From contig JAHJIQ010000010.1 of assembly GCA_018823285.1 (NCBI GenBank), forward strand, positions 15,808 through 79,807: a DNA stretch of 64,000 nt. Reading direction: 5' to 3'. The notes under the pieces were generated by a model, which did no database searches, was not told the DNA's origin, and worked only from the letters and a program-made list of their open reading frames with translations. A program made the translations under genes and the position numbers. This DNA is from Pseudomonadota bacterium. GTDB taxonomy: Bacteria; Desulfobacterota; Desulfobulbia; Desulfobulbales; JAGXFP01. Shown piece after piece: positions 1 to 64,000 of the stretch; position 1 is the stretch's first letter, and the number at the start of each line of letters is the position of its first letter.

Positions 1-24
1 TGTAAAAATCGGCCCAAAAAAGCA

Positions 25-906
25 ATGACAGAAGCCGAGTTCCATGAGCATGCGGACAGAATGATTTACGAGAGTGAAAGGGAAGAATTTAAGAAAATCT
101 CAGAGAAATTATACCAAACTGTCAGCAATGCTCTGCATAATCTGACAAGACTTCATGTCTATTATAGAAAATCAGATGGTGATACTGCTAAATGTGTTTT
201 TAGACCAGAAGAAGTAACTTATCCCCATGGTAAATACGATGTTTCTCTGACCCGGAAAATTATCGGATTTTGTGATACTGAAAATAGAGATAAAACACTA
301 TGGCTACGTAATGATATTGGTTATGTCTCATACGACAGAGAAATATTCCTAACTGCTAAAGAAATTGAATGTGAATTCTCAAATAACATACCTGATCAGT
401 TGATGGAATATATGCCTAGAACAGTTCGTGATCCTGACCTGGCGAGTACTGAAAAACCAAACAAGGCTCTGAAATGGGGCGCTTGGGGTGCAGGGATTGG
501 TTCACTCTTGCCAGGGTTTGGCACACTCGCCGGAGCTGCAATAGGTGGAGCGACCGGGGCATGGGTTGGTAGTCAAGAATCAGTAAAATCAGAACAGGAA
601 GTTGCGTCTGAGACACATGATATGATTATCAGGCTTGGATCCTACAATTCTGTTTCTGAATCTAATTGGGCCTCAAAACTAAGAGGAATAGTTGATAATA
701 TTTTTGTTTCAAAATATTTTGGAGACAAACAGAAAGAGGAAGCCTTTAGTGGAATTATCGAGATCGCACAAATGGTTAGGAGTGAGCTTGTAAAAATCAA
801 TACCAACTTAAAGGTATCTCTATCTGAAAAAGACTCATATTTAATGAAATTCATTGCCTACTCACAAACGACAAGAGAAAAACTTCGTACAATTAGTGAT
901 AACTAA
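25..906 (+). CDS. hypothetical protein with central glycine-zipper membrane segment
   Basis: 293-aa ORF. It has a central GxxxG-rich stretch, GAWGAGIGSLLPGFGTLAGAAIGGATGAWVG. I recognise no other domain. The locus is AT-rich. Confidence 0.5.
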   Translation: MTEAEFHEHADRMIYESEREEFKKISEKLYQTVSNALHNLTRLHVYYRKSDGDTAKCVFRPEEVTYPHGKYDVSLTRKIIGFCDTENRDKTLWLRNDIGYVSYDREIFLTAKEIECEFSNNIPDQLMEYMPRTVRDPDLASTEKPNKALKWGAWGAGIGSLLPGFGTLAGAAIGGATGAWVGSQESVKSEQEVASETHDMIIRLGSYNSVSESNWASKLRGIVDNIFVSKYFGDKQKEEAFSGIIEIAQMVRSELVKINTNLKVSLSEKDSYLMKFIAYSQTTREKLRTISDN

Positions 907-941
907 GCTGTAAAGCTAAAGACAATTCAAAGGAGAAAATA

Positions 942-2930
942 GTGGGCGGTGATAAATTTGACGATTTTGATGCGTTGGATGCCGCTATGGCAGGAAGTTT
1001 AGCTGAATCAATCGCTGATGAAGAAAAAGAATACCAGGAACTAAATAACGCCTTCAACCAAGATGACAAACCTTCATGTGAAAAAACTGATGATGATAAA
1101 CAGGATGAATTACCAGATCTAGATAACTACGCTAAGAGAGGTGGTTTTGAGAGACTTGTGGCAGAGCATATCAGAAAACGTCAGAGAGAAATAAAGCAGG
1201 ATAATCTAGCACACACTGATCTTGACCAATCCTCTTTAAATCATGATAAAAAGCCAAAAACGATATTCGGCAAACTGCTATCCGATAAAATTAGCAGGTT
1301 TAATTCAGATTTTGCAAATAAGTCTCGCCAGGCTGACAATAAAGGGACGCAAGAAAATGGTAGACATATGGCCCAAAAAATCTATTCCACAATATCGCTA
1401 GATTATAAGTTGAGGCATGTCCCTTATTCACGGGGATGGGATCCGGAAATTTTCGATTCCACGGCTACCGAATGTATAGAAGTAATGACAAGTAAAGATT
1501 CTCCGAGTGGGCATTATATCCAAAGGGGTTATGGTGGGGTTTCAACGGGAGGAGAACCACGTTTCAGCAAGGTGTACTCGAAATTTTCTTGGTCGATTAA
1601 CAAAAAGGGATTTTTTATTGGCGAAAAATTAATAACCCAAGGACAGTGGTATGAAATCATGGGTTCTAAGCCTTGGGGCACACCTGTTAATCCGAAATGG
1701 GAACAAAAATATATAAATATTAAAGCAATTGAACAAAGTGAAAATAAGCCTCTAAAGTCTTTTATTACCGAATTAGAACATGAGCTTATTATTCAATATG
1801 TTTTACATGGCTATAAAGGAAAATACGAAGAAGGAGGATTGAAATATCATTACACAAACATTAGAAGAACTGAAATAACAAATGATGACTTTTCATATAT
1901 ATATTGGCGTACTCGGATGTTTATCGCATGGCTAAATGACATAGCTTGTATTGGATATACTAATGAGTGCAAGGATGCTGATTTTAGATCATTTCAAGAT
2001 TCTCTTGCTAGACTGAGAAGATCAAAAGCTGTTAGAGAAAAACCTAAAAATTTCGAATTTATTGGTGAACATACTGTTAGGTGGCAGGACAACCTTGCAA
2101 TTTGGGGCTTGGAAAAGATTGTCTCTGACACGAATGAGGACGGTGTAGAGAAAAGCTACTTAGTTGCAATAGATTTTTATAATTGGCTGAAAAATCAAAA
2201 TGAATTTGAAGTCTTATCTTCTGGCAACCGGTTTGCGTATGAGCATGGAGTGCTGTGGGGTGATGATTTCCCTGCTACGTATGTTTCATGGGAAGAAGTT
2301 CAAGAGTTCATAAAAATATTAAATAGCCAAGAAAAATCGGCTCAATTTAGACTCCCGACAGAAATTGAATGGAAAATTGCGTCAGGTTTATATTCTGAGG
2401 GGCCTGATGAAGAAAAATATGACTCTTGGCGTGAAGTAGCATGGGGAAGTTGGGGGGATCAAGGCTCTAACTGTCCAAGGCAAATATTATTTCACCCAAA
2501 GGAGGTTGCGCTTAAAAAACCTAATAAACATGGATTGTATGATGTTTTCGGGAATGTCTATCAGTTGTGTCAAAATGATTTTGAAGGAGTAATAGTTGAA
2601 GAGAGATTTCCTGATGATTTTCGACTTAATGATTGTTTTGAACAGATTAAAGATTTAGATCTATCTTATAAAATTGAACATTTAACTGAAAAAGAAGCCA
2701 TGGAAAAAGGAATTGACTTTAAAAGAAGTAATCCAGATCTAAATGGTGAAACAAGATACTATCTAGCAGTGCCTAGTGAAAGAGTGATATCTTTGTTTGG
2801 TAGTCCATACTCACTCTTCAGCTACTACGATTCTTTCCGTGGAGCAGAAGGTGAGAGATTGTGTGTTTGTGCCTCTAAAAAATCGTCCAAGATAGGTTTT
2901 AGATTATGCATGGATTGTACGAGTCCTTAG
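942..2930 (+). CDS. FGE/SUMF1 (formylglycine-generating enzyme-like) domain protein with acidic N-terminus
   Basis: GTG start lies 6 nt after AGGAG (931-935). FGE-sulfatase-type motifs are present: ITQGQWYEIMG, PATYVSWEEVQEFIKIL, FRLPTEIEW, HGLYDVFGNVYQLC and a terminal IGFRLC. A long insertion separates the first motif from the rest. Confidence 0.6.
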   Translation: MGGDKFDDFDALDAAMAGSLAESIADEEKEYQELNNAFNQDDKPSCEKTDDDKQDELPDLDNYAKRGGFERLVAEHIRKRQREIKQDNLAHTDLDQSSLNHDKKPKTIFGKLLSDKISRFNSDFANKSRQADNKGTQENGRHMAQKIYSTISLDYKLRHVPYSRGWDPEIFDSTATECIEVMTSKDSPSGHYIQRGYGGVSTGGEPRFSKVYSKFSWSINKKGFFIGEKLITQGQWYEIMGSKPWGTPVNPKWEQKYINIKAIEQSENKPLKSFITELEHELIIQYVLHGYKGKYEEGGLKYHYTNIRRTEITNDDFSYIYWRTRMFIAWLNDIACIGYTNECKDADFRSFQDSLARLRRSKAVREKPKNFEFIGEHTVRWQDNLAIWGLEKIVSDTNEDGVEKSYLVAIDFYNWLKNQNEFEVLSSGNRFAYEHGVLWGDDFPATYVSWEEVQEFIKILNSQEKSAQFRLPTEIEWKIASGLYSEGPDEEKYDSWREVAWGSWGDQGSNCPRQILFHPKEVALKKPNKHGLYDVFGNVYQLCQNDFEGVIVEERFPDDFRLNDCFEQIKDLDLSYKIEHLTEKEAMEKGIDFKRSNPDLNGETRYYLAVPSERVISLFGSPYSLFSYYDSFRGAEGERLCVCASKKSSKIGFRLCMDCTSP

Positions 2931-3216
2931 TAAAGTTGTAAATTGAGTGGGAAAAATCTATTCATGTCAAATATTCAGACCAGGTTGAACTCTCAAGACA
3001 CCCAAAATTCCAAGCCATTTTTCACGCAATCTCTGCCTGTTTTGCCTTTATTTGTTCAGGTCAACAATTCCGATTGAAGATGTCTGTCAAATCATCATTG
3101 TTTTTTTCTACCATAGTCCGCTAGATGTCCTACCCCTTGCCTTATCATGTGATAAAAGCCGCAGTGTTTTTACTGCTGTATGTAAATGACAAACAAATGA
3201 GAAATGGAGGAAACAG

Positions 3217-3507
3217 ATGAGAAGGAGTGTGGCGAAGTTGCGGGAGTATCTCCCCCAGTTGATCGGCAGAAAAGTTACCAAAGTGCTTTACACGGAACCG
3301 GAGGATGAATCTTCATTCCCTTCGCAGTTTTTGATGGAGCTGGATAATGGAGCCACTTACGAAGTTTACGGAAGGGGCAGCCTGGGCATAACCGGTCTTT
3401 GCTATTATGGAGAAGGGCACTGTAAAGCATGTTTTGAAAGAGCGGGAAAAAACAACCAGTCTGCCGCATTTGCAGATGGAAAGGGGGTGCAAATCTCCCA
3501 GCCGTAA
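3217..3507 (+). CDS. small hypothetical protein
   Basis: 96-aa ORF preceded by a GGAGGA Shine-Dalgarno sequence. No recognisable motif. Confidence 0.4.
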   Translation: MRRSVAKLREYLPQLIGRKVTKVLYTEPEDESSFPSQFLMELDNGATYEVYGRGSLGITGLCYYGEGHCKACFERAGKNNQSAAFADGKGVQISQP

Positions 3508-3557
3508 GAAGCACCTTCATTGGTGGTCAACCGAGAAGCCAGGCGTTTGAGGAAATT

Positions 3558-3725
3558 ATGGAAGATGATCACGATGGAGACTTTGATGCTCTCGATATGT
3601 GCATTATTGAAGAGGTCGAAAAGGAGGTTAAGGACAACAAAGGCGGCAACTCCGGTTGCTGCCTGATTCTTCTGGCCCCGGTCTTGGGTGTCGCTACCAT
3701 AGTCGGATCATATTTTATTATCTAG
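3558..3725 (+). CDS. possible 55-aa tail-anchored membrane peptide (below ORF-track cutoff)
   Basis: My own translation gives MEDDHDGDFDALDMCIIEEVEKEVKDNKGGNSGCCLILLAPVLGVATIVGSYFII. It has an acidic N-terminal half and a single C-terminal hydrophobic helix. It sits between two co-oriented small genes. Confidence 0.3.
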   Translation: MEDDHDGDFDALDMCIIEEVEKEVKDNKGGNSGCCLILLAPVLGVATIVGSYFII

Positions 3726-3743
3726 TGTCACTAAGGACATCGC

Positions 3744-4226
3744 ATGGTCAATAAAACTCTTTTCATCCGTTATTTCGTCCCATCCTTTACCGGTTTTGGG
3801 ATGGCGGCTCTGGCGTTTGGTTTTGGCATCAAAGGGGTGCTTGTTGCCCTGTTGTTGAGTTCCATGCTCATCCTTTTTTCTATGGCATCTGCCGGAGGAC
3901 TTGGTGGCAGTGTCGCCAACCGGTTATATGGAACGTGCCAAAGAACTCGGACAATTGTCGATCAAGTGGCAGGAGATCTCGATCGAATACGTCATTTGAA
4001 GAGAGCGGAGGAGTTTTCCAAGGCGCTGGTCATGGTCAACAATATTTTGGTAACGGTCCCGGGATATCCGGAGGCGCTGTACCTGAAGGCGGAGATTCTC
4101 CGGGAAGGTTACGGTAACCGCAAAGAGACGATCAAATGTCTGCGTGAGGTAATGCGCCTTACAAATTTTACAGATAAAGTTCATCGCTGGGCTGTGAACA
4201 TGCTTGACGAGGTGACTGAAAAATAG
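3744..4226 (+). CDS. membrane protein with C-terminal TPR-like helical segment
   Basis: 160-aa ORF. Two N-terminal hydrophobic helices (FGMAALAFGFGIKGVLVALLLSSMLILF). The C-terminal part, PGYPEALYLKAEILREGYGN, looks TPR-like. Confidence 0.5.
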   Translation: MVNKTLFIRYFVPSFTGFGMAALAFGFGIKGVLVALLLSSMLILFSMASAGGLGGSVANRLYGTCQRTRTIVDQVAGDLDRIRHLKRAEEFSKALVMVNNILVTVPGYPEALYLKAEILREGYGNRKETIKCLREVMRLTNFTDKVHRWAVNMLDEVTEK

Positions 4227-4392
4227 TTTCTGCCATGAATAAAATAGCAAGGCGTAGTCTGTGTCAGGAATCTTGGTGATATTTTTTAAGTATAAAGTAT
4301 CCTGAATTTTCTATTTTTAATTTATCGAGGGTATCCATTCTGGGGGGCTTTTTAGGCTAAGATTCAGCTTGAAGACATCCAACAACAACGGA

Positions 4393-4470
4393 CTTTTCAA
4401 CGCTGATAAGTTTGGTCTGGGTAAAACAATAGAGGATGGTTTGAACTCAATAGTTATGGATTATAAATAG
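4393..4470 (+). pseudogene. relic of an SNF2-helicase motif I (gene fragment) in the leader of the SNF2 operon
   Basis: The frame open over 4321-4470 translates as ...GLFNADKFGLGKTIEDGLNSIVMDYK*. The stretch ADxxGLGKTIExGL closely matches motif I of the downstream SNF2 genes (ADAVGLGKTLACGI and ADDVGLGKTIEAGL). There is no start codon or full ORF. Confidence 0.4.
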
Positions 4471-4488
4471 AATCTATCGTGAGGCAAG

Positions 4489-7338
4489 ATGGACAACGCC
4501 GTTAATGTAATTGCTCCCGGAGCAAGGATTGTAGTCAGGGATGCCGAGTGGTTGGTCAGAAAGGTTGACAGAACTTCCTCTGGTGGTCAGGCCATATCCG
4601 TAGTAGGGATAACTGAACTGGTTAAAGACAAGGAGGCGATATTCCTCGATGAGATCGACACTGAAATTGAAGTTCTTGATCCGGTTGACACCAAGTTAGT
4701 TCCAGACACCTCAAGCTCGTTCCAGAAATCCCTTCTATACATGGAGAGCTTGTTGCGGCAGAAGACGCCTACAGATGAAAACCTGTATATCGGCCACCAA
4801 GCTGCCATGGATTTAGTCCCCTATCAGCTTGATCCTGCCATCCAGGCCCTGAAACAACCAAGACAGCGTATCCTGATTGCCGATGCCGTTGGACTGGGTA
4901 AAACCTTGGCCTGTGGCATTCTGGTCAGTGAGCTTATCCGTCGCGGACGAGGTAAACGGATCCTGGTTCTGGCGGTGAAGAGCATGCTCACCCAGTTTCA
5001 GAAAGAGATGTGGAGTCGTTTCACAATTCCCCTCGTCAGATTGGATTCGATAGGTATTCAGCGAGTTCGTTCCCGTATCCCCACAAATCACAATCCGTTT
5101 TACTATTACGATAATGCCATTATCTCCATCGACACCCTGAAGCAGGATTCCGAATACCGTACCTATCTTGAGAGTGCCTACTGGGACATCATTGTCATCG
5201 ATGAGGCGCATAACGTCGCGGAGCGGGGCAAGGGCTCTTCTCTAAGAGCTAAGTTGGCCAAACTTCTTGCCAGTCGGTCCGACACACTGATAATGCTCTC
5301 CGCTACTCCCCATGATGGCCGGGCAAAAAGTTTTGCAAGTTTGATGAACATGCTGGATCCAACAGCTATTGCCAATCCTGAAGAATACGGCCCAGAAGAT
5401 ATCAAAGGACTTTTTATTCGTCGTTTCAAGAAAGATATTCAGGGCCAGGTTGAGAAGGCTTTTAAAACAAGAGAAATCAGCAAGGCCTATTGCCAGTCAT
5501 CCGCTGCGGAAGAAGCGGCCTTCGATGTCTTCGCCGACCTGAAGTTCCAGAAACCTGATCAACGGCGGGGTGCAGGGCAGCTTTTCAAAACTACCCTGGA
5601 AAAGGCACTTTTTTCAAGTCCAGCAGCTTGTCTCGTCACTATCAAAAATCGTATTGCCAAGCTCCAGAAGAATCCGGATAAGGACGATCTGAAGGACATT
5701 ACCAGCTTGGAAGAGCTTGCTGATGCAGTTGGGCAGATCACCTCCTCAGGGTTTGCCAAGTACCAGAAGCTGCTGTCAGTTATTCAGGATAAGCAGCATG
5801 GTTTCGGATGGACAGGTAAGGATAAAGAAGATCGCCTTGTCATCTTTACCGAAAGAATAGAAACCTTGAAGTTCCTTCGCACAAACTTACTGAAAGATCT
5901 TTGTTTGAAAGATAACCAGGTTGATATTCTTCACGGGGGTCTCCCCGATGTAGACCAGCAAAGGATTGTCGAAGATTTTGGCAAGGAGGAAGCGCCTGTT
6001 CGCCTGCTCATCGCATCTGATGTCGCCTCCGAAGGCATCAATCTCCATTATTTGAGTCATCGTCTTGTCCACTTTGATATCCCCTGGTCGCTGATGGTCT
6101 TTCAGCAACGTAATGGCCGGATCGATCGTTACGGGCAGGAGGAGACGCCATATATCCTTTACCTTGTGAATCAGAGTGGCAATGCGAAGATCAAAGGAGA
6201 CATGCGAATCCTTGAGCTTCTTATCAAGAAAGATGACGAGGCGGTAAAGAACATTGGTGATCCCGCCGCCTTGATGGATGTCTATGATATCGATGAAGAG
6301 GAAAAGATCACCGCTGCAGCGATAGAAAAGGGGCTTAGCGACAAAGATTTTGAAAATAATCTTGATAAGAACGCTGCAACTTCTTTTGATCCCTTAAAAC
6401 TGCTGATGGGTGAGGAACTGCCTTCGGGCAGGGTAGATAGCCAGGAACAGACCAGAGAAATGCCATCGCTTTATGTCGATGATTATAACTACTTTAAGGA
6501 AGCCACGGGCTATCTGAAGCAGAAGAATGATCTTAATATCTTTTTCGACGATATTAACCGTGAGGCCGAGTTCCCCATCCCCAAGAGTCTCAAGTCTCGT
6601 CTCCGGAACATCCTGCCCCGGGAAGTCTGGCCAGAGAAAGATGTCATGGTGCTTTCTGCCGACCCGGATGAAATCCAGAAAGAGATCAGGCGCAGCCGCA
6701 AAGACGAAAATGCCTGGCCACGCAAACAATTTCTCTGGCAACAGAACCCGGTCTTTGGCTGGATTAATGATATGGTTATCGCGGAATTCGGGCGGCACGA
6801 GGCTCCAGTCCTGTCTTTGCAAGGTGCCTTGTCTCCAGGAGAGACGGTGTTCATTATTTCCGGACTTATTCCTAACCGTAAAGGTCACCCTCTTGTGCAT
6901 CGCTGGTTCGGGGTAACTTTCGATGGTAACACCTTTCACCAAACCGAGGACTTTGAAAAAATCCTCACCAGAACAGGACTGGGCAAGAGGAGCTTCCCCA
7001 ATCCCGGTAAAGATGTTGATCTGGATTTTCTGAAGAGACTTCTTCCTGAAACTGTCAAGCAGGCAAAGCAGTTCATGAGTGACGAGCGGAAAAGTTTTGA
7101 GGAGCTGATCAATCCCAAATTGGAAAAGCAGCTGAAGAACCTTGAAAGACTCAAAAGTAAGAAATTTGAGCAGTTGGAGCTTTTTTATACGGATAAGAAA
7201 CAAAGCAGTAAAAAAGATCAGCAAAGAAGAGAGGCCGAAAAGGTTTTTAAGGAGTTCTGGGCCTGGGTCGAAGATACCATGACCACCGAAGACAACCCCT
7301 ACATTCAGGTAATAGCAGTACTGAAGGGGGTAGAGTAA
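4489..7338 (+). CDS. SNF2-family helicase (DISARM DrmD-like)
   Basis: 949 aa. Motif I is LIADAVGLGKT, motif II IVIDEAHNV, motif III LSATPHDG. The helicase C-terminal part reads SDVASEGINLH...FDIPWSLMVFQQRNGRIDRYGQ. Its stop overlaps the next start (TAATG at 7336-7340). Confidence 0.9.
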   Translation: MDNAVNVIAPGARIVVRDAEWLVRKVDRTSSGGQAISVVGITELVKDKEAIFLDEIDTEIEVLDPVDTKLVPDTSSSFQKSLLYMESLLRQKTPTDENLYIGHQAAMDLVPYQLDPAIQALKQPRQRILIADAVGLGKTLACGILVSELIRRGRGKRILVLAVKSMLTQFQKEMWSRFTIPLVRLDSIGIQRVRSRIPTNHNPFYYYDNAIISIDTLKQDSEYRTYLESAYWDIIVIDEAHNVAERGKGSSLRAKLAKLLASRSDTLIMLSATPHDGRAKSFASLMNMLDPTAIANPEEYGPEDIKGLFIRRFKKDIQGQVEKAFKTREISKAYCQSSAAEEAAFDVFADLKFQKPDQRRGAGQLFKTTLEKALFSSPAACLVTIKNRIAKLQKNPDKDDLKDITSLEELADAVGQITSSGFAKYQKLLSVIQDKQHGFGWTGKDKEDRLVIFTERIETLKFLRTNLLKDLCLKDNQVDILHGGLPDVDQQRIVEDFGKEEAPVRLLIASDVASEGINLHYLSHRLVHFDIPWSLMVFQQRNGRIDRYGQEETPYILYLVNQSGNAKIKGDMRILELLIKKDDEAVKNIGDPAALMDVYDIDEEEKITAAAIEKGLSDKDFENNLDKNAATSFDPLKLLMGEELPSGRVDSQEQTREMPSLYVDDYNYFKEATGYLKQKNDLNIFFDDINREAEFPIPKSLKSRLRNILPREVWPEKDVMVLSADPDEIQKEIRRSRKDENAWPRKQFLWQQNPVFGWINDMVIAEFGRHEAPVLSLQGALSPGETVFIISGLIPNRKGHPLVHRWFGVTFDGNTFHQTEDFEKILTRTGLGKRSFPNPGKDVDLDFLKRLLPETVKQAKQFMSDERKSFEELINPKLEKQLKNLERLKSKKFEQLELFYTDKKQSSKKDQQRREAEKVFKEFWAWVEDTMTTEDNPYIQVIAVLKGVE

Positions 7339-10300
7339 TGGCGATCGACATTACCGGCATCAATAACGAGAACGAGTTTTACACCCACCATTATCTTGCG
7401 GCCATTCTGGAGAGTGACCTTAAAGATGTATTTAGCGAGTGGAAACGTAAAGAAGACGATGAAGCCATAAAGCCGCCCCATAAGTTGCTGGGCGGTCTAA
7501 GAAAGAATTTTTTCTCTGCTCTCAGTCTTTTGGAGAAGGAACGCGATGTTGGCGAGAGGATCAGCATCCAGAGAGGATTTACCCGTGAGTTACTGGAGGT
7601 TCTAGGCTATCAAAGCCACTGTCGAACGGCAGAACTTGATGACGCCGGTTCCGTCCCTTTGCTCGGTGGTATCAGCAAGGCAGACGGGTCTCCTGATCTG
7701 TGGATCATCGAGGCCGTTACTGGCCATGGCGAAGAGGCTGATCCGTTAGAGTTAATGCTTTGCGAGGAACAGTATTCCGCCAATGATGAGGACGCAGCAA
7801 AGTTTCTGGAAGTCTCTTTTGAAGAGATCATCACCCGGCATATCTTCAGCATGACGGAGCCCCCCCGCTGGGTGATACTGGTCAGTTTTTCCCAGCTGCT
7901 CCTGGTCGATCGCACCAAATGGCATGAGAAGCGCCTGCTCCGCTTTGATCTTCGGGAGATTCTTGATCGTAGAGAAACGTCAACACTCCAGGCCACAACC
8001 GCACTCCTGCATAGAGATTCCATTTGCCCAAAAGATGGGATGCCGCTCCTTGATACCCTGGATGAGAACTCTCATAAACATGCCTTTGCCGTATCGGAAG
8101 ACCTGAAATACTCGTTGCGCAGGGCTATTGAGCTTCTGGGAAACGAGGCGGTCTATTATCTGCGGGAAAAACTCCATGAAAAGATATACGGCCGGGACAT
8201 GGCCCAACAGCTTACCCGAGAGTGCCTCAGGTATATGTATCGGCTGCTCTTCCTTTTCTATATCGAAGCCCGGCCGGAACTTGGCTATCTGCCTGATAAG
8301 TCTGAGGAGTATCGCAAGGGGTATAGCCTGGAAGCCCTTCGTGATCTTGAGATGGTCCAGCTTAACACTGAGGAAGCAATGGGCAGATTCTTTCTCCATG
8401 AATCCATCCAGACCCTTTTCAGGTTGTTATATGAAGGCTTTCGACCAAAACAGCGTGATATGTTCGGTAGTCATGAACATCATACTTTCCATATTTCTCC
8501 ATTAAGAAGCCATCTCTTTAATCCGGAACAGACCCCGATCCTGAACAGGGTTAAGCTTAGGAATTTTGTTATGCAGGAGATCATCGAGCTGATGTCTCTT
8601 TCCAGAGCAAAGAAGGGAAAGAACACAAGGCGTGGTCGCATCTCTTATGCTCAATTAGGTATCAACCAGTTGGGCGCTGTATATGAGGCCCTGCTTTCCT
8701 ACCAGGGTTTCTTTGCCGAGACAGAGCTCTATGAAGTCAAGAAAGCCGGGGAACAGTATAACGAACTTGAGACTGCCTATTTCGTTAAACCGGAAGACAT
8801 TGAGCAGTATACGAAAGACGAAAAGGTCTACCACCAGGATGGTTCTCTGGTCAAATTTGAAAAAGGTACCTTTATCTACCGGCTGGCGGGAAGAGATCGT
8901 GAGAAGTCCGCTTCTTACTATACGCCGGAGGTCCTGACCAAATGCCTGGTCAAATATGCCTTGAAGGAACTACTCAAGGGGAAAACCGCAGACGAGATAC
9001 TCGAACTCACGGTTTGTGAGCCCGCCATGGGGAGTGCAGCGTTCTTGAATGAGGCGGTCAACCAACTTGCCAAGGCCTACCTGGATCTGAAACAGAAAGA
9101 GATCGAACAGGTCATTACCCATGATGAGTATCCGAAAGAGCTGCAGAAGGTGAAGATGTATATCGCCGACAATAACGTCTACGGTGTGGATCTGAATCCG
9201 GTGGCGGTGGAGCTTGCCGAGATCTCCCTCTGGCTCAACACCATTTATGAGGGGGCCTTTGTCCCCTGGTTCGGTATGCAACTGGTCTGCGGTAATTCGC
9301 TTATTGGTGCGCGGAGGCAGGTTTTCTCCACAAAATTCCTCAAGAAGGAAAAGAAGTCCGATTCTCTTTGGCTGGATGAGGTCCCGGTGCGGGTGATGCC
9401 GGGAGAAGAAAGGAAAGCGGATACGGTGTACCATTTCCTCCTGCCAGACAAAGGCATGGCTGACTATAAAGACAAAGTCATTAAGGAGATGGCTGGAGAA
9501 GAGATCAAGGCCATCAATGAGTGGCGGAAGGACTTCATCCAACCTTTCTCGAAAAGTGAAATCGAACAGCTCAAGAAACTCTCCACTGCGGTGGACAAGC
9601 TCTGGAAAAAGCATACGGAGATGCAGCGCCAGATTGACGACCGCACAACCGACCCACTCCAGGTGTTCGGGCAGGAGAAGCCGGAAGAGAAATTCCGGTT
9701 GAGCACCACGGAAGACAAGGACCGCATCTTTCAGCAGGAAATATTCTCCAAAAATGTTGGTAGTTCGAGCCCATATCGACGTTTGAAATTGGTGATGGAC
9801 TACTGGTGTGCTCTCTGGTTCTGGCCCATAGAAAAAGCGGAGATGTTGCCAAGCCGAGCGGAGTATCTTTTTGATCTTACCCTGCTGTTGGAGGGGAATC
9901 TCTATGACTCCGGGGCAGATGAAAAGGGTCCTCAACTGCTTTTCCCTGATACAAGACCCAAACAGCAATCTCTGACCATGATTGATGAGTTTGGATATGT
10001 GAATGTGGATAAGTTGTGTGAACAAAACCCTCGCTTGGGCTTGGTTCGAAATATAGCTGACAGGTACCGCTATATCCATTGGGAACTTGAATTTGCCAAT
10101 TTGTTTGAGAGTCGAGGTGGTTTTGATCTTATATTGGGGAACCCTCCATGGCTGAAAGTGGAATGGAACGAAGGTGGCATAATGGGTGATGTGGAACCGC
10201 TTTTTGTTTTGAGAAAATTCTCCGCTTCAAAACTTGCTGAAATGCGCCAGATCACCGTTGGCAAATATAATCTCCGTGAAGTATATCTTGCCACCTTCGA

Positions 10301-12065
10301 AGAATCTAATGCCACCCAAAATTTTCTCAACGGGTTGCAGAACTATCCATTGCTCAAAGGTATGCAGAGCAATTTGTATAAATGTTTCCTCCCACAGTCA
10401 TGGACTTACAAAAAAAATGATGGAGTTAGTGCCTTTCTACATCCTGAAGGAATTTATGATGACCCCAATGGTGGAATATTCAGAGAAAATGTGTATTCCC
10501 GACTCAGTTATCACTTTCAGTTTGTTAATGTCAAAAAACTTTTCTCAGAAATCCTCCACTGGGTAACATACTCTATCAATATTTACAGGAAATCAAACGA
10601 CTCTCCTGATTTTATAACATTAGCAAACCTCTTTTTGCCAAGGACAATAGACGATTCGCTACAGCACCCTGGATTAGGTACTGTAGGCGGGATCAAGGAT
10701 GGAAATGACAAATGGAACATCACCGGTCATCTCGCTCGAATCATCTCTGTTAGAGAAGAAGAGCTTGCTCTGTTTGCCCGCCTCTACGACGAAACAGGAA
10801 CACCGCCTCTCCAGGCAAAGTTGCCGGCCTTGCACTCTCGCCAGCTTGTTGGCGTGCTTCGTAAGTTCGCCGCACAGCCTAAGCGGCTCGGAGATATACA
10901 GGAAGAATATTATACGACAGTAATGTGGGATGAGACTAATGCTGTCAAGAAGGATCATACCATTCGTAGGGAAACGAGGTTTCCGGAAAGTCCAAGAGAG
11001 TGGATTCTATCCGGGCCTCATTTTTTTGTCGGTAACCCATTGTATAAAACTCCAAATCGCATTTGCAGAAAGCACCATGAATATGCATCCCTTGACCTTA
11101 CATCCTTGCCTGATGATTATTTGCCACGTACAAACTATGTGCCGGATTGCGATGAGGGAGAATATAGACGACGGACACCTTTTTTAAAAAGTACAGAAAA
11201 CAGGAGGCAAGGCACAAAAGTCCCGGTAACAAATTTTTACAGGTTGGTCTACAGGGGAATGCTTTCACAGTCAGGTGAACGTACTCTTACAGGAGCAATC
11301 ATTCCGCCTGAAGTTGCGCATATTAACGGAGCACAAACAACCGCCTTCAGTAATCTACAAAACCTGCTAAGCGCTGCATCAATTGGATTTTCTTTGGTTG
11401 GAGACTTTTACATTAAATCCACAGGCCGATCTAATCTTCATTTTATCTGGGAAAATCTTCCACTACTCGATCTATCTCAAGATATGGCTATACGTATTTT
11501 AACACTTTCCTGCCTTACCAATCATTATGCCGGCCTTTGGCAGGAATGCTGGGATGAAAATTTTCTAAATACTCGATGGGCCAAAATCAACTCTCGTCTT
11601 CCTAACACCTTCTTCGCTAACCAGACCCCTGTCTGGCAACGAAACTACGCTCTGCGCTCTGACTATATACGGCGACAGGCATTAGTGGAGATAGATGTAT
11701 TGGTTGCCCAAGCGCTGGATATTACTTTAGATGAATTGAAAACCATCTATCAAATACAGTTCCCAGTCCTGCGCCAAAATGAAAACGATACATGGTACGA
11801 CCAAAATGGTCGCATCGTCTTCACCTGCTCGAAAGGCCTTCCTGGTGTCGGCTTTTCCCGCCCTGAATGGAATGAAATCAAGGAAATGCACTCCGGCACC
11901 GTCTCCCGCACCATCATCGACGACACCCAACTCGGCGGTCCTGTCGAACGAATCATTACCTATGAAGCCCCCTTCGACCGCTGTGACCGGGAAAAAGATT
12001 ATGAAGTCGTCTGGTCTGAGTTTGAAAGACGCTTCAAGGAATCCGGGGACAAGGGGCAGGTATAA
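7338..12065 (+). CDS. large gamma-class N6-adenine DNA methyltransferase (DrmMI / type IIG-like)
   Basis: 1575 aa. Motifs: YYTPEVL, SAM-binding VCEPAMGSAAFL, VYGVDLNPVAVELAEISLWL, and catalytic LILGNPPW (NPPW at 10140-10151). It is directly adjacent to the next gene (TAAATG). Confidence 0.9.
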   Translation: MAIDITGINNENEFYTHHYLAAILESDLKDVFSEWKRKEDDEAIKPPHKLLGGLRKNFFSALSLLEKERDVGERISIQRGFTRELLEVLGYQSHCRTAELDDAGSVPLLGGISKADGSPDLWIIEAVTGHGEEADPLELMLCEEQYSANDEDAAKFLEVSFEEIITRHIFSMTEPPRWVILVSFSQLLLVDRTKWHEKRLLRFDLREILDRRETSTLQATTALLHRDSICPKDGMPLLDTLDENSHKHAFAVSEDLKYSLRRAIELLGNEAVYYLREKLHEKIYGRDMAQQLTRECLRYMYRLLFLFYIEARPELGYLPDKSEEYRKGYSLEALRDLEMVQLNTEEAMGRFFLHESIQTLFRLLYEGFRPKQRDMFGSHEHHTFHISPLRSHLFNPEQTPILNRVKLRNFVMQEIIELMSLSRAKKGKNTRRGRISYAQLGINQLGAVYEALLSYQGFFAETELYEVKKAGEQYNELETAYFVKPEDIEQYTKDEKVYHQDGSLVKFEKGTFIYRLAGRDREKSASYYTPEVLTKCLVKYALKELLKGKTADEILELTVCEPAMGSAAFLNEAVNQLAKAYLDLKQKEIEQVITHDEYPKELQKVKMYIADNNVYGVDLNPVAVELAEISLWLNTIYEGAFVPWFGMQLVCGNSLIGARRQVFSTKFLKKEKKSDSLWLDEVPVRVMPGEERKADTVYHFLLPDKGMADYKDKVIKEMAGEEIKAINEWRKDFIQPFSKSEIEQLKKLSTAVDKLWKKHTEMQRQIDDRTTDPLQVFGQEKPEEKFRLSTTEDKDRIFQQEIFSKNVGSSSPYRRLKLVMDYWCALWFWPIEKAEMLPSRAEYLFDLTLLLEGNLYDSGADEKGPQLLFPDTRPKQQSLTMIDEFGYVNVDKLCEQNPRLGLVRNIADRYRYIHWELEFANLFESRGGFDLILGNPPWLKVEWNEGGIMGDVEPLFVLRKFSASKLAEMRQITVGKYNLREVYLATFEESNATQNFLNGLQNYPLLKGMQSNLYKCFLPQSWTYKKNDGVSAFLHPEGIYDDPNGGIFRENVYSRLSYHFQFVNVKKLFSEILHWVTYSINIYRKSNDSPDFITLANLFLPRTIDDSLQHPGLGTVGGIKDGNDKWNITGHLARIISVREEELALFARLYDETGTPPLQAKLPALHSRQLVGVLRKFAAQPKRLGDIQEEYYTTVMWDETNAVKKDHTIRRETRFPESPREWILSGPHFFVGNPLYKTPNRICRKHHEYASLDLTSLPDDYLPRTNYVPDCDEGEYRRRTPFLKSTENRRQGTKVPVTNFYRLVYRGMLSQSGERTLTGAIIPPEVAHINGAQTTAFSNLQNLLSAASIGFSLVGDFYIKSTGRSNLHFIWENLPLLDLSQDMAIRILTLSCLTNHYAGLWQECWDENFLNTRWAKINSRLPNTFFANQTPVWQRNYALRSDYIRRQALVEIDVLVAQALDITLDELKTIYQIQFPVLRQNENDTWYDQNGRIVFTCSKGLPGVGFSRPEWNEIKEMHSGTVSRTIIDDTQLGGPVERIITYEAPFDRCDREKDYEVVWSEFERRFKESGDKGQV

Positions 12066-15000
12066 ATGGCCGGATATATTCATGACCCTCTGCAGATCAT
12101 TAACCTTATTGCGGACAACCTGCGTGACCGCTACAAGAGCGGTTTCCCTGTTCTCAAGGAAATCATCCAGAACGCGGACGATGCCGGCTCCACTGACGAT
12201 CCTATCCAGCTTGAATTTGGACTTTCCCGCGGCATCTCCAATGCCGAACACCCACTCCTGAAAGGCCCAGCCCTTTATTTTCTCAATAACGGTGCTTTTG
12301 CAGATACGGATTACAAGGCCATCCTTTCTTTCGGCCTGAACCGTAAGGCCATCGAGCAGTCTTCCATCGGCAAGTTCGGCCTCGGCATGAAGAGTGTTTT
12401 TCACTTCTGCGAAGCCTTTTTCTTTCTGGCCCAAAACAAGGACAGGGACTATACAGAAATTCTTAATCCATGGTCCGGCGGTGATTTATCCTCCTTTCAA
12501 GATCACAATGACTGGGACAATTTTTCCACCTCCGATGCCGGTTTGATCCGTGACCATGTTCAACCCGTTATGGAAGAGATGGACTTAAAAGGGTCTTCTT
12601 TTCTGCTGTGGCTACCATTGCGGCAAAAAAAACACCTACTGGTGAATGGCAAAGAGGTTGGTAGCATTATTTCTGAGTTTCCCGGAGACAACGATCATCT
12701 CCTTTCTTTTCTTGATCAGCAAGAACTTGCCCAAAAGATCGCCTCTCTACTGCCTTTATTACGCCGAATCAACAGTATCCGTTTCTGGCATGCCAACGGT
12801 GACGCCACTGTGGCTTCTCCGCGCTTTCAGGTCTCCATGAAAGGGGCAAGCCGCATCGGGTTTGCGAATGGAGAATACCAGTCGAAAGACCTCGAAGGGG
12901 TTGTTCACTATCAGTATAACGGCATGGAAGATAATTTGTATGCCCTGACTTATTCTGGCCAGGAAAAACTTCTGGAGATCCCTGAGCTGCTTTCACTTCG
13001 GGAGTCCCCTCTCTGGCCCAAGAGTTACGTTCGGGATGATCTTGGTAAGAGCCAGGAAGCGCCGGATAAGGCACGGGGACATGGCGCGGTTATCTTCTCG
13101 CGCTCCAATGAAAAAGAACAGGGCCGGTTAAAGATCCGCTGGGCGGTTTTTTTGCCGGTGGATGCTGCCAAGGAAGAAGTTGCCTGTGCAGGTGAAAGTT
13201 GCTACCGGATTACCTTGCACGGTTACTTTTTTGTTGATGCCGGACGGGTAGACATCGAAGGGCTACAAGATGGCGCCGATCAAGTCGATCTCACTGCCGT
13301 TCCTCAAAACGAGGTAGAATTGCGGCGGGTCTGGAATATCCGGTTAGCCAGACAGGGAACCCTGCCGCTCGTCCTCCCTGCTTTGGAGGCTTTTATCGCC
13401 AAGGCACGCCTTTCCGCCGATGACATCTGGAATCTCAGTGAGGGAATAGAGAAGTCTAAACTTTTCAAGCGGCACAAGGAAAGTATCTGTGCAAGTTCCT
13501 CCTGGACTTGCTGCCTGAACCAAAAGGGACGGGAATGGTGCATCCTGCCCGGTGATCAGGAAAATCTCCCCTTGCCTGGTCCACCACTATCTGCTCCCGA
13601 GCGGCCATGGAAAACCCTTCCCAAGCTGGAATTACTCCAGGAGCGTGGTATTGCACTCCTTCTAAAGGATGCCCCTCATCTCCTTGCCCGTTCTTTGCCA
13701 CAATGGAACGAGGCAAATCTTTTAGAAGTATTGTCTCTTCCGGAAAAAAAAGTCTTCACAGATCAGGGTTGCCTTGATTATTTGCTTCAATTCATGGCGG
13801 ATCCTTCCATCAAGCCGTTTTTGACTGTAGGCAGTTTACAGCAAAGATTGCGACAGATTGCCAACCATGCCTTTATTGCTCTGGGAACCGATCTACGCCA
13901 ACATAGAAAGAAGGTTCAGGAATTTGTCTCCTTCATCCTGCCGGAAAGTCGCTTCGCCTTGAAACCGGATGCGCCGCAGGTTATTCGCGAGTTGCAGCAG
14001 TGTAAAACCGGAGTGCTGATCCTGGCAAACGAATTTGACTCGCATGATAGCGCCGGGAATGCTCGTCTTACCATTGAGGACGCCTTTACCCTACTCGAGA
14101 AGCTCCATGATCTGATTACCCGCTACGAACATCGTAATGAGCAGGAAATAATCAAGCATTGCCGCACCATTGCCAAGGAAATCCTGCAAGGCCAGAACGA
14201 GGAGCAACGCCGGACGCTTCTTGTTCAGGCTGATGGGCTGAAAATCCTTGAAGGTGTAGATTGTATTAAGCGAAAGGTTGTGGCCTTGTCACCAGCTGAT
14301 CTGAAAGATCGCTACGACAATCAGCTTCTCTTCCTATATTCCCAGGGAACGACTTCATCCCAACGCTTGGGACTAGCCTTGAGTTTGCAAAAGGCCGTCC
14401 GGGAACCTGTTGTGTTAACAAGTCGTGAAACGATAAAATTTGTGTTTGGAGAAAACTGTAAACTCACTCCATGCACGGCTGATGGGGTTCTTGATTCCCT
14501 TGGGTCTGAAATCCTGCCATTGCAGACAATTGACAACAGACGTCAACTGCTCCCGGATGTGGCAGGGGCCGATCTTGACTTGCCAAGACGGGTTCGTGGG
14601 CTGAGATATCTTCTTCATGGCCTTGAGGAGTATTTTGATGACGATGAAACACTCTGGGTTTCGGGATACGACCAGAGTCCTGTCTGGGGAAAACTCTGGC
14701 AACAGCTTGAAAGCCACCATGAGGACGGCTGGAACCTTTTGGATAGAAAGCTGGTTGAGGAGATCCCGCCAAACAAGTGGCCGAAGCTTGCGATCCGTGA
14801 AATCAAACCGGACGGCATTCTGGAGGAACTTCGCATCAAAGGGCCAGGAAGCATAACCGGCGATCTATTCATCCCCGATGAGCGTGATGCTGTCTTGCGC
14901 GAACTTGTCAGTGATGAGGAACTCTGGAAGAATCTGCCGTTCCACGAAACGGTCATGGGGAATCTGGTATCCATCAGCGCCGAAAAATCATACCTTGAAA

Positions 15001-18000
15001 GCAGTATTCTCCTTCCTGATGAGTTGCACAATAGCGCTGATATCATCAAGAGTTCAAATGACTCTGCGATTAGAAGGCAGCAGAAAGAATGGCTTACACC
15101 CCTTTCCAAAGAAGGTGTCATTCGGATTGTTATGCAACATGAGGAACCGGCCAAATTCTGGCGGCTGGTGATGGACAACCTAGAAGCCGGAACCAGTCTT
15201 ATTCGCAGCCCCTTGCTCCGGGATACTCCCTGGCTGCCTGACAGTAATCTTGTTTCGGTGAAACCCTCGGATGTGCTGTGCCTGGAGAACATGCAGGATG
15301 AAGTGGACAGACTGCTGGTGGTTGCCCGAGGAGCTTTCTGGTCTCCTGGCAAGCTGCTAGACGATCTGCAGCAGCACCAATCCTTTGCGCTCCTAAAAGA
15401 ACACTCTTTTGCCATAGGCCAGGAAGGCTTTGAGAAACTGGCGCTGCTTCTTGGCGAAACCAGCGAATATCATGTGGGAACAATCATCTATCAGGAAGAT
15501 GATTTTGACCGGATCGTCCGGATATGTGCCCGATTCCCGGTTCATCTTAGCCTACCTGGCTGGGTCTTGCTCTCCTGCGCTCTGGACAACTCGAAAGAAA
15601 TGGCGAAGGAATTTCTTTTGACCGAGATCATGCAACCGATTGAAGGTGAGCGAATTGTCGCCATCCTGAACTGGCTGCAGGAAGAACATGTCAAGGTGGG
15701 CAAAGGCGTAAAGAAAGATTTACTTGCCTCCTTTAATTCCTATCTGGCTGCCTTGGTTAACATAGAGGGTGGGACGGACATCATATCCAGACTATCATTG
15801 CTCAACCGCGATGGTGATTGGAAACCGGCAAAGGAACTTTGTTCCGAGGCTGAAGGGGTGGCAGACAGTCATCTCCTGGATGATGAACAGAAACGTATTT
15901 TACGGAATATTATTTTTCATGCTGATCGCCAGCAGGCTACAGAAGATGAAAAAATTCCAAGTAAAAGGGATCTGCAACCGGAAATTACGGCTTCCGCTGA
16001 TCAACTTGAAACATTTTTTTCTGAATGGGAGGGACTTGTCGCCCCTGAAATTATTTGCGCATTTCTCTCGCTTCTCGGGGATGACCCTAAGATGTTAGCC
16101 CTGGCGGAAAGATACCGAGGCAGGCATTCCGTGAATTGGGTGCGTGATAATATCCCTTGGCAGATTCATCACCGTAACGATGAACTGAATCGCCAAGAGT
16201 GGCTGTATGGGCTGAATCAACATCAGGCTATGGCCCAGCATCGTTTTATAATCCGCTGCTCTGATGGCGACATGGTCCAAACCTGTTCCATTCTTGGTGG
16301 AGAAATAGAGGTTCCCCTGAAGAGCCGTTTTTCTACGTTGATAACCGGCGGCCTTTTTTATGAGTATCCCGACGGACAGATCAACAACGTGCGTATTTCT
16401 TTGCGACGCCCATGTGTCGAGGATCTCTCTCCGACAGAGCTTTCTGGGGTGCTTAAGGCTTCAGCTGAATATCTCCTTAAAAAGGCTTTTAACCAGCGAG
16501 ATTACGACCTGGGGCGGCTTTGGGAGGAGCTAGATCGCTCGGAACAACTCGATATCCGCATCGCTCAGCAACTTGTCCTGAACCATATTCCCTTTTATCT
16601 GCGTCAAATGGGTTGGCATAAGCACCCCATTCTTCAGAATCTCCTGAATCAATGGGATGATGCTTGTCGTAACAAAGAAGAATATTACGAAACCAAAGAT
16701 AAAAGAGATATTTATGATGGCGAGATACGGGATGTTCTTAAAAAAATACAAGAGCTGTTAAAAACGGATGAAGATGTCCAAGCTGCTGTCTTGAATGCGG
16801 TGCGGACTAAGATCGTTGATTTTCAATATTCGACTGCCAGTATTCCTTTCGAGCTATTTCAAAACGCCGATGATGCTGTAGTCGAGCTAGCCATGATGAA
16901 GGCCTACCCCAAAACTCCGGCTGAGATGGGTGATGAAATTCTCCCCGACCATGTCAGACGTTTCCTGATAATTGAACAGGACAATTCTTTGCTGATAGCC
17001 CATTGGGGTCGGCCGGTCAACGAGTTCGGTAGTGCGGGTTTCCCCGGTAGGGAAAGAGGCTTCCATCAAGACCTCGAAAAAATGCTGGTACTCTCTTCAT
17101 CTGATAAGTCGGAAGAAGGTAAGGTGACTGGAAAGTTCGGTCTGGGATTTAAGAGTGTTCTGTTAGCCAGTGAAAGGCCCAGGTTGTTGAGCGGCAGACT
17201 GGCAACGGAAATCATAGCAGGTCTCTGCCCAATTCTGCTCAAGGATTCGGCGCAGCTTCGCAGCAAGCTCCATGAACTTTCTCCGGATAGGAGATGGCAG
17301 GGAACTCTTCTTGAATTACCGCTAAAAGATAGTACGCCACAGGAAATCATGTCGCCCTTTTCCCAGCTGGCAGGGGTCATGACCATCTTTTCAAAACAGA
17401 TCCGCCGGATCGATATTCATGGCAACACCAATCAAGCCTGGGAGTGGGCGCCGGAGAAGATTTCCCTGGCTGACGATGCATGTCTTGAACTTGGTCAATT
17501 GCCTATGCCGGAAGGGCTGCACCAGAGCGGGTTTGCTGTCTATTTCAAACTTCATGACGGTGGAATACTCCTTGCCGTAGGGCCAGAAGGCTTCCGGGTG
17601 TTGCCGGTTGAATTGCCAGCTATCTGGGTTGTTGCGCCAACCAGGGAAAGTGAGGGGCTAGGGTTCGCCGTCAACTGCATGTTTGACCTGGATGCCGGGC
17701 GTGCCAGACTCGCAGGTAACAGTAACGTAAACAAACAAAAGGCACAGAACCTTGGCAGATCATTCGGACAGGCCTTACGAAAACTCTATGGGATGTCTCT
17801 GGTGCAATGGGATGATTTGAAAGCCAATTTTCGTTTTGAGGAGGATCTTACTACTTACGATTTTTGGGCAACGCTATGGAAAGTAATCGGCGAAGGCATA
17901 CAGGCCCGTGGAAGTGAAGAGGTAAGTAACCTGGTGTCACAATTGTTCTGTGGTGACAATGGACTCGGGTATCTGATTTCGCACGAAGACGCCATGCCAA

Positions 18001-19682
18001 ATGGACTCTGGAATAACTATCGAACATTGACCAGGCCGGATAAAATCCAGGTTGTCCTTAAGGGAAACCTGGGGAATGCCTTTATCTTCAAGGAACTCGT
18101 TGAATGGGAGTTTTTCCGCAATTTCCTTGGGGCCCCGGAATCGGTGACAACGGATGCTGTTTACACTGTTGCACGAAAGGTATTCCCCGCTCTTGGCCAG
18201 GCAAAAAGTCAATGGCGATCAGTGCAGCTTGCTGATGTACTCCGAAGTTTTTCTGAAACAGAGAAGGAAATTTCACCGGACACAGCCGTCATTTTAGGCA
18301 GATTATTGAACCACGATGCTTTGAAGCACGAAGATTTTGAAAAAGAAAAAGAATTAATAGGGCAAGCCTTGCACTCCTTTTTATTCAAAACTCAGGATGC
18401 TTCTTTTCACTCTGCCGATGAAATTCTTGTTCTTCAAAAACACAGCCAGGCTAACCCGGATGAAGCAAAGCGAGCTGCATTTGCCCCTGAAAACCATATT
18501 CTCTTCAGGGAATATCAAGGTACAGGACTGGATTTTTTCTTTTCGTGCCGGGAGAAAATTTCCATTCCGCTGGAGAAGATGGCCCAATGGGTAATTGATG
18601 CGGAAGGGAATGAGAAAAAGGAAAAAGCTTTACTCTATCTTCTTGAAGGCGAGCATGGCGAAAAAGTTGCGCATCTTTTGAGGGAAAATGGGATTAATGG
18701 AACGTGGTTAAGGGAGTTGAGGCCTAATTCGTTGATATTCACCGGCTGGAAAGATGATGATATTACCGAGTTGCTTTTAAGAAAATTACCTTCCACAGTC
18801 GAGCTACTTGATTCAAATAGAGGATGGGATGAAGAAGCTGATATGGACGACATCCCAGCCCCCCTTGATCCAGGTCTCGCCCTTAATAAGATTTGGGACT
18901 GGTGGGCGACAAATAAGAACGACCTTTTGAAAAGGTATTACGATCACACTTTTCCTATGGGAGCTATTCCTAGTCTGCAAGTGGATGATGTCGGGCAGAC
19001 AAATCGCTCATCCTGGCTGATATTATTTGTTCTTGCCCATCTCCACACCATGGGCCGCCAACAAAACTACCACCACCGAAGCTTTATAGAGTTATGCATG
19101 AGTAAGGGGTGGTGGCAAACTTTTGCAGCGAAAAACCCGCAAGGCAGATCTGATGAATGGATGAAGGTTCTAGATGAATATATAGATGAGCAGATTGACA
19201 GCAGTTCATACGAACATTGGATGAATCGCTTCCCAGCAATCTACCGCATTGCAAGGGGGATTGACGATTATACAGAGCTGTTACTGAGCCTAGATAGATA
19301 TACAGGTAAAGATAATATTGGGAAACTTTTACAGCCAAGTGCAAATTCTCAATATCAGGGTGGAGGAATAAGTGCTCCCCCGATCAACAAAACATTAGGG
19401 TATGGGATCTGTTTTGCTATTAGAGAATTGAGCCGTTGTGGTGTCTTGAAAAATGAACACGTCACCCCCTATTGCTATGTCCCCGTTAAGAGAGTGCGAG
19501 GGTTATGCCTACTGCTTGATAACAAAGAGGTCGGCGATGTTCCTTTTGAATCATCTCGCCTCATCCACCAAATGCTTTGTCAGTATCTTGGACCGGAAAA
19601 GGCGACTTTTGAGGGATGCTTCGACATCCCACTGCAAATCCTTTCTGAAGATAAAGACTTGCTGCAAGAAATGCTCAAATAG
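12066..19682 (+). CDS. giant protein with two sacsin-type GHKL (Hsp90/MORC-like) ATPase modules
   Basis: 2538 aa. Bergerat-fold N-box KEIIQNADDAGS is near aa 31, followed by GKFGLGMKSVFHF. A second copy, ELFQNADDAVVEL, is at about aa 1596 (nt 16851-16889), followed by GKFGLGFKSVLLAS. Confidence 0.8.
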   Translation: MAGYIHDPLQIINLIADNLRDRYKSGFPVLKEIIQNADDAGSTDDPIQLEFGLSRGISNAEHPLLKGPALYFLNNGAFADTDYKAILSFGLNRKAIEQSSIGKFGLGMKSVFHFCEAFFFLAQNKDRDYTEILNPWSGGDLSSFQDHNDWDNFSTSDAGLIRDHVQPVMEEMDLKGSSFLLWLPLRQKKHLLVNGKEVGSIISEFPGDNDHLLSFLDQQELAQKIASLLPLLRRINSIRFWHANGDATVASPRFQVSMKGASRIGFANGEYQSKDLEGVVHYQYNGMEDNLYALTYSGQEKLLEIPELLSLRESPLWPKSYVRDDLGKSQEAPDKARGHGAVIFSRSNEKEQGRLKIRWAVFLPVDAAKEEVACAGESCYRITLHGYFFVDAGRVDIEGLQDGADQVDLTAVPQNEVELRRVWNIRLARQGTLPLVLPALEAFIAKARLSADDIWNLSEGIEKSKLFKRHKESICASSSWTCCLNQKGREWCILPGDQENLPLPGPPLSAPERPWKTLPKLELLQERGIALLLKDAPHLLARSLPQWNEANLLEVLSLPEKKVFTDQGCLDYLLQFMADPSIKPFLTVGSLQQRLRQIANHAFIALGTDLRQHRKKVQEFVSFILPESRFALKPDAPQVIRELQQCKTGVLILANEFDSHDSAGNARLTIEDAFTLLEKLHDLITRYEHRNEQEIIKHCRTIAKEILQGQNEEQRRTLLVQADGLKILEGVDCIKRKVVALSPADLKDRYDNQLLFLYSQGTTSSQRLGLALSLQKAVREPVVLTSRETIKFVFGENCKLTPCTADGVLDSLGSEILPLQTIDNRRQLLPDVAGADLDLPRRVRGLRYLLHGLEEYFDDDETLWVSGYDQSPVWGKLWQQLESHHEDGWNLLDRKLVEEIPPNKWPKLAIREIKPDGILEELRIKGPGSITGDLFIPDERDAVLRELVSDEELWKNLPFHETVMGNLVSISAEKSYLESSILLPDELHNSADIIKSSNDSAIRRQQKEWLTPLSKEGVIRIVMQHEEPAKFWRLVMDNLEAGTSLIRSPLLRDTPWLPDSNLVSVKPSDVLCLENMQDEVDRLLVVARGAFWSPGKLLDDLQQHQSFALLKEHSFAIGQEGFEKLALLLGETSEYHVGTIIYQEDDFDRIVRICARFPVHLSLPGWVLLSCALDNSKEMAKEFLLTEIMQPIEGERIVAILNWLQEEHVKVGKGVKKDLLASFNSYLAALVNIEGGTDIISRLSLLNRDGDWKPAKELCSEAEGVADSHLLDDEQKRILRNIIFHADRQQATEDEKIPSKRDLQPEITASADQLETFFSEWEGLVAPEIICAFLSLLGDDPKMLALAERYRGRHSVNWVRDNIPWQIHHRNDELNRQEWLYGLNQHQAMAQHRFIIRCSDGDMVQTCSILGGEIEVPLKSRFSTLITGGLFYEYPDGQINNVRISLRRPCVEDLSPTELSGVLKASAEYLLKKAFNQRDYDLGRLWEELDRSEQLDIRIAQQLVLNHIPFYLRQMGWHKHPILQNLLNQWDDACRNKEEYYETKDKRDIYDGEIRDVLKKIQELLKTDEDVQAAVLNAVRTKIVDFQYSTASIPFELFQNADDAVVELAMMKAYPKTPAEMGDEILPDHVRRFLIIEQDNSLLIAHWGRPVNEFGSAGFPGRERGFHQDLEKMLVLSSSDKSEEGKVTGKFGLGFKSVLLASERPRLLSGRLATEIIAGLCPILLKDSAQLRSKLHELSPDRRWQGTLLELPLKDSTPQEIMSPFSQLAGVMTIFSKQIRRIDIHGNTNQAWEWAPEKISLADDACLELGQLPMPEGLHQSGFAVYFKLHDGGILLAVGPEGFRVLPVELPAIWVVAPTRESEGLGFAVNCMFDLDAGRARLAGNSNVNKQKAQNLGRSFGQALRKLYGMSLVQWDDLKANFRFEEDLTTYDFWATLWKVIGEGIQARGSEEVSNLVSQLFCGDNGLGYLISHEDAMPNGLWNNYRTLTRPDKIQVVLKGNLGNAFIFKELVEWEFFRNFLGAPESVTTDAVYTVARKVFPALGQAKSQWRSVQLADVLRSFSETEKEISPDTAVILGRLLNHDALKHEDFEKEKELIGQALHSFLFKTQDASFHSADEILVLQKHSQANPDEAKRAAFAPENHILFREYQGTGLDFFFSCREKISIPLEKMAQWVIDAEGNEKKEKALLYLLEGEHGEKVAHLLRENGINGTWLRELRPNSLIFTGWKDDDITELLLRKLPSTVELLDSNRGWDEEADMDDIPAPLDPGLALNKIWDWWATNKNDLLKRYYDHTFPMGAIPSLQVDDVGQTNRSSWLILFVLAHLHTMGRQQNYHHRSFIELCMSKGWWQTFAAKNPQGRSDEWMKVLDEYIDEQIDSSSYEHWMNRFPAIYRIARGIDDYTELLLSLDRYTGKDNIGKLLQPSANSQYQGGGISAPPINKTLGYGICFAIRELSRCGVLKNEHVTPYCYVPVKRVRGLCLLLDNKEVGDVPFESSRLIHQMLCQYLGPEKATFEGCFDIPLQILSEDKDLLQEMLK

Positions 19683-19691
19683 GAGAGAATT

Positions 19692-22373
19692 ATGACCAAC
19701 TATGCCGTTGGACAGACAGTCTTACACCCACAGTTTGGTTCCGGGCATATTGAATTCAGTAAGGGCGAAACCGTCATTGTCCGTTTCAAGCACGGTCTTG
19801 AAGAGTGTGTTGTTGATTCTCTACAGACCAAATTAGGCGTTAAGGAAGGCATCGAATCCGGGCAGCTTGCACCCGCTCAGGAAAGCATTTGCCGCGTTCT
19901 GGCAGAATCAATTGTTTCGGTGAATGATAATTGGGGGGTGTTTTCTAAATCCAGGATCGCCCTTTTGCCTCATCAGCTCTGGGTGTGCCATCGTGTTCTA
20001 CGTCAATGGCCAGCCCATTTCCTGGTTGCCGATGATGTCGGGTTAGGAAAAACCATCGAAGCGGGCCTGATCCTCTGGCCGCTGCTTTCGAAAAATCTGG
20101 TCAAGCGGCTCTTGGTTATCTGCCCTGCATCACTCGTTGAACAATGGCAATACCGGCTGCGTGACATGTTTGATATCCGCCTTGCCAGGTACTTGCCGGA
20201 AGCGGATACACCGCGTGCTGATTTTTGGAATACCCATAACCAGGTTGTCGCTTCCATGCAGACCCTCCGGGATGACCGTAATGATCGTCATCAACGCATC
20301 TTTGAGGCGGAACCATGGGATCTCCTCATTGTTGATGAGGCCCATCACCTCAACGCAGATAAAGATAAAGGAGGCACCTTGGGATATAAGCTGGTTGAAG
20401 GACTTGTCCGAGAAAACCTCACTCGGTCAAGAATCTTTTTTACCGGTACACCTCATCGAGGCAAAGACTACGGTTTTTTTGCTCTCTTGCGTTTATTGGA
20501 ACCTGACCAGTTCTCTCCTAACAGGCCCATCGAAGAACAACTTCCATATCTTCGCAACGTGATTATTCGCAACAATAAGCAGAATGTCACCGACATGGAG
20601 GGCAACAAAATTTTTAAACCGATCAGTGTTTCTTCAGAAACTTATTCCTACACCGAGGAAGAGGCCGCATTTTATAACCTGCTGACCGAGTTTATTGCTT
20701 CAGGAAGGGCATATGCCTCGAACCTTTCGAGCACCAATCAAAATGCTGTAATGCTGGTTTTGATCTCGATGCAGAAACTGGCTTCCAGCTCCATAGCTGC
20801 AATTAGAAAGGCCTTGATTGGCAGACTCTTCAGGCTCAGACAGGCGGGAGACAATCTGCAAGTTGCCAGGGAACGCCAGGATATGATCCGCCAGATTCTC
20901 GACTCCGCCGACGAGGCAAATGTATCGTCGCTTACCGATGAGCTGCAACGTCAGGAAGAGATAATCGCCGAGATTTCATTTTCTTTGCCGTTGATGGAAG
21001 ATGAAATTCCCCAGCTTGAGATCCTGGTTGACCGGGCTGAAGCTGTTACCAGGGAAACCAAAATAGAAAAAATAATAGAAGTGCTTGAAACGCGTTACGC
21101 TGATCGTGCTGTGCTGTTTTTCACTGAGTACAAAGCGACCCAGGCGCTTTTGATGTCGGCGCTCATGAAGAGATTCGGTGATGACTGCGTGACCTTCATC
21201 AATGGTGACCACCGCATAGAAGGCGTGGTCGGATTAGATGGCAATCCGAGAACAATTTCCCTGCAAAGGGCCGATGCTGCCGATCAGTTTAACGAGGGCA
21301 AGGTCCGTTTTCTTGTCTCCACCGAAGCAGCAGGGGAAGGCATTGATCTGCAGGAATCCTGTTATTCTCTCATTCATGTCGACCTGCCGTGGAACCCTAT
21401 GCGCTTGCATCAGAGGGTTGGGAGACTCAACCGTTATGGTCAGAAGATGCCAGTGGAAGTTATTACCCTGCGAAACCCTGCCACGGTTGAATCTCGGATT
21501 TGGGGTAAATTAAATGAAAAAATCGCCAGTATCATGCGTGCCCTAGGTGGAGCTATGGACGAACCGGAGGATTTGCTGCAACTGGTTCTTGGCATGACTT
21601 CTCCCACCCTGTTTACGGAGCTGTTTGCCGCTGGTGCGGCAGTGAGTGAAGATCGTTTGGATAATTGGTTTAATACAAAAACACAAACCTTTGGCGGTAA
21701 AGACGCCATTGATACAGTCAAGGCTTTGATCGGCAATTGTTCCCGCTTTGATTACCAGGATTTGAAAAAGATTCCTCCAAAGGATCTCGAAGATCTGCAG
21801 CCATTCTTTGAGGCCATGCTTTCTCTGAACAAAAGACGGGTGCTGCGCGAGGATTCCGGGTTGGCTTTCAAAACACCGGATGAGTGGCTGAAGAATGCCG
21901 GTATCAGACAACGCTACGAAGGGCTTCTTTTTGAGAGAAATTTAAGGGGTAAAGATGCCGCATTACGGGTTGTTGGAGTTGGACACAAGGTTTTTGATCA
22001 GGCAATATTACAAGCTACTGACTTTGATGCCTGTTTCACCTCTGTTACCGGCTTAACTGAAGCGGTATCAGTATTTAAAATTTATGACAGAATAACTTCC
22101 CAAGACGGTAATATCCGCCAGATTATCGTTGGTGTTGAAGCCGGAAGAGAGGAATTGGTTCAAGATTGGCAGCTCATTGATTTAATGAACAATATTTTAA
22201 AAACCAAGAAACTGGAGGCGGGTAGCCCTGCTGATTACGAGAAGGAAAAGTTGCTTCGCTTTATTACAGAGGCTGAGGCGGTTGTCAAAGCAAAGATGGA
22301 TGAGTTGAACACTCCATTTAATATGCCGGAAATAAAACTTTTAAGTCTGTTCATCCCGGCAGCGGGAAACTAA
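19692..22373 (+). CDS. second SNF2-family helicase with N-terminal UvrD/PcrA-type Tudor-like segment
   Basis: 893 aa, with an AGGAGAG Shine-Dalgarno sequence. Motifs: LVADDVGLGKTIEAG, LIVDEAHHL, FFTGTPHRGKD, STEAAGEGIDLQ...HVDLPWNPMRLHQRVGRLNRYGQ. The N-terminus reads GQTVLHPQFGSGHIEF. Confidence 0.9.
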   Translation: MTNYAVGQTVLHPQFGSGHIEFSKGETVIVRFKHGLEECVVDSLQTKLGVKEGIESGQLAPAQESICRVLAESIVSVNDNWGVFSKSRIALLPHQLWVCHRVLRQWPAHFLVADDVGLGKTIEAGLILWPLLSKNLVKRLLVICPASLVEQWQYRLRDMFDIRLARYLPEADTPRADFWNTHNQVVASMQTLRDDRNDRHQRIFEAEPWDLLIVDEAHHLNADKDKGGTLGYKLVEGLVRENLTRSRIFFTGTPHRGKDYGFFALLRLLEPDQFSPNRPIEEQLPYLRNVIIRNNKQNVTDMEGNKIFKPISVSSETYSYTEEEAAFYNLLTEFIASGRAYASNLSSTNQNAVMLVLISMQKLASSSIAAIRKALIGRLFRLRQAGDNLQVARERQDMIRQILDSADEANVSSLTDELQRQEEIIAEISFSLPLMEDEIPQLEILVDRAEAVTRETKIEKIIEVLETRYADRAVLFFTEYKATQALLMSALMKRFGDDCVTFINGDHRIEGVVGLDGNPRTISLQRADAADQFNEGKVRFLVSTEAAGEGIDLQESCYSLIHVDLPWNPMRLHQRVGRLNRYGQKMPVEVITLRNPATVESRIWGKLNEKIASIMRALGGAMDEPEDLLQLVLGMTSPTLFTELFAAGAAVSEDRLDNWFNTKTQTFGGKDAIDTVKALIGNCSRFDYQDLKKIPPKDLEDLQPFFEAMLSLNKRRVLREDSGLAFKTPDEWLKNAGIRQRYEGLLFERNLRGKDAALRVVGVGHKVFDQAILQATDFDACFTSVTGLTEAVSVFKIYDRITSQDGNIRQIIVGVEAGREELVQDWQLIDLMNNILKTKKLEAGSPADYEKEKLLRFITEAEAVVKAKMDELNTPFNMPEIKLLSLFIPAAGN

Positions 22374-22385
22374 GGATAATAAATA

Positions 22386-25300
22386 ATGATTCCCTCCGTC
22401 CTCTCGCAACATGTTGAACAAGGCATCAAGGATTTTCTGCGTACCACTTTCCCTGTTACCACTCCATTCTTCTCGACAATAATTGAACGGCTCTTAACCG
22501 AACATGGCAGTGTCTTCAAGGGGCCATATCTCGATATCCAGTTACCCTTTCAGCAGGGCAAGGGAGGGACCAATTATTTCCCAGACTTGCCAATGCAGAA
22601 TCCTCCATATCTCCATCAGGAGCGGTCTTTTGATAGACTGTCCGGGCCAAATCCGCAGGCAACAATAGTCGCAACCGGAACCGGTTCTGGAAAGACCGAG
22701 TGTTTTCTCTATCCCATCCTTGATTATTGTTACAAGCACCGGGGGGAACCCGGTATCAAGGCGATTCTCATCTACCCCATGAATGCACTGGCCACAGATC
22801 AGGCAGGAAGACTCGCCAAGCTTATCCATAACAGTAAATTGAAGGGCCATGTTTCTGCGGGAATATATGTGGGACAGAGTGAAAAAGAACCGGCCATGCT
22901 TATGACTGAAGATCGGCTGATTTCTGATAAAAGCACCTTGAGGTTATCACCACCTGATATTTTGCTGACCAACTACAAGATGCTGGACTACCTCCTCATC
23001 CGCCCTGAGGATCGTCAGTTATGGCTGCAAAACAGTTCGGAAACTTTGCGGTTTCTTGTCGTTGATGAACTGCATACCTTTGATGGCGCACAAGGCTCTG
23101 ATCTTGGTTGTTTGATCCGCAGGCTGAAAGCCAGACTGGCGATTGAACCGGAATATCTCTGTGGTGTAGGGACATCAGCCACCCTTGGTAGTGATGAAGA
23201 ACAGAAAGAATTGCTTGAGTATGCATCCTCTGTGTTTGGAGAGACTTTTGGTCCGAGTGCGATTATCTCCGAAACCCGCTTGAGTGCCGGAGAGTTTTTA
23301 GGAGACAGTCTTGTTTCCCAAGTGGATATTGTTCCTCCTGAAAGAGCACTTGAGCTCGATCCCGGACAATACAACAGATATGAAGAATACATTAAGGCAC
23401 AACATCGACTCTGGTTTGATGAAGACATTGAAGGGGCATTCGATGAATCAGGATGGCGTTTTGACATCGGTGCTAAACTGAAAGAACATCTCTTTTTCCA
23501 GAACCTGCTTAAAGTTCTCGGGGGAACGATTTACGGCTTTGACAATATTCTTGTCAAACTGGAGAAGGTGACCAGGAGTCTGAAAAACACAGATAGCCAT
23601 TACAAGGTGAGCATGCTGAACAGCCTGTTGTCCCTGGTGTCTGAAGCCAGGGTAGAGGTTGTTTCAAAGAATGATGACGGTAGCGAGAAGTCAGTAGTCC
23701 GACCTTTCCTTAATGTCCGGGTTCAGCTGTGGATGCGTGAGTTGCGGAGAATGGTGGCCAGTGTCGCTAATGATCCTGTTTTACGCTTTGCTGACGATCT
23801 GAACGAAGAGCAGCTCAAAAACCATCTTCCTTTGGTTCATTGCCGGGATTGTGGCACCATGGGCTGGTCTGGCCTGAAGCGGATGACGAGTTCAGAGATC
23901 AGGGGAGATCTGCAGGACTATTACCATGGCTTTTTCAGCCATGACCCCCAGATTGTTTATCTCTTTCCGGACGATAACCAGCCTAAGGTCCAGTTAGATA
24001 ATCTGCGGGGGGAAGGAGCAGATCCGTTCAGGAAGGTTGGGATGCGCTATCTGTGTACTCGGTGCCTTAATGTGACGGCTCAGGAGAATCCGATACATTG
24101 CCCGGCTTGCGAGCATGATGAGCTGATCCTGGTTCATATGCCCGATGTGAGGATACAAAGGGGTAACCGTCAGGTGAGTCATAATGACTGCCCCTATTGT
24201 AGTGCCCCGAACAGTCTTACTCTGGTCGGTTCTCGGGCTGCGAGCCTGACATCGGTCATGATCGTCCAGCTTTACTCTTCCCCGTACAACGACGACAAGA
24301 AGCTCCTCACCTTCTCGGATAATGTTCAGGATGCAGCTCACCGGGCAGGATTTTTTAACGGAAGAACGTATAGGTTTAATTTCAGGACCGCTCTCCAGAA
24401 GGTCATATTGGAAACCGGCGATGGCAAGACCCTGGCGGAACTTCCTGGCGTCTTTACTGATTACTGGACCCGAAAGGTCGATCAGAACCGCTACATTGCC
24501 ACCTTCCTGGCCCCCAACATGGAGTGGTTGAGTGACTACGAACAGCTGAAGGCGCAAGGATCTCTGCAAAAGGACTCTTCCCTCCTGCAGAATGTCAACA
24601 ATCGGATCGGTTGGGAAATTATCAGTGAGTACGGCTTCCAGACAAGAATTGGGCGAACCCTGGAGAAAACAGGTTCTTCGGTTGTTTACCTTGATCATGG
24701 CAAGTTGCGAACGGCAACCGAACTGATGCTTGAACCCATTCGTAATGAGATCGGCACATTCAGAGAGCTTGAAGAGGAGCAACTCATAAAGTTTCTGCTT
24801 GGCTTTATGGTCCACCTGAAGAACCAGGGTGGCATATACCAATCGCATTTATCATCTTTCATTGAATCTCTTGGGATCTCTTTTCTGTTAAACAGAAAAA
24901 TATGGATGCCAAATTTTGGCCAGTATTCACGCACGCCGTCCTTTCTTACTACCAAAAAGGGCAGCCGCTTCGATCAGCTTTACAGTGCTTCGCCGACACA
25001 TCGGACTTGGTATCAGGCTTGGGCAGAAAAATGCTTCTTTGCCCTTTCGCCGTTTGTGCTTGCATCATCAAACGAACTTTATGAGCAGGTTCTGAAGGTG
25101 CTTATTGCCACGGGAATCCTTGAAGAAAAGGATGCAAAAGGGGAAAGGGTCTGGGGGATTAATCCTGAAGCCTTGCGGATATCAGCCAGGGTCAAGCAGC
25201 TACGATGTAGAGACTGTGGCCACAATATTTCTGTAGCGGAAGAAGAGAGCGAGTTTTTTCAAGAGGCCCGGTGTCAGCGCTTCCATTGTTACGGCAAATA

Positions 25301-28300
25301 TGAACCCCATGAGACTGGGCCAGACTATTACGGCAAGCTATATGCGACCGGTGACGTTGAAAGGATTTTTGCCAGGGAACACACAGGGCTTCTCAAGAGA
25401 GATGAAAGGGAGAACCTTGAGCAGGAGTTTAAGGCTTCTGATGATAATCGGCAACCATGGTATCCGAATTTATTGTCCTGTACTCCGACTTTGGAAATGG
25501 GGATAGATATCGGCAATCTTTCTTCTCTGGTTCTTTGCTCCGTACCGCCTGGGCAGGCAAATTATCTGCAGCGGATTGGCAGAGCAGGACGTCGAGATGG
25601 TAATGCACTTAGTTTGACTGTTGCCAATGCACGACCCCATGATCTGTATTTTTTTGCTGAGCCTGAAGTGATGATGGCCGGACATATCGAGACCCCTGGA
25701 ATCTTTTTGAACGCCTCGGCGGTTTTGGAAAGACAGTTCACGGCCTATTGTTTTGATCGCTGGATTGCCGGAGATCCTAAGGCTGAGATACCCAAGAAGC
25801 TTGGACAGGTAATGAACAATCTGGAACCTGTTGACCCACATAAATTCCCCCACAATTTTATTTATTATATTGAAACCAAACAGGCTGATCTTCTTGACCG
25901 ATTTATAGAACTATTCAATCACGGCGGGTCGGCATTGAGTTCTGAGTCTGAGAGCAATTTACGAATCTTTGTTGAGGGTGGAAGCGGAGAGTTGTTTCTG
26001 CGCGGACGGATAATGAACGGGCTTCATAACCGCAAGCAGGAAAGGGATTCTCTTCGGAGAAAGGTCCAGACGCTCAACTCGAAGATCAGAACCAAGAAGA
26101 AAGGTCCAAAAGATCAGAATTTTGAAAATGAACTCAGAGAGTTGAGCATTGAAAAATCGGCCTTGCAGTCGCTATCGAATAGTTTTAGCGAGCGCGATAC
26201 TTTTAACTTTTTCACCGATGAAGGGTTGCTCCCAAACTATGCTTTTCCAGAAGCCGGGGTCGTGTTGAACTCCCTTATATACCGGAAAAAGGTCCAGGTT
26301 CAGGAGGGAGAGGGGAGTTATGATACATGGAGCTATGAATACGAAAGACCGGCAAGGAGCGCTATTGAAGAATTGGCTCCTGCCAACACCTTTTATGCCG
26401 AGGGACGGAAGGTAAAGGTTGATCAGGTTGATATGGCGGTATCCGAGGTGGAGACCTGGCGATTCTGCAATAATTGCACACACAAGGAGCTTATCGGCAA
26501 AGAAGATGAGAAAGAAGTCTGTCCAAAGTGCGGCAGTGCAATGTGGGGAGATGGTGGTCAGAAACGGATGATGCTCAGGATGCGCCAGGTGTTTGCATCT
26601 ACCTCTGATCGACAGAGCCGGATCAGCGATGATTCTGACGATCGTGATCCTGTTTTTTACAATAAACAGATGTTGCTTGAATTTGACGAAAAACAGGTTG
26701 TAGAGGCGTTTAAGTTGGATGCCGATTTTCCTTTCGGATTTGATTTTCTGTCTAAAGTTGATTTTTGCGAGATCAATTTTGGAGAAAAAACCGAGATTGC
26801 AGAGAAGATATCCATTGCTGGAATCGAGATGCCGAGAAAGGGCTTCGATATCTGTCGTGTATGCGGCAAAGTCCAGGAAGGCAATGACGACCCTGTTCAT
26901 GCTTATACCTGTACAGCCAGGGACCAGGAAAGTGGCAAGAATCTCATCGATTGTCTTTATCTCTACCGGCAGTTTGTCTCTGAAGCGATACGGATACTTT
27001 TGCCGGTAAACATTATCTCCGAGTCGGAGCGGATGCTCCATTCTTTCGTTGCGGCAATTCAGCTGGGATTAAAAAAGAGTTTTCGCGGCAAAATAGATCA
27101 TCTGCAGACTACAATCCATGAAGAACCTCTGCCGGATTCTTCGTTCAAGCGCAAGTATCTGATTCTTTATGACACTGTCCCGGGTGGAACCGGTTATCTC
27201 AAGCAGTTGATGCGCTCAGAACATCAATTGATGGATGTCTTGGAACTTGCCCTTGAATCGTTGAGAGGGTGCAGTTGTAACCAGGAAGAAGGCAAGGACG
27301 GCTGCTACCGTTGCCTGTTTGCTTACCGGAGCAGCTATCATATGCCTGAGACCTCAAGAGATACGGCCATTGAAATGTTGGCTGAGATATTGGGGCACAG
27401 GGATAGACTGGTTAAGACGAACAGTATTCGGGACATATCCCTTAATACATTTATCGAAAGTGAGCTTGAAGCGAGATTCCTGGGGGCGCTGAAGCTCTTC
27501 AGATCGGCTTCTTTGCCGGTTGAGCTGAAGAATGATCTGGTTAATGGCAAACCCGGATATTTCCTCAAGGTAAGTGACAGGTCATACTACATAGAGCCCC
27601 AGGTGGAACTGGCTGAACTTGCAGGGGTGAGTATTGGGTCCAGGGCTGATTTTGTGATCAGACCGGCTCGACTTAATGATCCTATGAAGCCGGTGGCCTT
27701 GTTCCTGGACGGTTATACTTATCATCAGGATCGGATAGGTCTGGATATGGCGCAACGGATGGCAATAGTCCAGAGTGGCAAATGTCATGTCTGGTCATTG
27801 TCCTGGCATGATGTTGAAAACAAATTCAAGTCTAAGAGCAATTTCTATGATGATTTCATGGATACTGGAAGTTTGCCGGGAGGGGGTAAGTTCCAAAGCT
27901 TGATTGATGGATACAAACTAACCGGAGTAAAGAAACTGATCAAGATGAACAGTTTTGATCTCTTGATCAAGTTTCTGGAGTCACCCGATGAGGAAAAATG
28001 GCAGAAATTGATGTTCGTTTTTTCTCTCCTTCATCTGGATCACAACCGATTCGCCAGTGATGAGTCCGTTGGTGGTCTACTGAAGGATTTAGATGAAATA
28101 CTCCCCGAAGATATTGCCGAGAAGGTCAAAAAAGCAGATGGCCCTTGTTTGTATGGGGCATTTCAACCATCTAATTATGATGGTTATCAGGGTATGAAAC
28201 AATATGTTGTTGTTGAGAGGGCAGCGGTCGCTCCTCCTGGAATGCTCTCTGGAGTTAAAGTGGGGTGTTGTCTTGAAGATGGTGAAAAAAATAAAGCCAA

Positions 28301-28775
28301 ACCAGGGTTCCAAGCAGCATGGAACGGTTTTCTGAGACTATTCAATTTTTATCAGTTTCTGCCATGTTCCTATTTTGTGACTACATCCGGGGTTAAGAGT
28401 AAGGTTTATGAAGGGTTAAAGCTGTACGAAGAAGGCACTCCTGTAGTTGTGCCGGCATCGAGCGGTCCTGGAGAAGAAGTGTGGAATGAGGTTAAGGAGC
28501 TAACAGATGAAACGTTACATGGTTTGATTAGTTACTTGAAGGAAAATGGCTGGCCTGTGCCAGAGGCAGGATATGAGCTAGTTGGGTCTGGCGGAGTAAT
28601 TACAGCCACCGCAGAAATAGCTTGGGAAGATCTCAAGTTGGTTTTACTTGCCGATGATGAGCTTGAATATGGAGAACAATTTGCCTTGGTTGGCTGGAAA
28701 ACTTTGTCATTAGATGAAGTAAAGAATGATCCAGAGAACTATATGGTTTTGAAAGATTTTCAGGGGGAACAGTAA
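22386..28775 (+). CDS. DExH helicase fused to DUF1998/MrfA-type Zn-binding domain and a C-terminal Vsr/DUF559-like endonuclease fold (DrmA+DrmB / DruE-like)
   Basis: 2129 aa. Motif I ATGTGSGKTECF, motif II LVVDELHTFDG, motif III GTSATL, motifs V-VI TLEMGIDIGNL...QRIGRAGRRDG. Cys clusters: CNNCTH..CPKCGS, CRVCGK, CSC..GCYRCL. The C-terminal part reads ESELEARFLGAL...ADFVIRP...LFLDGYTYH...WSLSWHDV. Confidence 0.85.
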   Translation: MIPSVLSQHVEQGIKDFLRTTFPVTTPFFSTIIERLLTEHGSVFKGPYLDIQLPFQQGKGGTNYFPDLPMQNPPYLHQERSFDRLSGPNPQATIVATGTGSGKTECFLYPILDYCYKHRGEPGIKAILIYPMNALATDQAGRLAKLIHNSKLKGHVSAGIYVGQSEKEPAMLMTEDRLISDKSTLRLSPPDILLTNYKMLDYLLIRPEDRQLWLQNSSETLRFLVVDELHTFDGAQGSDLGCLIRRLKARLAIEPEYLCGVGTSATLGSDEEQKELLEYASSVFGETFGPSAIISETRLSAGEFLGDSLVSQVDIVPPERALELDPGQYNRYEEYIKAQHRLWFDEDIEGAFDESGWRFDIGAKLKEHLFFQNLLKVLGGTIYGFDNILVKLEKVTRSLKNTDSHYKVSMLNSLLSLVSEARVEVVSKNDDGSEKSVVRPFLNVRVQLWMRELRRMVASVANDPVLRFADDLNEEQLKNHLPLVHCRDCGTMGWSGLKRMTSSEIRGDLQDYYHGFFSHDPQIVYLFPDDNQPKVQLDNLRGEGADPFRKVGMRYLCTRCLNVTAQENPIHCPACEHDELILVHMPDVRIQRGNRQVSHNDCPYCSAPNSLTLVGSRAASLTSVMIVQLYSSPYNDDKKLLTFSDNVQDAAHRAGFFNGRTYRFNFRTALQKVILETGDGKTLAELPGVFTDYWTRKVDQNRYIATFLAPNMEWLSDYEQLKAQGSLQKDSSLLQNVNNRIGWEIISEYGFQTRIGRTLEKTGSSVVYLDHGKLRTATELMLEPIRNEIGTFRELEEEQLIKFLLGFMVHLKNQGGIYQSHLSSFIESLGISFLLNRKIWMPNFGQYSRTPSFLTTKKGSRFDQLYSASPTHRTWYQAWAEKCFFALSPFVLASSNELYEQVLKVLIATGILEEKDAKGERVWGINPEALRISARVKQLRCRDCGHNISVAEEESEFFQEARCQRFHCYGKYEPHETGPDYYGKLYATGDVERIFAREHTGLLKRDERENLEQEFKASDDNRQPWYPNLLSCTPTLEMGIDIGNLSSLVLCSVPPGQANYLQRIGRAGRRDGNALSLTVANARPHDLYFFAEPEVMMAGHIETPGIFLNASAVLERQFTAYCFDRWIAGDPKAEIPKKLGQVMNNLEPVDPHKFPHNFIYYIETKQADLLDRFIELFNHGGSALSSESESNLRIFVEGGSGELFLRGRIMNGLHNRKQERDSLRRKVQTLNSKIRTKKKGPKDQNFENELRELSIEKSALQSLSNSFSERDTFNFFTDEGLLPNYAFPEAGVVLNSLIYRKKVQVQEGEGSYDTWSYEYERPARSAIEELAPANTFYAEGRKVKVDQVDMAVSEVETWRFCNNCTHKELIGKEDEKEVCPKCGSAMWGDGGQKRMMLRMRQVFASTSDRQSRISDDSDDRDPVFYNKQMLLEFDEKQVVEAFKLDADFPFGFDFLSKVDFCEINFGEKTEIAEKISIAGIEMPRKGFDICRVCGKVQEGNDDPVHAYTCTARDQESGKNLIDCLYLYRQFVSEAIRILLPVNIISESERMLHSFVAAIQLGLKKSFRGKIDHLQTTIHEEPLPDSSFKRKYLILYDTVPGGTGYLKQLMRSEHQLMDVLELALESLRGCSCNQEEGKDGCYRCLFAYRSSYHMPETSRDTAIEMLAEILGHRDRLVKTNSIRDISLNTFIESELEARFLGALKLFRSASLPVELKNDLVNGKPGYFLKVSDRSYYIEPQVELAELAGVSIGSRADFVIRPARLNDPMKPVALFLDGYTYHQDRIGLDMAQRMAIVQSGKCHVWSLSWHDVENKFKSKSNFYDDFMDTGSLPGGGKFQSLIDGYKLTGVKKLIKMNSFDLLIKFLESPDEEKWQKLMFVFSLLHLDHNRFASDESVGGLLKDLDEILPEDIAEKVKKADGPCLYGAFQPSNYDGYQGMKQYVVVERAAVAPPGMLSGVKVGCCLEDGEKNKAKPGFQAAWNGFLRLFNFYQFLPCSYFVTTSGVKSKVYEGLKLYEEGTPVVVPASSGPGEEVWNEVKELTDETLHGLISYLKENGWPVPEAGYELVGSGGVITATAEIAWEDLKLVLLADDELEYGEQFALVGWKTLSLDEVKNDPENYMVLKDFQGEQ

Positions 28776-30917
28776 ATGGTGCCTATCGAGAACCCAATTG
28801 TGGCGATCTCTTCTGAATTAATGGCGGCCTTTGCCGCAATCCCAAAAAAGAAGCAAGGTAAAGTGCTCGATTTTATTACAAAATTTCGGGAGAACCCAAC
28901 TTCGGCCAGTATAAATTATGAGAAAATAATTCAATTCAAGGACCCAACATTACGATCGGTGCGGATCGATCAGGAATATCGGGGAATAGTGAAAAAACCT
29001 GATACCGGAAACGTCTATATGCTTCTGTGGGTGGATCATCATGACAAAGCATATAGTTGGGCGAAGAATAAACGGTGTAAAATAAACCCCGAGACAGGAA
29101 GCCTGCAGGTTTATGATGTCGATGACACTGTCCAGGAAATCAGTGAACAGAAAGAGACAGTTCAAAGTAATGATGGGAAGATATCTTTATTCGCCTCAAT
29201 TCATGACAGGCATCTGTTGAAGCTCGGAGTTCCGGAAGAATTGTTGCCCCTTGTCCGAAACATTAATTCCGATCAGGAGTTGGAAGAAAAGTGCAAGAAT
29301 CTACCTGAAGAGGCGTGCGAGGCGCTTTTTGCCCTGGCAGCCGGATACACTTTGGATGAGGTTTTCAGAGAGTTCGAGAGAAGCCCAGACGTTGATGAAA
29401 AAGCAGATACAGAAGATTTTGAAAAGGCACTACACAACCCAGATACCAAACGCCGCTTCGTAGTTGTAGATGATGATATTGCCTTGCAGGAGATTCTTGA
29501 AGCTCCCCTTGAGAAGTGGAGAGTTTTTCTCCATCCATCTCAACGCAGTCTTGTCGAAAGGGATTGGAATGGACCAGTGCGAGTTTTAGGTGGCGCAGGA
29601 ACCGGGAAAACCGTTGTGGCAATCCATAGGGCAAAGTGGCTTGCAGAAACAACCTATAACGCCAAAAACGATAAGATACTCTTCACTACTTTCACTCGAA
29701 ATCTCGCCGCCGATATCAAGGAGAACCTGGGGAAGATTTGTACTGATGAACCGATGCGTCGGATTGAGGTTATTAACTTGGATAGGTGGGTTTCAAACTT
29801 CCTGAAAAAGAACGATTACAACTATGATCTGGATTATGGGAAAAGAACAATAGCGTTTTGGAAAAAAGCGCTGGATTTGGTTCCTGCAGAGCTAGGGCTG
29901 GACGATACTTTTTATCGGGAAGAATGGGAGAGAGTCATTCAGGCCCAATCTATTACTTCTTTTGCTGAGTATTTAAAAGCTTCCAGAATAGGCAGAGGGG
30001 TACGTTTAAGCAGAAAAAATAGAAAAGATATCTGGCCGGTTTTTGAAGAATACCGCGTGCTCCTCAATGAGAACAACCTCCGGGAAGTGGACGATGCCAT
30101 GCGTGATGCCTGTGTCCTGATTCAAAAGAAGGGAGCGGTTCTCCCTTATAAGGCAGTAATTGTTGATGAAGCACAGGATATGAGTGTTCAGGCTTTCAAC
30201 TTGATCAGACAAATTGCAGGGACAGAGCATAAAAATGATTTGTTTATAGTTGGAGACGCTCATCAGAGAATATATCGCCACAAGGTTGTTCTTGGTCAGT
30301 GCGGCATCAACATTCGGGGACGTGGGAAAAGGTTGCGCATCAACTATCGTACGACAGAAGAGAACAGACACTGGGCAGTAAACTTGTTGGAAGGTTTGAG
30401 TTTTGATGACCTGGATGGTGGGGTTGATGATCAGATGGGCTACAAGTCCCTGATGCATGGTGTATTACCCAAGGTTGAAAACTTCACTTCATTTCAGGTA
30501 GAGGTCGAGTTCATTGTAAAATATCTTGACCAGGTTCAAAATGAAGGCGGTGAGCTAAATCAAATATGTTTGGTTGCCAGGACAAATGAACTGTTAAGGC
30601 AGTATCAAGGCGCCCTCAAGGCAATGGGAAAAGAGACCTGTTTTATCAAACCAAATGAGGTTGAAGATAGAAGAATAGGTGGAATACGAATTGCGACGAT
30701 GCACCGGGTGAAAGGCCTTGAGTTTGACCGGGTCATTATTGCCGGAGTAAATGCTGGAGTGGTTCCACTGGAAGTACAGTGGGCCCAAACTGATGATACG
30801 TCAATTCAAAGAGAGCAAGAAACCCAGGAAAGAGCCCTCCTTTATGTTGCAGCAACTCGAGCAAAGAAGGAAGTGCTGGTTACTAGTTTTGGAGAGACGA
30901 GTGAGTTTTTGGGGTGA
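28776..30917 (+). CDS. UvrD/PcrA-like SF1 helicase with RelE/ParE-fold-like N-terminal domain
   Basis: 713 aa. Walker A LGGAGTGKTVVA, Walker B VIVDEAQDMS, then IVGDAHQRIY, INYRTT, ATMHRVKGLEFDRVII and LLYVAATRAKKEV. The N-terminus reads FITKFRENP...LRSVRIDQEYRGIV...VYMLLWVDHHDKAYSWA. Confidence 0.85.
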   Translation: MVPIENPIVAISSELMAAFAAIPKKKQGKVLDFITKFRENPTSASINYEKIIQFKDPTLRSVRIDQEYRGIVKKPDTGNVYMLLWVDHHDKAYSWAKNKRCKINPETGSLQVYDVDDTVQEISEQKETVQSNDGKISLFASIHDRHLLKLGVPEELLPLVRNINSDQELEEKCKNLPEEACEALFALAAGYTLDEVFREFERSPDVDEKADTEDFEKALHNPDTKRRFVVVDDDIALQEILEAPLEKWRVFLHPSQRSLVERDWNGPVRVLGGAGTGKTVVAIHRAKWLAETTYNAKNDKILFTTFTRNLAADIKENLGKICTDEPMRRIEVINLDRWVSNFLKKNDYNYDLDYGKRTIAFWKKALDLVPAELGLDDTFYREEWERVIQAQSITSFAEYLKASRIGRGVRLSRKNRKDIWPVFEEYRVLLNENNLREVDDAMRDACVLIQKKGAVLPYKAVIVDEAQDMSVQAFNLIRQIAGTEHKNDLFIVGDAHQRIYRHKVVLGQCGINIRGRGKRLRINYRTTEENRHWAVNLLEGLSFDDLDGGVDDQMGYKSLMHGVLPKVENFTSFQVEVEFIVKYLDQVQNEGGELNQICLVARTNELLRQYQGALKAMGKETCFIKPNEVEDRRIGGIRIATMHRVKGLEFDRVIIAGVNAGVVPLEVQWAQTDDTSIQREQETQERALLYVAATRAKKEVLVTSFGETSEFLG

Positions 30918-30953
30918 AAACAATACATAAGGAATTGTTGGCACTTAACTATC

Positions 30954-31493
30954 TTGATCCAGATAAAATGCCGGAAGCGGAAGTCAGTTTACGCCTGGCG
31001 ATCTACTTTGCCGAACACTCTGACACTTCTGGTCATATCAGTGTTTGCTATTGACGGAGCCCAGGTAAAGGTTAAGGAAAAGATCATATTCCCACTGTTA
31101 GACTTTATGTGTGATTGCGGTTGGGAGAAGTCCTCAGGACCTGACTGGAAAGGAAAATACACGAAACAGGGCTGCGCAGATATTGAAGTACACTCAACGT
31201 CAGGTAAGGGTGATATTGTCGCTAAGTTAAAAGATAAGACCTACAGGGTTGAAGCCAAGAAAGGCCCTCTTGAGCGCAGTAAAAGTTCGCAGGAATACCC
31301 CCTGATGCGAGAAGCGATCGGGCAGTTAATGACCGTTGAAGAGGTTCCAGATAATGATATCCTGGGAATCGCCGTCCCAGATTCCCCGAAGTTCAGACAA
31401 CTCGCCGAGAAATGGCGTGAAGCACCATTGATTAAGAAGTATGGAATTAAGATTTTCCTGGTGGACAGACGAAACCAGATTGATGGTATTTAA
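30954..31493 (+). CDS. small PD-(D/E)xK (Hjc-like) nuclease candidate; 5' end uncertain or possibly frameshifted
   Basis: The ORF-track frame contains TSGKGDIVAKLKDKTYRVEAKKGP, a D-x12-ExK pattern like archaeal Hjc-type resolvases. The N-terminal 30 aa of this frame look non-protein-like. A better N-terminus lies in another frame starting at GTG 30914, which overlaps the upstream TGA. Confidence 0.5.
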   Translation: MIQIKCRKRKSVYAWRSTLPNTLTLLVISVFAIDGAQVKVKEKIIFPLLDFMCDCGWEKSSGPDWKGKYTKQGCADIEVHSTSGKGDIVAKLKDKTYRVEAKKGPLERSKSSQEYPLMREAIGQLMTVEEVPDNDILGIAVPDSPKFRQLAEKWREAPLIKKYGIKIFLVDRRNQIDGI

Positions 31494-31846
31494 AAATTGA
31501 CCGAGGTAGACAAGTTTGAGTGTTAGTAAGTTACTAATAAATATCGAAGATCATATGTTGCATGTTCCCAGACAGTTACCTCTTTTTAGCCATATTTTCA
31601 CTCTGATAAAAGTATCAATTTGTTGAGGTTAAATTTAAAACTTAATGAAATAGAAAACTTCTTATATGCCATGGTGATTTAGCACAAAATGCTAGGTCAA
31701 AGTCAATTTGAAGGTTAGGATGTTTGGGAGAATTGTGTCTTAGAGAAAAGGCATGATAATTTGGTTGTTTCAGTACTTAGAAGAAGCAAGCTGGTATTGA
31801 AGCTCATTTGATTAAGGTCTTGTGTAGAATTATAAATGGGGTGATC

Positions 31847-33094
31847 ATGCCTGAGCATAATGGACCTGCAGCACCGGATGTGGTTGCCGCAGACGGTGAT
31901 CCTGGAGATGAAACAGCACGTCGTTATCGATTTCAATCGATTTATGCTGCCATAGTTTGCTGTATGATGCTAGACACTACCGAGGATGTCGTAGAAGTTT
32001 TCTGTGAACACCACGAGGATGTCCTTGTTAAGCATGGTGATGGAACGTTTTCAGGCTTGCAAGTAAAGACTAGAGCTTCAGATCAGGCTGTATGGAAGAC
32101 CAGTGATAAGGCTGTGAAAGGATCATGTGCTCGATTTGCAAAGCTCGAAAAAGATTTCCCTGGTTGTTTCAGATCATATCATTTCTTTACTAACCATCCA
32201 TTGCACTCTGCCAAGAATGGGCAGGACCTCCGTTACGTCCTTGAATTGATCAAAAGGACGTCCATAGTTAGTGACGTCCCACCTTTGGCCCAGAGTTTTC
32301 TGAAGCAAGTTGCCAAGTTAGCCGATTGTACTCTAGAGGTGGTATTTAACTCTCTATCAAAAACTTATGCTAACGACAGTTTACCAAAGTTAGCTGACGC
32401 GGAGGTTCGGCTTGTTTACACTCTTACGAGTGTTTGGGAGCGTGCAGGAGAGTGTTCCTATCACTCAGTTCTCCGCTCAGCGAGGCAGCTCATATGGGAG
32501 TGCCAACAGGCGTCATCTCTTGCCCACCAAGATGTTTTGCCTGCATACCTTCCAGTAACCGCTCATTTTGAAGATGAGGAGCTTGTCCAACGCATTGCAG
32601 GAAAATGTGTTGATCGATCTCGTGTTCTTGAAATCCTAGAAAACGGATTAAATGCTATGGCTACTTTAGCAGTTGACCCTGCAGAATTTACCGAGCCTGG
32701 TGCTGGTAAGAGGGAGCTCCTGCTCAAAAAGCTTGATGCTGGAGGTTTTTCCGCCGTTTCATGTAACTCAGCAGAGGACCTTCGTGATAAAGCTGATTTC
32801 TTGGGCATCGTTTGGACAAAAAAATATGGTCGAGAACCCGGACTCCAGCGGAATGAACATGTCCGGTCTCTTGTTCTCAGCGATGCTGCAAGGGTTTTTG
32901 AGGCTACTCATACTGAAGAACGTTCGTTTGGTCTTGATATGCTCTCCACACTACGTACTCGATTTCAACAACGACGTGATGAGGGTAGCCAGCTTTATGA
33001 ATGCAGCAATGAACATCTTGAGGGATTTGCGTTTTCATTGACTTCTCAATGTAAAATTCAGTGGAGTATTAACCGGCCATGGGAGACAGAGTAA
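31847..33094 (+). CDS. lmuA: Lamassu LmuA, Cap4-type (DUF4297) nuclease effector
   Basis: N-terminus reads GDETARRYRFQS...VVEVFCEHHEDVLV...GLQVKTR, matching the DUF4297/Cap4 pattern G..A..GY.YQ ... E..eD ... QVK. ATG 31847 is preferred over TTG 31808 from the ORF track. It is followed by LmuC and LmuB. Confidence 0.75.
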   Translation: MPEHNGPAAPDVVAADGDPGDETARRYRFQSIYAAIVCCMMLDTTEDVVEVFCEHHEDVLVKHGDGTFSGLQVKTRASDQAVWKTSDKAVKGSCARFAKLEKDFPGCFRSYHFFTNHPLHSAKNGQDLRYVLELIKRTSIVSDVPPLAQSFLKQVAKLADCTLEVVFNSLSKTYANDSLPKLADAEVRLVYTLTSVWERAGECSYHSVLRSARQLIWECQQASSLAHQDVLPAYLPVTAHFEDEELVQRIAGKCVDRSRVLEILENGLNAMATLAVDPAEFTEPGAGKRELLLKKLDAGGFSAVSCNSAEDLRDKADFLGIVWTKKYGREPGLQRNEHVRSLVLSDAARVFEATHTEERSFGLDMLSTLRTRFQQRRDEGSQLYECSNEHLEGFAFSLTSQCKIQWSINRPWETE

Positions 33095-33642
33095 TGGATA
33101 TTGTAAAAATGGTAGCTGATCTCGATCAATCGCCGGACTTACATATGGCAAGAATTCTTATTCTCCTAGATGCATTTGCAGAGGATGATCAGTGCGGTGC
33201 TATTGAGGGGTTGACTAAACTTGCTAAACTGGACTTCCTGCTACGCTATCCTGTCATGCTTGAGCGAGCTCTTGAAGCTAAAGGATGTTCTACCCGAGAC
33301 ATCCATTTAGATGATCATGAGCGTCACAGTGTGGAGTCAAAGATGGTTAGATATCGCTTTGGTCCTTGGGATCACCGGTATCGGGAGCTTCTCAATATTC
33401 TCATCGCTAAGGGCCTTACAAACATCAGTATCGAAGGACGCACGTTTGTAATTGTTAGCACAGAGATGGGGAGAAATAAAGCTCAACAATTGGCTGAGGA
33501 AGAAATGTTCAAGCCTTATGCAAGACGAGCAAAGCTGCTAAAGAGGAGATTCGATTTAACCGCAACTAATCTAATGCGGTTTATATATGAAACATTTCCA
33601 GAAATTATTTCTTTGAAATCCAACTCGCCCATACCGACATGA
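33094..33642 (+). CDS. lmuC: Lamassu LmuC (ABC-3C middle component)
   Basis: Small helical protein (...IEGLTKLAKLDFLLRYP...) located between the LmuA-like and LmuB-like genes. ATG 33094 overlaps the lmuA stop (TAATG) and is preceded by GGGAGA (33081-33086). An alternative start is ATG 33079. Confidence 0.6.
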   Translation: MDIVKMVADLDQSPDLHMARILILLDAFAEDDQCGAIEGLTKLAKLDFLLRYPVMLERALEAKGCSTRDIHLDDHERHSVESKMVRYRFGPWDHRYRELLNILIAKGLTNISIEGRTFVIVSTEMGRNKAQQLAEEEMFKPYARRAKLLKRRFDLTATNLMRFIYETFPEIISLKSNSPIPT

Positions 33643-35579
33643 AGATATTACTCCGACATCTAATTGTTCGTACTCGGAAATCTACCGAGCACATAGACTT
33701 CTCTGAGGTTGTTACATTTTTATATGGTCCAATCGGCAAGGGCAAGTCAACAGTAGCCCGTTTAGTGGATTACTGCCTTGGAGGGAATCTTGAACGCACT
33801 CCTGCGATACAACAGGAGTTTGTTGCGGCTGAGTTGTCACTCGTTTTAGGGGGCTACGATTGTACGATTGAGAGATCTTCGGAGGACACCCAAAGTGTAA
33901 GGGTTAATTGGGTTGGGCCGAGTGATGAAAATGGGTCAGTAAATGCTCCCTTAAGTGCCCAAGAGGAGCCTTTGATTGATGCAGAAGTGTATAGTCTTAG
34001 TGACTTGATTTTCCATTTGTGTGGAGTTACTCCAATCAAAGTTCGGAAGAGAAGTCGTGACCCAAATTCACCTCTAATCCGTCTAAGTATTCGTGATATA
34101 TTAAGGTATTGCTATCTAGACCAGACACATTTAGATTCGTCGTTTTTTCGTCTTGAGGACCCTTTTCGCGGGCGTAAAAGTCAAGATGCCATGCGATTTT
34201 TCACCGGGTTGTATTCCGATCGTCTAAACCAACTCGAAATTGATTTGATGCGGATTAGGGATGAGCAGCGAACCAAACGTGAAGCAGTGCAGCAAATCCG
34301 TTCGTTTATGGCTCGGTTCAATCTTGGGTCTGAAGATGATATGTTTGCTCAACTCCAGAACACCCGACAGGAACTTGAGGAAGCCACGAAAATCCGAAAC
34401 ACACTTGAAAGTACTCGATCTGTACAAACTCACCCGACAGATACTCTTCGGCACAATCTGAGACAGTTGAGTTTAATGATTGAAGATATCGGCCTGGCAA
34501 TTTCTGAGTTATCAGGAGCAACCAGCGAACAGGAAGCTCTTAGGGCGGAATTGATTACATCAAAGATTAAAGCCGAGAGAGCTGATCACTCTGGAAGAAT
34601 ACTTGGAGGTGTTCAATTTAAACGTTGTCCAGAATGCGGGGTTGATGTTTCTGGTAGGCTAGATAACCAGGAACAATGTGGCCTGTGTGGTAGTGATCCA
34701 GATGATGATGACAATGCCACTTCGCCCCTCGAGTTAGAAGCACTTCGACGAGATCTTAATGAACGCATTGATCAGATTGCTGATTCTATTTCGCGTCGGG
34801 AGCATGAGTTGAGACGAATGGTAAAACAGCTTGAGCTTGCACAGCAAAAGAAAATGTATCTAGATCGTCAGTTGCAGGAAGAACTTGCTCGATATGACTC
34901 TGCGTATGTGGAAAGTATCCGGAATAGCGAGCGAGAAATCGCGACCCTTGTTGAGCGTATAAGATCTCTACAGCAACTTCAACAAATGCCAATTGCAGTT
35001 AATTCTTTAGAGGAAGAAGCTGGTGCTTTGCAAGGTAAGATTGACTTGTTAAAGACATCTGTTACCCAAGAGCGTGAGCGTCTAAGTGACGCCGACGATA
35101 ATATTGCGGCTATAGCTGCAGAGTTTAAACGTGTAATGATTGCGGTCTCTTTCCCAGGAGTAACGGAGGAAGACAGTGTTGTTATAGATCCACGAAATTG
35201 GAAGCCATCAGTTGTTCACGGGGGGCAGGAGTGGAGCTTTTGGGATACTGGGAGTGGAGGCAAGAAAACACTCTTCAACGTATGTTATGCTTTAGCGATT
35301 CATGCTGTTGCTTTGAGTAAAAATATGCCCGTTCCTGACTTTATTATCATAGATAGTCCAACTAAAAACATTAGTGAGGATGAGAACCCTGAATTGGTGC
35401 AAGCGCTCTACGCGGAGATTTATAGGCTAGCAGAAGGGCAAGATGGACGAAGGATTCAGTTTCTGTTGATTGATTCTGAACGAGTTGCGCCTAACGATGA
35501 TCTGCCGGGCTTCTTGGAACGTCGGATGGCTGGTGAACTAGATGCTCCAAGCTTGATTCCACACTACCATGGACCATGA
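33639..35579 (+). CDS. lmuB: Lamassu LmuB, SMC/Rad50-like ABC ATPase (DUF3732-type)
   Basis: 646 aa. Walker A FLYGPIGKGKST, a long coiled coil with a central CPEC...CGLC hook, an ABC signature-like DTGSGGKKT, and Walker B DFIIIDSPTKN. ATGA overlap with lmuC. Confidence 0.8.
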   Translation: MKILLRHLIVRTRKSTEHIDFSEVVTFLYGPIGKGKSTVARLVDYCLGGNLERTPAIQQEFVAAELSLVLGGYDCTIERSSEDTQSVRVNWVGPSDENGSVNAPLSAQEEPLIDAEVYSLSDLIFHLCGVTPIKVRKRSRDPNSPLIRLSIRDILRYCYLDQTHLDSSFFRLEDPFRGRKSQDAMRFFTGLYSDRLNQLEIDLMRIRDEQRTKREAVQQIRSFMARFNLGSEDDMFAQLQNTRQELEEATKIRNTLESTRSVQTHPTDTLRHNLRQLSLMIEDIGLAISELSGATSEQEALRAELITSKIKAERADHSGRILGGVQFKRCPECGVDVSGRLDNQEQCGLCGSDPDDDDNATSPLELEALRRDLNERIDQIADSISRREHELRRMVKQLELAQQKKMYLDRQLQEELARYDSAYVESIRNSEREIATLVERIRSLQQLQQMPIAVNSLEEEAGALQGKIDLLKTSVTQERERLSDADDNIAAIAAEFKRVMIAVSFPGVTEEDSVVIDPRNWKPSVVHGGQEWSFWDTGSGGKKTLFNVCYALAIHAVALSKNMPVPDFIIIDSPTKNISEDENPELVQALYAEIYRLAEGQDGRRIQFLLIDSERVAPNDDLPGFLERRMAGELDAPSLIPHYHGP

Positions 35580-35749
35580 AATGCAAATAGTTTTCATGAA
35601 GGAAATGATTCAAACGGATTCACTATTTCGTATATCAAAATTCATGATCAACATCTCCAATGGATGTTATCATATGTTATGCATTAAAGGAGTGAAGAAC
35701 CTTCACACTATCTACTGAAATATGTATACCGATAAATAGTCGATGATTG

Positions 35750-36304
35750 TTAGTTGTGGCCATTGAGAGCCTTGTTGTTGAACTCGCCCAAAACCCCGCG
35801 TCGCCTGGTCATCTCCCAGTAATCTTTCAACGACCCCATCAAATATTTTTTTAAAAACATCAAGTCTCTCCAGCTCTCCAGGCCTTCCTGCCGCCGCTCT
35901 TTTTCAAGCTCAAGAACATCTGACTTAATCTTGGCTCGTGCCTCATCAATGGCCCTCGTCAAATCAAACGGGTAACAATCCGCAATATTATCCAACTCCA
36001 TTAACTCAGTGTGCAACCGGCGGACTTCTCCATCAATCTTTCCAAAGTGTGAGTCATTTAGATCTTCACGAAGTTGAATCTCTTCCAATAGTGCATTAAC
36101 CGAGGCCTTCAAAGTCCTAGCCTTATCAGAAAACATGTCTTCAAGTAATGAGTTTTTCCTATTAGGGTCAGGGCTTGAAGCAATCGCCTCCAAAGACTTC
36201 TTCAATTCTTTGTGGGCGAATGGAGTCGCCGTTTTTCTGGGGTTTCCAGGGGAAGTAGCAACTATGTTTGGGTATACTTCTGGGGATAAGTAATGGCCTT
36301 CCAT
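35750..36304 (-). CDS. hypothetical helical protein (only convincing minus-strand gene)
   Basis: 184-aa ORF, convergent with lmuB and divergent from the helicase operon. It is predicted helical or coiled. No recognisable motif. Confidence 0.5.
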   Translation of the reverse strand: MEGHYLSPEVYPNIVATSPGNPRKTATPFAHKELKKSLEAIASSPDPNRKNSLLEDMFSDKARTLKASVNALLEEIQLREDLNDSHFGKIDGEVRRLHTELMELDNIADCYPFDLTRAIDEARAKIKSDVLELEKERRQEGLESWRDLMFLKKYLMGSLKDYWEMTRRRGVLGEFNNKALNGHN

Positions 36305-36611
36305 TTTATCATTATGGAGTGCTAGAGATTATAAGGGTTGTACAAGAATTGGAAGAAGGCCTTCTTTGATATTAGAACAGAATAATTGTGTGGTGATGTA
36401 CACAACCCGATTCTTCCGCTTGCCTATCTTTTTCACAGACTTTGACCAACAGTCCGTCGCAAATTTAATATGGAAATAATTATAACAAACACGCATTGTC
36501 GGTTAGATTGAGTTCGTTTATTTGAGATGGAAGGGGGAATGTGATTTCAGGAACTGCCCCTGTGCCCTTTGCAACAGAGATACGGTGTTGAATCATGAAA
36601 CAACCAACCAG

Positions 36612-39600
36612 ATGACATCCAAAGACTTAAACCATAAGGGTGCCAAGCCCTTCGAACAGTCGGCGGTGTTTACCATTACAAGGATCGGCTCGCAAATCGA
36701 AGTTTGTGATAACCTCCTTTCACGCTTAAGTGACCTGGAAGAACGAAAGTCCGAACTCGTCTATGGGGAGAGACGTCTTTCCGACAAAGCGCGAGAAATT
36801 GATGAACAGCATTTGAGTCAAATTGAAGAAGCGTCCGATGCAGTTTCACTGGCACAGGGCACCCTGTTCAGGGCTGAGGCGGATGCGAAACAGTTACAAC
36901 TCCTTCGTGAACAACAGCAGCAGCGATTTGAGGGACTGAAGTCGGGTCAGTTGTCCCCGGAAGATATCGACCATGTAAAGATTGCTGTTGAGGAAAAGTC
37001 AAAACCGGTAAAGACAGCAATTAGCGATCTTGATAGTCGAATTTTAGAAGCTCAAGGACAAATCGAAAATATTGCTGGAACTATTCAGGCCCAAAAAGCG
37101 GAATTGATTAGTTTTCGGGAAGATCTGGAAACTTTCGAAAATGGAGATATCCCTGCACGGTATTTGGAGACGATCGAAGTAGTCAGGAGAAAGTCTGCCG
37201 ATGACCAAGATAGAGAAATTAAGTTAGCAAGCGACAGGCTGAAAGATCTGACCAATCAGATCGACAAGGCAGGAAATGAAATAAAGATATTGAGTCCAAA
37301 AATTGATGAACTGAAAGCAAGTAGCCTTGAACTGGAAAATGTCTCAAAACAGAACCTTTTAAACAAATTCGGGTCATCTGCCTGGAGAGGGTCCTTCTTT
37401 ACCAACTACGAAAAAGAGATTCAAGAACTAACAAACAAGAAGAACCTTCTGGTGAAACAAAGGTCAAATTCTAAGTCCAAGCTAACGAGAATTAAAAAAA
37501 ATCATACCTCGATCATTACAGGTCGTCCTCAATTTATAGAAGAAGCTGTTCTCGCCGAACGAACAAACCAACTCAGCATTTGTCAGGATATGGTCGATGC
37601 CATCCCTATAACGATCCGCGAAGGCAAGGGGGAATTAGCATCAATTAAAACAGGTTTGAGATCGCTGGAAGATCAGCTTGAAATAAAACGTCAGGAACTC
37701 AAGCTAGTTACGGAGCTGGCCGTAGAGACCGCTAAGAATGAACTTGTTGAAATGGTCAAGGCCAGTCTGGATGAGCTAAGCTTAGCGATAGTGGCCGCTG
37801 GAAAAAACATCGCCATTGCCAACAACCAAAGGACTGAGGCAAATGAAACCCTTGAGCAACTTCGCACCAGATTGTCGGAAGAAAAATCTAAACAACTGCT
37901 GAACATAGCTGAACCCCTTGATGAATTAAACAAGGCGATCCCTATTGATGAAGAACAGCTCATTAATGATGCGAAAGAACATGGTATCGAAGGATCAGTA
38001 ATAAATATCCGAGAAGCAATTGTTGCGATGCGCTCTGGCTTAGTTTGTGAGCGACAACGGGAACAAGAAAGTCTGACCTTGAGTGAAGATAGTGAAATCG
38101 ACAACGCAACCAGTGATGAACCTAGTCTCTTGGATGTTAGTCAGGAAAGCGAGTCTTCAACTGAAGAAAAGAGCTCCCAGGTCAATGGCAATATCTATCT
38201 GGATTTTGCAAAGAACGAGGATGATAATCAGACCCCCCATGGCAAGACTTATCCGGGGTTGCGCTCACAATTAGAGGGATTACGCCGTGCACATGGCAAA
38301 GTACTCTTCCAGGATGCGCCACCCGGGGCAGATCTTCTGTCCATATTTATTGAGACCGTCTTCCCCGAAGGGATCTCACAGTCATATTTCATTTGTAATT
38401 TGAGCCTGCGTGCTGATCAGCCTTATCTCCAGATTCGACCCAAAATGATAGGTCCGCGACTAGAGCGGCAGTTGCCACGGGGAATTTCGTTGGCAGTATC
38501 TGGGAAGCTTTGGGATAATCAAAGAGATGCGGACAACCCTGTGTTTCTTGTCCAAAAAATCGTTGACTTGTCTCATTCTGCAAAACTTCCGTTCGAACAA
38601 TCAATTTCAGGCTTCGTGTTCACCCAATCTCAGAGTGTGTACCCGTCTTCTAAACGACAAGAAAACATTTTATCTAATGACTTCGTCGCCCAACTCCCAT
38701 TGATATCGGTTGTAACAAAAGAGCGACTTCAGGGTTGGCGAGATTATCTGGATTGGAGAGAGAGGCTCGTTAGTTCACGTCTTGTCGGTCTTCGGTACCT
38801 TGACATCGAGGTGTTGTCTGACGGTCGTATCCGTTTCTTGACAGTTTGTGAGTCAAAAGAAAACTTCGACCAGGTGCGCCGAACGCTTAGCAGTAATGAG
38901 TTGCAAGCCTATGGTCTCAACTACTCACAGGACCCCTGGGAGTTTGAATACGACGACAAGCAACGACCACGCAGGGCCGAATTGGGAGATTTCGCAGGTC
39001 AGGATGAGCTAATCAGTCCGGGCGATGTTGATATAGACGGAATGCCTTGGGAGACGCCATATTTTGTATATGTAGACTTTCGGCTTCCCGAAGAATCCCA
39101 GAATGAGTTTGATCGTATCATCAACGGCGGAGGAACTGTTGAAGAAGCGGCGCAACGGTATTTGAGCCGTGTAGATTCTTCAGGGTTTCTCGCGCTATCG
39201 GTTGTTGGTGATATGATACTGATAAAACGTCAACGAAGTGAATTGCAGCAACTTCAGGAACAATCCGGACACGCCCCCTTTCTCTCCTCTTATCTGTTCG
39301 ACATCAAGGCTGCGAGTGAGCCGTCGAAACTAAAGGAGATAAACGATAACGATTGGCGTCAGACCAGTCTCAATGATGAACAAAGGCTTGCTGTCAAAAA
39401 AATGGTCAGTACTCCTGATCTTGCAATGGTTCAAGGACCACCAGGCACCGGCAAGACGACGATGATCGCAGAGGCCACCTGGCAGTTTATTCGAGACGGC
39501 AAGAAGGTTCTTCTCGTTTCACAGGCTAGTTTGGCTGTCAACAATGTACTAGAGAGATTGGCACAGGTCCCTGCCATCCGCGCGATTCGACTGAGTCGAA

Positions 39601-42128
39601 AGGAGAGAAACAACGAACGTGAGCATCCTTACAACCAAGCGAACGCGATTGGAACATACTATCGAAGTATCGCAGAGGCATGTCAGTGCCGTACTCTTGA
39701 CGTGTGGTCCAGCGCTGACGAGCGATTGGAGGCGGTATCCAAATGGATCAAATCTGTGGATTTAGTTTCTGGCGACATGGATTCTTTGCGTTCGAAGTCA
39801 GACTCCCTGACGAATCAACGTGCAGTTTGCAAGAAAGAGTTGAAACGACTTAAGGAGTCGGATGAGCGTGCCCGAGACATCGATCAGCAAAAACGAGAGG
39901 TCATGGCGCTAAGGTCATTCATCGAAGGTGCCGCCTCTTTTGCAGGGACTATTCCCGAGCCATTGCTGCGGGTAATTTACGACCGAATTGTTTTGCCCCT
40001 GGATCGTCTTTCCGAAATCGGCATAAGAGCTAATGTCCTGTGGTCTGAGTATGATTATGGCTCACTTTCAGAGCGAACACGATTTGCGGTAGAAGCATTG
40101 CTGAACTGGCGTAAAGTAGCCGCATTCAAGTCACAGATAAATGGTGACCGTGATCGACTCCAAGCGACTGAAGGGGATTCTGTGCTCTCTTCTGAATCGG
40201 CAATACGTCTGGCGGAATTACAGCGTAAGCTTCAAGACACGCTCAAGGCAATGGAAGAAGATGACAGCAAGGTGTTCGAATATCAGGCTATCCAGAAAGA
40301 AATCCGAGAAGTAAAACGTAAAGGTTCTGGACTGGATATGGACATCTATGTTTGCCTGTTTAACGCGCCAGACAATAAATCACTTTCCATCTTGACCAAT
40401 GCAGGAAGTATGCGAACCCAGGTTGTTGAAACGCTTGATGCAGCATATGCATTACTTATGGAGATAGAGGCTGAGATCGAGGATGGTTGCAGGGAGGTCT
40501 GCTCAGAGCTTGGTCGATTCATTGATTCGCTTGCTTCAACCGAGGTCGACAAAGATGAAATGCGGCGATTGGAGGGGCAGCTCCGCCATCTGACGGAACG
40601 CCAGAAGGAGTTGTCTTCAGACCTTTTCGCCAAGGAAAAAAGGCTTAGCGATATTCTTTCCGAGCGTTCGGAAAATTTATCTGGTGTGAAACTAGATAAT
40701 GGTGAACTCCAATCCTTACGTGCGATGGCAGAACGGGATCGAGACTCGTTAGCCGAAAGTCTGAAGCAGAGTCGTTCATTCCGAGATTCTTGGGGAGATG
40801 TTCTCCAGCGATGGGTATCCGACCTGACGGATCCTGAAACAGTCAAGTGCGATCAAGATAACTTCCTTCCTACTTACATCAATGCGTGCAACGTGGTTGG
40901 TGTGACTTGCACAGAAAGAAGAAACACTCTCGAAGATGCTGGCCATACATGGTTCGACGCGGTTATCGTCGATGAGGTGAGTAAGGCAACTCCGACTGAA
41001 ATTATTATGCCGTTGATGATGGGCAGGACGGCCATCCTGGTGGGTGACCATCGGCAACTGCCGCCACTTTTCAAGGAGCAAGAAGGGTCCTGGGAAGAAG
41101 CAATCGCTGATCAAGAGGAGTCGAACGAAGAAGACCAGAACTCCGACAGCGAATTGACGGCCGAAAACTTCGATCGTTTCAAGAAGATGGTGACGTCGTC
41201 CCTTTTCAAGGAGCACTTCGAAAATGCTCCGGATAGCCTTAAGTCGTTCCTCTTTACTCAGTACCGAATGCATCCGCAGATTATGCGGGTCGTGAACCAG
41301 TTCTATGAAAACAGACTTATATGTGGGCTGTCGGACCCCGACGGGAAGAACCCAGATTCCGACCCACGAGGACATCGTGTTCATGGCCTCACATTGCAGG
41401 GTGAAAAAGACCAACGGTATATCGTACCTGAGCAGCATGTGGCATGGATTGATTCAACTCTCGACCCCCACGGAAAACGTCACTATGAGAGTAGTAAGCT
41501 CGGTAGCAGCAAGGTCAACGAACTTGAATGGATCTTAATTGCCAAGTCTCTGTTCGACATTGAAATGGCTTGTCGGGATAAGGGGTTCGGAGCGAATGAC
41601 AAACCACCCAAGCAGGTAGGGATAGTTACATTTTACAATGGCCAAAAAAACGCCATCAAGAGAGCAGTAAAACGTATTGAAAGTGTTCGCAAAACCCGGT
41701 TCTCAGCTATCGATTGGGATGTTAACACCGTGGATAGATATCAAGGGCAAGAGCGGCCTATCATTCTGGTGAGCATGGTAAGGAGCCCGCCTTTTAAGTT
41801 GTCTCAAAGGGCAAACACAGCTCAGTTTGAAAGGATTAATGTCGCCTTCTCCCGGGCAGAAGAGTTGCTGGTAGTTGTGGGAGCTAAGGACGTCTTCTGC
41901 AAATATCCTGTTTTCCTGCCACATTTAGACAAACCAGGCAAACGCAAGGTTGAGGTCTATCGGTTTATAATAGATGAGATCCAACGAAGTGGTGGCCTTT
42001 GGTCCTCCGACTATATTATCTCCTCGCATGAATACGACAGGCTTCTTCCCGCCGGATTCTCGCCGAAAAGATCAAATGGCCGTCCAAATCAAAATAACAA
42101 TCGTCACCGAGGGAGAATTAGTAAATGA
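36612..42128 (+). CDS. giant coiled-coil Upf1/DNA2-like SF1 helicase (AAA_11/AAA_12 type)
   Basis: Motif I MVQGPPGTGKTTMIAE (about 39434), motif II AVIVDEVSKATPTE (about 40971), then LVGDHRQLPP, FTQYRMHPQI and TVDRYQGQERPIILVSMVRS. The N-terminus is a coiled coil of about 530 aa. The first ATG is at 36612; the ORF-track start at 36522 is a TTG with no Shine-Dalgarno sequence. Confidence 0.85.
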   Translation: MTSKDLNHKGAKPFEQSAVFTITRIGSQIEVCDNLLSRLSDLEERKSELVYGERRLSDKAREIDEQHLSQIEEASDAVSLAQGTLFRAEADAKQLQLLREQQQQRFEGLKSGQLSPEDIDHVKIAVEEKSKPVKTAISDLDSRILEAQGQIENIAGTIQAQKAELISFREDLETFENGDIPARYLETIEVVRRKSADDQDREIKLASDRLKDLTNQIDKAGNEIKILSPKIDELKASSLELENVSKQNLLNKFGSSAWRGSFFTNYEKEIQELTNKKNLLVKQRSNSKSKLTRIKKNHTSIITGRPQFIEEAVLAERTNQLSICQDMVDAIPITIREGKGELASIKTGLRSLEDQLEIKRQELKLVTELAVETAKNELVEMVKASLDELSLAIVAAGKNIAIANNQRTEANETLEQLRTRLSEEKSKQLLNIAEPLDELNKAIPIDEEQLINDAKEHGIEGSVINIREAIVAMRSGLVCERQREQESLTLSEDSEIDNATSDEPSLLDVSQESESSTEEKSSQVNGNIYLDFAKNEDDNQTPHGKTYPGLRSQLEGLRRAHGKVLFQDAPPGADLLSIFIETVFPEGISQSYFICNLSLRADQPYLQIRPKMIGPRLERQLPRGISLAVSGKLWDNQRDADNPVFLVQKIVDLSHSAKLPFEQSISGFVFTQSQSVYPSSKRQENILSNDFVAQLPLISVVTKERLQGWRDYLDWRERLVSSRLVGLRYLDIEVLSDGRIRFLTVCESKENFDQVRRTLSSNELQAYGLNYSQDPWEFEYDDKQRPRRAELGDFAGQDELISPGDVDIDGMPWETPYFVYVDFRLPEESQNEFDRIINGGGTVEEAAQRYLSRVDSSGFLALSVVGDMILIKRQRSELQQLQEQSGHAPFLSSYLFDIKAASEPSKLKEINDNDWRQTSLNDEQRLAVKKMVSTPDLAMVQGPPGTGKTTMIAEATWQFIRDGKKVLLVSQASLAVNNVLERLAQVPAIRAIRLSRKERNNEREHPYNQANAIGTYYRSIAEACQCRTLDVWSSADERLEAVSKWIKSVDLVSGDMDSLRSKSDSLTNQRAVCKKELKRLKESDERARDIDQQKREVMALRSFIEGAASFAGTIPEPLLRVIYDRIVLPLDRLSEIGIRANVLWSEYDYGSLSERTRFAVEALLNWRKVAAFKSQINGDRDRLQATEGDSVLSSESAIRLAELQRKLQDTLKAMEEDDSKVFEYQAIQKEIREVKRKGSGLDMDIYVCLFNAPDNKSLSILTNAGSMRTQVVETLDAAYALLMEIEAEIEDGCREVCSELGRFIDSLASTEVDKDEMRRLEGQLRHLTERQKELSSDLFAKEKRLSDILSERSENLSGVKLDNGELQSLRAMAERDRDSLAESLKQSRSFRDSWGDVLQRWVSDLTDPETVKCDQDNFLPTYINACNVVGVTCTERRNTLEDAGHTWFDAVIVDEVSKATPTEIIMPLMMGRTAILVGDHRQLPPLFKEQEGSWEEAIADQEESNEEDQNSDSELTAENFDRFKKMVTSSLFKEHFENAPDSLKSFLFTQYRMHPQIMRVVNQFYENRLICGLSDPDGKNPDSDPRGHRVHGLTLQGEKDQRYIVPEQHVAWIDSTLDPHGKRHYESSKLGSSKVNELEWILIAKSLFDIEMACRDKGFGANDKPPKQVGIVTFYNGQKNAIKRAVKRIESVRKTRFSAIDWDVNTVDRYQGQERPIILVSMVRSPPFKLSQRANTAQFERINVAFSRAEELLVVVGAKDVFCKYPVFLPHLDKPGKRKVEVYRFIIDEIQRSGGLWSSDYIISSHEYDRLLPAGFSPKRSNGRPNQNNNRHRGRISK

Positions 42129-44587
42129 AATTGACTGATATCCGCATCGGTGTACCAATGCTTCGGATAGAAACGCGTGTCTTTCACGCGACTCCTCGCA
42201 AACCGACTGCATTTGAGCGAGTCATTCTTGCCGTGGCCGATAGGTTCGGAGTTGACGCCAACTTCAACAATCTCCCTCTAGATCGTCTTTTTATTGATGT
42301 CCTCTGCGTAGTTGACCCTACGCCGATAGTGACGCCCACACTCACTGAACTCATTACCCTGGATGTTATACGTTGCTTGAGTGATGTCGAATCACTGAAC
42401 ACTTTGACCTTACGCGACATAGAGATTACTGAGCGTGGACATCGTATGATTGCGGAAGATATGCTGCCAGCCAAGGCGATGCAGAACGATGAGGTGTTCT
42501 TTTATGATCCAATCCTTCAACGACTACTTCCTGAATCTCAATCCAAGGCTTATCGTCCAGTTCCTCCCCAGTTGTCAGTTGATGTTACAGTTTTTGAGGA
42601 TGTATTTCCAGAAGACCAGATTCGCTCGAAGATTCAGGGTGGAGGTTATCGTTGGTTTAGTGCCGCAAGCCAGATTGAAAAGCTTGAATCCCAGGCGGTT
42701 CAGATCTATTGGAAAGACACTCCCAGCTCGGTCGAGTTGAAATCTGGGGAATTGGTCATTGATTCCATAGATGAAGGCCTTAGTTCCTATATCAGTTCGC
42801 TTGATTGTGAAAAAGCCTATGATCGCTTCATTGCACCGGTATTTGATAATCATGATTTACAATTAGAGCTATTCCCGGAAATTGCTGTCGACAACCTTAA
42901 TTGGGAAAATTTCCATATCCTGCCGGTTCAGCGTGTGTTGTTCAATTGGCCAGAGAGTGCGCGAGTTGTTATTACCAATTTAAATCATGCTGATCCCTCA
43001 ACCCCGGATCAAGCGCTGCCACAACAGGCCATCATCATCTACCACGATGACAAAGATGCAGATGATATCCATTTTGAATGGAATGAGAATCGAAACGGCT
43101 GCAAGCTGAGAGTAAAGGCACCGGCTCCTGACCCAAGTTTCCTGCGTCTAACGGATCAACATGAAGTCCGTTGCCATCGTATTCAAGCGACGCACGGAGG
43201 CATTGAGCGTCAGTTCCTTGTAGCGTATCAAGGTCGGATCAGCAGTGACGATGAATTGATAAGCAATCCTCTTCGGTCTCTTTCAAGTATCTTTAACCAA
43301 AAAGTAAGTCAAGAGGATCTCTGTGCTGCTGTACTTTGGGAAGGCGAATCCCTGTATATGGAGAATCTTCTTCGGCGACTAGCGACGTCTAACTCTCTAC
43401 TGGATGATCTTGTTCCAGCGTTCTATTCAGGGTTAGCCGACACAGAACGAGTTAATGGCACAATCAACCGTAATGCCTGGGATGAAACACTGTTCAATTT
43501 ACTCTGCGAGTGTATCAATTCTTCTGAGGACTTCGAGTTGTCCGCCAATGAAGGCCTCCTTCATGTCCTGTCGAATTACGGTCCTTATTCCGAAAAGCAC
43601 CAATCACTTCTACTTCAGACACTTATCCAAAAAGTTCCGCTACCACTCAATCTCGATGAATTGAAAGCAATATGGGCTTCATTTCGCCTTCTATATCCTG
43701 GATGGACCTCCAACTTTCCTTCCCGGTTGCTGACTCAGGAGATATTAAAGTCGATACTTGAAAGCTTTCCGAAAAAACTAGACGATGATCTTTTGACAGA
43801 AGATAATGGTTTCTTTCGTCTAATCTCATCGTTGCATCAACTCTACGAAAAAATTTCTAAAGTGGTCGGAGGCGAAGGTATTGAAGGGCTTGTCGGTGAC
43901 GATGATTACGTTGCATTAATCAAGGCCCAGCCACAAGCCGGATTGGCCGACTTGGCTCATTCCTGGGTGACAGAAATGGAGTCTTTGTCTTCAGCGCTAA
44001 TGGACTACGATTCAATTTTACTTGGGACTCGTTTGGAGTTGATTCATAGCAAAGTTACAGAAATTGGCAGGTGGTCTGCCAAACTTATCGGAGCACTCGC
44101 TAAAAATGTTCAATCAGTCTATGTGTTTGATACGTCAGCTCTTATAGCTCAACCGAGCATTGTCGCAAGTGTTTGCCCTAATGAATTGTTTGTTGTTACC
44201 AAGCGGGTTATTGATGAACTGGACGACAAGAAACTTGATGAGACTCTTCGCCCGAGTGTGTCCGAGGTTGTGCGTAATCTACGCAGGATAAAGAAAGAGC
44301 AGATTCAGTTTTGCGATGGAGAGATGTCGCTTCTCCCTAAGGATTACCGTATGAAAGGTGACAACCTGATTCTGTCGGTCGCAGTCCGCTTTCGCACACA
44401 TAAGCCAACCTTGATTACTAATGACAACAACCTCTCCCTGAAGGCACAAGCTGAAGGCATTGCGGCAATGACGGCAGGAGAGTTTGAGATGAGAATAAAG
44501 CCTAAGACGCAACACAATGATCAGTTGCATCGCGGCCGCCCTCAAAATCCCAAGGGAAATCCCGAGGGGAAAAGGAGTAAAAAATGA
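42125..44587 (+). CDS. large protein with C-terminal PIN-domain nuclease
   Basis: 820 aa. The C-terminus reads VYVFDTSALIAQ...VVTKRVIDELDDKK...DNLILSVAV...TLITNDNNLSLKAQAEGIAAMT, matching the PIN_4/PhoH-associated PIN pattern. The tail is basic. ATGA overlaps on both sides. Confidence 0.7.
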   Translation: MKLTDIRIGVPMLRIETRVFHATPRKPTAFERVILAVADRFGVDANFNNLPLDRLFIDVLCVVDPTPIVTPTLTELITLDVIRCLSDVESLNTLTLRDIEITERGHRMIAEDMLPAKAMQNDEVFFYDPILQRLLPESQSKAYRPVPPQLSVDVTVFEDVFPEDQIRSKIQGGGYRWFSAASQIEKLESQAVQIYWKDTPSSVELKSGELVIDSIDEGLSSYISSLDCEKAYDRFIAPVFDNHDLQLELFPEIAVDNLNWENFHILPVQRVLFNWPESARVVITNLNHADPSTPDQALPQQAIIIYHDDKDADDIHFEWNENRNGCKLRVKAPAPDPSFLRLTDQHEVRCHRIQATHGGIERQFLVAYQGRISSDDELISNPLRSLSSIFNQKVSQEDLCAAVLWEGESLYMENLLRRLATSNSLLDDLVPAFYSGLADTERVNGTINRNAWDETLFNLLCECINSSEDFELSANEGLLHVLSNYGPYSEKHQSLLLQTLIQKVPLPLNLDELKAIWASFRLLYPGWTSNFPSRLLTQEILKSILESFPKKLDDDLLTEDNGFFRLISSLHQLYEKISKVVGGEGIEGLVGDDDYVALIKAQPQAGLADLAHSWVTEMESLSSALMDYDSILLGTRLELIHSKVTEIGRWSAKLIGALAKNVQSVYVFDTSALIAQPSIVASVCPNELFVVTKRVIDELDDKKLDETLRPSVSEVVRNLRRIKKEQIQFCDGEMSLLPKDYRMKGDNLILSVAVRFRTHKPTLITNDNNLSLKAQAEGIAAMTAGEFEMRIKPKTQHNDQLHRGRPQNPKGNPEGKRSKK

Positions 44588-45732
44588 GCGAGTCTGTCCA
44601 CTATCGATGGAATCTTAAAGCACAGATGCGTCGCCAGGCATATCTGGATCGCATTCAGGGTAATGTAGCGAAGTTCCATGACAGGTATAACGCGAAATTT
44701 GAAGATTTGGTCAATCAAGGTCTTGAACAATATTTGCCTAGTGACTTTGCCGATTTTCGTACTCAATTGGCTCGACTTGAAAGACTTCTTTCATCCGACC
44801 CGGAGAGCGCTCGTGAATTGAGCTTCGAAATAGGCAGCCAACTCAGTCACTTACCTGGATTGGCAAGGGCTGCCAAGCGAGAGTTCGAGTCTCGTGAGAT
44901 CCAGAGACGTAAAGAGATAGCTGAAATGCGGCGTCATGCCAGTAGCGAACTTGCTCAATTCATTCAAAACATGATTGCCGAGATAAACGACCCTATTGAA
45001 TTGGATTTTGCCTATGAGCAAGTCAGGGCAGTTCAATCAGATTACCAGGGGCGCATTGTAGATGCAGGTGAGTTGTCAGAGATCAAGGCGAACATTCAAT
45101 CCCGCTTTGCAGAAATACGTAAAGCATCACAATCAAAGGCTGTAATTTGGAAGAAGGAAAAGTCCAAGGAGAATTCCAGAGAGGCGACGGAGTCTTTGGT
45201 GGCTCTCTACACAGAGCATGCGACGGCAGATGCCAGCAATAATCCTAAGGCACTCTGTGCTATGTTGGAAAGTCTGGAATCAGTACGGCGACAAATCAAT
45301 GGATCATCATCCCTTGAGGACATCAAGAGCAAAATCGCCGAAGCGACGAAGGCCGTCGATACTGCCGTTGCAGATGAAGACTGTCGTCGCATGGTCGTTC
45401 GCTCAATTATGGATTCATTGGAGAAATCCGGATTCATGGTTTCGAAACCAAAAAGGAGCGACGGTGATGTTGATGAAGTTGTCATACTCGCTCGCAAGCC
45501 TGCAGGGGCTGAGGCTGCTTTCCGAGTTACGGCCGACGGCAGTATGATTTACAAATTCGACCACTATGAAGGAATGCAATGTAAGGACGACATAGACAAG
45601 GTTCTTCCTCTTCTAAAGGATATTTACGGGGTCGATTTATCTGAGGAAAGGGTCTTGTGGCAAAACCCTGTTAAGATTTCAAAATCTTCCAAGCCAATGG
45701 ATGAGGATAAAACGGAGAGTTACCATGGTTAA
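44584..45732 (+). CDS. hypothetical helical protein, partner of the ClpB-like ATPase
   Basis: 382-aa ORF, translationally coupled on both sides. Mostly helical. No motif recognised. Confidence 0.5.
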   Translation: MSESVHYRWNLKAQMRRQAYLDRIQGNVAKFHDRYNAKFEDLVNQGLEQYLPSDFADFRTQLARLERLLSSDPESARELSFEIGSQLSHLPGLARAAKREFESREIQRRKEIAEMRRHASSELAQFIQNMIAEINDPIELDFAYEQVRAVQSDYQGRIVDAGELSEIKANIQSRFAEIRKASQSKAVIWKKEKSKENSREATESLVALYTEHATADASNNPKALCAMLESLESVRRQINGSSSLEDIKSKIAEATKAVDTAVADEDCRRMVVRSIMDSLEKSGFMVSKPKRSDGDVDEVVILARKPAGAEAAFRVTADGSMIYKFDHYEGMQCKDDIDKVLPLLKDIYGVDLSEERVLWQNPVKISKSSKPMDEDKTESYHG

Positions 45733-47593
45733 TGATAGTGAGAACAACTGGTTAGTTAACCTGAATCGACAGGCTGGCATCCGTCGGGCGGTCATCCTGC
45801 ATGGGGATGTTCTGGACGTCTGCTACGACATCGCCAGTTCAACATATCGGCCCATTCTTGATGTTGTGTTGCGCACATTGAAAGATCGTGGATTTCACCA
45901 TGTGGTTGTGTGGGATCGGTTCTCAGGCGTTGAGAATATCGCTAGCGACGTGTGGAAATCGATGGTTCAAGAAGCTACGTTTGGTTCATCTTCACAGGAA
46001 GATGATTCTGATCATGATTATGATGTCGGGCCACGTGACATCCCGACGGATGCAAGCGCTGGTATAATCCCTCAGAATACTGACGATTTTCTGGCTGTCC
46101 TTTACCATCACATGTTGCGGCCAAAAAAAGAGCGGGTAGTATTTGTTCTGGACTGGACGCAATACCTTTTTGGTAATGCTAATGCACTATCGGAACAAGA
46201 GCGGCAATGGTTGCTTATCATCTCAAAGGCAATTCGCAACGCTCCCGTACCGACCGACGATGTAGAAAGCCTGAAGAGTCCTTCAAATTTGGTCGTTTTG
46301 CTGTGTCAAAGGCTGGGCGCTATCCCTCCATCTCTCTACCAGGCGAATCCATCTATTCAAGAAATAGTAGTTCCTTCACCTAGTCGGATAGAGCGGGAAC
46401 ATTTTCTTAAGCGCAGCATCGACAAATGGGCGCTCCGCGCAATGCCAAACCCTGGTGAGTTGGCATTCAGCGATTTTGTTGATGCCTTGGAGGGTATGTC
46501 TCTACGCGATCTTCAACAACTTGTACGTCTTTCTCGACAGGTTCCTGGTGACCCACTCACGTTTGATCGTCTTATTAACCTGTACCGCTATGGTGAGCAA
46601 AAAAGTCCTTGGGAGGATCTTAGTAGATCAAAGTTGGCGACAATCCGCGACACTCTCAAGAAACGGGTCAAAGGGCAGGATGAATCTGTCGACAAGGTGT
46701 CTAGAGCCATTATCAGGGCGTTTACGGGCCTCTCCGGACTTCAGCACTCCAAGAAACAGAGAATGCCGAAGGGGACATTGTTTTTTGTGGGGCCCACCGG
46801 AGTAGGTAAGACGGAATTAGCCAAGTCACTTGCACAGTTCTTGTTTGGTGACGAGGACGCATGTATCCGTTTTGATATGTCCGAGTTCAACCACGAACAC
46901 AGCGATCAACGTCTCGTTGGAGCGCCTCCTGGTTATGTTGGTTACGAGGAAGGCGGCCAACTCACCAATGCAGTCATAAAGCGGCCATTTTCGGTTTTGC
47001 TGTTTGACGAAATTGAGAAGGCTCATGTCCGGATTCTCGATAAGTTTCTCCAAATCCTTGAAGATGGAAGGTTGACTGATGGGAAGGGCGAGACTGTTCA
47101 TTTCTCGGAAACCGTCATTATCTTCACATCAAATATCGGTGCGTCTGAGGTCGAGCTTCAGGATGATCAAGAAGCTGTGCGTCAGCAGTTTATGGAGAAG
47201 GTCAAGGAGCACTTTGTCAAAGTAGCTAAGCGTCCAGAACTGCTGAGTCGACTGGGTGACAATATCGTCCCGTTTAATTTCATTATCGGAGACGATTTTC
47301 TTGTCTCTATCGCTCGGGCGAAATTACAGCCTCTGCGGGATCGGCTAAAAGAGAAATATCGCATTACTGACCTAGCTTTTGACGATGAAGATAAGGCCCT
47401 CTTGGCACTCTCAAACAGTGTGGACCGCCAAAAGGGCGGGCGTGGCGTATTAATCGAGATTGTGAAAAGGATAATTGACCCACTGGCCGATTTTTTGTTT
47501 ATGGAGGAGGATGATCCGACACACTATGCAGGACGCAGCATTGTTGTTCATCAGGCAGGTGCCGAGGCTACCTTTGTTTTTGAGGTGAGGTAG
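45725..47593 (+). CDS. ClpA/ClpB D2-type AAA+ ATPase with degenerate N-terminal half
   Basis: LFFVGPTGVGKTELAKSLAQFLFG...RFDMSEF...LVGAPPGYVGYEEGGQLT...FSVLLFDEIEKAH...ILEDGRLTD is the classic Clp D2 (AAA_2) module. The N-terminal half has no Walker A. ATG 45725 is 5 nt after GGAGAG (45714-45719); the ORF-track start is 45701. Confidence 0.8.
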   Translation: MVNDSENNWLVNLNRQAGIRRAVILHGDVLDVCYDIASSTYRPILDVVLRTLKDRGFHHVVVWDRFSGVENIASDVWKSMVQEATFGSSSQEDDSDHDYDVGPRDIPTDASAGIIPQNTDDFLAVLYHHMLRPKKERVVFVLDWTQYLFGNANALSEQERQWLLIISKAIRNAPVPTDDVESLKSPSNLVVLLCQRLGAIPPSLYQANPSIQEIVVPSPSRIEREHFLKRSIDKWALRAMPNPGELAFSDFVDALEGMSLRDLQQLVRLSRQVPGDPLTFDRLINLYRYGEQKSPWEDLSRSKLATIRDTLKKRVKGQDESVDKVSRAIIRAFTGLSGLQHSKKQRMPKGTLFFVGPTGVGKTELAKSLAQFLFGDEDACIRFDMSEFNHEHSDQRLVGAPPGYVGYEEGGQLTNAVIKRPFSVLLFDEIEKAHVRILDKFLQILEDGRLTDGKGETVHFSETVIIFTSNIGASEVELQDDQEAVRQQFMEKVKEHFVKVAKRPELLSRLGDNIVPFNFIIGDDFLVSIARAKLQPLRDRLKEKYRITDLAFDDEDKALLALSNSVDRQKGGRGVLIEIVKRIIDPLADFLFMEEDDPTHYAGRSIVVHQAGAEATFVFEVR

Positions 47594-47595
47594 TT

Positions 47596-48195
47596 ATGGC
47601 TCGGTTGAATCTTGCGGACTGGGTTGATTGCACAGAGGTTGAAGGACCTGGAAAGCGTCTGGCACTGTGGGTGCAGGGCTGTTTGCTGAGATGCCCGGAA
47701 TGTTGCAACGCTCATATGCTTGAGATCGTTCCACGCAATGTTGTTGGTACTGATGTTGTTTTGGAGTGGATCAATGATGCGAAGAATTTGCACTCCATTG
47801 AAGGTGTTACTTTTCTTGGTGGCGAGCCGATGTTACAGGCTAGAGGTTTGTCTGAAATTGCGCGCGGATGCCAAGATATTGAGCTATCTGTTATGACTTT
47901 TACAGGATATCCCCTCGACGATCTCAATCAGAACCCAATGCCAGGAGTTTCAGATCTACTTATTCACACTGACATTTTAGTTGATGGCCCTTTTGTATTG
48001 GAAAATCCTGAGCGGACAAGAAACTGGGCTGGATCAATAAATCAGCAATTCCACTTTCTTTCTGAGCGCTACAAAGCTGGCATCGAGTTCGATCCTGCTT
48101 ATAGCCGCGGGTTTGAACTGCGAATATTTGATGATGGCAGAGTACGGACGAATGGATGGCCTTTGGGGAGTATCAATAGGGTCTGGACACGCTAA
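47596..48195 (+). CDS. NrdG-like radical-SAM activase (anaerobic RNR activating protein family), orphan
   Basis: VEGPGKRLALWVQGCLLRCPECCN contains a CX3CX2C triad at 47680-47703. Also present: GVTFLGGEPMLQ and DILVDGPF...WAGSINQQ. GAGGTGAGG Shine-Dalgarno sequence. Last gene of the operon. Confidence 0.8.
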   Translation: MARLNLADWVDCTEVEGPGKRLALWVQGCLLRCPECCNAHMLEIVPRNVVGTDVVLEWINDAKNLHSIEGVTFLGGEPMLQARGLSEIARGCQDIELSVMTFTGYPLDDLNQNPMPGVSDLLIHTDILVDGPFVLENPERTRNWAGSINQQFHFLSERYKAGIEFDPAYSRGFELRIFDDGRVRTNGWPLGSINRVWTR

Positions 48196-48998
48196 CTATC
48201 TGAAATCATTTCTAATCATTGTTTGTAGTAGACCTTTCTGGAGCTTGTATTGACGTTTTTAAGGCCAAAAGACTCAAATATATAGAGTTTATAACGCATG
48301 GTTTGTTGATTTGCGTTGAATATTGGCCCCCAAACAACGCCCAAGGTGACCCCTCTGTGAAAACAAATACCTGCCTTTTTAATGTCCTTAGCCTCCACCC
48401 CGAATAGATTCTAGAGTGAAAAAGATCTTTCGCATAAATCGGAACAAGATAATATTTCGACGCGGAAATCGGTCAATGTTGGAAGTTGATCGACAAGCTG
48501 ACTTTAGTCTGGGATACCACGTATTAGAGTCAGCTATACAGTACAGTTAAAATGATACGCATATGGCTACTGCGAAAAAGTAATTCTATTAACTGCATTT
48601 TTGAGTAGTGGGCTCTCCCTTTTTTTTCGTTCTACCTCGGCATTCATACAAAGCTCTTTCAAACTAGCAAGTATTGTGATCTGTGCAAGTAGATCTGATG
48701 GATTTATTGGTTTGTATCTACGTGGTTTGTAGGGTTTTTCCTACAAAGAAAATTCTTGTTAGAAAAATTAAATCATGTTCTTTTACTCAACTGTGATGGC
48801 AGGTCCTGTTAGCTTGTCACTCAATAAGACTGGGGGGAGTCTTTCATTTCTGGAGTATTCCTGGTCTAAATCATATTTGCTCGTGTTGTGTTTTGTTGAT
48901 CGAGGGGCTGTTCTTTTGCCAGTTATCAAGCTGAATGAGTGAAATGTTTTTTCCCCACTTTGTGCATTTGTGCTTTTATGCATTATTAGGAGTTCTAT

Positions 48999-49802
48999 AT
49001 GAAGAAAGCAATTTTTTCACTGCTGGTTCTGGCAACCTTTCTCCTGCTGCAGTCTGTGTCTTTTGCAGTGCCCAATATCATTACCTATCAGGGCAAACTT
49101 AATGACCAGAACGGCGTGCCGCTGACCGGCAGTTATTCGATCACCTTCACAATCTATGATGATCCGGTGGCTGGCACAGCCCGGTGGACTGAGACTTGGG
49201 ATATTGGAACCAGCCAGGTTACTGTGACCGATGGGTTGTTTCAGGTTGAGCTGGGGTCTCATGTTCCGCTTGTTTCAACCATATTCGACAAAGATGGCCT
49301 TTATCTTGGAATCAAGGTTGAATTTGATGCGGAGATGATGCCGCGGCAGAAGTTTACAAGTGGATCTTTCGCGTTTAGAGCAGAACCACTAGTTCCAACA
49401 TTAAAGAATGTTGTTAATTTGAACAGCTATTCTGCTCCATCAGGATGCGATTGGCATATAGTGCATACATTTTCTGTGCCTCAGGGAGAAATTTGGGAAG
49501 TTAGTAACATGTGGGCAATGCGTTATACTGTCGGTAAGTATGGTCGAAGAATTGATGCAATCAGAATGGTTGTTGAGGGAGTTGTCCACGACACGACTGA
49601 TTCTTATTTGAGTGTAAAGAATGATGATCTTTCATATTTTTCAAACGTAAATTCTATTTACAGTCCCCCATTACAAATATTGCCTGGAAAGACTGTAGTA
49701 ATTGAAGGATATTTTGCAGCGAATAGATCTGGTTCAATCTGTGATGGGAGTACTATTGGTATTAATAATGTTGGATATTATTACCAAGTTAAAAGTTTTT
49801 AA
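48999..49802 (+). CDS. secreted protein with the shared ~100-aa N-domain (paralog family A) and a unique C-domain
   Basis: AGGAG (48988-48992) lies 6 nt before the ATG. Signal peptide MKKAIFSLLVLATFLLLQSVSFA. N-domain: VPNIITYQGKLNDQNGVPL...FTIYD...LFQVELG...LYLGIKV...MPRQKF. The same domain occurs in three other genes here. Confidence 0.6.
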   Translation: MKKAIFSLLVLATFLLLQSVSFAVPNIITYQGKLNDQNGVPLTGSYSITFTIYDDPVAGTARWTETWDIGTSQVTVTDGLFQVELGSHVPLVSTIFDKDGLYLGIKVEFDAEMMPRQKFTSGSFAFRAEPLVPTLKNVVNLNSYSAPSGCDWHIVHTFSVPQGEIWEVSNMWAMRYTVGKYGRRIDAIRMVVEGVVHDTTDSYLSVKNDDLSYFSNVNSIYSPPLQILPGKTVVIEGYFAANRSGSICDGSTIGINNVGYYYQVKSF

Positions 49803-49831
49803 AGTTTATTGTAAGGGAAAATATTCATCAT

Positions 49832-50203
49832 ATGAGATCCGGGATTGCCATTATACTTACTGCTTGTTTGTTGCTTGGGTCATCTTTTGTCAAGGCTGAT
49901 GCTTTGCGTACATATAGAGGTTTTTTATTTTCCCAGAGCGGCCAACCTGTTAATTCCACTGTAAGTATGACATTCCGAATCTATGATGTGTCTGTGGGTG
50001 GCACTCCCATATGGAATGTTACAAAAAACATCCAGATTTTGGACGGCATGTTTGAAGTGCAGCTGGGAGACAAACAACCCCTTAATGATTCTATTTTTGA
50101 GAATGATGAACTTTATATCGGTATCCAAGTGGGTATAGATGATGAAATGACCCCTCGCAAGCAGATGAGCAGCGAGGGGTATGTTTTTAAGACGAAATAT
50201 TAG
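49832..50203 (+). CDS. secreted protein consisting only of the shared N-domain
   Basis: 123 aa. Signal peptide, then YRGFLFSQSGQPVNSTVSMTFRIYDVSVGGTPIW...MFEVQLG...LYIGIQV...TPRKQM. Confidence 0.5.
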   Translation: MRSGIAIILTACLLLGSSFVKADALRTYRGFLFSQSGQPVNSTVSMTFRIYDVSVGGTPIWNVTKNIQILDGMFEVQLGDKQPLNDSIFENDELYIGIQVGIDDEMTPRKQMSSEGYVFKTKY

Positions 50204-50222
50204 TGATAATACATTTGGGCAA

Positions 50223-53200
50223 ATGAAGTTTATCTCCGGCATAATTACTTTACTCTTGGTGACTGCTTGTTTGTCGGCGGATGTCGCTGCCATGGAAAGC
50301 GCCAACTTCAAGATGCCGGTGTTCTCATCCAACCATGGCGGCGGAGCGGCCGGTTCCAGCCAGTACCAGTTGTCAAAAAGTGTTATCCCCCGCCAGCCGG
50401 TAGGTCTTTCAACCAGCGCCAATTTTCAGGTGCAGGCCGAGGTGCTGGATCATGGACTTTCAACCGCACCTTCCTGCGGGGTCTTCATCAGCCAGGATAA
50501 TGTTGCGGCCAATGATCCGGCCGTCAGCCTCGATCTGATCTGTAGCGATCCGGATGGCTGTGAAGAGGTCTCTATTTCCAACAACGGTTTCAATTGGCCG
50601 GTCACCCAGCCTTTCACCACTACTACCAGCTGGACTCTTTCTCCTGGAGATGGCGAGAAGAAGGTCTTCGTAAAGTACAAGGATACTACTGGCGAATGGT
50701 CCGGAATCTGCGGCGATTCAATTAATCTGGACACTAGGGCTCCGACCGCTTCGGCTACCCTGCAGGGCGATACTTTCATAGGTACCCAGAACGTCTCTCT
50801 TGTTGCCAGTGAGCCGGCCACAATTTATTACACAATCGACGGAAGTGAACCGACTACAGCCTCAACCTTATATACAACCCCGCTCGACCTGACTGTAAAT
50901 ACCACTCTCAAATTCTTTGCTGTAGACCTGGCCGGAAACAACGGTCCGGTTGCCACCGAGGATTACACGATCTGCACAGGCACCGGCCTGTCAATTACAG
51001 GCGCGGTTAGAGATGCCCTGCTCAACCAGAATGTTCCCCTGGCGGTGATCAACCTGAAAACCGGCCAGCAGACAGTCAGCAATCCTTCCGGCAATTACTC
51101 CTTCACTGGTCTGGCTGCCGGCTATTATTCAATCGACTCGGTCAGCATCACCGCCCCCGGCTATGTCACCTATCAGAAGGAACTCACTCTCTGCCAGGCC
51201 AATATTGTTAACGACATCAGCCTGACCAAGGACACTACTGTTCTTGGTACCGGTAGCAGTTCCGGTTACAGCGGCGATAACGTCAATACCTCCACCGGCA
51301 ACTATGCCTATAACCGGTCCGATCTGGCGATTCCTGGTCGCGGCATTCCCTTTGCCTTTGACCGTACCTATAACTCCCAGGATGGTTCCGACGGACCTCT
51401 TGGTTTTGGCTGGACCCATAATTACAACATCTCCCTCACTGAAGAAGCAGGCGGCGAGGTCTCCATCCGCTGGGGTGAGGGCCGGACCGAGACCTGGATT
51501 CCGGATGGTGGTGGCGGCTACATCCCGATGTACGGGGTTTTCTCGATTCTGACCAAGAACCTGGATACCAGCTTCAATCTTCGTCTCAAGGATATGACTG
51601 AATACAACTTCGATCCTACCGGACTTTTGACTTCCATCGCTGACGAGTACTCAAATACCATCTCTTTCTCTTACTCTTCCGGAAACCTTGCATCGGTAAC
51701 CGATACTGTTGGTCGCATTATTAATTTCACCAGTGATGTTAATGGACGGATAACCAGCATCACCGATCCGATCAACCGATCGGCCACTTTCTCTTACGAT
51801 GTTAACGGCAATCTGGTTTCAGCCACAGACCTGGACGGCAATGCCACCACCTTCACCTACGACATTTACCATCGGATTCTGACCGTGGTTGATCCCCTCG
51901 GTAACATTGTTCTTACCAACACCTATGACGACCAGAAGAATGTCATTGCCGCTCAGAAGGGTGCTCTTGGTGGCGAAACTCTCTACTCCTATGATGTGGA
52001 ACAACGTCGAACTCAGATCATCGATCGCCTGGGCAACATCTCATATCATTATTACGATGATCTTCTACGGTTAATCTGCGAAGTCGATGCACTTGGCTAT
52101 TCAGCTCATTACGAATTTGATGAAAGAGGTAACCTGATCAGTGTTACCGACAAGAACGGTAATATTACCAACTATGCCCATGACGCAAACGGCAATGTTC
52201 TGACCAAGACCGAACCGTTGGGACGGGTGACTTCCGCTACATACGATGCGGATAACAACCCGTTGACCAGGACCGATGCCAACACCAACACGACCACCTT
52301 CACCTACGATGGTCAGGGTAGCCTGCTGACTGTCACCGATGCCCTGAATAATGTTACGACCTATACCTATGATGCTTATGGGCAAATGGAGACAGTGACC
52401 GATGATCTGAGCAACGTCACCACCAATTATTACGATATTTATGGTAACCGGGTCTCGGTGGTTGATGCGTTAACCAACACCCATACCTACACTTATGACG
52501 TGGTGGGGAGAAAGATCTCTGAATCTCATCCACTTGGGCGGGGTACTCTTTTCACATACGATAATCTGGATCGGCTGGTTTCGGTCACTGATGCTCTGGG
52601 AGGGGGAAGTCTTTTCACTTACGATGCCAACGGCAACAAGACCGAGCATCTCGATGCCAATGGCAACAAGACTACTTTTGCCTACGATGCCAGGGATCGG
52701 CTGATCAGCAAGACCACCCCGATGAACGAGACCGAGACTTATGTCTACGATCTGCTTGATCGGCGGATCGCAGTGACCAGCCCGCTCGGTTCGGTTACCT
52801 CCCTGGTCTACGACAAGATCGGGAACGTCAACCAGACCCTTGATGCCATGGGCAATGTCTCCCGTAGCGAGTACGACGCCAACGGCAACAAGCTTAAAAC
52901 TACCGACCCCATGGGCAATGAAACACTCTTTGTTTATAACGCCCTTAATTGGCTGCTCTCCACCACCGATGCCCTGGGCAACACTACTTCATTCACCTAT
53001 GATAGTAATGGTAACCGTCTGACCGTTACTGACGCCCGGAGCAAGACCCTCACCTCGACCTATGATGTTCTGAACCGGTTGTTGACCGTTGCCGATCCGC
53101 TTAATAACGTCACCACCAATACTTACGATGACCTGGGGCGGTTGTTAACCGTCACCGATGCCCGCAATAACACCACCAGTTTTACCTATGACGAAATAGG

Positions 53201-55445
53201 CCGATTGGTTACGGTCACCGATGCAGAAAACGGGATAGTTACCGCTGCCTACGATGAACTGGGCAACCGGATTTCACTGACCGATACCCGCAGTAAGACA
53301 ACGAACTATGAATACGATGTCTTAAACCGTCTGACCCGGGTCGAATACCCGATCGGTGATGCTGTCACAACTGCCGAGACTATGGTCTATGATCTGGTCG
53401 GCAACTTATTGTCGTTCACCAATGCAGATGGCACCACCACTTATTCTTATGATCAGAACTACCGGTTGTTGCTGAAGACCGATCCCGACTCGGCAACCTT
53501 TTCGTACACCTATGACGCAGAGGGAAAACGGTTGACTGCCGATGGTGGGGTTGGCACCACGACCTTCACGTACAACTCCCTTGGCCAGGTTTCCGCGACT
53601 ACCGACCCCCATGGATTGACGGTGAGTTATACCTATAACCCGGCTGGCAGCCGGACATCGATCCGTTATCCGGGTAACAAGATTGTCTATTACACCTACG
53701 ATGAACTTAACCGGCTGGCCTCGGTCAGCGACTGGGGCGGTGTTTCAACAACCTACGCCTACGATGATGCCGGGCGTCTGGCGGCCAAGACCTTTGGTAA
53801 CGGTTCGGTAGAAAGTTTTACCTATGACGATTCCGGGCGGCTGTTGACCAAGGAGGATCGCGATCCGGCCAGCGCCCTGATTGCCGGATATACGTTTACC
53901 ATGGATGGGGTCGGCAACCGCACTGCAGTCGATATGACCCAGCCTCTGGTGCCACTGCTCGACAACGACAGTGATGTCTTCACCCATGACGATGGCAACC
54001 GGGTGCTAACCGGCACCGGTGAGACCTTCACCCACGATGATCTGGGCAACCGTACCAGCCTGGATGATGGTGGTGTAATCACCGATTACACCTATAACCA
54101 TGACGACCTGTTGACCGGGGTAGCCAAGGGGACTGATTTTTTCAGCTACCAATACAATGCCGATGGTCAGCGGCTTGCTTCTGTCAACAAAGGGATAGAG
54201 ACCCGCTACCTGCTCGATGTGATTGGTGAGATGGAATTTGTCCTGGCCGAGATGGATGATAGCAATGCGGTCAGCAAGTATTACATCTATGGTGATGGTT
54301 TGCTTTATTCTATAGATGGCACCACTGGCGAACGGCTCTATTTCCACTATGATCCGATCGGTTCCACCGTGGCGATTACAGATGCCACCGGCTCAGTAAC
54401 CGACAAGTACTCTTACCTGCCGTTTGGCGAGTTAAATCGTAGCGAGACCACCCACGACAATCCCTTCCTCTATGTTGGCAAGTTCGGAGTTATGCAGGAG
54501 CCGACCGGTCTCCAGTTCATGCGAGCCAGGTTCTATGACCCAGGGACCCGTAGGTTTATGAGTAAGGACCCGGTTAAGGGTGGTATGAATAATAGTCAGA
54601 GCTTGAGTCCATATGCATATGTACAAGGCAACGTGACTTCTAGTGTTGATCCAAGGGGTGAGTTGTTAACTTCAGTTTTAGGATTGATTACATCGTCAAC
54701 GGTTCAATATTTCGACCAGAACCCTCAAACTAACTTGCAGACGATGCTTGCAGCGGCGGAACTAAATTTAAAAGCTATGACTCTGACATCTGCGGCAAAT
54801 TTTGTTGGTAAAGCCTCGCTTGCTATTGCCGCCGGTTGGGAAATTGGAATGTTTGGTGTCGGATTGTATGAAGGGTTTAAGGGTAAGAAATATGAGGCAC
54901 AGTGGAGTGCCACCCACTGGGTAGGTTATGCGAAAGGGTATACCTACGCAGCAAGATTAGACAACCTTAGATACATGTACAATCGAGTCAAAAACGGCTG
55001 TAGTCCTTTTGACGAGGAATGCATTTATAGAAAAAGCATAGAAAAATCTTCTGAATTTGCGGGGAATGGGGAGATCGTCTCTTATGAGCAAGCTAGCGAC
55101 GTGTATAGCCAAGAAACTAATGGCTCATCAGATGCCGCTACTGAAGACAGATCAGGCGGCGGAGTTAACTGGGACAATATAGTCCTCTCGGTTTCCTGTG
55201 TTGCAGATTGTGGCCAAGAAGAAACCGAAACCAGGTCGGAAAGAGAGATATATAAAGAAGAACAGCGGCGGAAACGTAAAGATAGGGATCGGCGTAAGGC
55301 AAAGCGGCAACAGGCAAAAGCCAACCAGAAAAGAATGTATGAAAACTATGCCCGGTCGGTTAGTAAGCATTCTGTAATAGTTTACGACCTTAATGCCCTG
55401 CCTAGTTTTAACTCAGGTGGCGGCGGCGGGGTTTACTCCAGATAA
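50223..55445 (+). CDS. RHS/YD-repeat protein 1 with Sec-type leader, chitobiase-C-like and carboxypeptidase-regulatory-like domains and a C-terminal variable tip
   Basis: Leader MKFISGIITLLLVTACLSA. Then ATIYYTIDGSEPT...LKFFAVDLAGN, SGNYSFTGLAAGYYSI, dozens of YD repeats (xxYxYDxxGNxxxxTD), the core end RFYDPGTRRFMSKDP and the cleavage-type motif DPRGE (54649-54663). The ORF-track start at 50181 overlaps the previous gene. Confidence 0.9.
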   Translation: MKFISGIITLLLVTACLSADVAAMESANFKMPVFSSNHGGGAAGSSQYQLSKSVIPRQPVGLSTSANFQVQAEVLDHGLSTAPSCGVFISQDNVAANDPAVSLDLICSDPDGCEEVSISNNGFNWPVTQPFTTTTSWTLSPGDGEKKVFVKYKDTTGEWSGICGDSINLDTRAPTASATLQGDTFIGTQNVSLVASEPATIYYTIDGSEPTTASTLYTTPLDLTVNTTLKFFAVDLAGNNGPVATEDYTICTGTGLSITGAVRDALLNQNVPLAVINLKTGQQTVSNPSGNYSFTGLAAGYYSIDSVSITAPGYVTYQKELTLCQANIVNDISLTKDTTVLGTGSSSGYSGDNVNTSTGNYAYNRSDLAIPGRGIPFAFDRTYNSQDGSDGPLGFGWTHNYNISLTEEAGGEVSIRWGEGRTETWIPDGGGGYIPMYGVFSILTKNLDTSFNLRLKDMTEYNFDPTGLLTSIADEYSNTISFSYSSGNLASVTDTVGRIINFTSDVNGRITSITDPINRSATFSYDVNGNLVSATDLDGNATTFTYDIYHRILTVVDPLGNIVLTNTYDDQKNVIAAQKGALGGETLYSYDVEQRRTQIIDRLGNISYHYYDDLLRLICEVDALGYSAHYEFDERGNLISVTDKNGNITNYAHDANGNVLTKTEPLGRVTSATYDADNNPLTRTDANTNTTTFTYDGQGSLLTVTDALNNVTTYTYDAYGQMETVTDDLSNVTTNYYDIYGNRVSVVDALTNTHTYTYDVVGRKISESHPLGRGTLFTYDNLDRLVSVTDALGGGSLFTYDANGNKTEHLDANGNKTTFAYDARDRLISKTTPMNETETYVYDLLDRRIAVTSPLGSVTSLVYDKIGNVNQTLDAMGNVSRSEYDANGNKLKTTDPMGNETLFVYNALNWLLSTTDALGNTTSFTYDSNGNRLTVTDARSKTLTSTYDVLNRLLTVADPLNNVTTNTYDDLGRLLTVTDARNNTTSFTYDEIGRLVTVTDAENGIVTAAYDELGNRISLTDTRSKTTNYEYDVLNRLTRVEYPIGDAVTTAETMVYDLVGNLLSFTNADGTTTYSYDQNYRLLLKTDPDSATFSYTYDAEGKRLTADGGVGTTTFTYNSLGQVSATTDPHGLTVSYTYNPAGSRTSIRYPGNKIVYYTYDELNRLASVSDWGGVSTTYAYDDAGRLAAKTFGNGSVESFTYDDSGRLLTKEDRDPASALIAGYTFTMDGVGNRTAVDMTQPLVPLLDNDSDVFTHDDGNRVLTGTGETFTHDDLGNRTSLDDGGVITDYTYNHDDLLTGVAKGTDFFSYQYNADGQRLASVNKGIETRYLLDVIGEMEFVLAEMDDSNAVSKYYIYGDGLLYSIDGTTGERLYFHYDPIGSTVAITDATGSVTDKYSYLPFGELNRSETTHDNPFLYVGKFGVMQEPTGLQFMRARFYDPGTRRFMSKDPVKGGMNNSQSLSPYAYVQGNVTSSVDPRGELLTSVLGLITSSTVQYFDQNPQTNLQTMLAAAELNLKAMTLTSAANFVGKASLAIAAGWEIGMFGVGLYEGFKGKKYEAQWSATHWVGYAKGYTYAARLDNLRYMYNRVKNGCSPFDEECIYRKSIEKSSEFAGNGEIVSYEQASDVYSQETNGSSDAATEDRSGGGVNWDNIVLSVSCVADCGQEETETRSEREIYKEEQRRKRKDRDRRKAKRQQAKANQKRMYENYARSVSKHSVIVYDLNALPSFNSGGGGGVYSR

Positions 55446-55495
55446 TCAAAAAACAAGAGGTTTGATTTTATAACTTCAGACATACAGGACTAGTG

Positions 55496-56278
55496 ATGAA
55501 AAGAGCATTTGTAGCATTAATGACTTTGGCGATGGTTTTGATGCTGACGGTAACCGCCGGGGCAGTTCCCAACCTGATCAGCTATCAAGGTATCCTGAAT
55601 GATGGTGGTGGTAACCCGATCAGTTCGACGGTCAGCATCACCTTCAAGATCTATGATGTCCCGTCCGGCGGCACCGAACTCTGGGGTGAGACCCAATCGG
55701 TTCAGGCATCAAACGGTATTTTCAATGTCCAGCTTGGTTCTATCCATCCTCTGGCTTCATCAGTGTTTCAGACTGATACCCTTTACCTCGGAATCCAGGT
55801 CGGAGCTGATCCTGAAATGGTACCAAGGCAGCAATTAATGACCGGAGGATATTCCCAAAAAGCGGCCTTAGTCGAGGAAACTATTTCTCCAATAGGTGCT
55901 GTAATGGCTTGGATGAAATCTATGCCGGGAGTGCCATCCTTGCCAGAAGGATGGGTGGAATGTGGTGGTCAAACTTTGGTCGATGTTGATAGTCCATTAA
56001 ATGGGCAGGTTATTCCTGATTTGAACGGTCAAAATAGATTTTTAAGAGGTGCTGTGGGAAGTGGGTTGTCGGGAGGGGCGACTTCTCATGGCCATAATAT
56101 TGGGCATGTAAACACCCAGTTTATGGGTGCGGGCAATGTCGCTAATGCAAACAAAACTGACGCGGCTGTGTATATTTCTGCGGGATATTATGGTGGCGGG
56201 ATTGGAGATTTTACAAACCGTTCAGCATCTCATTTACCTTCATATTATGAAGTCGTCTGGATTATGAAAGTTAAATAA
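55496..56278 (+). CDS. secreted protein: shared N-domain plus phage tail-collar-like C-domain
   Basis: AGGA (55486-55489) precedes ATG 55496. Signal peptide MKRAFVALMTLAMVLMLTVTAGA. N-domain: VPNLISYQGILND... The C-domain, PEGWVECGGQTL...VIPDLNGQNRFLRGA...GGATSHGH, resembles the tail Collar domain pattern P.GW..CdGq...PDLrGr...H.H. Confidence 0.65.
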   Translation: MKRAFVALMTLAMVLMLTVTAGAVPNLISYQGILNDGGGNPISSTVSITFKIYDVPSGGTELWGETQSVQASNGIFNVQLGSIHPLASSVFQTDTLYLGIQVGADPEMVPRQQLMTGGYSQKAALVEETISPIGAVMAWMKSMPGVPSLPEGWVECGGQTLVDVDSPLNGQVIPDLNGQNRFLRGAVGSGLSGGATSHGHNIGHVNTQFMGAGNVANANKTDAAVYISAGYYGGGIGDFTNRSASHLPSYYEVVWIMKVK

Positions 56279-56299
56279 AGAGTTTTTTAAACACAGGAC

Positions 56300-59200
56300 A
56301 TGCGTATTGTGAGATTAATATTTAGCTCAATATTAATAACAAAATTTATATCAATCCTATTAATCCCAGCCCTTTCTTCAGCTGGAATGACCAGCACCAA
56401 CTATGGTGTGTCGTCTCTGCTGGAGAATAATGGCAGCGGCAACAGGGCATCCGCGAACTACCAAGTTGTCGCCGATGTCATCACATCTCAGCCTTGTGAG
56501 AACTCGGTCAGCTTCAACTATTCCGTCGAATGCCGGGCGGTTGCACCTTTGCCGGGCGGCATTTCCTGCGGCATCTATATCAATTCCGACGAGGCCATCA
56601 CCGCAGCAACTTCGGTCGATCTCGGCCTGGTATGCAGTTCGCCCAGCGGCTGTTCCAAGGTAAAAGTCTCCAATAACGGGGTGGGGTGGTCCGAGCCTTA
56701 TGACTATGCCACCTCCATGCCCTGGCAGTTGGCGAATAACGACGGCGAACGGCAGGTCTTTGTCAAGTTCATGAACGGGTACGGGGTCTGGTCCGGGGTG
56801 TGTCACGACTCGATCATGCTCGATACCACCGCCCCGCTGGTCACCATCTCGCCGACCGGCGACACCTACATGAACGGCCAGTCCGTGGCCCTGACCGCCA
56901 GCGAGCAGGGGGCGATCTACTACACCATCGACGATAGCGACCCTTCCGACACCTCGCCGCAGTACACAACTCCGCTTGCCATCAGCGCGGACAGCACCAT
57001 AAAAAGTTTTGCCGTCGATGTGGCCGGCAATGCCGGGCCGGTGGCCAGCGAAAGCTATACCATCTGCACCGGCTCGAACATGTCCATCTCCGGCGTGGTG
57101 AAGGACGCCACCCTGAACAACAAGGGCATGGGCTATGTGGTGGTCACCCTGAACAGCGGTCACACCGCCACCACCACCGCCGCCGGCAACTACTCGTTCA
57201 CCAACCTGCCGCGCGGCAACTACCGCATCGAATCGATCACCACCGTGACCCCCGGCTACATGACCTACCAGAAGGAGCTGGAGCTGTGCAAGACCAGCAT
57301 CGCCAACGAGGACATCATCCTGAGCCGGCCGGACACGGTTTTCGGCTTCTCTTCCAACTCCGGCTACGGCGACGGGCCGGTGAACACCGCCACCGGCAAC
57401 TACGTCTACGCCAATGCCGACCTGCAGATCCCCGGCCGGGGCGTGCCTTTCTCCTTCGTCCGGGCCTATAACTCGCAGGACGGCACCGACGGGCCCTTCG
57501 GCATCGGCTGGACCCACAGCTACAATGTGCATCTGGCCGTGAGTGCCGACAACGAGGTGACGGTCCGCCTCGGCGACGGCAAGGCAGAAACCTGGACCCC
57601 GGACGGATCCGGCGGTTATACCCCCCGCTACGGCGTGTTCAGTTCGCTGACTAAAAATGGCGACAACACCTATACCATCCGCCAGAAGGACATGACCGAG
57701 TACAACTTCAACGGGGATAACCGGATCGCCTCCATCGTCGACGCCCATGGCAACCGGATTCTCTTCAACTACGAAGGTGGCATCCTGACCTCCATCACCG
57801 ATACGGTGGACCGGACCATCAGCATCTCCTACGACACCTTCGGCCATATCACCCGGCTGCTCGACCCCCTGGGGAGATCGGTCAACTACGTTTACGACGG
57901 CAGCGGCGATCTGGTCAACGTGCTCGACCTGGGCGGCAACAGCACCGCTTATACCTATGACACCAACCACCAGATCCTCACCATCACCGACCCGCTGAAC
58001 CATATCGCGGTTTCCAACACCTACGACGAGCAGAAGCGGGTGGTATCGAGCCAGCGCGACGCCATCGGCGCCGAAACCCTCTACAGCTACGATGGGGTCA
58101 ATAAGTCGACCACGGTGACCGACCCCTATGGCAACACCTCGTACCACTACTACAACGAGTACCTGCAGCTCGTGCGGGAGGTCGATGCGCTTGGCCATGA
58201 GGCCACCTATGCCTATGACGACCGGGGCAACCTGGTGAGCGCCGTCGACAAGCGGGGCAACGAGACCACCTATGCCTATGACGCAAACGGCAACGTGCTG
58301 ACCAAGACCGAACCGCTGGGCCGGGTGACCTCCGCCCTCTACGACGCCAACAACAATCCAACTTCCAAGGCTGATGCTAAGGGCAACACCACGCTCTACA
58401 CCTATGACCCGACAAACGGGAACCTACTTAGCGAGGAGGATGCGCTGCATGTGGTGACCGCCTACACCTATGACCAATACGGCCAGGTGCTGACCGAGAC
58501 CTATGCCGTGGGTACCACATTGGAGACGGTAACCAGCTTTGAATACGACCAGGCCAGCGGCGATCTGGTGGCGGTGCAGGACGTCCAGGGCAATCGCAGC
58601 ACCTCCACCTACGACGCAGTGGGCCGCAAGCTGACGGAGAATCACCCGCTGGGCCGCTCAAAGGCCTACGATTATGATGCCATGGACCGGCTGCTCTCCA
58701 TCACCGATGCTCTGGGCAAGACCACCTCGTTCACTTACGATGCCAATGGTAACAAGGTGCAGCATGTCGACGCCAAGGGTAATATCAGCAGTTTTGCCTA
58801 CGATGCCAAAAACCGGTTGATCAGTCGGACTTCGGCGGAGGGTCGAACCGAGAGTTATCAATACGACAAGATGGACCGGCGTGTCGCGTTGACCGACCCC
58901 ATGGGCAGGACCACCCAGACGATCTATGATGCCTTGGGCAATGTGATCCAGCGCATCGATCCCGTGGGCAACAGTGCCCGTCACGAGTACGACGCCAACG
59001 GCAACCGGGTCAAAACCGTTGATGCCAAGGGCAATGTAACCACCTTTGTCTATGATGCCTTGAACCGTCTCGTTTCAATCACCGAGCCGCTTGGGGTGAC
59101 GGAGAGCTATGCCTATGACGTCAACGGCAATCGGTTAACGGTCACCGATGCCCAAAGTCATCTGACCACATATACCTTTGACGCCAGAGACCGCCTGAAG

Positions 59201-61642
59201 ACGGTGGCCGACCATCTTGGCAACTCGGTGACCAACGAATATGACGAACTCGGCCGGTTCATCAGGGTCACGGATGCCAAGAACAAACAGACCAATTTTA
59301 GCTACGATTCCCTAGGCCGCCTAGTCCAGGTTGTCGATGCCGAAGGCGGCGTGGTTGCAGCCACCTATGATGCCTTGGGCAATCGGCTAACGCTGACCGA
59401 TACCAGATCCAATACCACCGAGTACAGCTATGATGATTTGAACCGCCTGCTGTCGGAAAGCGACCCACTGGGCAATTCCGTGTCCATGGAGTATGACGTG
59501 CTGGGGAACCTGGCGGCCTTGACCGAAGCGGACAACCGGACCACGACCTACAGTTACGACAAGGACAATCGGTTGGTCAGCATGATTTATCCTGGGGCCG
59601 CTAGCACGGCAACCTACAGCTACGACGCCAACGGCAATCGGCTCAGCGTGGTGGACGGCATGGGCACGACCATCTACAGCTATGACGAGTTGAACCAGGT
59701 TGCGGCGGTCACCGACCCCTTCGGCCAGACCGTGGGCTATACCTACGACCCCAACGGCAATCGGAGTTCCACCCGCTATCCCGGCAACCGGTCGGTCTAC
59801 TACTACTTCGACGCCCAGGACCGGCTGACCAGGGTGGAGGACTGGGGAGGAATCGCCACCAGCTATCAGTACGATACCCTTGGTCGCTTGTCTGGCATGA
59901 CCATGGGTAATGAGGCCACCGTGGCCTACTCCTACGACGACGCCAACCGGCTCATCGCCAAAACCGATCTGGATGCCCACGGCAGCCTGGTCGCTGGCTA
60001 TATCTTAACCATAGATTCTAATGGTAACCGCACCGGTCTTGAGATGGAGCAGCCTCTACTGCCCATGATTGCCGACAGCAATGATTCTTTTATTCATAAT
60101 GAAGCCAATCAACTCTCAACCAGCAACGGCAAGACCTACAACCATGACGTCATGGGCAACCGCACCCGGCAGGATGATGGTGTTAAGGCAATCAATTACT
60201 CCTACAACGACGACGGCCTGCTCGACCGGGTGGTCGATGGCGCCACGGTGTACGAATACCATTACAACAGTGCCGGCCACCGGTTGTCCTCGGTGATGAA
60301 CTCCACTGAAACCCGCTACCTGCTCGATACCAACGGCGGCATGGAATATGTGCTGGCGGAGATGGACGGCAGTAACAACGCTTATCGCTATTACGTTTAC
60401 GGCGATGGCCTGTTGTACAGCATTGATGCGGCGACCGGGACACGGCACTACTACCACTACGATCCTATCGGCAGCACGGTGGCTATCACGGATAAGGATG
60501 GGATCGAGGTTAACCAATACGCTTATCTACCTTATGGCAAGCCGGCGGCGGTAGTTGATAGTGCCGACAGTAATCCCTTTAGATATATCGGTAAGTTTGG
60601 GGTAATGCAGGAGCCAACCGGGATGCAGTTTATGCGGGCCAGGTTCTATGACCCAGATACACGGAGGTTCATGAGCAAGGACCCTGTGAAGGGGGATATG
60701 AAGGATAGTCAGACTTTGAACCAGTACAGCTACGCGAAAGGAAATCCTATAACATACATTGATCCTGATGGTGAATTTGCATGGGTAGTATTTGTGCCTA
60801 TTGTGACAGGGATTGTTGGTGGGATATCTACTACAACAAAATATTTGAAAAATAATGAGGATGCTACTTTTGGAGGTGCTGCCAAAGCTTTTGCTTTAGG
60901 CGGTGTGGGAGGGGTTGCGGCAGGGATCGGCGCTATGTTGGGTCCGGTGGGGGGGCTTGTCGGGGGACTTACCGCGGTTGCTTTTGAAAAATCAGCAGAG
61001 CGTTCACTGCGAGCACCGACAGGTGATGAAGTTCTCGGTGACGTCCCAGATTTTATTGCCGGCGGAGTCATTGGGGCTGCATCAGGATCTTTGCTTAAAA
61101 TCAGGGGCAGACTTCCAACTCATTTAAAGACCATGTTCTACGGTAAACACGCAACGCACCTATTTTCAAGTCTTGTCGGAGAACTTGCAAGTAAAGCAAT
61201 AATAACAGGCCTAACTTCAGGTTCAGACGCTGAAAAGACCGTTGAAATATTAGTTGAAGAAATGATGAGTGGATCTGTTTCCACCGCTGCAGAGGTAAAA
61301 ACACCCTCGGAGATTGCCGTTGTTAGCATGATGAGTGAGAAAAAGGAACGTTCATGGGCGGAAATTCGTGAACTTACTCGGCAACGAAGGGAAGAGCAGA
61401 GATTCGTCGCGGAACAGCGCCGCCTTGAGTCAAAACTTCGAAAACGGGCTCGTGCTGAGGCTAAGAAAGATCGTCAAGAAGAACGGGAAAGAATGCGGCG
61501 GGAGAAGGATCGGCTTGAGCGGGAGCTCTACGCTCAGTTGACCTCACTTTATAGCAAACATCATGTTTTGATTCAGGAGTTGTCGTCAAGGCCTGCCTTT
61601 AACTCTGGTAATCGTAACCGGGTCGGGGCTTATGGGAATTAA
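56300..61642 (+). CDS. RHS/YD-repeat protein 2 (GC-rich core) with a distinct C-terminal tip
   Basis: 1780 aa with the same architecture as RHS1. Core end RFYDPDTRRFMSKDP and DPDGE at 60761-60775. The tip is rich in glycine-zipper/TM segments and ends in a K/R/E coiled coil. Confidence 0.9.
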   Translation: MRIVRLIFSSILITKFISILLIPALSSAGMTSTNYGVSSLLENNGSGNRASANYQVVADVITSQPCENSVSFNYSVECRAVAPLPGGISCGIYINSDEAITAATSVDLGLVCSSPSGCSKVKVSNNGVGWSEPYDYATSMPWQLANNDGERQVFVKFMNGYGVWSGVCHDSIMLDTTAPLVTISPTGDTYMNGQSVALTASEQGAIYYTIDDSDPSDTSPQYTTPLAISADSTIKSFAVDVAGNAGPVASESYTICTGSNMSISGVVKDATLNNKGMGYVVVTLNSGHTATTTAAGNYSFTNLPRGNYRIESITTVTPGYMTYQKELELCKTSIANEDIILSRPDTVFGFSSNSGYGDGPVNTATGNYVYANADLQIPGRGVPFSFVRAYNSQDGTDGPFGIGWTHSYNVHLAVSADNEVTVRLGDGKAETWTPDGSGGYTPRYGVFSSLTKNGDNTYTIRQKDMTEYNFNGDNRIASIVDAHGNRILFNYEGGILTSITDTVDRTISISYDTFGHITRLLDPLGRSVNYVYDGSGDLVNVLDLGGNSTAYTYDTNHQILTITDPLNHIAVSNTYDEQKRVVSSQRDAIGAETLYSYDGVNKSTTVTDPYGNTSYHYYNEYLQLVREVDALGHEATYAYDDRGNLVSAVDKRGNETTYAYDANGNVLTKTEPLGRVTSALYDANNNPTSKADAKGNTTLYTYDPTNGNLLSEEDALHVVTAYTYDQYGQVLTETYAVGTTLETVTSFEYDQASGDLVAVQDVQGNRSTSTYDAVGRKLTENHPLGRSKAYDYDAMDRLLSITDALGKTTSFTYDANGNKVQHVDAKGNISSFAYDAKNRLISRTSAEGRTESYQYDKMDRRVALTDPMGRTTQTIYDALGNVIQRIDPVGNSARHEYDANGNRVKTVDAKGNVTTFVYDALNRLVSITEPLGVTESYAYDVNGNRLTVTDAQSHLTTYTFDARDRLKTVADHLGNSVTNEYDELGRFIRVTDAKNKQTNFSYDSLGRLVQVVDAEGGVVAATYDALGNRLTLTDTRSNTTEYSYDDLNRLLSESDPLGNSVSMEYDVLGNLAALTEADNRTTTYSYDKDNRLVSMIYPGAASTATYSYDANGNRLSVVDGMGTTIYSYDELNQVAAVTDPFGQTVGYTYDPNGNRSSTRYPGNRSVYYYFDAQDRLTRVEDWGGIATSYQYDTLGRLSGMTMGNEATVAYSYDDANRLIAKTDLDAHGSLVAGYILTIDSNGNRTGLEMEQPLLPMIADSNDSFIHNEANQLSTSNGKTYNHDVMGNRTRQDDGVKAINYSYNDDGLLDRVVDGATVYEYHYNSAGHRLSSVMNSTETRYLLDTNGGMEYVLAEMDGSNNAYRYYVYGDGLLYSIDAATGTRHYYHYDPIGSTVAITDKDGIEVNQYAYLPYGKPAAVVDSADSNPFRYIGKFGVMQEPTGMQFMRARFYDPDTRRFMSKDPVKGDMKDSQTLNQYSYAKGNPITYIDPDGEFAWVVFVPIVTGIVGGISTTTKYLKNNEDATFGGAAKAFALGGVGGVAAGIGAMLGPVGGLVGGLTAVAFEKSAERSLRAPTGDEVLGDVPDFIAGGVIGAASGSLLKIRGRLPTHLKTMFYGKHATHLFSSLVGELASKAIITGLTSGSDAEKTVEILVEEMMSGSVSTAAEVKTPSEIAVVSMMSEKKERSWAEIRELTRQRREEQRFVAEQRRLESKLRKRARAEAKKDRQEERERMRREKDRLERELYAQLTSLYSKHHVLIQELSSRPAFNSGNRNRVGAYGN

Positions 61643-61681
61643 ATAATGTTAATTAAGAACCTAAAACAAAAAGGTTTAAGC

Positions 61682-62527
61682 ATGAAAAGAACATTGATCA
61701 CACTCCAGTTAATCGTAGCCGCGATGATTCTTGTTGCATCAAACTCATTCGCGGTTCCCAATCTGATCAGCTACCAGGGTTTCCTGAACGATAGCCAGGG
61801 TCAGCCAGTCACCAACACTCTCAGCATGACCTTCAAAATCTACGATGCCGAAACAGGCGGCAATGAACTGTGGAGCGAGGCACAAAGTGTCCAAGTATCT
61901 AACGGAGAGTTCAATGTCCAGCTTGGTACTGTCCAGGCCTTGACTTCAACTGTCTTTCAAACTGATACGCTCTATCTTGGAGTCTCAGTTGGCGCAGACC
62001 CTGAGATGGTCCCCAGACAGCGAATAACCAGCGGTGGATATGCTAAAAAGGCGGAAACTGTAAGCCAGTTGGCATTGCCGGTGGGGACTATTATGTCTTG
62101 GGCTAAATCAATGCCAAACACCCCACCTCTGGAAGGTGTCTGGGTTGAGTGCAATGGGCAGACATTATCTGATCCTGAAAGTCCTTATGATGGTCAAGCG
62201 ATTCCTAATCTTAACGGAGAAAACAGGTTCCTAAAAGGGAGTACTTCTAGTGGTGCTGTGGGAGGTGCAACAAGCCATAATCATTACTCACCTTTGCGTA
62301 TACGACAATCTGGGCTTTATGTAGGTATAGGCGGATGGGGACAAGGTAGCCCAAATTTTAACGACCATTATATGTATCTTGACAGTGCAGGAGGTTCTGA
62401 GGTGTTTGCGAAGAACTGGCAAATAGGAAATGGTTTTGCTGGCTCAAATTACAACACCTACAAAACATCTGTTACTGAAACTACCCCGCCACACTATGAA
62501 GTAGTTTGGATAATAAAAGTTAAGTAA
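61682..62527 (+). CDS. secreted protein: shared N-domain plus tail-collar-like C-domain (paralog of 55496-56278)
   Basis: MKRTLITLQLIVAAMILVASNSFA|VPNLISYQGFLND... Collar-like part: EGVWVECNGQTL...AIPNLNGENRFLKGS...GGATSHNH. It ends ...HYEVVWIIKVK, like its paralog (YYEVVWIMKVK). An alternative start is ATG 61646. Confidence 0.65.
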   Translation: MKRTLITLQLIVAAMILVASNSFAVPNLISYQGFLNDSQGQPVTNTLSMTFKIYDAETGGNELWSEAQSVQVSNGEFNVQLGTVQALTSTVFQTDTLYLGVSVGADPEMVPRQRITSGGYAKKAETVSQLALPVGTIMSWAKSMPNTPPLEGVWVECNGQTLSDPESPYDGQAIPNLNGENRFLKGSTSSGAVGGATSHNHYSPLRIRQSGLYVGIGGWGQGSPNFNDHYMYLDSAGGSEVFAKNWQIGNGFAGSNYNTYKTSVTETTPPHYEVVWIIKVK

Positions 62528-62554
62528 GCAGATTTTAATCTAGAGAAATAATTG

Positions 62555-64000
62555 ATGTTCCGGATAGGTATTGTGAAATTAATATTAAGTGTAGTTTTAC
62601 TGTTTAGCACTACGGTCCCAGTTTGCTCTATTGCGGCTATGAGTAGCAGTAATTACGATATAACTTCTATACAGGAGAATCACGGGAGTGGTGCGCGAGG
62701 ATCGACCAATTATCTGGTAGTTTCAGATGGAATCAACAAGCCGCTATGCAGCAACTCGGTTAGTAGTAATTATTCCATCTCTTGTAAAACCAGAAATGTT
62801 GTGGTTGCAAACGTTACCACCTGCGGGATTATCGTTGATGGTGGGGCAGCGATAACTTCGTCAATTTCGGTCAACCTGGGCCTGATCTGCGGTGATTCGA
62901 CCGGCTGTGCTGAAATGTCACTTTCAGACAACGGGGTTGCCTGGTCATCACCGGAACTCTACGCTACAGATAAATCATGGAATTTGGTGGCAAACGACGG
63001 GCCGCGCAAAGTTTTTGTCAAGTACAAGAACGGCAATGGCGACTGGTCGGGTGCTTGTAGTGATTCGATCATTCTTGATACTACCCCACCGGCAACGACT
63101 ATTTCCCCAACTGGCGGAACTTTCATGGATCCCCAGTCGGTGGCGATTACAGCCAGTGAAGAGTCAACCATCTACTACGCAACTGACGGTAGTGAGCCAA
63201 CCATCGCATCAAATGTCTACTCCGGTCCGGTCTCAGTAAGCGCTGATAGCACACTTAAAGCCTTCGCGGTTGATATGGTTGGCAACACCGGGAATGTGGT
63301 CAGCCAGGAGTACGAGATCTGCACTGGCTCCAACCTGTCGATCACCGGGATGGTCAAGGATGCCACCACTGATGAAGGGATGCCACTAGTCACTATCACC
63401 CTTGATTCAGGCCATTCCACTTCTACTGATATAAACGGCAACTACTCCTTTACCGGGTTGCCGCGCGATTATTACCTGATCGAAGAGGCGACTACAGCTT
63501 CTCCGGGTTACGTTACCTACCAGGAGCGGCTTAAACTCTGCAAGACATCGGTAGCACATGACATTATCCTGACCAGGGACGCGACGGTCTTCGGGACCAA
63601 TACTAATTCCGGCTACTCATCCGATTCGGTCAACACCTCTACCGGCAACTTTGTCTATGGTATGGCTGATCTGGCCATTCCCGGGCGCGGCATGTCTTTC
63701 GCCTTTGAGAGAACCTATAACTCTCAGGATGGTACGGACGGGCCGCTGGGCTTTGGCTGGACTCATAACTACAATATCTCGCTTTCAATTGGCGGTAGCG
63801 GAGAAGTTATAGTCCGCTGGGGTGATGGACGGACCGAGGTCTGGAGTCCTGACGGTGGTGGTGGATTCACTCCGATGTATGGGGTGTTCTCGACCCTGAT
63901 CGACAATGGTGACAGCACCTTCACCCTGCGCCAGAAAGATATGATCGAGTACCGGTTCAATATCGCAAACCAGATCTCCGAGATTGTTGACGAGTACGGC
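62555..64000 (+). CDS. RHS/YD-repeat protein 3, 5' part (runs off the window; not in ORF track)
   Basis: My own translation from ATG 62555 stays open for 482 codons to the window end: MFRIGIVKLILSVVLLFSTTVPVCS...STIYYATDGSEPT...NGNYSFTGLPRDYYLI...GFGWTHNYNISL...RQKDMIEYRFN. It is collinear with the RHS1 and RHS2 N-termini. Confidence 0.85.
   Translation, partial: MFRIGIVKLILSVVLLFSTTVPVCSIAAMSSSNYDITSIQENHGSGARGSTNYLVVSDGINKPLCSNSVSSNYSISCKTRNVVVANVTTCGIIVDGGAAITSSISVNLGLICGDSTGCAEMSLSDNGVAWSSPELYATDKSWNLVANDGPRKVFVKYKNGNGDWSGACSDSIILDTTPPATTISPTGGTFMDPQSVAITASEESTIYYATDGSEPTIASNVYSGPVSVSADSTLKAFAVDMVGNTGNVVSQEYEICTGSNLSITGMVKDATTDEGMPLVTITLDSGHSTSTDINGNYSFTGLPRDYYLIEEATTASPGYVTYQERLKLCKTSVAHDIILTRDATVFGTNTNSGYSSDSVNTSTGNFVYGMADLAIPGRGMSFAFERTYNSQDGTDGPLGFGWTHNYNISLSIGGSGEVIVRWGDGRTEVWSPDGGGGFTPMYGVFSTLIDNGDSTFTLRQKDMIEYRFNIANQISEIVDEYG

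Follow-up and report, generated by a model that had tools for sequence, protein, structure and literature searches.

The window (the whole 64,000-nucleotide stretch of DNA that was analysed) contains a giant gene for a 2538-aa protein with two sacsin-like GHKL ATPase modules and, directly downstream, the gene of an SNF2 ATPase, here termed SNF2b, both embedded among methyltransferase and helicase genes (Table 1). The giant protein is identical to a database entry (P0001; MAG Proteobacteria KKG35_03020). Its start ATG abuts the stop codon of the upstream methyltransferase gene (TAAATG), and SNF2b, which is preceded by the ribosome-binding site GGAGA, follows after a gap of 9 nt. The operon junctions in the window are all same-strand and consist of TAAATG or of 9–13 nt, while scans for promoter-like and terminator-like sites were uninformative, detecting no excess in the window.

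Table 1. Features of the locus, with positions in the window and residues of the encoded protein.
Feature	Size or residues	Position	Strand	Basis
ArmA-like BrxHII/RapA-type SNF2 helicase	949 aa	4489..7338	+	profiles; 50% full-length identity to E. coli plasmid orthologue
ArmB-like PglX/type IIG-like N6-adenine methyltransferase	1575 aa	7338..12065	+	51% full-length identity to E. coli plasmid orthologue
Giant gene, double sacsin-like GHKL protein, ATG start	2538 aa	12066..19682	+	ORF list
GHKL (Bergerat) module 1	aa ~10-235	12093..12770	+	Pfam SACS, phmmer, Foldseek, conservation
Module 1 N-box KEIIQNADDA	aa 31-40	12156-12185	+	
Module 1 LNNGAF, replacing DxGxG box		12282-12299	+	
Module 1 lid GKFGLGMKSV	aa 102-111	12369-12398	+	
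Beta-rich transducer-like domain 1	aa ~236-395	12771..13250	+	model secondary structure, Foldseek
Invariant HGYFFVDAGR, end of beta-rich domain 1		13218-13247	+	
Helical scaffold between modules, no family match	aa ~416-1560	13311..16745	+	model, profile scans
GHKL module 2	aa ~1590-1780	16833..17405	+	Pfam SACS, PADLOC, hhalign, Foldseek, conservation
Module 2 N-box ELFQNADDA	aa 1596-1604	16851-16877	+	
Module 2 AHWGRPVN, replacing DxGxG box		16998-17021	+	
Module 2 lid GKFGLGFKSV	aa 1689-1698	17130-17159	+	
Beta-rich domain 2	aa ~1781-1885	17406..17720	+	model, conservation, alignment
Invariant FDxDAGR (MFDLDAGR) in beta-rich domain 2		17679-17702	+	
Helical/mixed region	aa ~1887-2250	17724..18815	+	model, conservation
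C-terminal all-helical domain	aa 2265-2538	18858..19679	+	model, conservation
C-terminal motif GRxxxxQH		19053-19079	+	
C-terminal motif QGGG		19356-19367	+	
C-terminal invariant R2453-E2454		within 19419-19436	+	
C-terminal motif FDIP		19620-19637	+	
SNF2b, RapA/BrxHII-like SNF2 ATPase, obligate partner	893 aa	19692..22373	+	profiles, synteny
ArmC-like YprA-family DEAD helicase with MZB/DUF1998	2129 aa	22386..28775	+	39% identity over 99% of length to E. coli plasmid orthologue
ArmD-like GajB/UvrD helicase, ~250-aa N-terminal extension	713 aa	28776..30917	+	49% identity to E. coli plasmid orthologue

Two sacsin-type GHKL modules in one chain

The two-module signal in the giant protein, on which the original prediction was built, is far beyond chance. 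Scanned separately against Pfam SACS (PF25794, cut-off 32.8 bits), aa 1–500 score 82.7 bits and aa 1546–2045 score 34.3 bits, the latter match being marginal and covering part of the profile only; the NCBIfam model NF047352 ('P_loop_sacsin', cut-off 50) reaches 105 bits over two stretches, and the folds of AlphaFold models of the protein's regions (pLDDT 85–86) agree. GHKL profiles match both regions, the assignment to HATPase_c_3 that had been proposed falling short at 17.7 bits against a cut-off of 25. The two N-boxes are spaced by 1565 residues, where about 1560 had been given, and the lids lie 70 (module 1) and 93 (module 2) residues past the N-box Glu, much as described (70–90). Across all six reading frames of the window, QNADDA and GKFGLG turn up at four sites only, all of them within the giant gene.

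Module 1 is closest to the first repeating region (SR1) of human sacsin, both by sequence (phmmer with 5V44, E 1.5e-14) and by fold, where its model matches 5v44 with a Foldseek E-value of 3e-7 and a TMt of 0.5–0.64; together with SR1, DNA-bound MORC2 and GyrB are the best fold matches. With the SR1 structures (5V44–5V47) it shares a QNA(D/E)DA N-box, NN in place of DxG, and a G(K/R)FG(L/I)G lid. Among 114 homologues of the giant protein (32–75% identity), E32, N36, D39, N74, G76, G102, G105 and G107 are each retained in 112–113, the remainder being gaps. The glycine-rich lid of the second copy is likewise present as TGKFGLGFKSV, which is conserved in at least 98% of the homologues at each checked position (112–114/114 for G1689xxG1692xG1694), and E1596, N1600, D1603, W1647, G1648 and R1649 are found in all 114. 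The model of module 2 matches full-length Hsp90 proteins (Foldseek E 1.6e-7, 550–770 aligned columns with low TM-scores) and the N-domain of GRP94 with a TMt of about 0.5.

In both models the fold matches run past the Bergerat domain into the adjoining beta-rich domain, such that module 1 with its beta-rich domain aligns with MORC2, GyrB 43K and GRP94 over 470–620 columns at low TM-scores (0.3–0.44). H385 and R394 of beta-rich domain 1 are present in 114/114 homologues. Overall, the catalytic Glu, the Mg-binding Asn, the GxxGxG lid and the Arg of DAGR (R394 and R1879) are kept in 110–114 of the 114 homologues in both modules, and these retained residues predict that the two heads, deeply diverged as they are, are catalytically intact. 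ATP binding is nevertheless not guaranteed, because both modules lack the Asp that contacts adenine in canonical GHKL ATPases: module 1 has Asn74 at this place, like sacsin, and module 2 has His1646.

The divergence of the two modules is such that BLASTP of the two halves aligns the lid motif alone (E 0.022), and a profile–profile comparison was therefore needed; hhalign relates module 1 to module 2 with 97.2% probability (E 3.5e-11), and the two beta-rich domains align in a collinear but weak manner (E 0.0017). A duplication extending beyond the ATPase was rejected, since hhalign of all region pairs returned, apart from the transducer alignment, only a weak match of aa 1179–1258 with aa 2034–2120 (43%). 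Thus, the suggestion that the protein mirrors sacsin holds for the ATPase modules, several of which share one giant chain in both proteins, but not for the remainder. Sacsin is composed of a UBL domain, three repeating regions, a DnaJ domain and a HEPN domain, whereas the giant protein has two modules, its halves have no detectable mutual similarity outside the ATPase and beta-domain, and profile searches detect no UBL, DnaJ, XPCB or HEPN domain within it. We therefore do not regard it as an orthologue of eukaryotic sacsin, the SACS domain being the only part detected; the giant gene further differs from sacsin in its bacterial origin, its SNF2 helicase partner and its location in defence islands.

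The heads are separated by about 1150 residues of scaffold, which is mostly helical in the models (which cover it up to aa 1200) and has few invariant polar residues. Downstream of the second beta-rich domain, the helical/mixed region contains the invariant residues E2133 and R2162 as well as R2136, which is 94% conserved. The C-terminal domain has no Pfam or PDB sequence match; R2453, E2454 and D2520 are invariant and H2337 nearly so. It is present in 958 representative clusters and lies at or near the protein C-terminus in all 150 matches listed. The GRxxxxQH motif is reminiscent of the R-x5-H of HEPN domains (R2331 kept in 101/114 and H2337 in 107/114 homologues, 89–94%), an assignment that was not adopted, with no Pfam or PDB profile matching. 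A viral fold library searched with the C-terminal half gave GHKL-type matches only (rIIA, HtpG-domain and GyrB-like proteins). Naturally split versions were also considered, as the representative library holds proteins of 1200–2300 aa with a single N-box at variable positions; where checked, this N-box lies about 930–1050 aa from the C-terminus, and such proteins therefore look N-terminally truncated.

The SNF2b partner and the ARMADA type II surroundings

The giant gene and SNF2b constitute an obligate gene pair. Of 65 evaluable species-level loci, which span at least 15 phyla, 64 have a same-strand SNF2b gene (~890 aa) directly 3' of the giant gene; in the remaining locus SNF2b adjoins the giant gene on the opposite strand. 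The divergence of the two genes is correlated (Pearson 0.91, Spearman 0.71, n=66), and every plasmid record with a SNF2b orthologue of at least 45% identity also contained the giant gene. There is no third conserved gene: every other family is limited to 7 of 80 loci or fewer, a RecD-like 1230-aa helicase adjoining the pair in 7. Of the two neighbours named originally, the methyltransferase is not conserved alongside the giant gene; the helicase downstream is its obligate partner.

Among proteins of solved structure, SNF2b is closest to RapA (E 4e-33), a recycling factor associated with RNA polymerase. SNF2b has a Walker A motif, GLGKT, with Lys120, and a DEAH motif. No nuclease motif is conserved among 67 SNF2b orthologues, and Pfam found nothing in the N- and C-terminal regions. 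In profile and motif searches neither protein of the pair has an identifiable nuclease or other effector domain, and Pfam and PDB profile searches recognise no DNA-binding domain.

The four genes flanking the pair are full-length orthologues (about 39–50% identity) of a contiguous SNF2–MTase–YprA–UvrD cluster on the E. coli plasmid pQnrS1_005237, which is uninterrupted and lacks the pair. They correspond in content and order (BrxHII-like SNF2, PglX-like MTase, YprA-like and GajB-like helicases) to ARMADA type II, defined by the strictly ordered gene set ArmA-ArmB-ArmC-ArmD (Bell et al. 2025, PMC12458937). Because the flanks are orthologous to such a contiguous cluster, the pair is placed as an insertion at the ArmB|ArmC junction; it sits within an ARMADA type II operon and interrupts the strict order. 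What had been described as a 'methylase/helicase operon' is an ARMADA type II system that holds the inserted pair. A relative with 66% identity occurs without ARMADA, alone between McrBC and an OLD-family gene. The ARMADA paper makes no mention of a GHKL gene (Bell et al. 2025, PMC12458937), and none of its supplements that were examined lists the accessions of the E. coli plasmid proteins. The ~250-aa N-terminal extension of the ArmD-like protein has no ParE/RelE match in the window copy; the ArmD orthologue of locus L067 aligns with ParE_toxin at E 8.7e-4, below the cut-off.

The ArmB|ArmC-embedded layout recurs in L087, L088 and L019, relatives with 75%, 67% and 32% identity. Elsewhere, the pair lies between ArmA and ArmB (L009) or before ArmB or ArmA (L017 and L026), in L015 ArmC and ArmD come immediately after it, and in L079 SNF2b shares an operon with ArmC/ArmD. 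Such intercalation at three or more different positions, on the same strand and with abutting or closely spaced junctions, would be expected if the pair were a non-autonomous accessory or regulatory module of methylation-based ARMADA-, DISARM- or BREX-type systems, for example an extra sensor or a loader of the YprA helicase-nuclease; the same direction is indicated by the paralogy of SNF2b with the ArmA/BrxHII/DrmD helicases and by the genes that precede the pair in L005 (brxL, immediately) and in L004 (brxL, DUF932 and McrBC genes). ARMADA-type genes, however, accompany the pair in ~11–14% of loci, about 85% of 80 species-level loci having none within 10 kb, BREX genes are near it in only 1–2 of the 80, and the pair has no neighbouring methyltransferase in the Chloroflexi locus L003 or on a Deinococcus plasmid. 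In addition, E. coli ARMADA II functions as four genes, without the pair (Bell et al. 2025, PMC12458937). With the ARMADA-free relative also standing against it, we consider a purely accessory role unlikely. The co-location in 11–14% of loci at several intercalated positions does, however, also fit a functional link that goes beyond mere nesting.

Distribution and relation to known systems

The family occurs in 350 of 185,579 species genomes (0.19%) from at least 15 phyla, plasmids included, and in about 960 clusters at 50% identity. It is thus rare in bacteria by frequency, as had been proposed, but spans many phyla. The distribution of the pair is patchy and plasmid-borne and lies in defence islands, as judged from neighbour lists, which include BREX, McrBC, type I R-M, Gabija-like, Wadjet-like, GmrSD, BrxR/WYL and integrase genes. 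On one large plasmid, recA is located near the pair. Culturable bacteria with an orthologous pair include Pseudomonas sp. GM18 (AKJT01000033), Vibrio paucivorans, Marinobacterium lutimaris and Deinococcus sp. QL22, in which it is on a plasmid. No match for the family was found in 50,697 phage records. Genes situated inside BREX, DISARM and R-M systems often constitute defence systems of their own (Payne et al. 2024 preprint). Our literature search found no paper describing the pair, and PADLOC v2 has no system-specific model matching it, TmtA covering the ATPase only and the helicase being mislabelled as DrmD.

Of the systems compared, Tiamat (TmtA) is a validated single-gene anti-phage defence system in PADLOC. 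Its protein has the same sacsin-type GHKL ATPase as the giant protein, and both are large with no effector domain recognised at the sequence level. Eight TmtA models match (best E 1.9e-26), some in module 1 and some in module 2, such as PDLC03964 at aa 1595–1795. The matches cover the ATPase only, that is, the first ~160–190 profile positions (e.g. 26–182 of 1370), and the models comprise 1300–1780 residues with one ATPase, as opposed to two ATPases, 2538 aa and an obligate SNF2 partner here. Identity with Tiamat was therefore rejected, a full-length match being absent and a two-gene pair standing against a single-gene system; the literature searched contained no description of the Tiamat mechanism.

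DISARM, suggested by PADLOC matches to DrmD, DrmMI and DrmA, is ruled out by the NCBIfam cut-offs together with the gene content. SNF2b gives a full-length match to the PADLOC DrmD model PDLC02634 (1089 bits), and BrxHI/BrxHII models match as well, but it stays below the NCBIfam DrmD cut-offs (304 versus 610 and 153 versus 950 bits); the other SNF2 protein of the locus, SNF2a, scores 349 bits against the cut-off of 610. The DISARM core comprises DrmA, DrmB (with DUF1998) and DrmC; the locus has no separate DrmB or DrmC gene and no PLD gene, and its helicase and MZB/DUF1998 are fused in one 2129-aa protein. The conserved partner of SNF2b is the GHKL giant and not a methyltransferase. Relative to ARMADA, SNF2b is a paralogue of ArmA, and neither member of the pair is an ARMADA component.

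A parallel in organisation is provided by prokaryotic MORC/paraMORC operons, in which a GHKL ATPase with a following domain stands beside a SWI2/SNF2-family helicase, as in the pair, and for which a restriction-like function with DNA looping or clamping was predicted (Iyer et al. 2008, PMC2292703). Such operons are carried by laterally mobile elements and frequently have methylases nearby (Iyer, Abhiman & Aravind 2008, PMC2292703), and MORC2–DNA structures are among the Foldseek matches of module 1. Of the MORC/paraMORC hallmark, a GHKL plus S5-fold module beside an SF2 helicase, the pair has the helicase linkage, and its beta-rich domains are candidates for the S5 fold. The pair differs in having two ATPases in one chain and no obligatory nuclease or methylase, and the study makes no mention of sacsin-type ATPases (Iyer et al. 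2008, PMC2292703). The theme of a GHKL protein with an SF2 helicase is thus already known, and we rate the pair as a variant of it.

Possible function of the pair

On balance, we consider it probable that the pair is a self-contained, horizontally mobile cassette, most likely directed against phages or plasmids, that resides in and is co-transcribed with ARMADA II and combines a clamp or sensor with a translocase. A clamping or sensing role for the giant protein is a reasonable inference. Its two sacsin-type heads within one chain are each followed by a transducer-like beta-rich domain ending in an invariant D-A-G-R; for the pair as a whole, we infer a defence function, a DNA substrate, clamp formation and an effector step. 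By analogy with MutL, MORC, GyrB and Hsp90, binding of ATP may close the lids and bring the heads into head-to-head engagement, which here could be intramolecular and would then turn a single chain into an ATP-gated clamp able to capture invading DNA. SNF2b, being RapA/BrxHII-like, may then drive ATP-powered translocation or remodelling on the captured DNA, with the outcome that replication would be blocked or the DNA exposed to a nuclease. An effector or partner-binding site would most plausibly reside in the C-terminal domain with R2453, E2454, D2520 and H2337.

Because sacsin and Hsp90 act as chaperones of proteins, the substrate of the giant protein could likewise be a protein and not DNA. 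The giant protein might then act in a chaperone-like manner, joining its RapA-like partner in sensing or remodelling a phage protein or complexes of RNA polymerase, which would be in keeping with the proximity of module 1 to sacsin SR1, the Hsp90 chaperones as best fold matches of module 2, RapA as the nearest solved relative of SNF2b, and the lack of a recognised DNA-binding domain or nuclease. Yet the RapA similarity does not extend beyond the SNF2 core (aa 87–286), DNA-bound MORC2 and GyrB also match module 1, the recurrent neighbours are all DNA-targeting systems, and the known prokaryotic operons of GHKL proteins with SF2 helicases are tied to restriction systems, and we find this alternative improbable. 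Even less credible is a role in housekeeping or mobile-element maintenance (DNA repair, chromosome or plasmid organisation, anti-restriction), which would draw on GHKL and SNF2 proteins such as MutL, MORC and RapA acting in repair and chromosome organisation, and on the presence of the pair on large plasmids, one with recA nearby, but against which stand its very patchy distribution, its absence from any conserved housekeeping neighbourhood, the known defence systems that surround or adjoin it, and the lack of phage matches.

A bolder version of the defence cassette that we prefer, to which we give little credence, would be stand-alone, methylation-independent immunity, with one chain supplying both heads of a GHKL 'dimer' and forming an ATP-gated ring around foreign DNA that the SNF2 motor compacts, silences or clears. 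Such a system would be a prokaryotic counterpart of MORC-type silencing, and the family would be the bacterial source of animal sacsin, and, if so, the ancestral role of sacsin would have been antiviral or nucleic-acid-directed and not purely that of a chaperone. Sacsin-like genes recur in antiviral transcriptome papers on fish and oyster, and sacsin has been listed by Aravind's group among the domains of antiviral conflict systems.

For annotation, these findings mean that such loci should not be labelled DISARM and that the giant 'hypothetical protein' is best interpreted jointly with its helicase. The locus is a clear natural case of a candidate defence cassette nested within another (ARMADA II) and may be useful for studying co-regulation and synergy. 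If the pair is indeed a defence system, it would extend the known repertoire of prokaryotic immunity by a two-gene type that is widespread and has an unusual architecture that joins two GHKL heads per chain to a chromatin-remodeller-type motor. The pair also makes the ATPase module of sacsin, the protein affected in the human ataxia ARSACS, accessible in a tractable bacterial setting.

Two sacsin-type GHKL modules in one chain

The giant protein carries two Bergerat N-boxes within its 2538-aa ORF, each with a downstream GKFGLG(M/F)KSV lid, as the original prediction had claimed. The lid lies 70 residues past the N-box Glu in module 1 (GKFGLGMKSV) and 93 residues past it in module 2 (GKFGLGFKSV), and six-frame translation of the whole window reveals no further copies of these strings. 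Pfam SACS (PF25794) matches module 1 with 82.7 bits and module 2 with a marginal 34.3 bits (cut-off 32.8), NCBIfam NF047352 ('sacsin N-terminal ATP-binding-like domain') scores 105 bits over two stretches, and both modules are matched by PADLOC Tiamat (TmtA) models. The expected sacsin-type GHKL character is thus recovered for both regions, but the family originally named, HATPase_c_3, stays under its threshold. Module 1 directly matches the crystal-structure sequence of human sacsin SR1 (E 1.5e-14), unlike module 2, which has no match to it; profile-profile comparison relates the two modules with 97.2% probability.

Two AlphaFold2 models from a 38-sequence alignment cover residues 1-1200 (mean pLDDT 84.9) and 1561-2538 (86.0). 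The top fold match of the N-half is sacsin SR1 (TMt 0.5-0.64), with longer alignments (470-620 columns) to GRP94, DNA-bound MORC2 and the GyrB 43K fragment, and the top matches of the C-half are full-length Hsp90-family chaperones (550-770 columns), in agreement with two predicted GHKL folds. The sole low-confidence stretch within each modelled ATPase is the Gly-rich lid, as expected of an ATP lid that moves. A beta-rich domain ending in an invariant (F/V)DAGR comes after each ATPase, and these two domains align collinearly but weakly with one another. Beyond the ATPase and beta-rich domain, sequence and profile comparison detects no similarity between the halves, and the protein is therefore not made of sacsin-like repeating units: the supposed mirroring of sacsin extends to the paired ATPase modules, but not to the repeat build. 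A conserved helical domain (R2453, E2454 and D2520 invariant, H2337 near-invariant) makes up the C-terminal 274 residues and has no match in Pfam or PDB sequences.

Full-length homologues (~2500 aa) number over 100, at 32-75% identity. The catalytic Glu, Mg-binding Asn, N-box Asp, GxxGxG lid and DAGR Arg are kept in 110-114 of 114 homologues in both modules, and therefore both sites are under selection. At the position where canonical GHKL enzymes contact adenine with an Asp, module 1 has Asn74, like sacsin, and module 2 has His1646. Judged by residue conservation, the two heads are intact, as putative ATP sites. Such a single-chain double-GHKL design is unusual.

An obligate two-gene cassette

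The giant gene and SNF2b form an obligate, laterally mobile two-gene cassette that lies nested within defence systems and in defence islands. Individual context look-ups agree with a survey of 185,579 species genomes (350 positives, 80 loci fetched) on the gene neighbourhood. A ~890-aa SNF2 ATPase orthologous to SNF2b lies downstream on the same strand, usually after less than 180 nt, in 64 of the 65 loci with a complete giant gene and 3 kb or more of downstream sequence. Locus L079 is the lone exception: SNF2b adjoins the giant gene but is encoded on the other strand, behind ArmC-like and ArmD-like genes in an operon (L079:17603-24046) that converges on the giant gene. The two genes co-diverge (Pearson 0.91), and on plasmids the SNF2b orthologue is found only where the giant gene is also present. 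Clustering of all neighbouring ORFs yields no third conserved gene, no family exceeding 7 of 80 loci.

In SNF2b the SNF2 motifs are intact and no nuclease can be recognised; its nearest solved relative is RapA. It is a paralogue of the BrxHII, DrmD and ArmA helicases, but falls under the NCBI DrmD cut-offs; PADLOC v2 would call it DrmD. The large subunit of the cassette comprises two GHKL heads, both with a transducer-like domain of their own and with ~1150 residues between them; an SNF2 motor makes up the small subunit.

The most frequent optional neighbour is a ~1230-1250-aa RecD-like SF1 helicase (AAA_30/UvrD_C_2, long N-terminus without assignment), present at seven loci (L019:6190-9951, L076:12725-16423, L025, L045, L052, L061 and L030), directly adjoining the pair in at least six and lying between ArmB and the giant gene in L019. 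On Deinococcus wulumuqiensis plasmid NZ_CP031163.1, the giant gene and SNF2b each match two places, which suggests two cassette copies.

Insertion into an ARMADA type II-like operon and wider island

Features of the window around the cassette
Feature	Position (nt)	Description
Flanking ORF	3744-4226	160 aa; no Pfam match
ArmA-like	4489-7338	SNF2 helicase
ArmB-like	7338-12065	PglX/type IIG-like methyltransferase
Giant gene	12066-19682 (+)	2538 aa
N-box 1	12156 (+)	KEIIQNADDA, aa 31-40
N-box 2	16851 (+)	ELFQNADDA, aa 1596-1604
SNF2b	19692-22373	893-aa SNF2 ATPase
ArmC-like	22386-28775	2129-aa DEAD + MZB/DUF1998 helicase
ArmD-like	28776-30917	UvrD/GajB-like helicase with N-terminal extension
Flanking ORF	30954-31493	179 aa; no Pfam match
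ABC-3C-type cluster	31808-35579	428-aa protein with a Cap4-type dsDNA endonuclease domain, 187-aa ABC-3C middle component MC4, 646-aa ABC/SMC-like ATPase with DUF3732
Co-directional cluster	36522-48195	1868-aa SF1 helicase (AAA_11/AAA_12), 820-aa PIN_4 protein, 382-aa protein of no known kind, 630-aa ClpB-like AAA_2 ATPase, 199-aa radical-SAM-like Fer4_12 protein
RHS-repeat protein	50181-55445	1754 aa
Small ORF	55493-56278	no family match
RHS-repeat protein	56300-61642	1780 aa
Small ORF	61646-62527	no family match

The methylase/helicase operon, read in the original prediction as a restriction-like machine, is ARMADA type II-like, with the pair inserted. By sequence, the four flanking genes match this system in gene content and in its strict order (ArmA-D); ARMADA type II is experimentally validated in E. 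coli (Bell et al. 2025, PMC12458937). On an E. coli IncFIB plasmid their orthologues are contiguous (39-50% identity, full length) and the pair is absent, which places the insertion exactly at the ArmB-ArmC junction. The ArmB-giant junction reads TAAATG, and the following two span 9 and 12 nt. This ARMADA-II-like plasmid cluster (L090; pQnrS1_005237, NZ_CP026578.2:23155-47433, a conjugative resistance plasmid) has another ~2100-aa DEAD/DEAH helicase upstream, likely DruE of Druantia III, and an integrase downstream, an arrangement in line with the co-occurrence that Bell et al. (PMC12458937) describe.

The ArmB-[pair]-ArmC layout recurs in relatives at 75%, 67% and 32% identity, and other loci have ArmA-[pair]-ArmB (L009), [pair]-ArmB (L017) or [pair]-ArmA-ArmB (L026). 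In the 67%-identical relative (L088:8686-9770), a 275-aa DUF2971 protein gene and a 74-aa ORF lie between ArmB and the giant gene, and the site has therefore taken more than one cargo. That the pair is an accessory module of ARMADA or BREX seems improbable: ~85% of loci lack any ARMADA-type gene within 10 kb, and in Desulfosarcina variabilis a 66%-identical relative has no ARMADA, being flanked by McrBC and an OLD-family gene, with BREX upstream.

Across loci, other neighbours include type I R-M, BREX, Wadjet-like, Gabija-like, GmrSD, WYL/BrxR, integrase and toxin-antitoxin genes. The window, too, is a conflict island: an ABC-3C-type conflict system directly follows ARMADA, the co-directional cluster beyond is possibly another multi-gene defence system, and each RHS gene with its small following ORF looks like a toxin/immunity pair. 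GC climbs to 0.56-0.58 at about 56-60 kb.

Candidate function and relation to known systems

We lean towards the cassette being a defence system, on the grounds of guilt by embedding (Payne et al. 2024 preprint), the restriction-like theme of GHKL plus SF2-helicase operons (Iyer et al. 2008, PMC2292703) and an ATPase type common with Tiamat. By analogy to MutL, MORC, GyrB and Hsp90, ATP-driven engagement of the heads, possibly intramolecular, would clamp invading DNA, on which the SNF2 partner may translocate or which it may remodel; the C-terminal domain would be the best effector candidate. Even granted a defence role, this specific mechanism is tentative. The Hsp90-family fold matches might instead recall a chaperone-like sensor aimed at protein or RNAP, which we consider unlikely, and a non-defence role, set beside the recurrent defence neighbours, is very improbable.

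Membership in Tiamat, sacsin proper and DISARM was rejected; the giant protein shares its ATPase type with Tiamat (TmtA) but is not a member, and PADLOC v2 has no model for it except the TmtA ATPase matches. NCBI annotation already names a 'sacsin N-terminal ATP-binding-like domain-containing protein', and the general GHKL-plus-helicase idea is old (Iyer et al. 2008, PMC2292703). A sacsin-type or GHKL gene goes unmentioned in the ARMADA paper (PMC12458937), the guilt-by-embedding preprint (Payne et al. 2024) and a 2026 BREX survey, and full-text literature searching found no description of the pair. The term 'sacsin' turns up alongside antiviral-response transcriptomics in papers on fish, oyster and coral, and an Aravind-group paper places sacsin among domains of antiviral conflict systems; a link of animal sacsin-like genes to immunity is possible. 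The cassette is not a categorical surprise; it is widespread, well defined and experimentally tractable.

Follow-up and report, generated by a model that had tools for sequence, protein, structure and literature searches.

An undescribed, mobile five-gene module with a Upf1-like helicase, a ClpB-like ATPase and an NrdG-like radical-SAM protein, probably a two-part defence system

The window considered here is a stretch of 64,000 nucleotides from a contig of a Pseudomonadota bacterium; its plus strand carries, at 36522/36612-48195, five tightly coupled ORFs, all present when the sequence is read directly (all features below lie on this strand). Gene 1 shares an ATGA overlap with gene 2 (42125-42128), as does gene 2 with gene 3 (44584-44587). 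The ATG of gene 4 (45725) precedes the stop TAA of gene 3 (45730-45732), which makes an 8-nt overlap, and the stop TAG of gene 4 (47591-47593) is followed after a 2-nt gap by the ATG of gene 5 (47596), upstream of which stands GAGGTGAGG. The coupling proposed in a sequence-only reading of this DNA is thus borne out at every junction; its domain calls were confirmed by a Pfam search, which returned nothing for gene 3. A weak candidate sigma-70-like promoter (TTGACC-18-TAATAT, 36442..36471) is found upstream of gene 1; such sites are no more numerous in the region than in shuffled sequence, so we regard it as a positional candidate only. The gene order recurs in at least 17 unrelated loci and the arrangement is therefore far beyond chance. 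Considering the strong family matches, the intact catalytic motifs and the recurrent synteny, the idea that the ORFs came together by chance or reflect faulty annotation can be taken as already refuted.

Gene 1 (36522..42128) encodes an SF1B Upf1-like helicase of 1868 aa if read from TTG 36522; its true start is probably ATG 36612 (residue 31), since homologues align only from residue about 29-31. It matches AAA_11 (1.9e-30) and AAA_12 (1.1e-34) in Pfam, and the PADLOC models of MkoA at 3e-95 (residues 774-1803 only) and 2.7e-80, the MkoA alignment spanning no more than profile positions 460-1082 of 1112, which correspond to the helicase core. MkoC matches at 2.6e-20, over helicase residues only, and sequence matches in the PDB include SMUBP-2, UPF1, DNA2, SEN1 and Aquarius. 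All motifs were found: GPPGTGKT (972-979), VDEVS (1483-1487), GDHRQLPP (1508-1515), DRYQGQE (1738-1744) and VAFSRA (1774-1779). By these sequence matches we assign the enzyme to the UPF1/SMUBP-2/DNA2/SEN1 clade, with a core common to MkoA. The core comprises two RecA domains (39357..41921) and is split between motif I and motif II by an insertion of about 350 aa (aa about 1101-1450), which is probably helical. Pfam detected no kinase domain in gene 1. The preference of the helicase for RNA or ssDNA is not readable from its sequence.

The N-terminal region of gene 1 (aa about 51-545, 36672..38156) is rich in E, K, Q, L, R and A and poor in P, G and aromatics, a composition suggesting that it is probably coiled-coil. 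It is confined to the long members of the family (about 1830-1880 aa) and absent from homologues of 1230-1400 aa. Next comes a conserved pre-helicase domain of no known family (aa 545-945, 38154..39356), for which neither Pfam nor PDB sequences gave a match. The first part of this domain also occurs as a stand-alone 230-aa protein beside genes 3-5 in one Planctomycetota genome; at the locus L001, positions 9058-9750 match aa 529-694 of gene 1 at 1.6e-19.

Gene 2 (42125..44587) encodes an 820-aa multi-domain adaptor/effector protein and is the fastest-evolving component (median identity to homologues 27.6%). The PIN protein had been read from the sequence as stand-alone; this did not hold, and PIN is the C-terminal domain of the larger protein. 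The N-terminal beta-rich domain (aa 1-371, 42125..43237; AF2 model pLDDT 84.6) is the sole part of gene 2 kept in every locus, with homologues aligning over about aa 2-240/340; Foldseek gave it no significant match and no known fold. An all-helical repeat domain (aa 377-652, 43253..44080) is present in only some family members. The PIN domain (44114..44488) is of SMG6/Nmd4/Dis3 type by Pfam and Foldseek: PIN_4 matches residues 666-783 at 2.5e-15 (57.4 bits versus a cutoff of 21.9), and Foldseek matches include 3ix7, the SMG6 PIN 2hww, Nmd4 (8rdd/8rd3) and the Rrp44 PIN, the structurally nearest being the PINs of SMG6, SMG5, Nmd4 and Dis3. Its acidic residues D669, E698, D746 and D767 have all been retained and are nearly invariant in PIN-bearing homologues; with a PIN fold and these conserved residues, the C-terminus is a predicted nuclease. 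The domain is absent in L003, L005, L012, L017, L021, L022 and probably L010 (about 6-7 of 21 loci). Being missing in about a third of the loci, PIN is an exchangeable accessory, and RNA cleavage therefore cannot be the universal output of the system. Exchangeable effector domains are usual among defence systems.

Gene 3 (44584..45732) encodes a 382-aa protein of no known family by a Pfam domain search, and it serves as a system-specific marker. Its family includes 410 clusters (50% identity) at E<=1e-10 among 1.84e9 representatives. The protein is built of long helical hairpins (aa 3-281) and then a small domain of alpha/beta type (aa 283-350), and it ends in a tail that is disordered but conserved (aa 355-382) and has the motif W359-x-N361-P362. 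Among 132 diverse members, G308 and Y348 are conserved in 100% and C333 and P362 in 99%. The alpha/beta domain (45430..45633) contains the motifs A-[RK]-[KR]-P-[SA]-G308, which sits at the tip of a beta-hairpin, and Y328-E-G330-x-x-C333. Foldseek relates it only weakly (E 0.02) to two structures, the RnlA N-terminal domain and the spermine synthase N-domain/AdoMetDC-like fold, and gives no glycyl radical enzyme among its matches. [KR]-P-[SA]-G308 resembles the Gly_radical signature R-V-[SCA]-G-[YFW] only loosely. As a hypothesis, we propose the domain as a candidate substrate site of the radical-SAM enzyme.

Gene 4 (45725..47593) encodes a 622-aa AAA+ ATPase and is the most conserved component (median identity 61%). 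The mechanical ORF opens at 45701; every homologue begins at the position of 45725, in agreement with the start chosen earlier. Pfam identifies AAA_2 and ClpB_D2-small, and phmmer against the PDB matches ClpB/ClpC NBD2 at 3e-66, which delimits an NBD2-type AAA+ module with its small domain (46610..47524). Walker A GPTGVGKT (356-363), the pore loop GYVG (403-406), Walker B LFDEIE (426-431) and sensor-1 TSN (468-470) are invariant across 17 homologues. The N-terminal domain (aa 1-295, 45725..46609) belongs to no recognised family and has a conserved [YF]-[DNS]-[VMI]-G motif (99-102) within a variable acidic loop. It is possibly a degenerate AAA+ module; it has no Pfam match, VAT D1 appears only at E=0.16, and hhalign against the AAA+ domain of gene 4 itself was not significant. 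Identification as a ClpB/Hsp104 disaggregase, which would call for two AAA+ rings (NBD1 and NBD2) and a coiled-coil middle domain, was rejected: NBD2 and the small domain alone align (query 300-600), there is no full-length similarity, and the TIGR03346 score of 284.7 bits is far below its cutoff of 1232. The IG[FL] tripeptide loop is the ClpP-docking element; a regex check found no IG[FL] in gene 4, and we do not class it as a ClpA/ClpC/ClpX-like protease partner.

Gene 5 (47596..48195) encodes a 199-aa radical-SAM protein of NrdG/PflA type (Fer4_12/Radical_SAM; Fer4_12 in Pfam at 6e-29) and is second in conservation (median identity 53.5%). Its motifs are EGPGKR (16-21), C29-x3-C33-x2-C36, GGEP (75-78) and GS-x-NQ (146-150), the first three being conserved in 17 homologues; a C-terminal extension of about 45 aa is specific to the family. 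The best PDB match is PflA (4e-7). The small size, [DE]GxGxR, CX3CX2C and GGE are those of a glycyl-radical-enzyme activase (NrdG/PflA), which gene 5 is predicted to be. NrdG proper was rejected: the NCBIfam model TIGR02491 scores 83 bits (2e-23) against a cutoff of 126.1, and no NrdD is present in the window operon or in any homologous operon. The lone YjjI-like gene beside L019 has its own activase. Nor is a glycyl radical enzyme or a GrcA-type carrier encoded here, as none of the five proteins matches PF01228. Identity with pVip was likewise rejected (HMM E=4e-4, 17.9 bits, over the cluster-binding region only). The family of gene 5 includes 436 clusters (90% identity) at E<=1e-10, and all five sampled contexts were the same operon.

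The five genes had been proposed to form one operon; in other genomes they are indeed co-linear wherever flanking DNA suffices, except at two loci. The same order is found in at least 17 of 21 independent loci. The exceptions are L017, which is without gene 5, and L001, which is without the helicase and gene 2 and keeps genes 3-5 with a helicase fragment. Conservation decreases in the order gene 4, gene 5, gene 1, gene 3, gene 2; genes 3-5 together with the helicase make up the conserved core, and all gene 2 homologues recovered are members of the five-gene family. The hosts include Desulfobacterota, Alpha-, Beta- and Gammaproteobacteria, Planctomycetota, Synergistota and Bacillota (at least five phyla); many are aerobes, such as Acinetobacter, Polaromonas, Massilia and Leisingera. 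Plasmid-borne copies occur in five species, including conjugative plasmids of Moellerella and Leisingera, and an NDM-1 Acinetobacter plasmid is another carrier. The operon corresponds to MNY64_RS17110-RS17090 in Moellerella wisconsensis pW18-2-a and to CDG62_RS00740-00720 in Acinetobacter WCHA55. The family was not found in phage genomes or IMG/VR.

The neighbours reported earlier, Lamassu and a DISARM-like operon, were recovered, both upstream: Lamassu LmuA/C/B directly (31808-35579) and a DrmD/DrmMI/DruE-like (DISARM/Druantia-like) cluster at 4489-30917. Rhs toxin cassettes are downstream. The Acinetobacter plasmid copy is flanked by DarT and a viperin-like/kinase pair (VakA/pVip-like); the Moellerella copy is accompanied by a PDC-S26 nuclease, ArdA, an RM S-subunit fragment and integrases, and the Leisingera copy is near ssb and radC on its conjugative plasmid. 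An integrase and an excisionase accompany L021, transposases occur near L022 and L025, and a WYL regulator near L019. Placement in a defence island is seen in some genomes; in many sampled genomes the flanks are ordinary metabolic or glycan genes, not defence ones. Island context in some genomes, mobile carriage and patchy distribution argue circumstantially for an anti-phage or anti-plasmid role, which we consider fairly probable.

The earlier statement that the combination matches no named system agrees with PADLOC-DB v2, NCBIfam, RefSeq names and the literature; the module matches none in current catalogues. PADLOC v2 matches are limited to MkoA (helicase core), PDC-M37B/DolB (AAA+ core) and, very weakly, pVip, and the partners MkoB, DolA and PDC-M37A have no match in the five proteins (E<=0.01 for DolA). 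NCBIfam release 20 (2026) has no above-cutoff family for any of them, RefSeq gives the plasmid copies generic names, and full-text literature searches found no published description of the five-gene system. The part-level echoes noted earlier, of Mokosh in the helicase and of Dodola in the ClpB-like ATPase, are real over the cores (MkoA 3e-95, DolB 9e-21). DolB and PDC-M37B (8e-31) are, like gene 4, defence-associated ClpB-like AAA_2 ATPases; their models, however, show no relation to the first 295 aa of gene 4. Membership in Dodola was rejected (no DolA match at E<=0.01), as was membership in PDC-M37, of which PDC-M37B alone matches and PDC-M37A does not.

CoCoNuT systems of type II/III (CnuH; Bell et al. 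2024, PMC11090510) also combine RNases with a Upf1-like helicase that contains coiled-coil segments, and some of their operons include a CDC48-like AAA+ unfoldase with only one active ATPase domain (PMC11090510). Both CoCoNuT and the present operon are predicted to target RNA. Membership was rejected, as there is neither a McrB-type GTPase CnuB nor McrC (CnuC): gene 4 matches the NCBIfam McrB only at E=0.0064, its best families being AAA_2/ClpB, and its AAA+ is of ClpB NBD2 type, unlike that of CoCoNuT. Radical SAM has 0 occurrences in the CoCoNuT paper (PMC11090510). Gene 5 resembles NrdG/PflA in its small size, [DE]-G-x-G-x-R followed by CX3CX2C, the SAM-binding GGE and the C-terminal GS-x-NQ; unlike them, its operon has no NrdD, PFL or Gly_radical partner, and gene 5 is always linked to the ClpB-like ATPase. 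pVip and Ophion (OpnA; radical SAM + PHP + PRTase) likewise place a radical-SAM enzyme in a putative or validated defence operon; however, nucleotides are their established or proposed substrates, whereas gene 5 belongs to the protein-activase type. The UPF1-SMG6/Nmd4 pairing of eukaryotic nonsense-mediated decay also joins a UPF1-clade helicase to a PIN, and that of gene 2 is nearest to SMG6, SMG5 and Nmd4; but UPF2/UPF3-type partners are lacking here, PIN is not obligatory, and nothing in eukaryotes corresponds to the remainder of gene 2. We treat this likeness as a functional analogy only.

We believe that the locus is an undescribed, self-contained and horizontally mobile module and that it is most likely a two-part anti-phage or anti-plasmid defence; we lean slightly towards this together with the following mechanism. 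In one half, gene 1 (a Upf1/SMUBP-2-type 5'-3' SF1B helicase) is translationally coupled to gene 2, whose conserved N-terminal domain probably docks on the helicase and whose C-terminus would be the exchangeable effector, here an SMG6/Nmd4-type PIN RNase with its catalytic residues intact. By analogy with Mokosh and eukaryotic UPF1-SMG6, this half would engage RNA (or ssDNA) that is foreign or aberrant, and cut it. The other half would be genes 3-5, which show the highest conservation and are invariably linked, with gene 3 as a coiled-coil protein bearing the small conserved domain and tail, gene 4 as a presumed ClpB-NBD2-type threading ATPase without the ClpP-docking loop, and gene 5 as an NrdG/PflA-type radical-SAM activase. 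Gene 5 would abstract hydrogen from a protein glycine, for which the best candidate is the fully conserved hairpin-tip G308 of gene 3 in [KR]-P-[SA]-G; gene 4 would remodel or unfold gene 3 or the whole complex, either switching the system on or off or delivering the radical-bearing protein. Gene structure, synteny, domain identities, intact motifs, mobility and the lack of an entry in current catalogues are observed; the defence role, the RNA target, gene 3 as the substrate of gene 5 and the role of gene 4 are what we infer. Against the proposal speak the separability of parts (L017 without gene 5; L001 without the helicase and gene 2), the ordinary flanks in many genomes and the loss of PIN from about a third of loci. 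Against its radical step, the five proteins have no canonical glycyl-radical domain, the fold of the gene 3 domain is unlike one, and many hosts are aerobes, where O2 would destroy a stable glycyl radical.

One could instead see a Mokosh variant, a type-I-like system in which the PLD nuclease MkoB was swapped for the PIN protein and three accessory genes were gained. Mokosh (MkoA/MkoB in type I, MkoC in type II) is defined by a large Upf1-like COG1112 AAA_11/AAA_12 SF1B helicase with a nuclease, and gene 1 matches MkoA at 3e-95 and 2.7e-80; however, this match covers the helicase core only (460-1082 of 1112), and the Ser/Thr kinase domain of type I MkoA was not detected by Pfam in gene 1. The five proteins contain no PLD, MkoB or PLDc and no MkoC-type fusion; where a nuclease occurs, it is a PIN carried by a distinct multi-domain protein, and about a third of loci dispense with it. 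Three extra genes (the coiled-coil protein, the ClpB-like AAA+ and the NrdG-like radical SAM) are the most conserved part, surpass the helicase in conservation and are retained in L001 where the helicase is lacking, so that this explanation appears quite improbable. L001, with just a 230-aa gene 1-related fragment beside genes 3-5, and the very different conservation of the halves could also indicate two independent adjacent systems, with genes 1-2 as a helicase-nuclease pair and genes 3-5 as an AAA+/radical-SAM trio. We find this very hard to accept, given five co-linear genes with mostly overlapping stop and start codons in at least 17 loci that cover five or more phyla and include plasmids of five species; moreover, whenever gene 3 or gene 5 was the query, gene 1-2 homologues came back, and genes 1-2 alone were never seen among the loci found in this non-exhaustive search.

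An accessory module that mobile elements carry for some non-defence function (stress RNA/protein quality control, plasmid maintenance or competition, counter-defence) is possible, though not likely. ClpB-like and NrdG-like proteins belong to families of housekeeping type, defence genes are absent from most of the chromosomal flanks sampled, the Leisingera copy is near ssb and radC, and phage genomes and IMG/VR gave no match. On the other side are the rare, patchy spread over at least five phyla, typical of defence cargo, the adjacency to Lamassu/DISARM-like genes, DarT and viperin-like genes on independent replicons, the exchangeable nuclease domain, and the homology of the helicase to a validated defence helicase.

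A bolder version of the defence reading, which we rate as rather unlikely, takes genes 3-5 as a minimal protein-radical machine in genetic conflict, coupled to a bacterial Upf1/SMG6-like RNA surveillance module. The NrdG-like enzyme would generate a radical, glycyl or of another amino acid, at the conserved hairpin Gly308 of the coiled-coil protein, with Cys333, Tyr348 and Trp359 as relay residues, and the ClpB-like ATPase would present or deliver the radical-bearing protein. If true, this would be the first immune system with a protein-based radical as its core chemistry, as opposed to the nucleotide product of viperin.

Confirmation of the defence role would add a widespread, annotation-invisible system with hundreds of diverse members, and a ClpB-type unfoldase with a glycyl-radical-activase-type radical SAM as the most conserved parts would be unprecedented in immunity. 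With its pairing of a UPF1-clade helicase and an SMG6/Nmd4-type PIN, the system would further tie bacterial defence to the RNA surveillance of eukaryotes. It also offers a concrete, testable case for protein-radical chemistry outside anaerobic metabolism. The carriers include conjugative plasmids of Enterobacterales relatives and the NDM-1 Acinetobacter plasmid; cultured hosts and complete plasmids exist for the five-gene operon.

A sequence-only reading had proposed an undescribed five-gene defence operon at 36522-48195, and the five plus-strand ORFs are present there: gene 1 (36522-42128), a Upf1-like helicase; gene 2 (42125-44587), an adaptor; gene 3 (44584-45732), a coiled-coil protein; gene 4 (45701/45725-47593), a ClpB-like AAA+ protein; and gene 5 (47596-48195), an NrdG-like radical SAM protein. 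They were located by the ORF call, for gene 4 together with homologue starts. The junctions, read directly from the sequence, contain ATGA overlaps between genes 1 and 2 and between genes 2 and 3; the ATG of gene 4 at 45725 gives an 8-nt overlap with the end of gene 3, including its stop codon. Gene 5 starts 2 nt past the gene 4 stop, with the Shine-Dalgarno-like GAGGTGAGG upstream. Translation of gene 2 is coupled to that of gene 1. The mechanical ORF of gene 4 starts at 45701, and all homologues begin at a methionine equivalent to 45725. For gene 1, ATG 36612 is to be preferred over TTG 36522 as the probable start, because the homologues align only from residue ~29-31 onward. Scans for promoter and terminator patterns did no better than on shuffled sequence, and neither an Rfam family nor a tRNA was detected anywhere in the window.

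We regard it as practically certain that the five genes are a genuine co-inherited module. Wherever the contig is long enough, a phmmer comparison of the five window proteins with six-frame ORFs finds genes 1-5 collinear and co-directional, so that the synteny expected of a conserved operon holds, with two exceptions (a locus without gene 5 and a Planctomycetota locus with genes 3-5). The search with gene 3 returned 75 clusters at 90% identity, and 410 clusters at 50% identity (E<=1e-10) came from 1.84 billion representatives searched with a profile. Three contexts of divergent gene 3 members were examined: a Synergistales genome and a metagenomic contig have the same gene order, and the third (Planctomycetota) has only genes 3-5 and a 230-aa protein related to gene 1 residues 529-694. 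Gene 5 yielded 436 clusters, and all five sampled contexts, including Paenibacillus urinalis (complete chromosome) and Fervidicella metallireducens, proved to be the same five-gene operon. A pattern-based scan of one genome per species (185,579 species) found 11 loci, in Desulfobacteraceae, Gammaproteobacteria, Thermogutta (two), Gemmataceae, other Planctomycetota, Massilia norwichensis, Duganella and others; this number underestimates the prevalence, since the scan rests on two peptide patterns.

A tblastn search of PLSDB with gene 3 gave ten plasmid records, seven of them conjugative, from five species: Moellerella wisconsensis (six records), Leisingera thetidis, Photobacterium toruni, Polaromonas naphthalenivorans CJ2 and Acinetobacter sp. 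WCHA55 (pNDM1_010055). The five genes are in order in all five of these species, and cultured hosts with complete plasmids make the operon directly testable. RefSeq names for the plasmid copies are generic (“AAA domain-containing protein”, “PIN domain-containing protein”, “hypothetical protein”, “AAA family ATPase”, “4Fe-4S single cluster domain-containing protein”). Queries with gene 3 or the gene 3-4 DNA yielded no copy in phage genomes, IMG/VR or E. coli complete genomes. Over the 21 non-redundant loci, gene 4 is closest to its window protein (median identity 61%), ahead of gene 5 (53.5%), gene 1 (38.6%), gene 3 (35%) and gene 2 (27.6%). The conserved core is the trio of the coiled-coil, ClpB-like and radical SAM proteins. 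Two loci deserve a separate remark: L017 (Planctomycetota 354-166, 11016-13254) has genes 1-4 and no gene 5 homologue after gene 4, the next ORF being on the opposite strand; in L019 (F. metallireducens AeB) the helicase and AAA+ genes each look broken into two pieces, for which frameshifts or assembly errors may be responsible.

The operon is probably undescribed. In PADLOC-DB v2, gene 1 matches only MkoA (3e-95, helicase core), gene 4 only PDC-M37B (8e-31) and DolB (9e-21), in both cases over the AAA+ core, and for gene 5 there is a pVip match at 4e-4; for genes 2 and 3 there is no match at all. The resemblance to parts of known systems noticed earlier is real for the cores of gene 1 (MkoA of Mokosh) and gene 4 (DolB of Dodola), but does not extend to the partner genes. 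Mokosh is defined by a helicase with a PLD nuclease partner, and this nuclease is absent from the operon, as are the defining partner proteins of Dodola and of the PADLOC candidate PDC-M37; therefore, these systems would not be called. CoCoNuT shares a coiled-coil Upf1-like helicase with the operon; however, it is defined by McrB/McrC homologues (PMC11090510), and membership is ruled out by their absence among the five proteins; the same paper does not mention radical SAM. Ophion, a radical SAM system, has a different gene set and is unrelated in composition, and where Kaur et al. 2020 mention radical SAM, the subject is FtsH ternary systems, likewise unrelated. No model of NCBIfam release 20 (June 2026) scores above cutoff for any of the five proteins; a match to “PLuB system helicase-like protein” is below it (140.8 vs 999 bits) and covers RecA2 only, and nothing relevant on PLuA/PLuB was found in the literature. 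Full-text literature on radical SAM, ClpB, Upf1-like helicase, PIN, NrdG or glycyl-radical defence contains no description of the operon that we could find. The proposal of a conserved, undescribed candidate defence operon that matches no named system is supported by the synteny and by these comparisons, and is corrected with respect to the PIN domain and the conserved core.

Gene 1 (1868 aa; AAA_11 1.9e-30, AAA_12 1.1e-34) has SMUBP-2, UPF1, DNA2, SEN1 and Aquarius as its nearest solved relatives by sequence and contains the full set of SF1 motifs; on this sequence evidence we therefore assign it to the UPF1-clade SF1B helicases. The composition of its N-terminal ~500 aa and of a ~350-aa insertion suggests long helices or coiled coils, and homologue alignment indicates that the N-terminal coiled-coil region is optional across the family. 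The conserved domain of ~400 aa ahead of the helicase core has no known match. Locus L001 (Planctomycetota PPR_0503) encodes at 9058-9750 a stand-alone 230-aa protein similar to gene 1 residues 529-694, the start of the pre-helicase domain; it sits just upstream of genes 3-5, and the helicase and gene 2 are missing there. The arrangement in another locus, L002, is the same. This hints that the pre-helicase domain would link the helicase to the trio; alternatively, the L001 locus may be a decaying copy of the operon.

The PIN protein, taken earlier as stand-alone, is actually an optional domain fused in gene 2 (820 aa). In the AlphaFold2 model (pLDDT 84.6), residues 1-371 form a beta-rich N-terminal domain, residues 377-652 a helical repeat domain and the C-terminus the PIN, which matches PIN_4 at 2.5e-15. 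Structurally, the PIN comes closest to 3ix7 of T. thermophilus, to human SMG6 and SMG5, to yeast Nmd4 (one match being the Nmd4-Upf1 complex 8rd3) and to the PIN of Rrp44. Acidic residues D669, E698, D746 and D767 are kept among the PIN-bearing homologues. Only the N-terminal domain is universal across the 21 non-redundant loci; PIN is absent from L003, L005, L012, L017, L021, L022 and probably L010, and these versions have no recognisable replacement domain. With its fast evolution and exchangeable C-terminal domain, gene 2 looks like a sensor/effector adaptor.

Gene 3 (382 aa) matched no family in Pfam, NCBIfam, PADLOC or PDB sequences. In its model (pLDDT 82.8), residues 3-281 form long helical hairpins and residues ~283-350 a small alpha/beta domain, followed by a tail that is conserved although disordered; the Foldseek matches (spermine synthase N-domain, AdoMetDC-like folds, RnlA N-terminal domains) are weak and uninformative (E 0.02). 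Conservation over 132 diverse homologues peaks in the small C-terminal domain: at the tip of a predicted beta-hairpin, G308 of the motif A-[RK]-[KR]-P-[SA]-G is 100% conserved, as is Y348; C333 is conserved at 99%, and W359, N361 and P362 at 97-99%. The C-terminal glycine (...HG) was rejected as a conserved modification site: just 25 of the 131 diverse homologues have G as their last residue. At the other end (window 44584-44589), Met-Ser is 98-99% conserved across the 132 homologues and the coiled-coil sequence after it is variable, which suggests an N-terminal constraint, e.g., processing or recognition.

The C-terminal half of gene 4 (622 aa) is a ClpB/ClpC NBD2 with the small domain and matches ClpB structures at 3e-66; both Walker motifs (A and B), the GYVG pore loop and sensor-1 are invariant, and the IG[FL] ClpP-docking tripeptide was not found. 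The N-terminal 295 aa are conserved, yet have no family match: a PDB profile search gave only VAT D1 at E=0.16, and Pfam gave nothing. A degenerate AAA+ ring was considered for this domain and was not confirmed (hhalign probability 0.3 against its own NBD2). Gene 5 (199 aa) is a small radical SAM protein with its best family matches in NrdG, where its 83 bits fall short of the 126-bit equivalog cutoff, and in PflA. The glycine-rich EGPGKR, C29-x3-C33-x2-C36, GGEP and the C-terminal GS-x-NQ are all kept within the family; we take these motifs to mark the glycyl-radical-enzyme activase clade rather than the viperin or QueE type.

The pairing of a UPF1-clade helicase with a PIN domain of the SMG6/Nmd4 type recalls the helicase and nuclease of Mokosh as well as eukaryotic NMD. 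We propose that genes 1 and 2 would load onto foreign or aberrant RNA, possibly ssDNA, and would cleave that RNA where PIN is present, genes 3-5 serving as the conserved engine. Gene 5 carries every sequence hallmark of a protein-glycine hydrogen-abstracting enzyme, and no canonical glycyl-radical domain was found in the five operon proteins. The hairpin motif of gene 3 is loosely like the R-V-[SCA]-G signature of glycyl radical enzymes, which use a conserved Cys as a radical relay. Because of this resemblance and the availability of a conserved Cys, G308 is the best candidate for the gene 5 substrate site. The Y-D-V-G loop of gene 4 ranks second; it is less conserved and was downgraded as a radical site when its invariance was lost with the inclusion of Bacillota members. 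Gene 4, taken to be an active threading ATPase without the protease-docking loop, would remodel gene 3 (perhaps via the conserved tail) or the whole complex. The mechanism for genes 3-5 is weak, because the gene 3 domain is unlike the glycyl-radical domain by fold, many hosts are aerobes, and one locus lacks gene 5; the specific protein-radical mechanism is, in our opinion, improbable.

That the operon is a defence system is a reading we favour with some reserve. In the window it lies directly downstream of Lamassu (31808-35579, plus strand), with LmuA (DUF4297-type, 6.4e-16), LmuC (6.2e-17) and LmuB (7.6e-79) in that order, and Lamassu is itself preceded by the DISARM-like operon, in agreement with the sequence-only reading. 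The DISARM-like operon comprises six large co-directional plus-strand genes (4489-30917): a DrmD-like SNF2 (4489-7338), a type IIG RM/DrmMI-like methyltransferase (7338-12065; PDLC03614 9e-284), a protein of 2538 aa whose only matches are weak, TmtA-like and confined to the N-terminus (12066-19682), DrmD (19692-22373; E=0), a DruE-like helicase of 2129 aa that carries a ZorE/HNH-like segment at its C-terminus (22386-28775) and a UvrD/NERD GajB-like helicase (28776-30917). It is a DISARM/Druantia-like hybrid that maps cleanly to no single named system. Downstream, two paralogous plus-strand Rhs-repeat genes (50181-55445 and 56300-61642; RHS_repeat 2e-123 and 1.8e-129, DUF6531) are each followed by a small ORF with no family match (55493-56278, 61646-62527); these are probably polymorphic toxin/immunity pairs.

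Elsewhere, the Acinetobacter plasmid copy is flanked by a DarT homologue and by a VakA-like kinase with a viperin-like radical SAM protein, and the Moellerella plasmid copy by a PDC-S26-type PD-(D/E)XK nuclease, ArdA, a restriction S-subunit fragment, IS elements and integrases. Other neighbours are an integrase and excisionase (L021), transposases (L022, L025), a WYL regulator (L019) and an HsdR-N-domain protein (L027), and several chromosomal copies sit among glycan-metabolism or other ordinary genes. From these mixed flanks and the absence from phage genomes and IMG/VR, the module is clearly mobile accessory cargo that is repeatedly, not always, found in conflict islands.

Several minor observations concern the flanks. 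In the Acinetobacter plasmid (L024, 15904-17886), the kinase (5e-19) and the viperin-like protein (1.1e-11) are accompanied by a 162-aa ORF; in the Photobacterium toruni plasmid (L027, 2514-4582), two divergently transcribed radical SAM proteins lie directly beside the operon. The extra radical SAM genes may be either a recurrent association or a coincidence. Directly downstream of gene 5 in L019 (10783-12907) there are a YjjI-like glycyl-radical enzyme (NRDD/YjjI-like) and a short radical SAM fragment; this is the only locus with an adjacent glycyl-radical enzyme. In the window, the ~800 nt between the operon and the next gene (48196-48998) are of lower GC (~40%), with no ORF of at least 80 aa, no Rfam family and no tRNA, and may be an island junction. 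A 184-aa minus-strand ORF (35750-36304) with no Pfam or PADLOC match lies between Lamassu and the operon, and at the left edge of the island a plus-strand gene (942-2930) encodes a 662-aa protein with an FGE-sulfatase (formylglycine-generating enzyme-like) domain.

Follow-up and report, generated by a model that had tools for sequence, protein, structure and literature searches.

The 199-aa radical SAM protein (rSAM) encoded at 47596..48195 in the 64-kb stretch of DNA analysed here (64,000 nt, hereafter the window) is very probably a dedicated component of a five-gene cassette, rather than a housekeeping NrdG. The five genes, and the features within them, lie on the forward strand. By sequence comparison, rSAM descends from glycyl-radical activases; its nearest relative is NrdG, and every catalytic motif is retained. 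The cassette is a conserved, horizontally mobile conflict cassette, most likely acting against phages or plasmids, and we consider it an even bet that rSAM there performs protein-directed radical chemistry coupled to an unfoldase.

All of the activase motifs that the earlier note had claimed are present in the 199-aa translation of rSAM (VEGPGKR, GCLLRCPECCN, GVTFLGGEP, and DILVDGPF...GSINQ). VEGPGKR (residues 15-21; 47638..47658) corresponds to the N-terminal, glycine-rich loop A with which glycyl-radical activases bind the glycine loop of their substrate: it lines up with VDGPGIR of the PFL-activating enzyme (PFL-AE), conforms to the activase pattern [DEN]GxGxR, and has E16, G17, P18, G19, and R21 invariant among 31 rSAM family members. 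In PFL-AE, loop A shuts over the bound PFL peptide (PMC10267522). The CX3CX2C [4Fe-4S]/SAM cluster motif (C29, C33, and C36, followed by a clade-specific C37) lies at 47680..47703, and the radical SAM 'GGE' SAM-binding motif (GGEP, residues 75-78) at 47818..47829; both are invariant in the family, including the residues characteristic of radical SAM proteins (C29, C33, C36, and G75-G76-E77). Profile searches confirmed a homology to radical SAM activase families far above chance, with matches to Pfam Fer4_12 (6e-29) and, when the rSAM family profile was searched against the PDB, to the PFL-activating enzyme (1.8e-14). Against NCBIfam NrdG TIGR02491, rSAM scored 83 bits (2e-23), which is under the curated equivalog cut-off of 126.1, and against PRK11121 it scored 54 with a cut-off of 199.

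In a tree with the references that the earlier note had proposed (NrdG, PflA, and QueE), the rSAM clade was monophyletic with respect to E. coli NrdG, PflA, and QueE as well as a bona fide NrdG, and E. coli QueE was the most distant reference. Family similarity was by far the greatest for NrdG, followed by PflA, other activases and, well behind these, QueE and viperin; the matches to QueE TIGR03963 (9e-4, 19 bits against a cut-off of 260) and to PADLOC pVip (4e-4) did not place rSAM in either family. All five context groups of the rSAM clade share a clade-specific C-terminal extension of ~45 aa (residues ~152-199; 48049..48192; FHFL..RY..GIE....GFELR...DG....NGWP), which is missing at the same position from E. 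coli NrdG, the NrdG of locus L046, T4-like phage NrdG, and PflA. Matches of phage NrdG to rSAM end at residue ~150, and rSAM does not have the compact NrdG form of ~150-160 aa that ends after GSSNQ.

The earlier note had reported neither a glycyl-radical enzyme in the window nor an RVxG(Y/F)-type motif in the four upstream proteins, and both observations held. A tblastn search of the window with E. coli NrdD and PflB gave zero matches at E<=1, no PROSITE-type glycyl-radical signature occurred in any of its frames, and an in-frame search of the four partners detected no RVxG[FYW]. The sole in-frame R[IVT]xG[YWF] match in the operon, R184-T-N-G187-W188, falls in the C-terminal extension of rSAM itself and was rejected as a chance match, because R184 and W188 are not conserved in the rSAM family. 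The 'VGYFDE' segment of fvmX6, a protein encoded beside rSAM genes of a sister clade, was likewise rejected as a source of a GRE-like glycine because its Gly is Ser in L048.

Upstream of rSAM, gene 1 (36522..42128) encodes an 1868-aa Upf1/MkoA-like SF1 helicase; its start is the first possible codon (TTG) and is uncertain. The helicase core occupies residues ~950-1800 (Pfam AAA_11, 1.9e-30; AAA_12, 1.1e-34; NCBIfam IGHMBP2-family helicase, 5.7e-48), no domain was assigned in the N-terminal ~940 aa, and matches to PADLOC MkoA (3e-95 and 2.7e-80) identify an MkoA-type helicase. Gene 2 (42125..44587), overlapping gene 1 by 4 nt, encodes a protein of 820 aa that ends in a region with a PIN_4 nuclease domain (residues 666-783; Pfam, 2.5e-15) and had no match among PADLOC or NCBIfam models; its copies on plasmids are labelled 'PIN domain-containing protein' in RefSeq. 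The helicase occupies the same position in at least 35 related loci, and the position of gene 2 is conserved in related loci as well.

Gene 3 (44584..45732), which overlaps gene 2 by 4 nt, encodes U382, a 382-aa protein that belongs to no Pfam, NCBIfam or PADLOC family and was characterised through an AF2 model (mean pLDDT 82.9) and its conserved neighbourhood. The model comprises long helices or a coiled coil (residues 3-281) and a small alpha/beta C-terminal domain (~283-362). Compared with the PDB, the fold had no match at E<=1e-3 and no GRE match, with only weak similarity to AdoMetDC-, spermine-synthase-N-, and RnlA-like alpha/beta structures. The C-terminal domain was found in 364 representative clusters, nearly all of identical architecture, and carries ~16 invariant residues, so that it resembles a binding or catalytic module more than a passive substrate. 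Within it, a DUF2997-like segment (residues ~309-345; 45508..45618) is formed by a strand, a turn, a second strand, the loop F325-D-H-Y328-E-G330-M-Q-C333, and a helix; F325, Y328, G330, and C333 are invariant in sets of 29 and 47 sequences, and the codons of G330 and C333 are at 45571-45573 and 45580-45582. The segment is a candidate site at which rSAM would find its target or a partner. HHalign matched U382 to the DUF2997 proteins of actinobacterial and Bacillus cassettes (Prob 64%, E 6.4e-5; controls, E 0.07-0.45), which suggests, with moderate confidence, a relationship between them. When 29 sequences of the U382 family were compared with Pfam (E<=10), only coiled-coil noise and no DUF2997 came up, the link was not detected in FtsH-type cassettes, and HMM and HHalign comparisons of U382 with fvmX5 and fvmX6 gave no significant signal.

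Gene 4 (45701..47593, or starting instead at the ATG at 45725) encodes a 630-aa ClpB-like tandem AAA+ protein. Its residues ~305-600 form a predicted active ClpB-D2-type domain (Pfam AAA_2, 7.3e-52, and ClpB_D2-small; NCBIfam ClpB, 1.8e-84 over D2 only and below the cut-off) with the Walker A GPTGVGKTE, the pore loop GAPPGYVGYEEGG, and the Walker B LLFDEIEKA; the pore loop and both Walker motifs are invariant in 48 sequences. Residues ~12-300 form a degenerate AAA+ domain without a Walker A motif. HMM and HHalign comparisons of this N-domain with the protein's own C-domain gave no significant signal, and its fold was therefore settled by AF2 (pTM 0.76) and Foldseek, which gave 360 PDB matches at E<=1e-3, the best 50 of the 360 all being classical AAA+ proteins (best match FtsHi/Ycf2, 3.7e-6). 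The translational linkage of rSAM to this gene, pointed out previously, is borne out by the ClpB-like stop codon (TAG, 47591-47593) and the rSAM ATG (47596), separated by a gap of 2 nt, and a Shine-Dalgarno-like stretch (GAGGTGAGG) lies within the upstream ClpB-like gene. Scanning the operon and the 800-nt gap that follows it for Rfam families and terminators revealed nothing notable.

We further compared the neighbourhoods of rSAM homologues, and the association with ClpB-like, PIN, and helicase genes seen in the window recurred: a ClpB-like gene stands directly before rSAM in 52 of 83 related loci, and the full order of helicase, PIN protein, coiled-coil protein (U382), ClpB-like protein, and rSAM is found in 35 of the 83. 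The gap between the ClpB-like and rSAM genes is -4 to +19 nt in every co-directional pair (51/51), and rSAM is always translationally coupled to an AAA+ gene. The linked loci come from Beta-, Gamma-, and Alphaproteobacteria, Bacillota, Planctomycetota, Synergistota, Cloacimonadota, and Fibrobacter. Core-only variants are without helicase and PIN (L005, L009, L011, and L012), and U382 always adjoins the ClpB-like and rSAM genes, staying with rSAM even where the operon is split (L017). The minimal conserved module is U382, the ClpB-like protein, and rSAM, and the helicase/PIN pair is exchangeable. The other contexts of the rSAM clade (the FtsH ternary system, an Anaeromyxobacter AAA locus, the actinobacterial/Bacillus AAA-DUF2997-HhH cassettes, and a Calothrix Hsp70/AAA locus) all contain an AAA+ or chaperone ATPase. 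Overall, at least 565 species genomes carry the rSAM branch, which also occurs on conjugative plasmids. A search of 5,426 complete E. coli genomes with Moellerella DNA as the query gave no match to the cassette. In Anaeromyxobacter and delta-proteobacterial loci, rSAM seemed to be extended or 'fused' at its N terminus; these cases were discarded as high-GC ORF artefacts, and several 'conserved neighbours' in the same loci proved to be antisense ORFs when re-called by GC3. A seeming ClpB-rSAM fusion (P0214) is a degraded copy with a frameshift or read-through.

In the window, the cassette is flanked by a DISARM-like block, an ABC-3C system, and RHS toxins, the last of these downstream. Other copies occur in variable regions, on conjugative and other plasmids, and beside transposases, integrases, and toxin-antitoxin genes, with DarT, restriction genes, and a TIR protein as further defence genes nearby; plasmid hosts include Acinetobacter and Polaromonas. 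Culturable carriers of the cassette are Acinetobacter sp. WCHA55 (pNDM1_010055), Moellerella wisconsensis (pW18-2-a), Tenebrionibacter intestinalis, and Paenibacillus urinalis. The linkage, the surroundings in the window, and the plasmid copies together support the proposal of the earlier note of an orphan NrdG-like activase, set in a defence context and tied to its ClpB-like, PIN, and helicase neighbours. No curated PADLOC or NCBIfam model names the five-gene cassette, and our literature search found no paper on it.

As a fixed part of the cassette, rSAM probably directs its radical chemistry at a new target. Like its relatives, it would reductively cleave SAM, and the 5'-deoxyadenosyl radical would take hydrogen from a protein and not from a small molecule; we give such protein-directed chemistry an even chance. 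The ClpB-like motor, with its intact pore loop, would probably expose or present the target protein, for which the best candidate site would be the invariant Y328-x-G330-x-x-C333 loop of U382, a tentative and rather doubtful assignment. The radical event might be a glycyl/thiyl-type radical, a cross-link or an O2-dependent backbone cleavage, and could then arm or regulate an RNA-directed helicase/PIN effector arm. The fully specified version, in which rSAM with the aid of the ClpB-like protein puts a glycyl/thiyl radical or a related modification on G330-x-x-C333, and this event or an O2-triggered cleavage arms the RNA-targeting helicase/PIN effector, is a speculative one that we rate as quite improbable. 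Many of the hosts are aerobes, in which a stable glycyl radical would not survive, and this would count against such a radical in the proposed mechanism. The absence of an RVxG[FYW] motif from the partners, the module-like conservation of the U382 C-domain, and the moderate strength of the DUF2997 link likewise speak against it. If the proposal were true, a radical on the G330-x-x-C333 loop of a DUF2997-like domain would make U382 a new, minimal class of radical-bearing protein, and this would be the first activase-type protein-radical chemistry in immunity, working even in aerobic bacteria.

If the gene were a housekeeping nrdG that had been displaced, its product would serve a class III ribonucleotide reductase encoded in another part of the genome. 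In favour of this, NrdG is the top-scoring family for rSAM, and nrdD directly adjoins the cassette in three loci (L046, L066, and L049). However, nrdD was not found in the sequenced flanks (<=10 kb per side) of 49 of the 52 ClpB-type loci and no NrdD is encoded in the window, so that the pairing or co-occurrence with nrdD typical of NrdG is missing there; moreover, the nrdD of L046 is accompanied by a separate nrdG of its own, encoding 155 aa. The canonical nrdD/nrdG arrangement for this clade, which would have favoured a displaced gene according to the earlier note, was not encountered in the loci compared. Together with the score of rSAM below the NrdG cut-off, its position in a clade apart from NrdG with a C-terminal extension, the five-gene synteny kept across phyla, and the occurrence of the cassette on plasmids from aerobic genera, Acinetobacter and Polaromonas among them, this largely refutes the housekeeping origin, which we regard as extremely unlikely. 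Quite unlikely, too, is a cassette that is real but does not provide anti-phage immunity, with rSAM serving addiction or stabilisation, inter-bacterial conflict, or RNA/protein quality control of mobile elements. Such roles would suit the plasmid copies near transposases, integrases, and toxin-antitoxin genes, the RHS toxins downstream in the window, and a cassette unnamed by any PADLOC or NCBIfam model, whereas the known defence systems directly flanking the cassette (DISARM-like and ABC-3C; DarT; restriction genes; TIR protein), the match of the helicase to the Mokosh MkoA profile, and the location of the sister rSAM clade in predicted conflict systems argue against them.

As for the chemistry, rSAM might act on a nucleotide, producing a viperin-like chain terminator or performing QueE-like base chemistry, or on RNA delivered by the helicase, with the AAA+ protein merely a scaffold or regulator. 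A nucleic-acid substrate would also be in keeping with the RNA-related partners (the Upf1/MkoA-like helicase and PIN, RtcA beside the sister clade, and the HhH proteins of actinobacterial cassettes), and chemistry of this kind with the weak matches to pVip and QueE and the lack of a recognisable glycyl-radical partner. We nevertheless consider this unlikely, given that similarity falls steeply from NrdG through PflA and other activases to QueE and viperin, that the activase-specific loop-A motif, which contacts the peptide in PFL-AE, is invariant, that the core module survives without helicase and PIN, and that the constant partner is a protein-threading AAA+ motor. In another scenario, rSAM performs no substrate-directed H-abstraction and is a regulatory Fe-S/SAM sensor, reporting SAM level, oxygen or redox state to the AAA+ machine (e.g., SAM depletion by phage SAM lyases), or a redox partner that exchanges electrons or a cluster with the Cys-bearing DUF2997-like domain; this scenario appears very unlikely. 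The link of cyanobacterial DUF2997 to the ferredoxin Fed7, the single invariant Cys common to U382 and DUF2997, and the many aerobic hosts are compatible with it, but every catalytic motif, GGE and the substrate-loop motif among them, has stayed invariant through about 50% sequence divergence, which is the pattern expected of a working enzyme, and to our knowledge such a role has no precedent in the activase branch. On balance, the evidence tilts towards a protein as the substrate.

Glycyl-radical activases are known from textbooks as partners of a few metabolic enzymes of anaerobes. The rSAM branch has left this metabolic role and is throughout wired to protein-unfolding AAA+ motors in conflict or defence cassettes. 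Identification of the substrate would lead to new radical SAM chemistry, be it a protein radical or a modification not seen before, and would account for a widespread candidate immune system of five genes, as yet unnamed, in which an NMD-like Upf1 helicase/PIN arm is combined with an unfoldase. It would also offer a way into the function of DUF2997 and of the radical SAM protein in FtsH ternary systems, the latter so far only predicted.

Compared with known proteins, rSAM shares with NrdG the CX3CX2C motif, the [DEN]GPGxR loop, GGEP/GGDP, TGY..L.EL, LVDG.F, (R/V)GSxNQ, and a small core of ~150 aa, but differs in its ~45-aa C-terminal extension, the extra invariant Cys37, and its separate clade, and its gene is fixed behind a ClpB-like AAA+ gene instead of being paired with nrdD. 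PflA (PDB 3C8F/3CB8/8FO0) is the only solved relative by sequence, with loop A, the cluster motif, and GGE aligning; it is, however, a 246-aa protein with a fuller barrel that acts on the RVSGY loop of PFL, and no PFL-like protein is encoded in the window. Among defence systems, Mokosh (MkoA helicase and MkoB PLD nuclease, or the fused MkoC) resembles the cassette in pairing an MkoA-profile helicase with a nuclease, whereas the nuclease of the window is a PIN protein, no cassette protein has a PLD domain, and three further obligatory genes (U382, ClpB-like, and rSAM) are without Mokosh counterparts.

Further parallels are found in AAA+-centred cassettes. Kaur, Burroughs, Iyer, and Aravind (eLife 2020; PMC7159879) described a 'distinctive radical SAM' in the simpler FtsH ternary (vWA-MoxR-FtsH) conflict systems and independently predicted that it modifies a protein or peptide effector. 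This protein belongs to a sister clade with about 45% identity and the same C-terminal extension, and in its AAA+ partner, as in the ClpB-like protein, the N-terminal AAA domain is inactive and the C-terminal one active. The partners in these systems are RtcA, fvmX6, fvmX5, an FtsH-type AAA+/M41 protease, and fvmX7, none of which is in the window, while the window cassette instead has the Upf1-like helicase, PIN, U382, and a ClpB-D2-type AAA+ protein; Pfam families of the ternary components (fvmX5, fvmX6, fvmX7/vWA, and MoxR) were found beside sister-clade rSAM genes and none in the window cassette, of which we found no description in Kaur et al. (2020; PMC7159879). Unnamed plasmid cassettes of Actinomycetota and Bacillus consist of an AAA ATPase, a 141-aa protein, DUF2997, an HhH protein, and a '4Fe-4S single cluster' rSAM. 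Unlike the window cassette, they have no helicase or PIN, their AAA protein is a classical one with a single AAA domain, DUF2997 stands free, and the rSAM lacks Cys37, but they share the AAA+ partner, an rSAM of the same clade (30-40% identity, same extension), and a DUF2997 that resembles the U382 C-domain around G-x-x-C.

The NrdG-like radical SAM protein (rSAM; translated length 199 aa, 47596-48195 on the plus strand) closes a cassette of five genes that all overlap or almost abut. It follows an Upf1-type SF1 helicase of 1868 aa (36522-42128; AAA_11/AAA_12, IGHMBP2 family, PADLOC MkoA match at 3e-95), an 820-aa protein with a C-terminal PIN_4 domain (42125-44587), a 382-aa protein of no family (U382; 44584-45732) and a 630-aa ClpB-like AAA+ protein (45701-47593). 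The ClpB-like stop lies at 47593 and the rSAM ATG at 47596, and a Shine-Dalgarno-like GAGGTGAGG sits within the upstream gene, in keeping with the translational link given in the earlier note. The broader reading in that note, an orphan NrdG-like enzyme tied to ClpB-like, PIN and helicase genes in a defence context, also holds.

All motifs previously listed for rSAM were found as written, namely VEGPGKR (residues 15-21), C29-X3-C33-X2-C36 (nt 47680-47703), GVTFLGGEP and DILVDGPF...GSINQ, and alignment revealed no variation in the catalytic motifs or in the activase loop across the family. Pfam matches were Fer4_12 (6e-29) and Radical_SAM, while NCBIfam ranked NrdG first (TIGR02491, 2e-23), followed by PflA, NrdG2, YjjW and other activases, with QueE far lower (9e-4). 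With 83 bits against the NrdG model, short of its curated cut-off (126.1), rSAM counts as NrdG-like and not as an NrdG equivalog. The sole solved relative detected by sequence was the PFL-activating enzyme (1.8e-14), whose loop A (VDGPGIR), aligned with VEGPGKR, closes over the PFL peptide (PMC10267522). In a neighbor-joining tree with E. coli NrdG, PflA and QueE and a bona fide 155-aa NrdG from locus L046, all fetched relatives formed one clade with rSAM, nearest to NrdG. This whole clade, including distant plasmid relatives with 30-40% identity, shares a C-terminal extension of ~45 aa (FHFLT.RY...E.R...DG....NG.P), whereas NrdG lacks it, PflA has none at that position, and matches to T4-like phage NrdG, also without it, end near residue 150.

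We further surveyed the relatives of rSAM, which numbered 439 at cluster level (E<=1e-5) and were encoded in at least 565 of 185,579 GTDB species genomes. ORFs were called in 86 fetched loci (83 distinct) and searched with the five window proteins. The ClpB-like gene occurred in 52 of the 83 distinct loci and U382 also in 46; the complete set in the window's order was found in 35, with 11 more interrupted by a contig end. The distance from ClpB-like stop to rSAM start was -4 to +19 nt (median 3) in 51/51 co-directional pairs. Thus, the cassette is conserved and rSAM is not a stray gene. Its hosts include Beta-, Gamma- and Alphaproteobacteria, Paenibacillus, Clostridia, Negativicutes, Planctomycetota, Synergistota, Cloacimonadota, Fibrobacter and Spirochaetes. 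Variant loci define the minimal module as U382, ClpB-like protein and rSAM: the full helicase and PIN gene are missing from L005, rSAM remains with U382 in the split operon of L017, and in L009, L011, L012 and L013 the triad precedes a vWA, PP2C, kinase and helicase set. In these Thermoguttaceae (e.g., L011 10631-17552), the set comprises vWA, a 176-aa protein, PP2C phosphatase, Ser/Thr kinase and Upf1-like helicase, replaces the upstream helicase/PIN pair and contains a TerY-P-like triad (vWA/PP2C/kinase). No generally conserved gene was found downstream of rSAM among the loci. An apparent ClpB-like/rSAM fusion on a 29,836-nt metagenome contig (P0214/P0204) proved to be a frameshifted, degraded cassette copy and no true fusion.

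The clade occurs in four settings besides this ClpB type (G1). In Planctomycetota (G2), the order is RtcA, rSAM, fvmX6, fvmX5, FtsH-type AAA+/M41 and fvmX7, the fvmX families having been defined from FtsH ternary systems (Kaur et al. 2020, PMC7159879). In Anaeromyxobacter and relatives (G3; L086 7617-10175 (-), with equivalents in L053, L061 and L063), rSAM and the genes for a double-zinc-ribbon protein and a classical AAA protein of 631 aa converge, a neighbourhood recovered after numerous long 'ORFs' had been discarded as high-GC antisense artefacts; rSAM there stands alone on the plus strand among housekeeping genes (transketolase, MlaC, NAD synthase and 4-alpha-glucanotransferase). Actinomycetota and Bacillus plasmids (G4; L092 4564-8257, L097 2842-6579, L099 2908-6576, L100 2980-6603, L091 11704-15801) carry an unnamed cassette of AAA ATPase, a 141-aa protein, DUF2997, an HhH protein and an rSAM with the same extension; the 141-aa protein has a hydrophobic N-terminal stretch and, in actinobacterial copies, CxxC. 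A Calothrix sp. PCC 6303 plasmid (G5; L093 3433-14954) encodes Hsp70, a TPR protein (1316 aa), a distantly related rSAM in this chaperone-linked context, a 494-aa protein and an AAA ATPase (848 aa). Since an AAA+ or chaperone ATPase is present in every context, the constant partner of the clade is a protein-remodelling ATPase.

The C-terminal half of the ClpB-like protein is a ClpB-D2-type domain. Across 48 sequences, neither its Walker A and Walker B motifs nor its GAPPGYVGYEEGG pore loop vary, and it is therefore expected to thread polypeptides. The N-terminal 300 residues showed no similarity detectable by sequence, and their AF2 model (pLDDT 79, pTM 0.76) had 360 PDB matches at E<=1e-3, the best 50 all being classical AAA+ (e.g., FtsHi/Ycf2, Rpt subunits, Vps4, p97 and TRIP13); this domain lacks Walker A.

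U382 was modelled (pLDDT 82.9) as ~280 residues of long helices, then a four-stranded sheet and a helix, without a significant PDB fold match. In its C-domain, ~16 residues never vary, among them F325, Y328, G330 and C333 in the loop from the last strand to the helix. HMMER placed this domain in 364 clusters among 1.84 billion representatives, virtually all ~380-aa proteins with the domain C-terminal. HHalign related residues ~309-345 to the DUF2997 of G4 cassettes (Prob 64%, E 6.4e-5; controls, E 0.07-0.45), with G-x-x-C as the shared core, and gave a second moderate link between fvmX5 of G2 and the 141-aa protein of G4 (Prob 41%, E 2.7e-4). Both hold after rough Bonferroni correction for ~30 comparisons and are leads rather than proofs.

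The surroundings agree with the proposed defence context. A DISARM-like block (4489-30917) precedes the cassette and encodes two SNF2 helicases (949 and 893 aa), an Eco57I/N6-type methylase (1575 aa), a Sacsin-type HATPase giant protein (2538 aa), a DEAD helicase with MZB/DUF1998 (2129 aa) and a UvrD-like helicase (713 aa). Directly upstream lies a three-gene ABC-3C system (31808-35579) of Cap4-type dsDNA nuclease effector, Middle Component 4 (MC4) and ABC/SMC-like ATPase with DUF3732. Downstream are two large RHS-repeat toxins (50181-55445 and 56300-61642), each followed by an ORF of ~260-290 aa without a Pfam match (55493-56278, 61646-62527). The ~800 nt at 48196-48998 hold no gene and no Rfam match, and a 267-aa ORF with a hydrophobic N-terminus follows (48999-49802). 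At the island's left edge, 942-2930 encodes a 662-aa protein with an FGE-sulfatase (formylglycine-generating enzyme-like) domain. A tblastn search of PLSDB placed the cassette on 10 conjugative and 8 other plasmids: amid an hsdS remnant, IS elements, ArdA, integrases and AbaSI in Moellerella; next to DarT and another rSAM module in Acinetobacter pNDM1_010055; and next to transposases, TA genes and a TIR protein in Polaromonas and Photobacterium. The Acinetobacter locus (L090 14853-16835) has DarT upstream and a 173-aa AAA protein, 328-aa rSAM and 162-aa protein downstream, and two rSAM genes neighbour the Photobacterium cassette upstream (L096 5611-7679).

That rSAM is a housekeeping NrdG is essentially excluded. 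As noted earlier, no glycyl-radical partner lies nearby: no NrdD or PflB homologue was detected in the window by tblastn with E. coli MG1655 queries (E<=1), nor does any frame contain a PROSITE-type glycyl-radical signature. A bona fide nrdD (C-terminal Zn ribbon and RLRRVSGYLS) immediately adjoins the cassette in L046 (10701-12840) and L066 (2460-4139 (-)), with a remnant in L049 (3638-3865 (-)); these 3/52 loci are well above chance. The hosts of all three are anaerobes of the gut or rumen, so the adjacency may reflect a hotspot for insertion or a transferred block that they have in common. It is no reason to regard the cassette rSAM as the activase of NrdD; L046 carries a separate nrdG (155 aa).

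Together, the sequences show rSAM as an activase-derived enzyme with intact catalytic motifs. In mobile loci of defence type, it is inherited together with, and translationally coupled to, a putative threading AAA+ motor and a coiled-coil protein with a DUF2997-like domain. In the favoured reading, the motor exposes a protein from which rSAM would take hydrogen, the invariant U382 loop being the most plausible candidate site, and the outcome of this radical event would govern the helicase/PIN arm. Less probably, rSAM may perform nucleotide or RNA chemistry or have a sensing or redox role, and the cassette, for all its defence-type neighbours, may have a non-immune conflict role.

RefSeq names for the cassette proteins are generic only, PADLOC 2.0 and NCBIfam 20.0 hold no model for U382, the PIN protein or the rSAM clade, and full-text literature searches turned up no account of the cassette. 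Neither the enzyme family nor the broader idea of rSAM within NTPase-centred conflict systems is new. No earlier description was found of the five-gene cassette of ClpB type, of the coupling of rSAM to AAA+ motors throughout the clade, of the ClpB-like protein with a degenerate and an active domain in tandem, or of the DUF2997-like partner. The same inactive-plus-active tandem layout is seen in the FtsH component of the Planctomycetota systems as described by Kaur et al. 2020 (PMC7159879).
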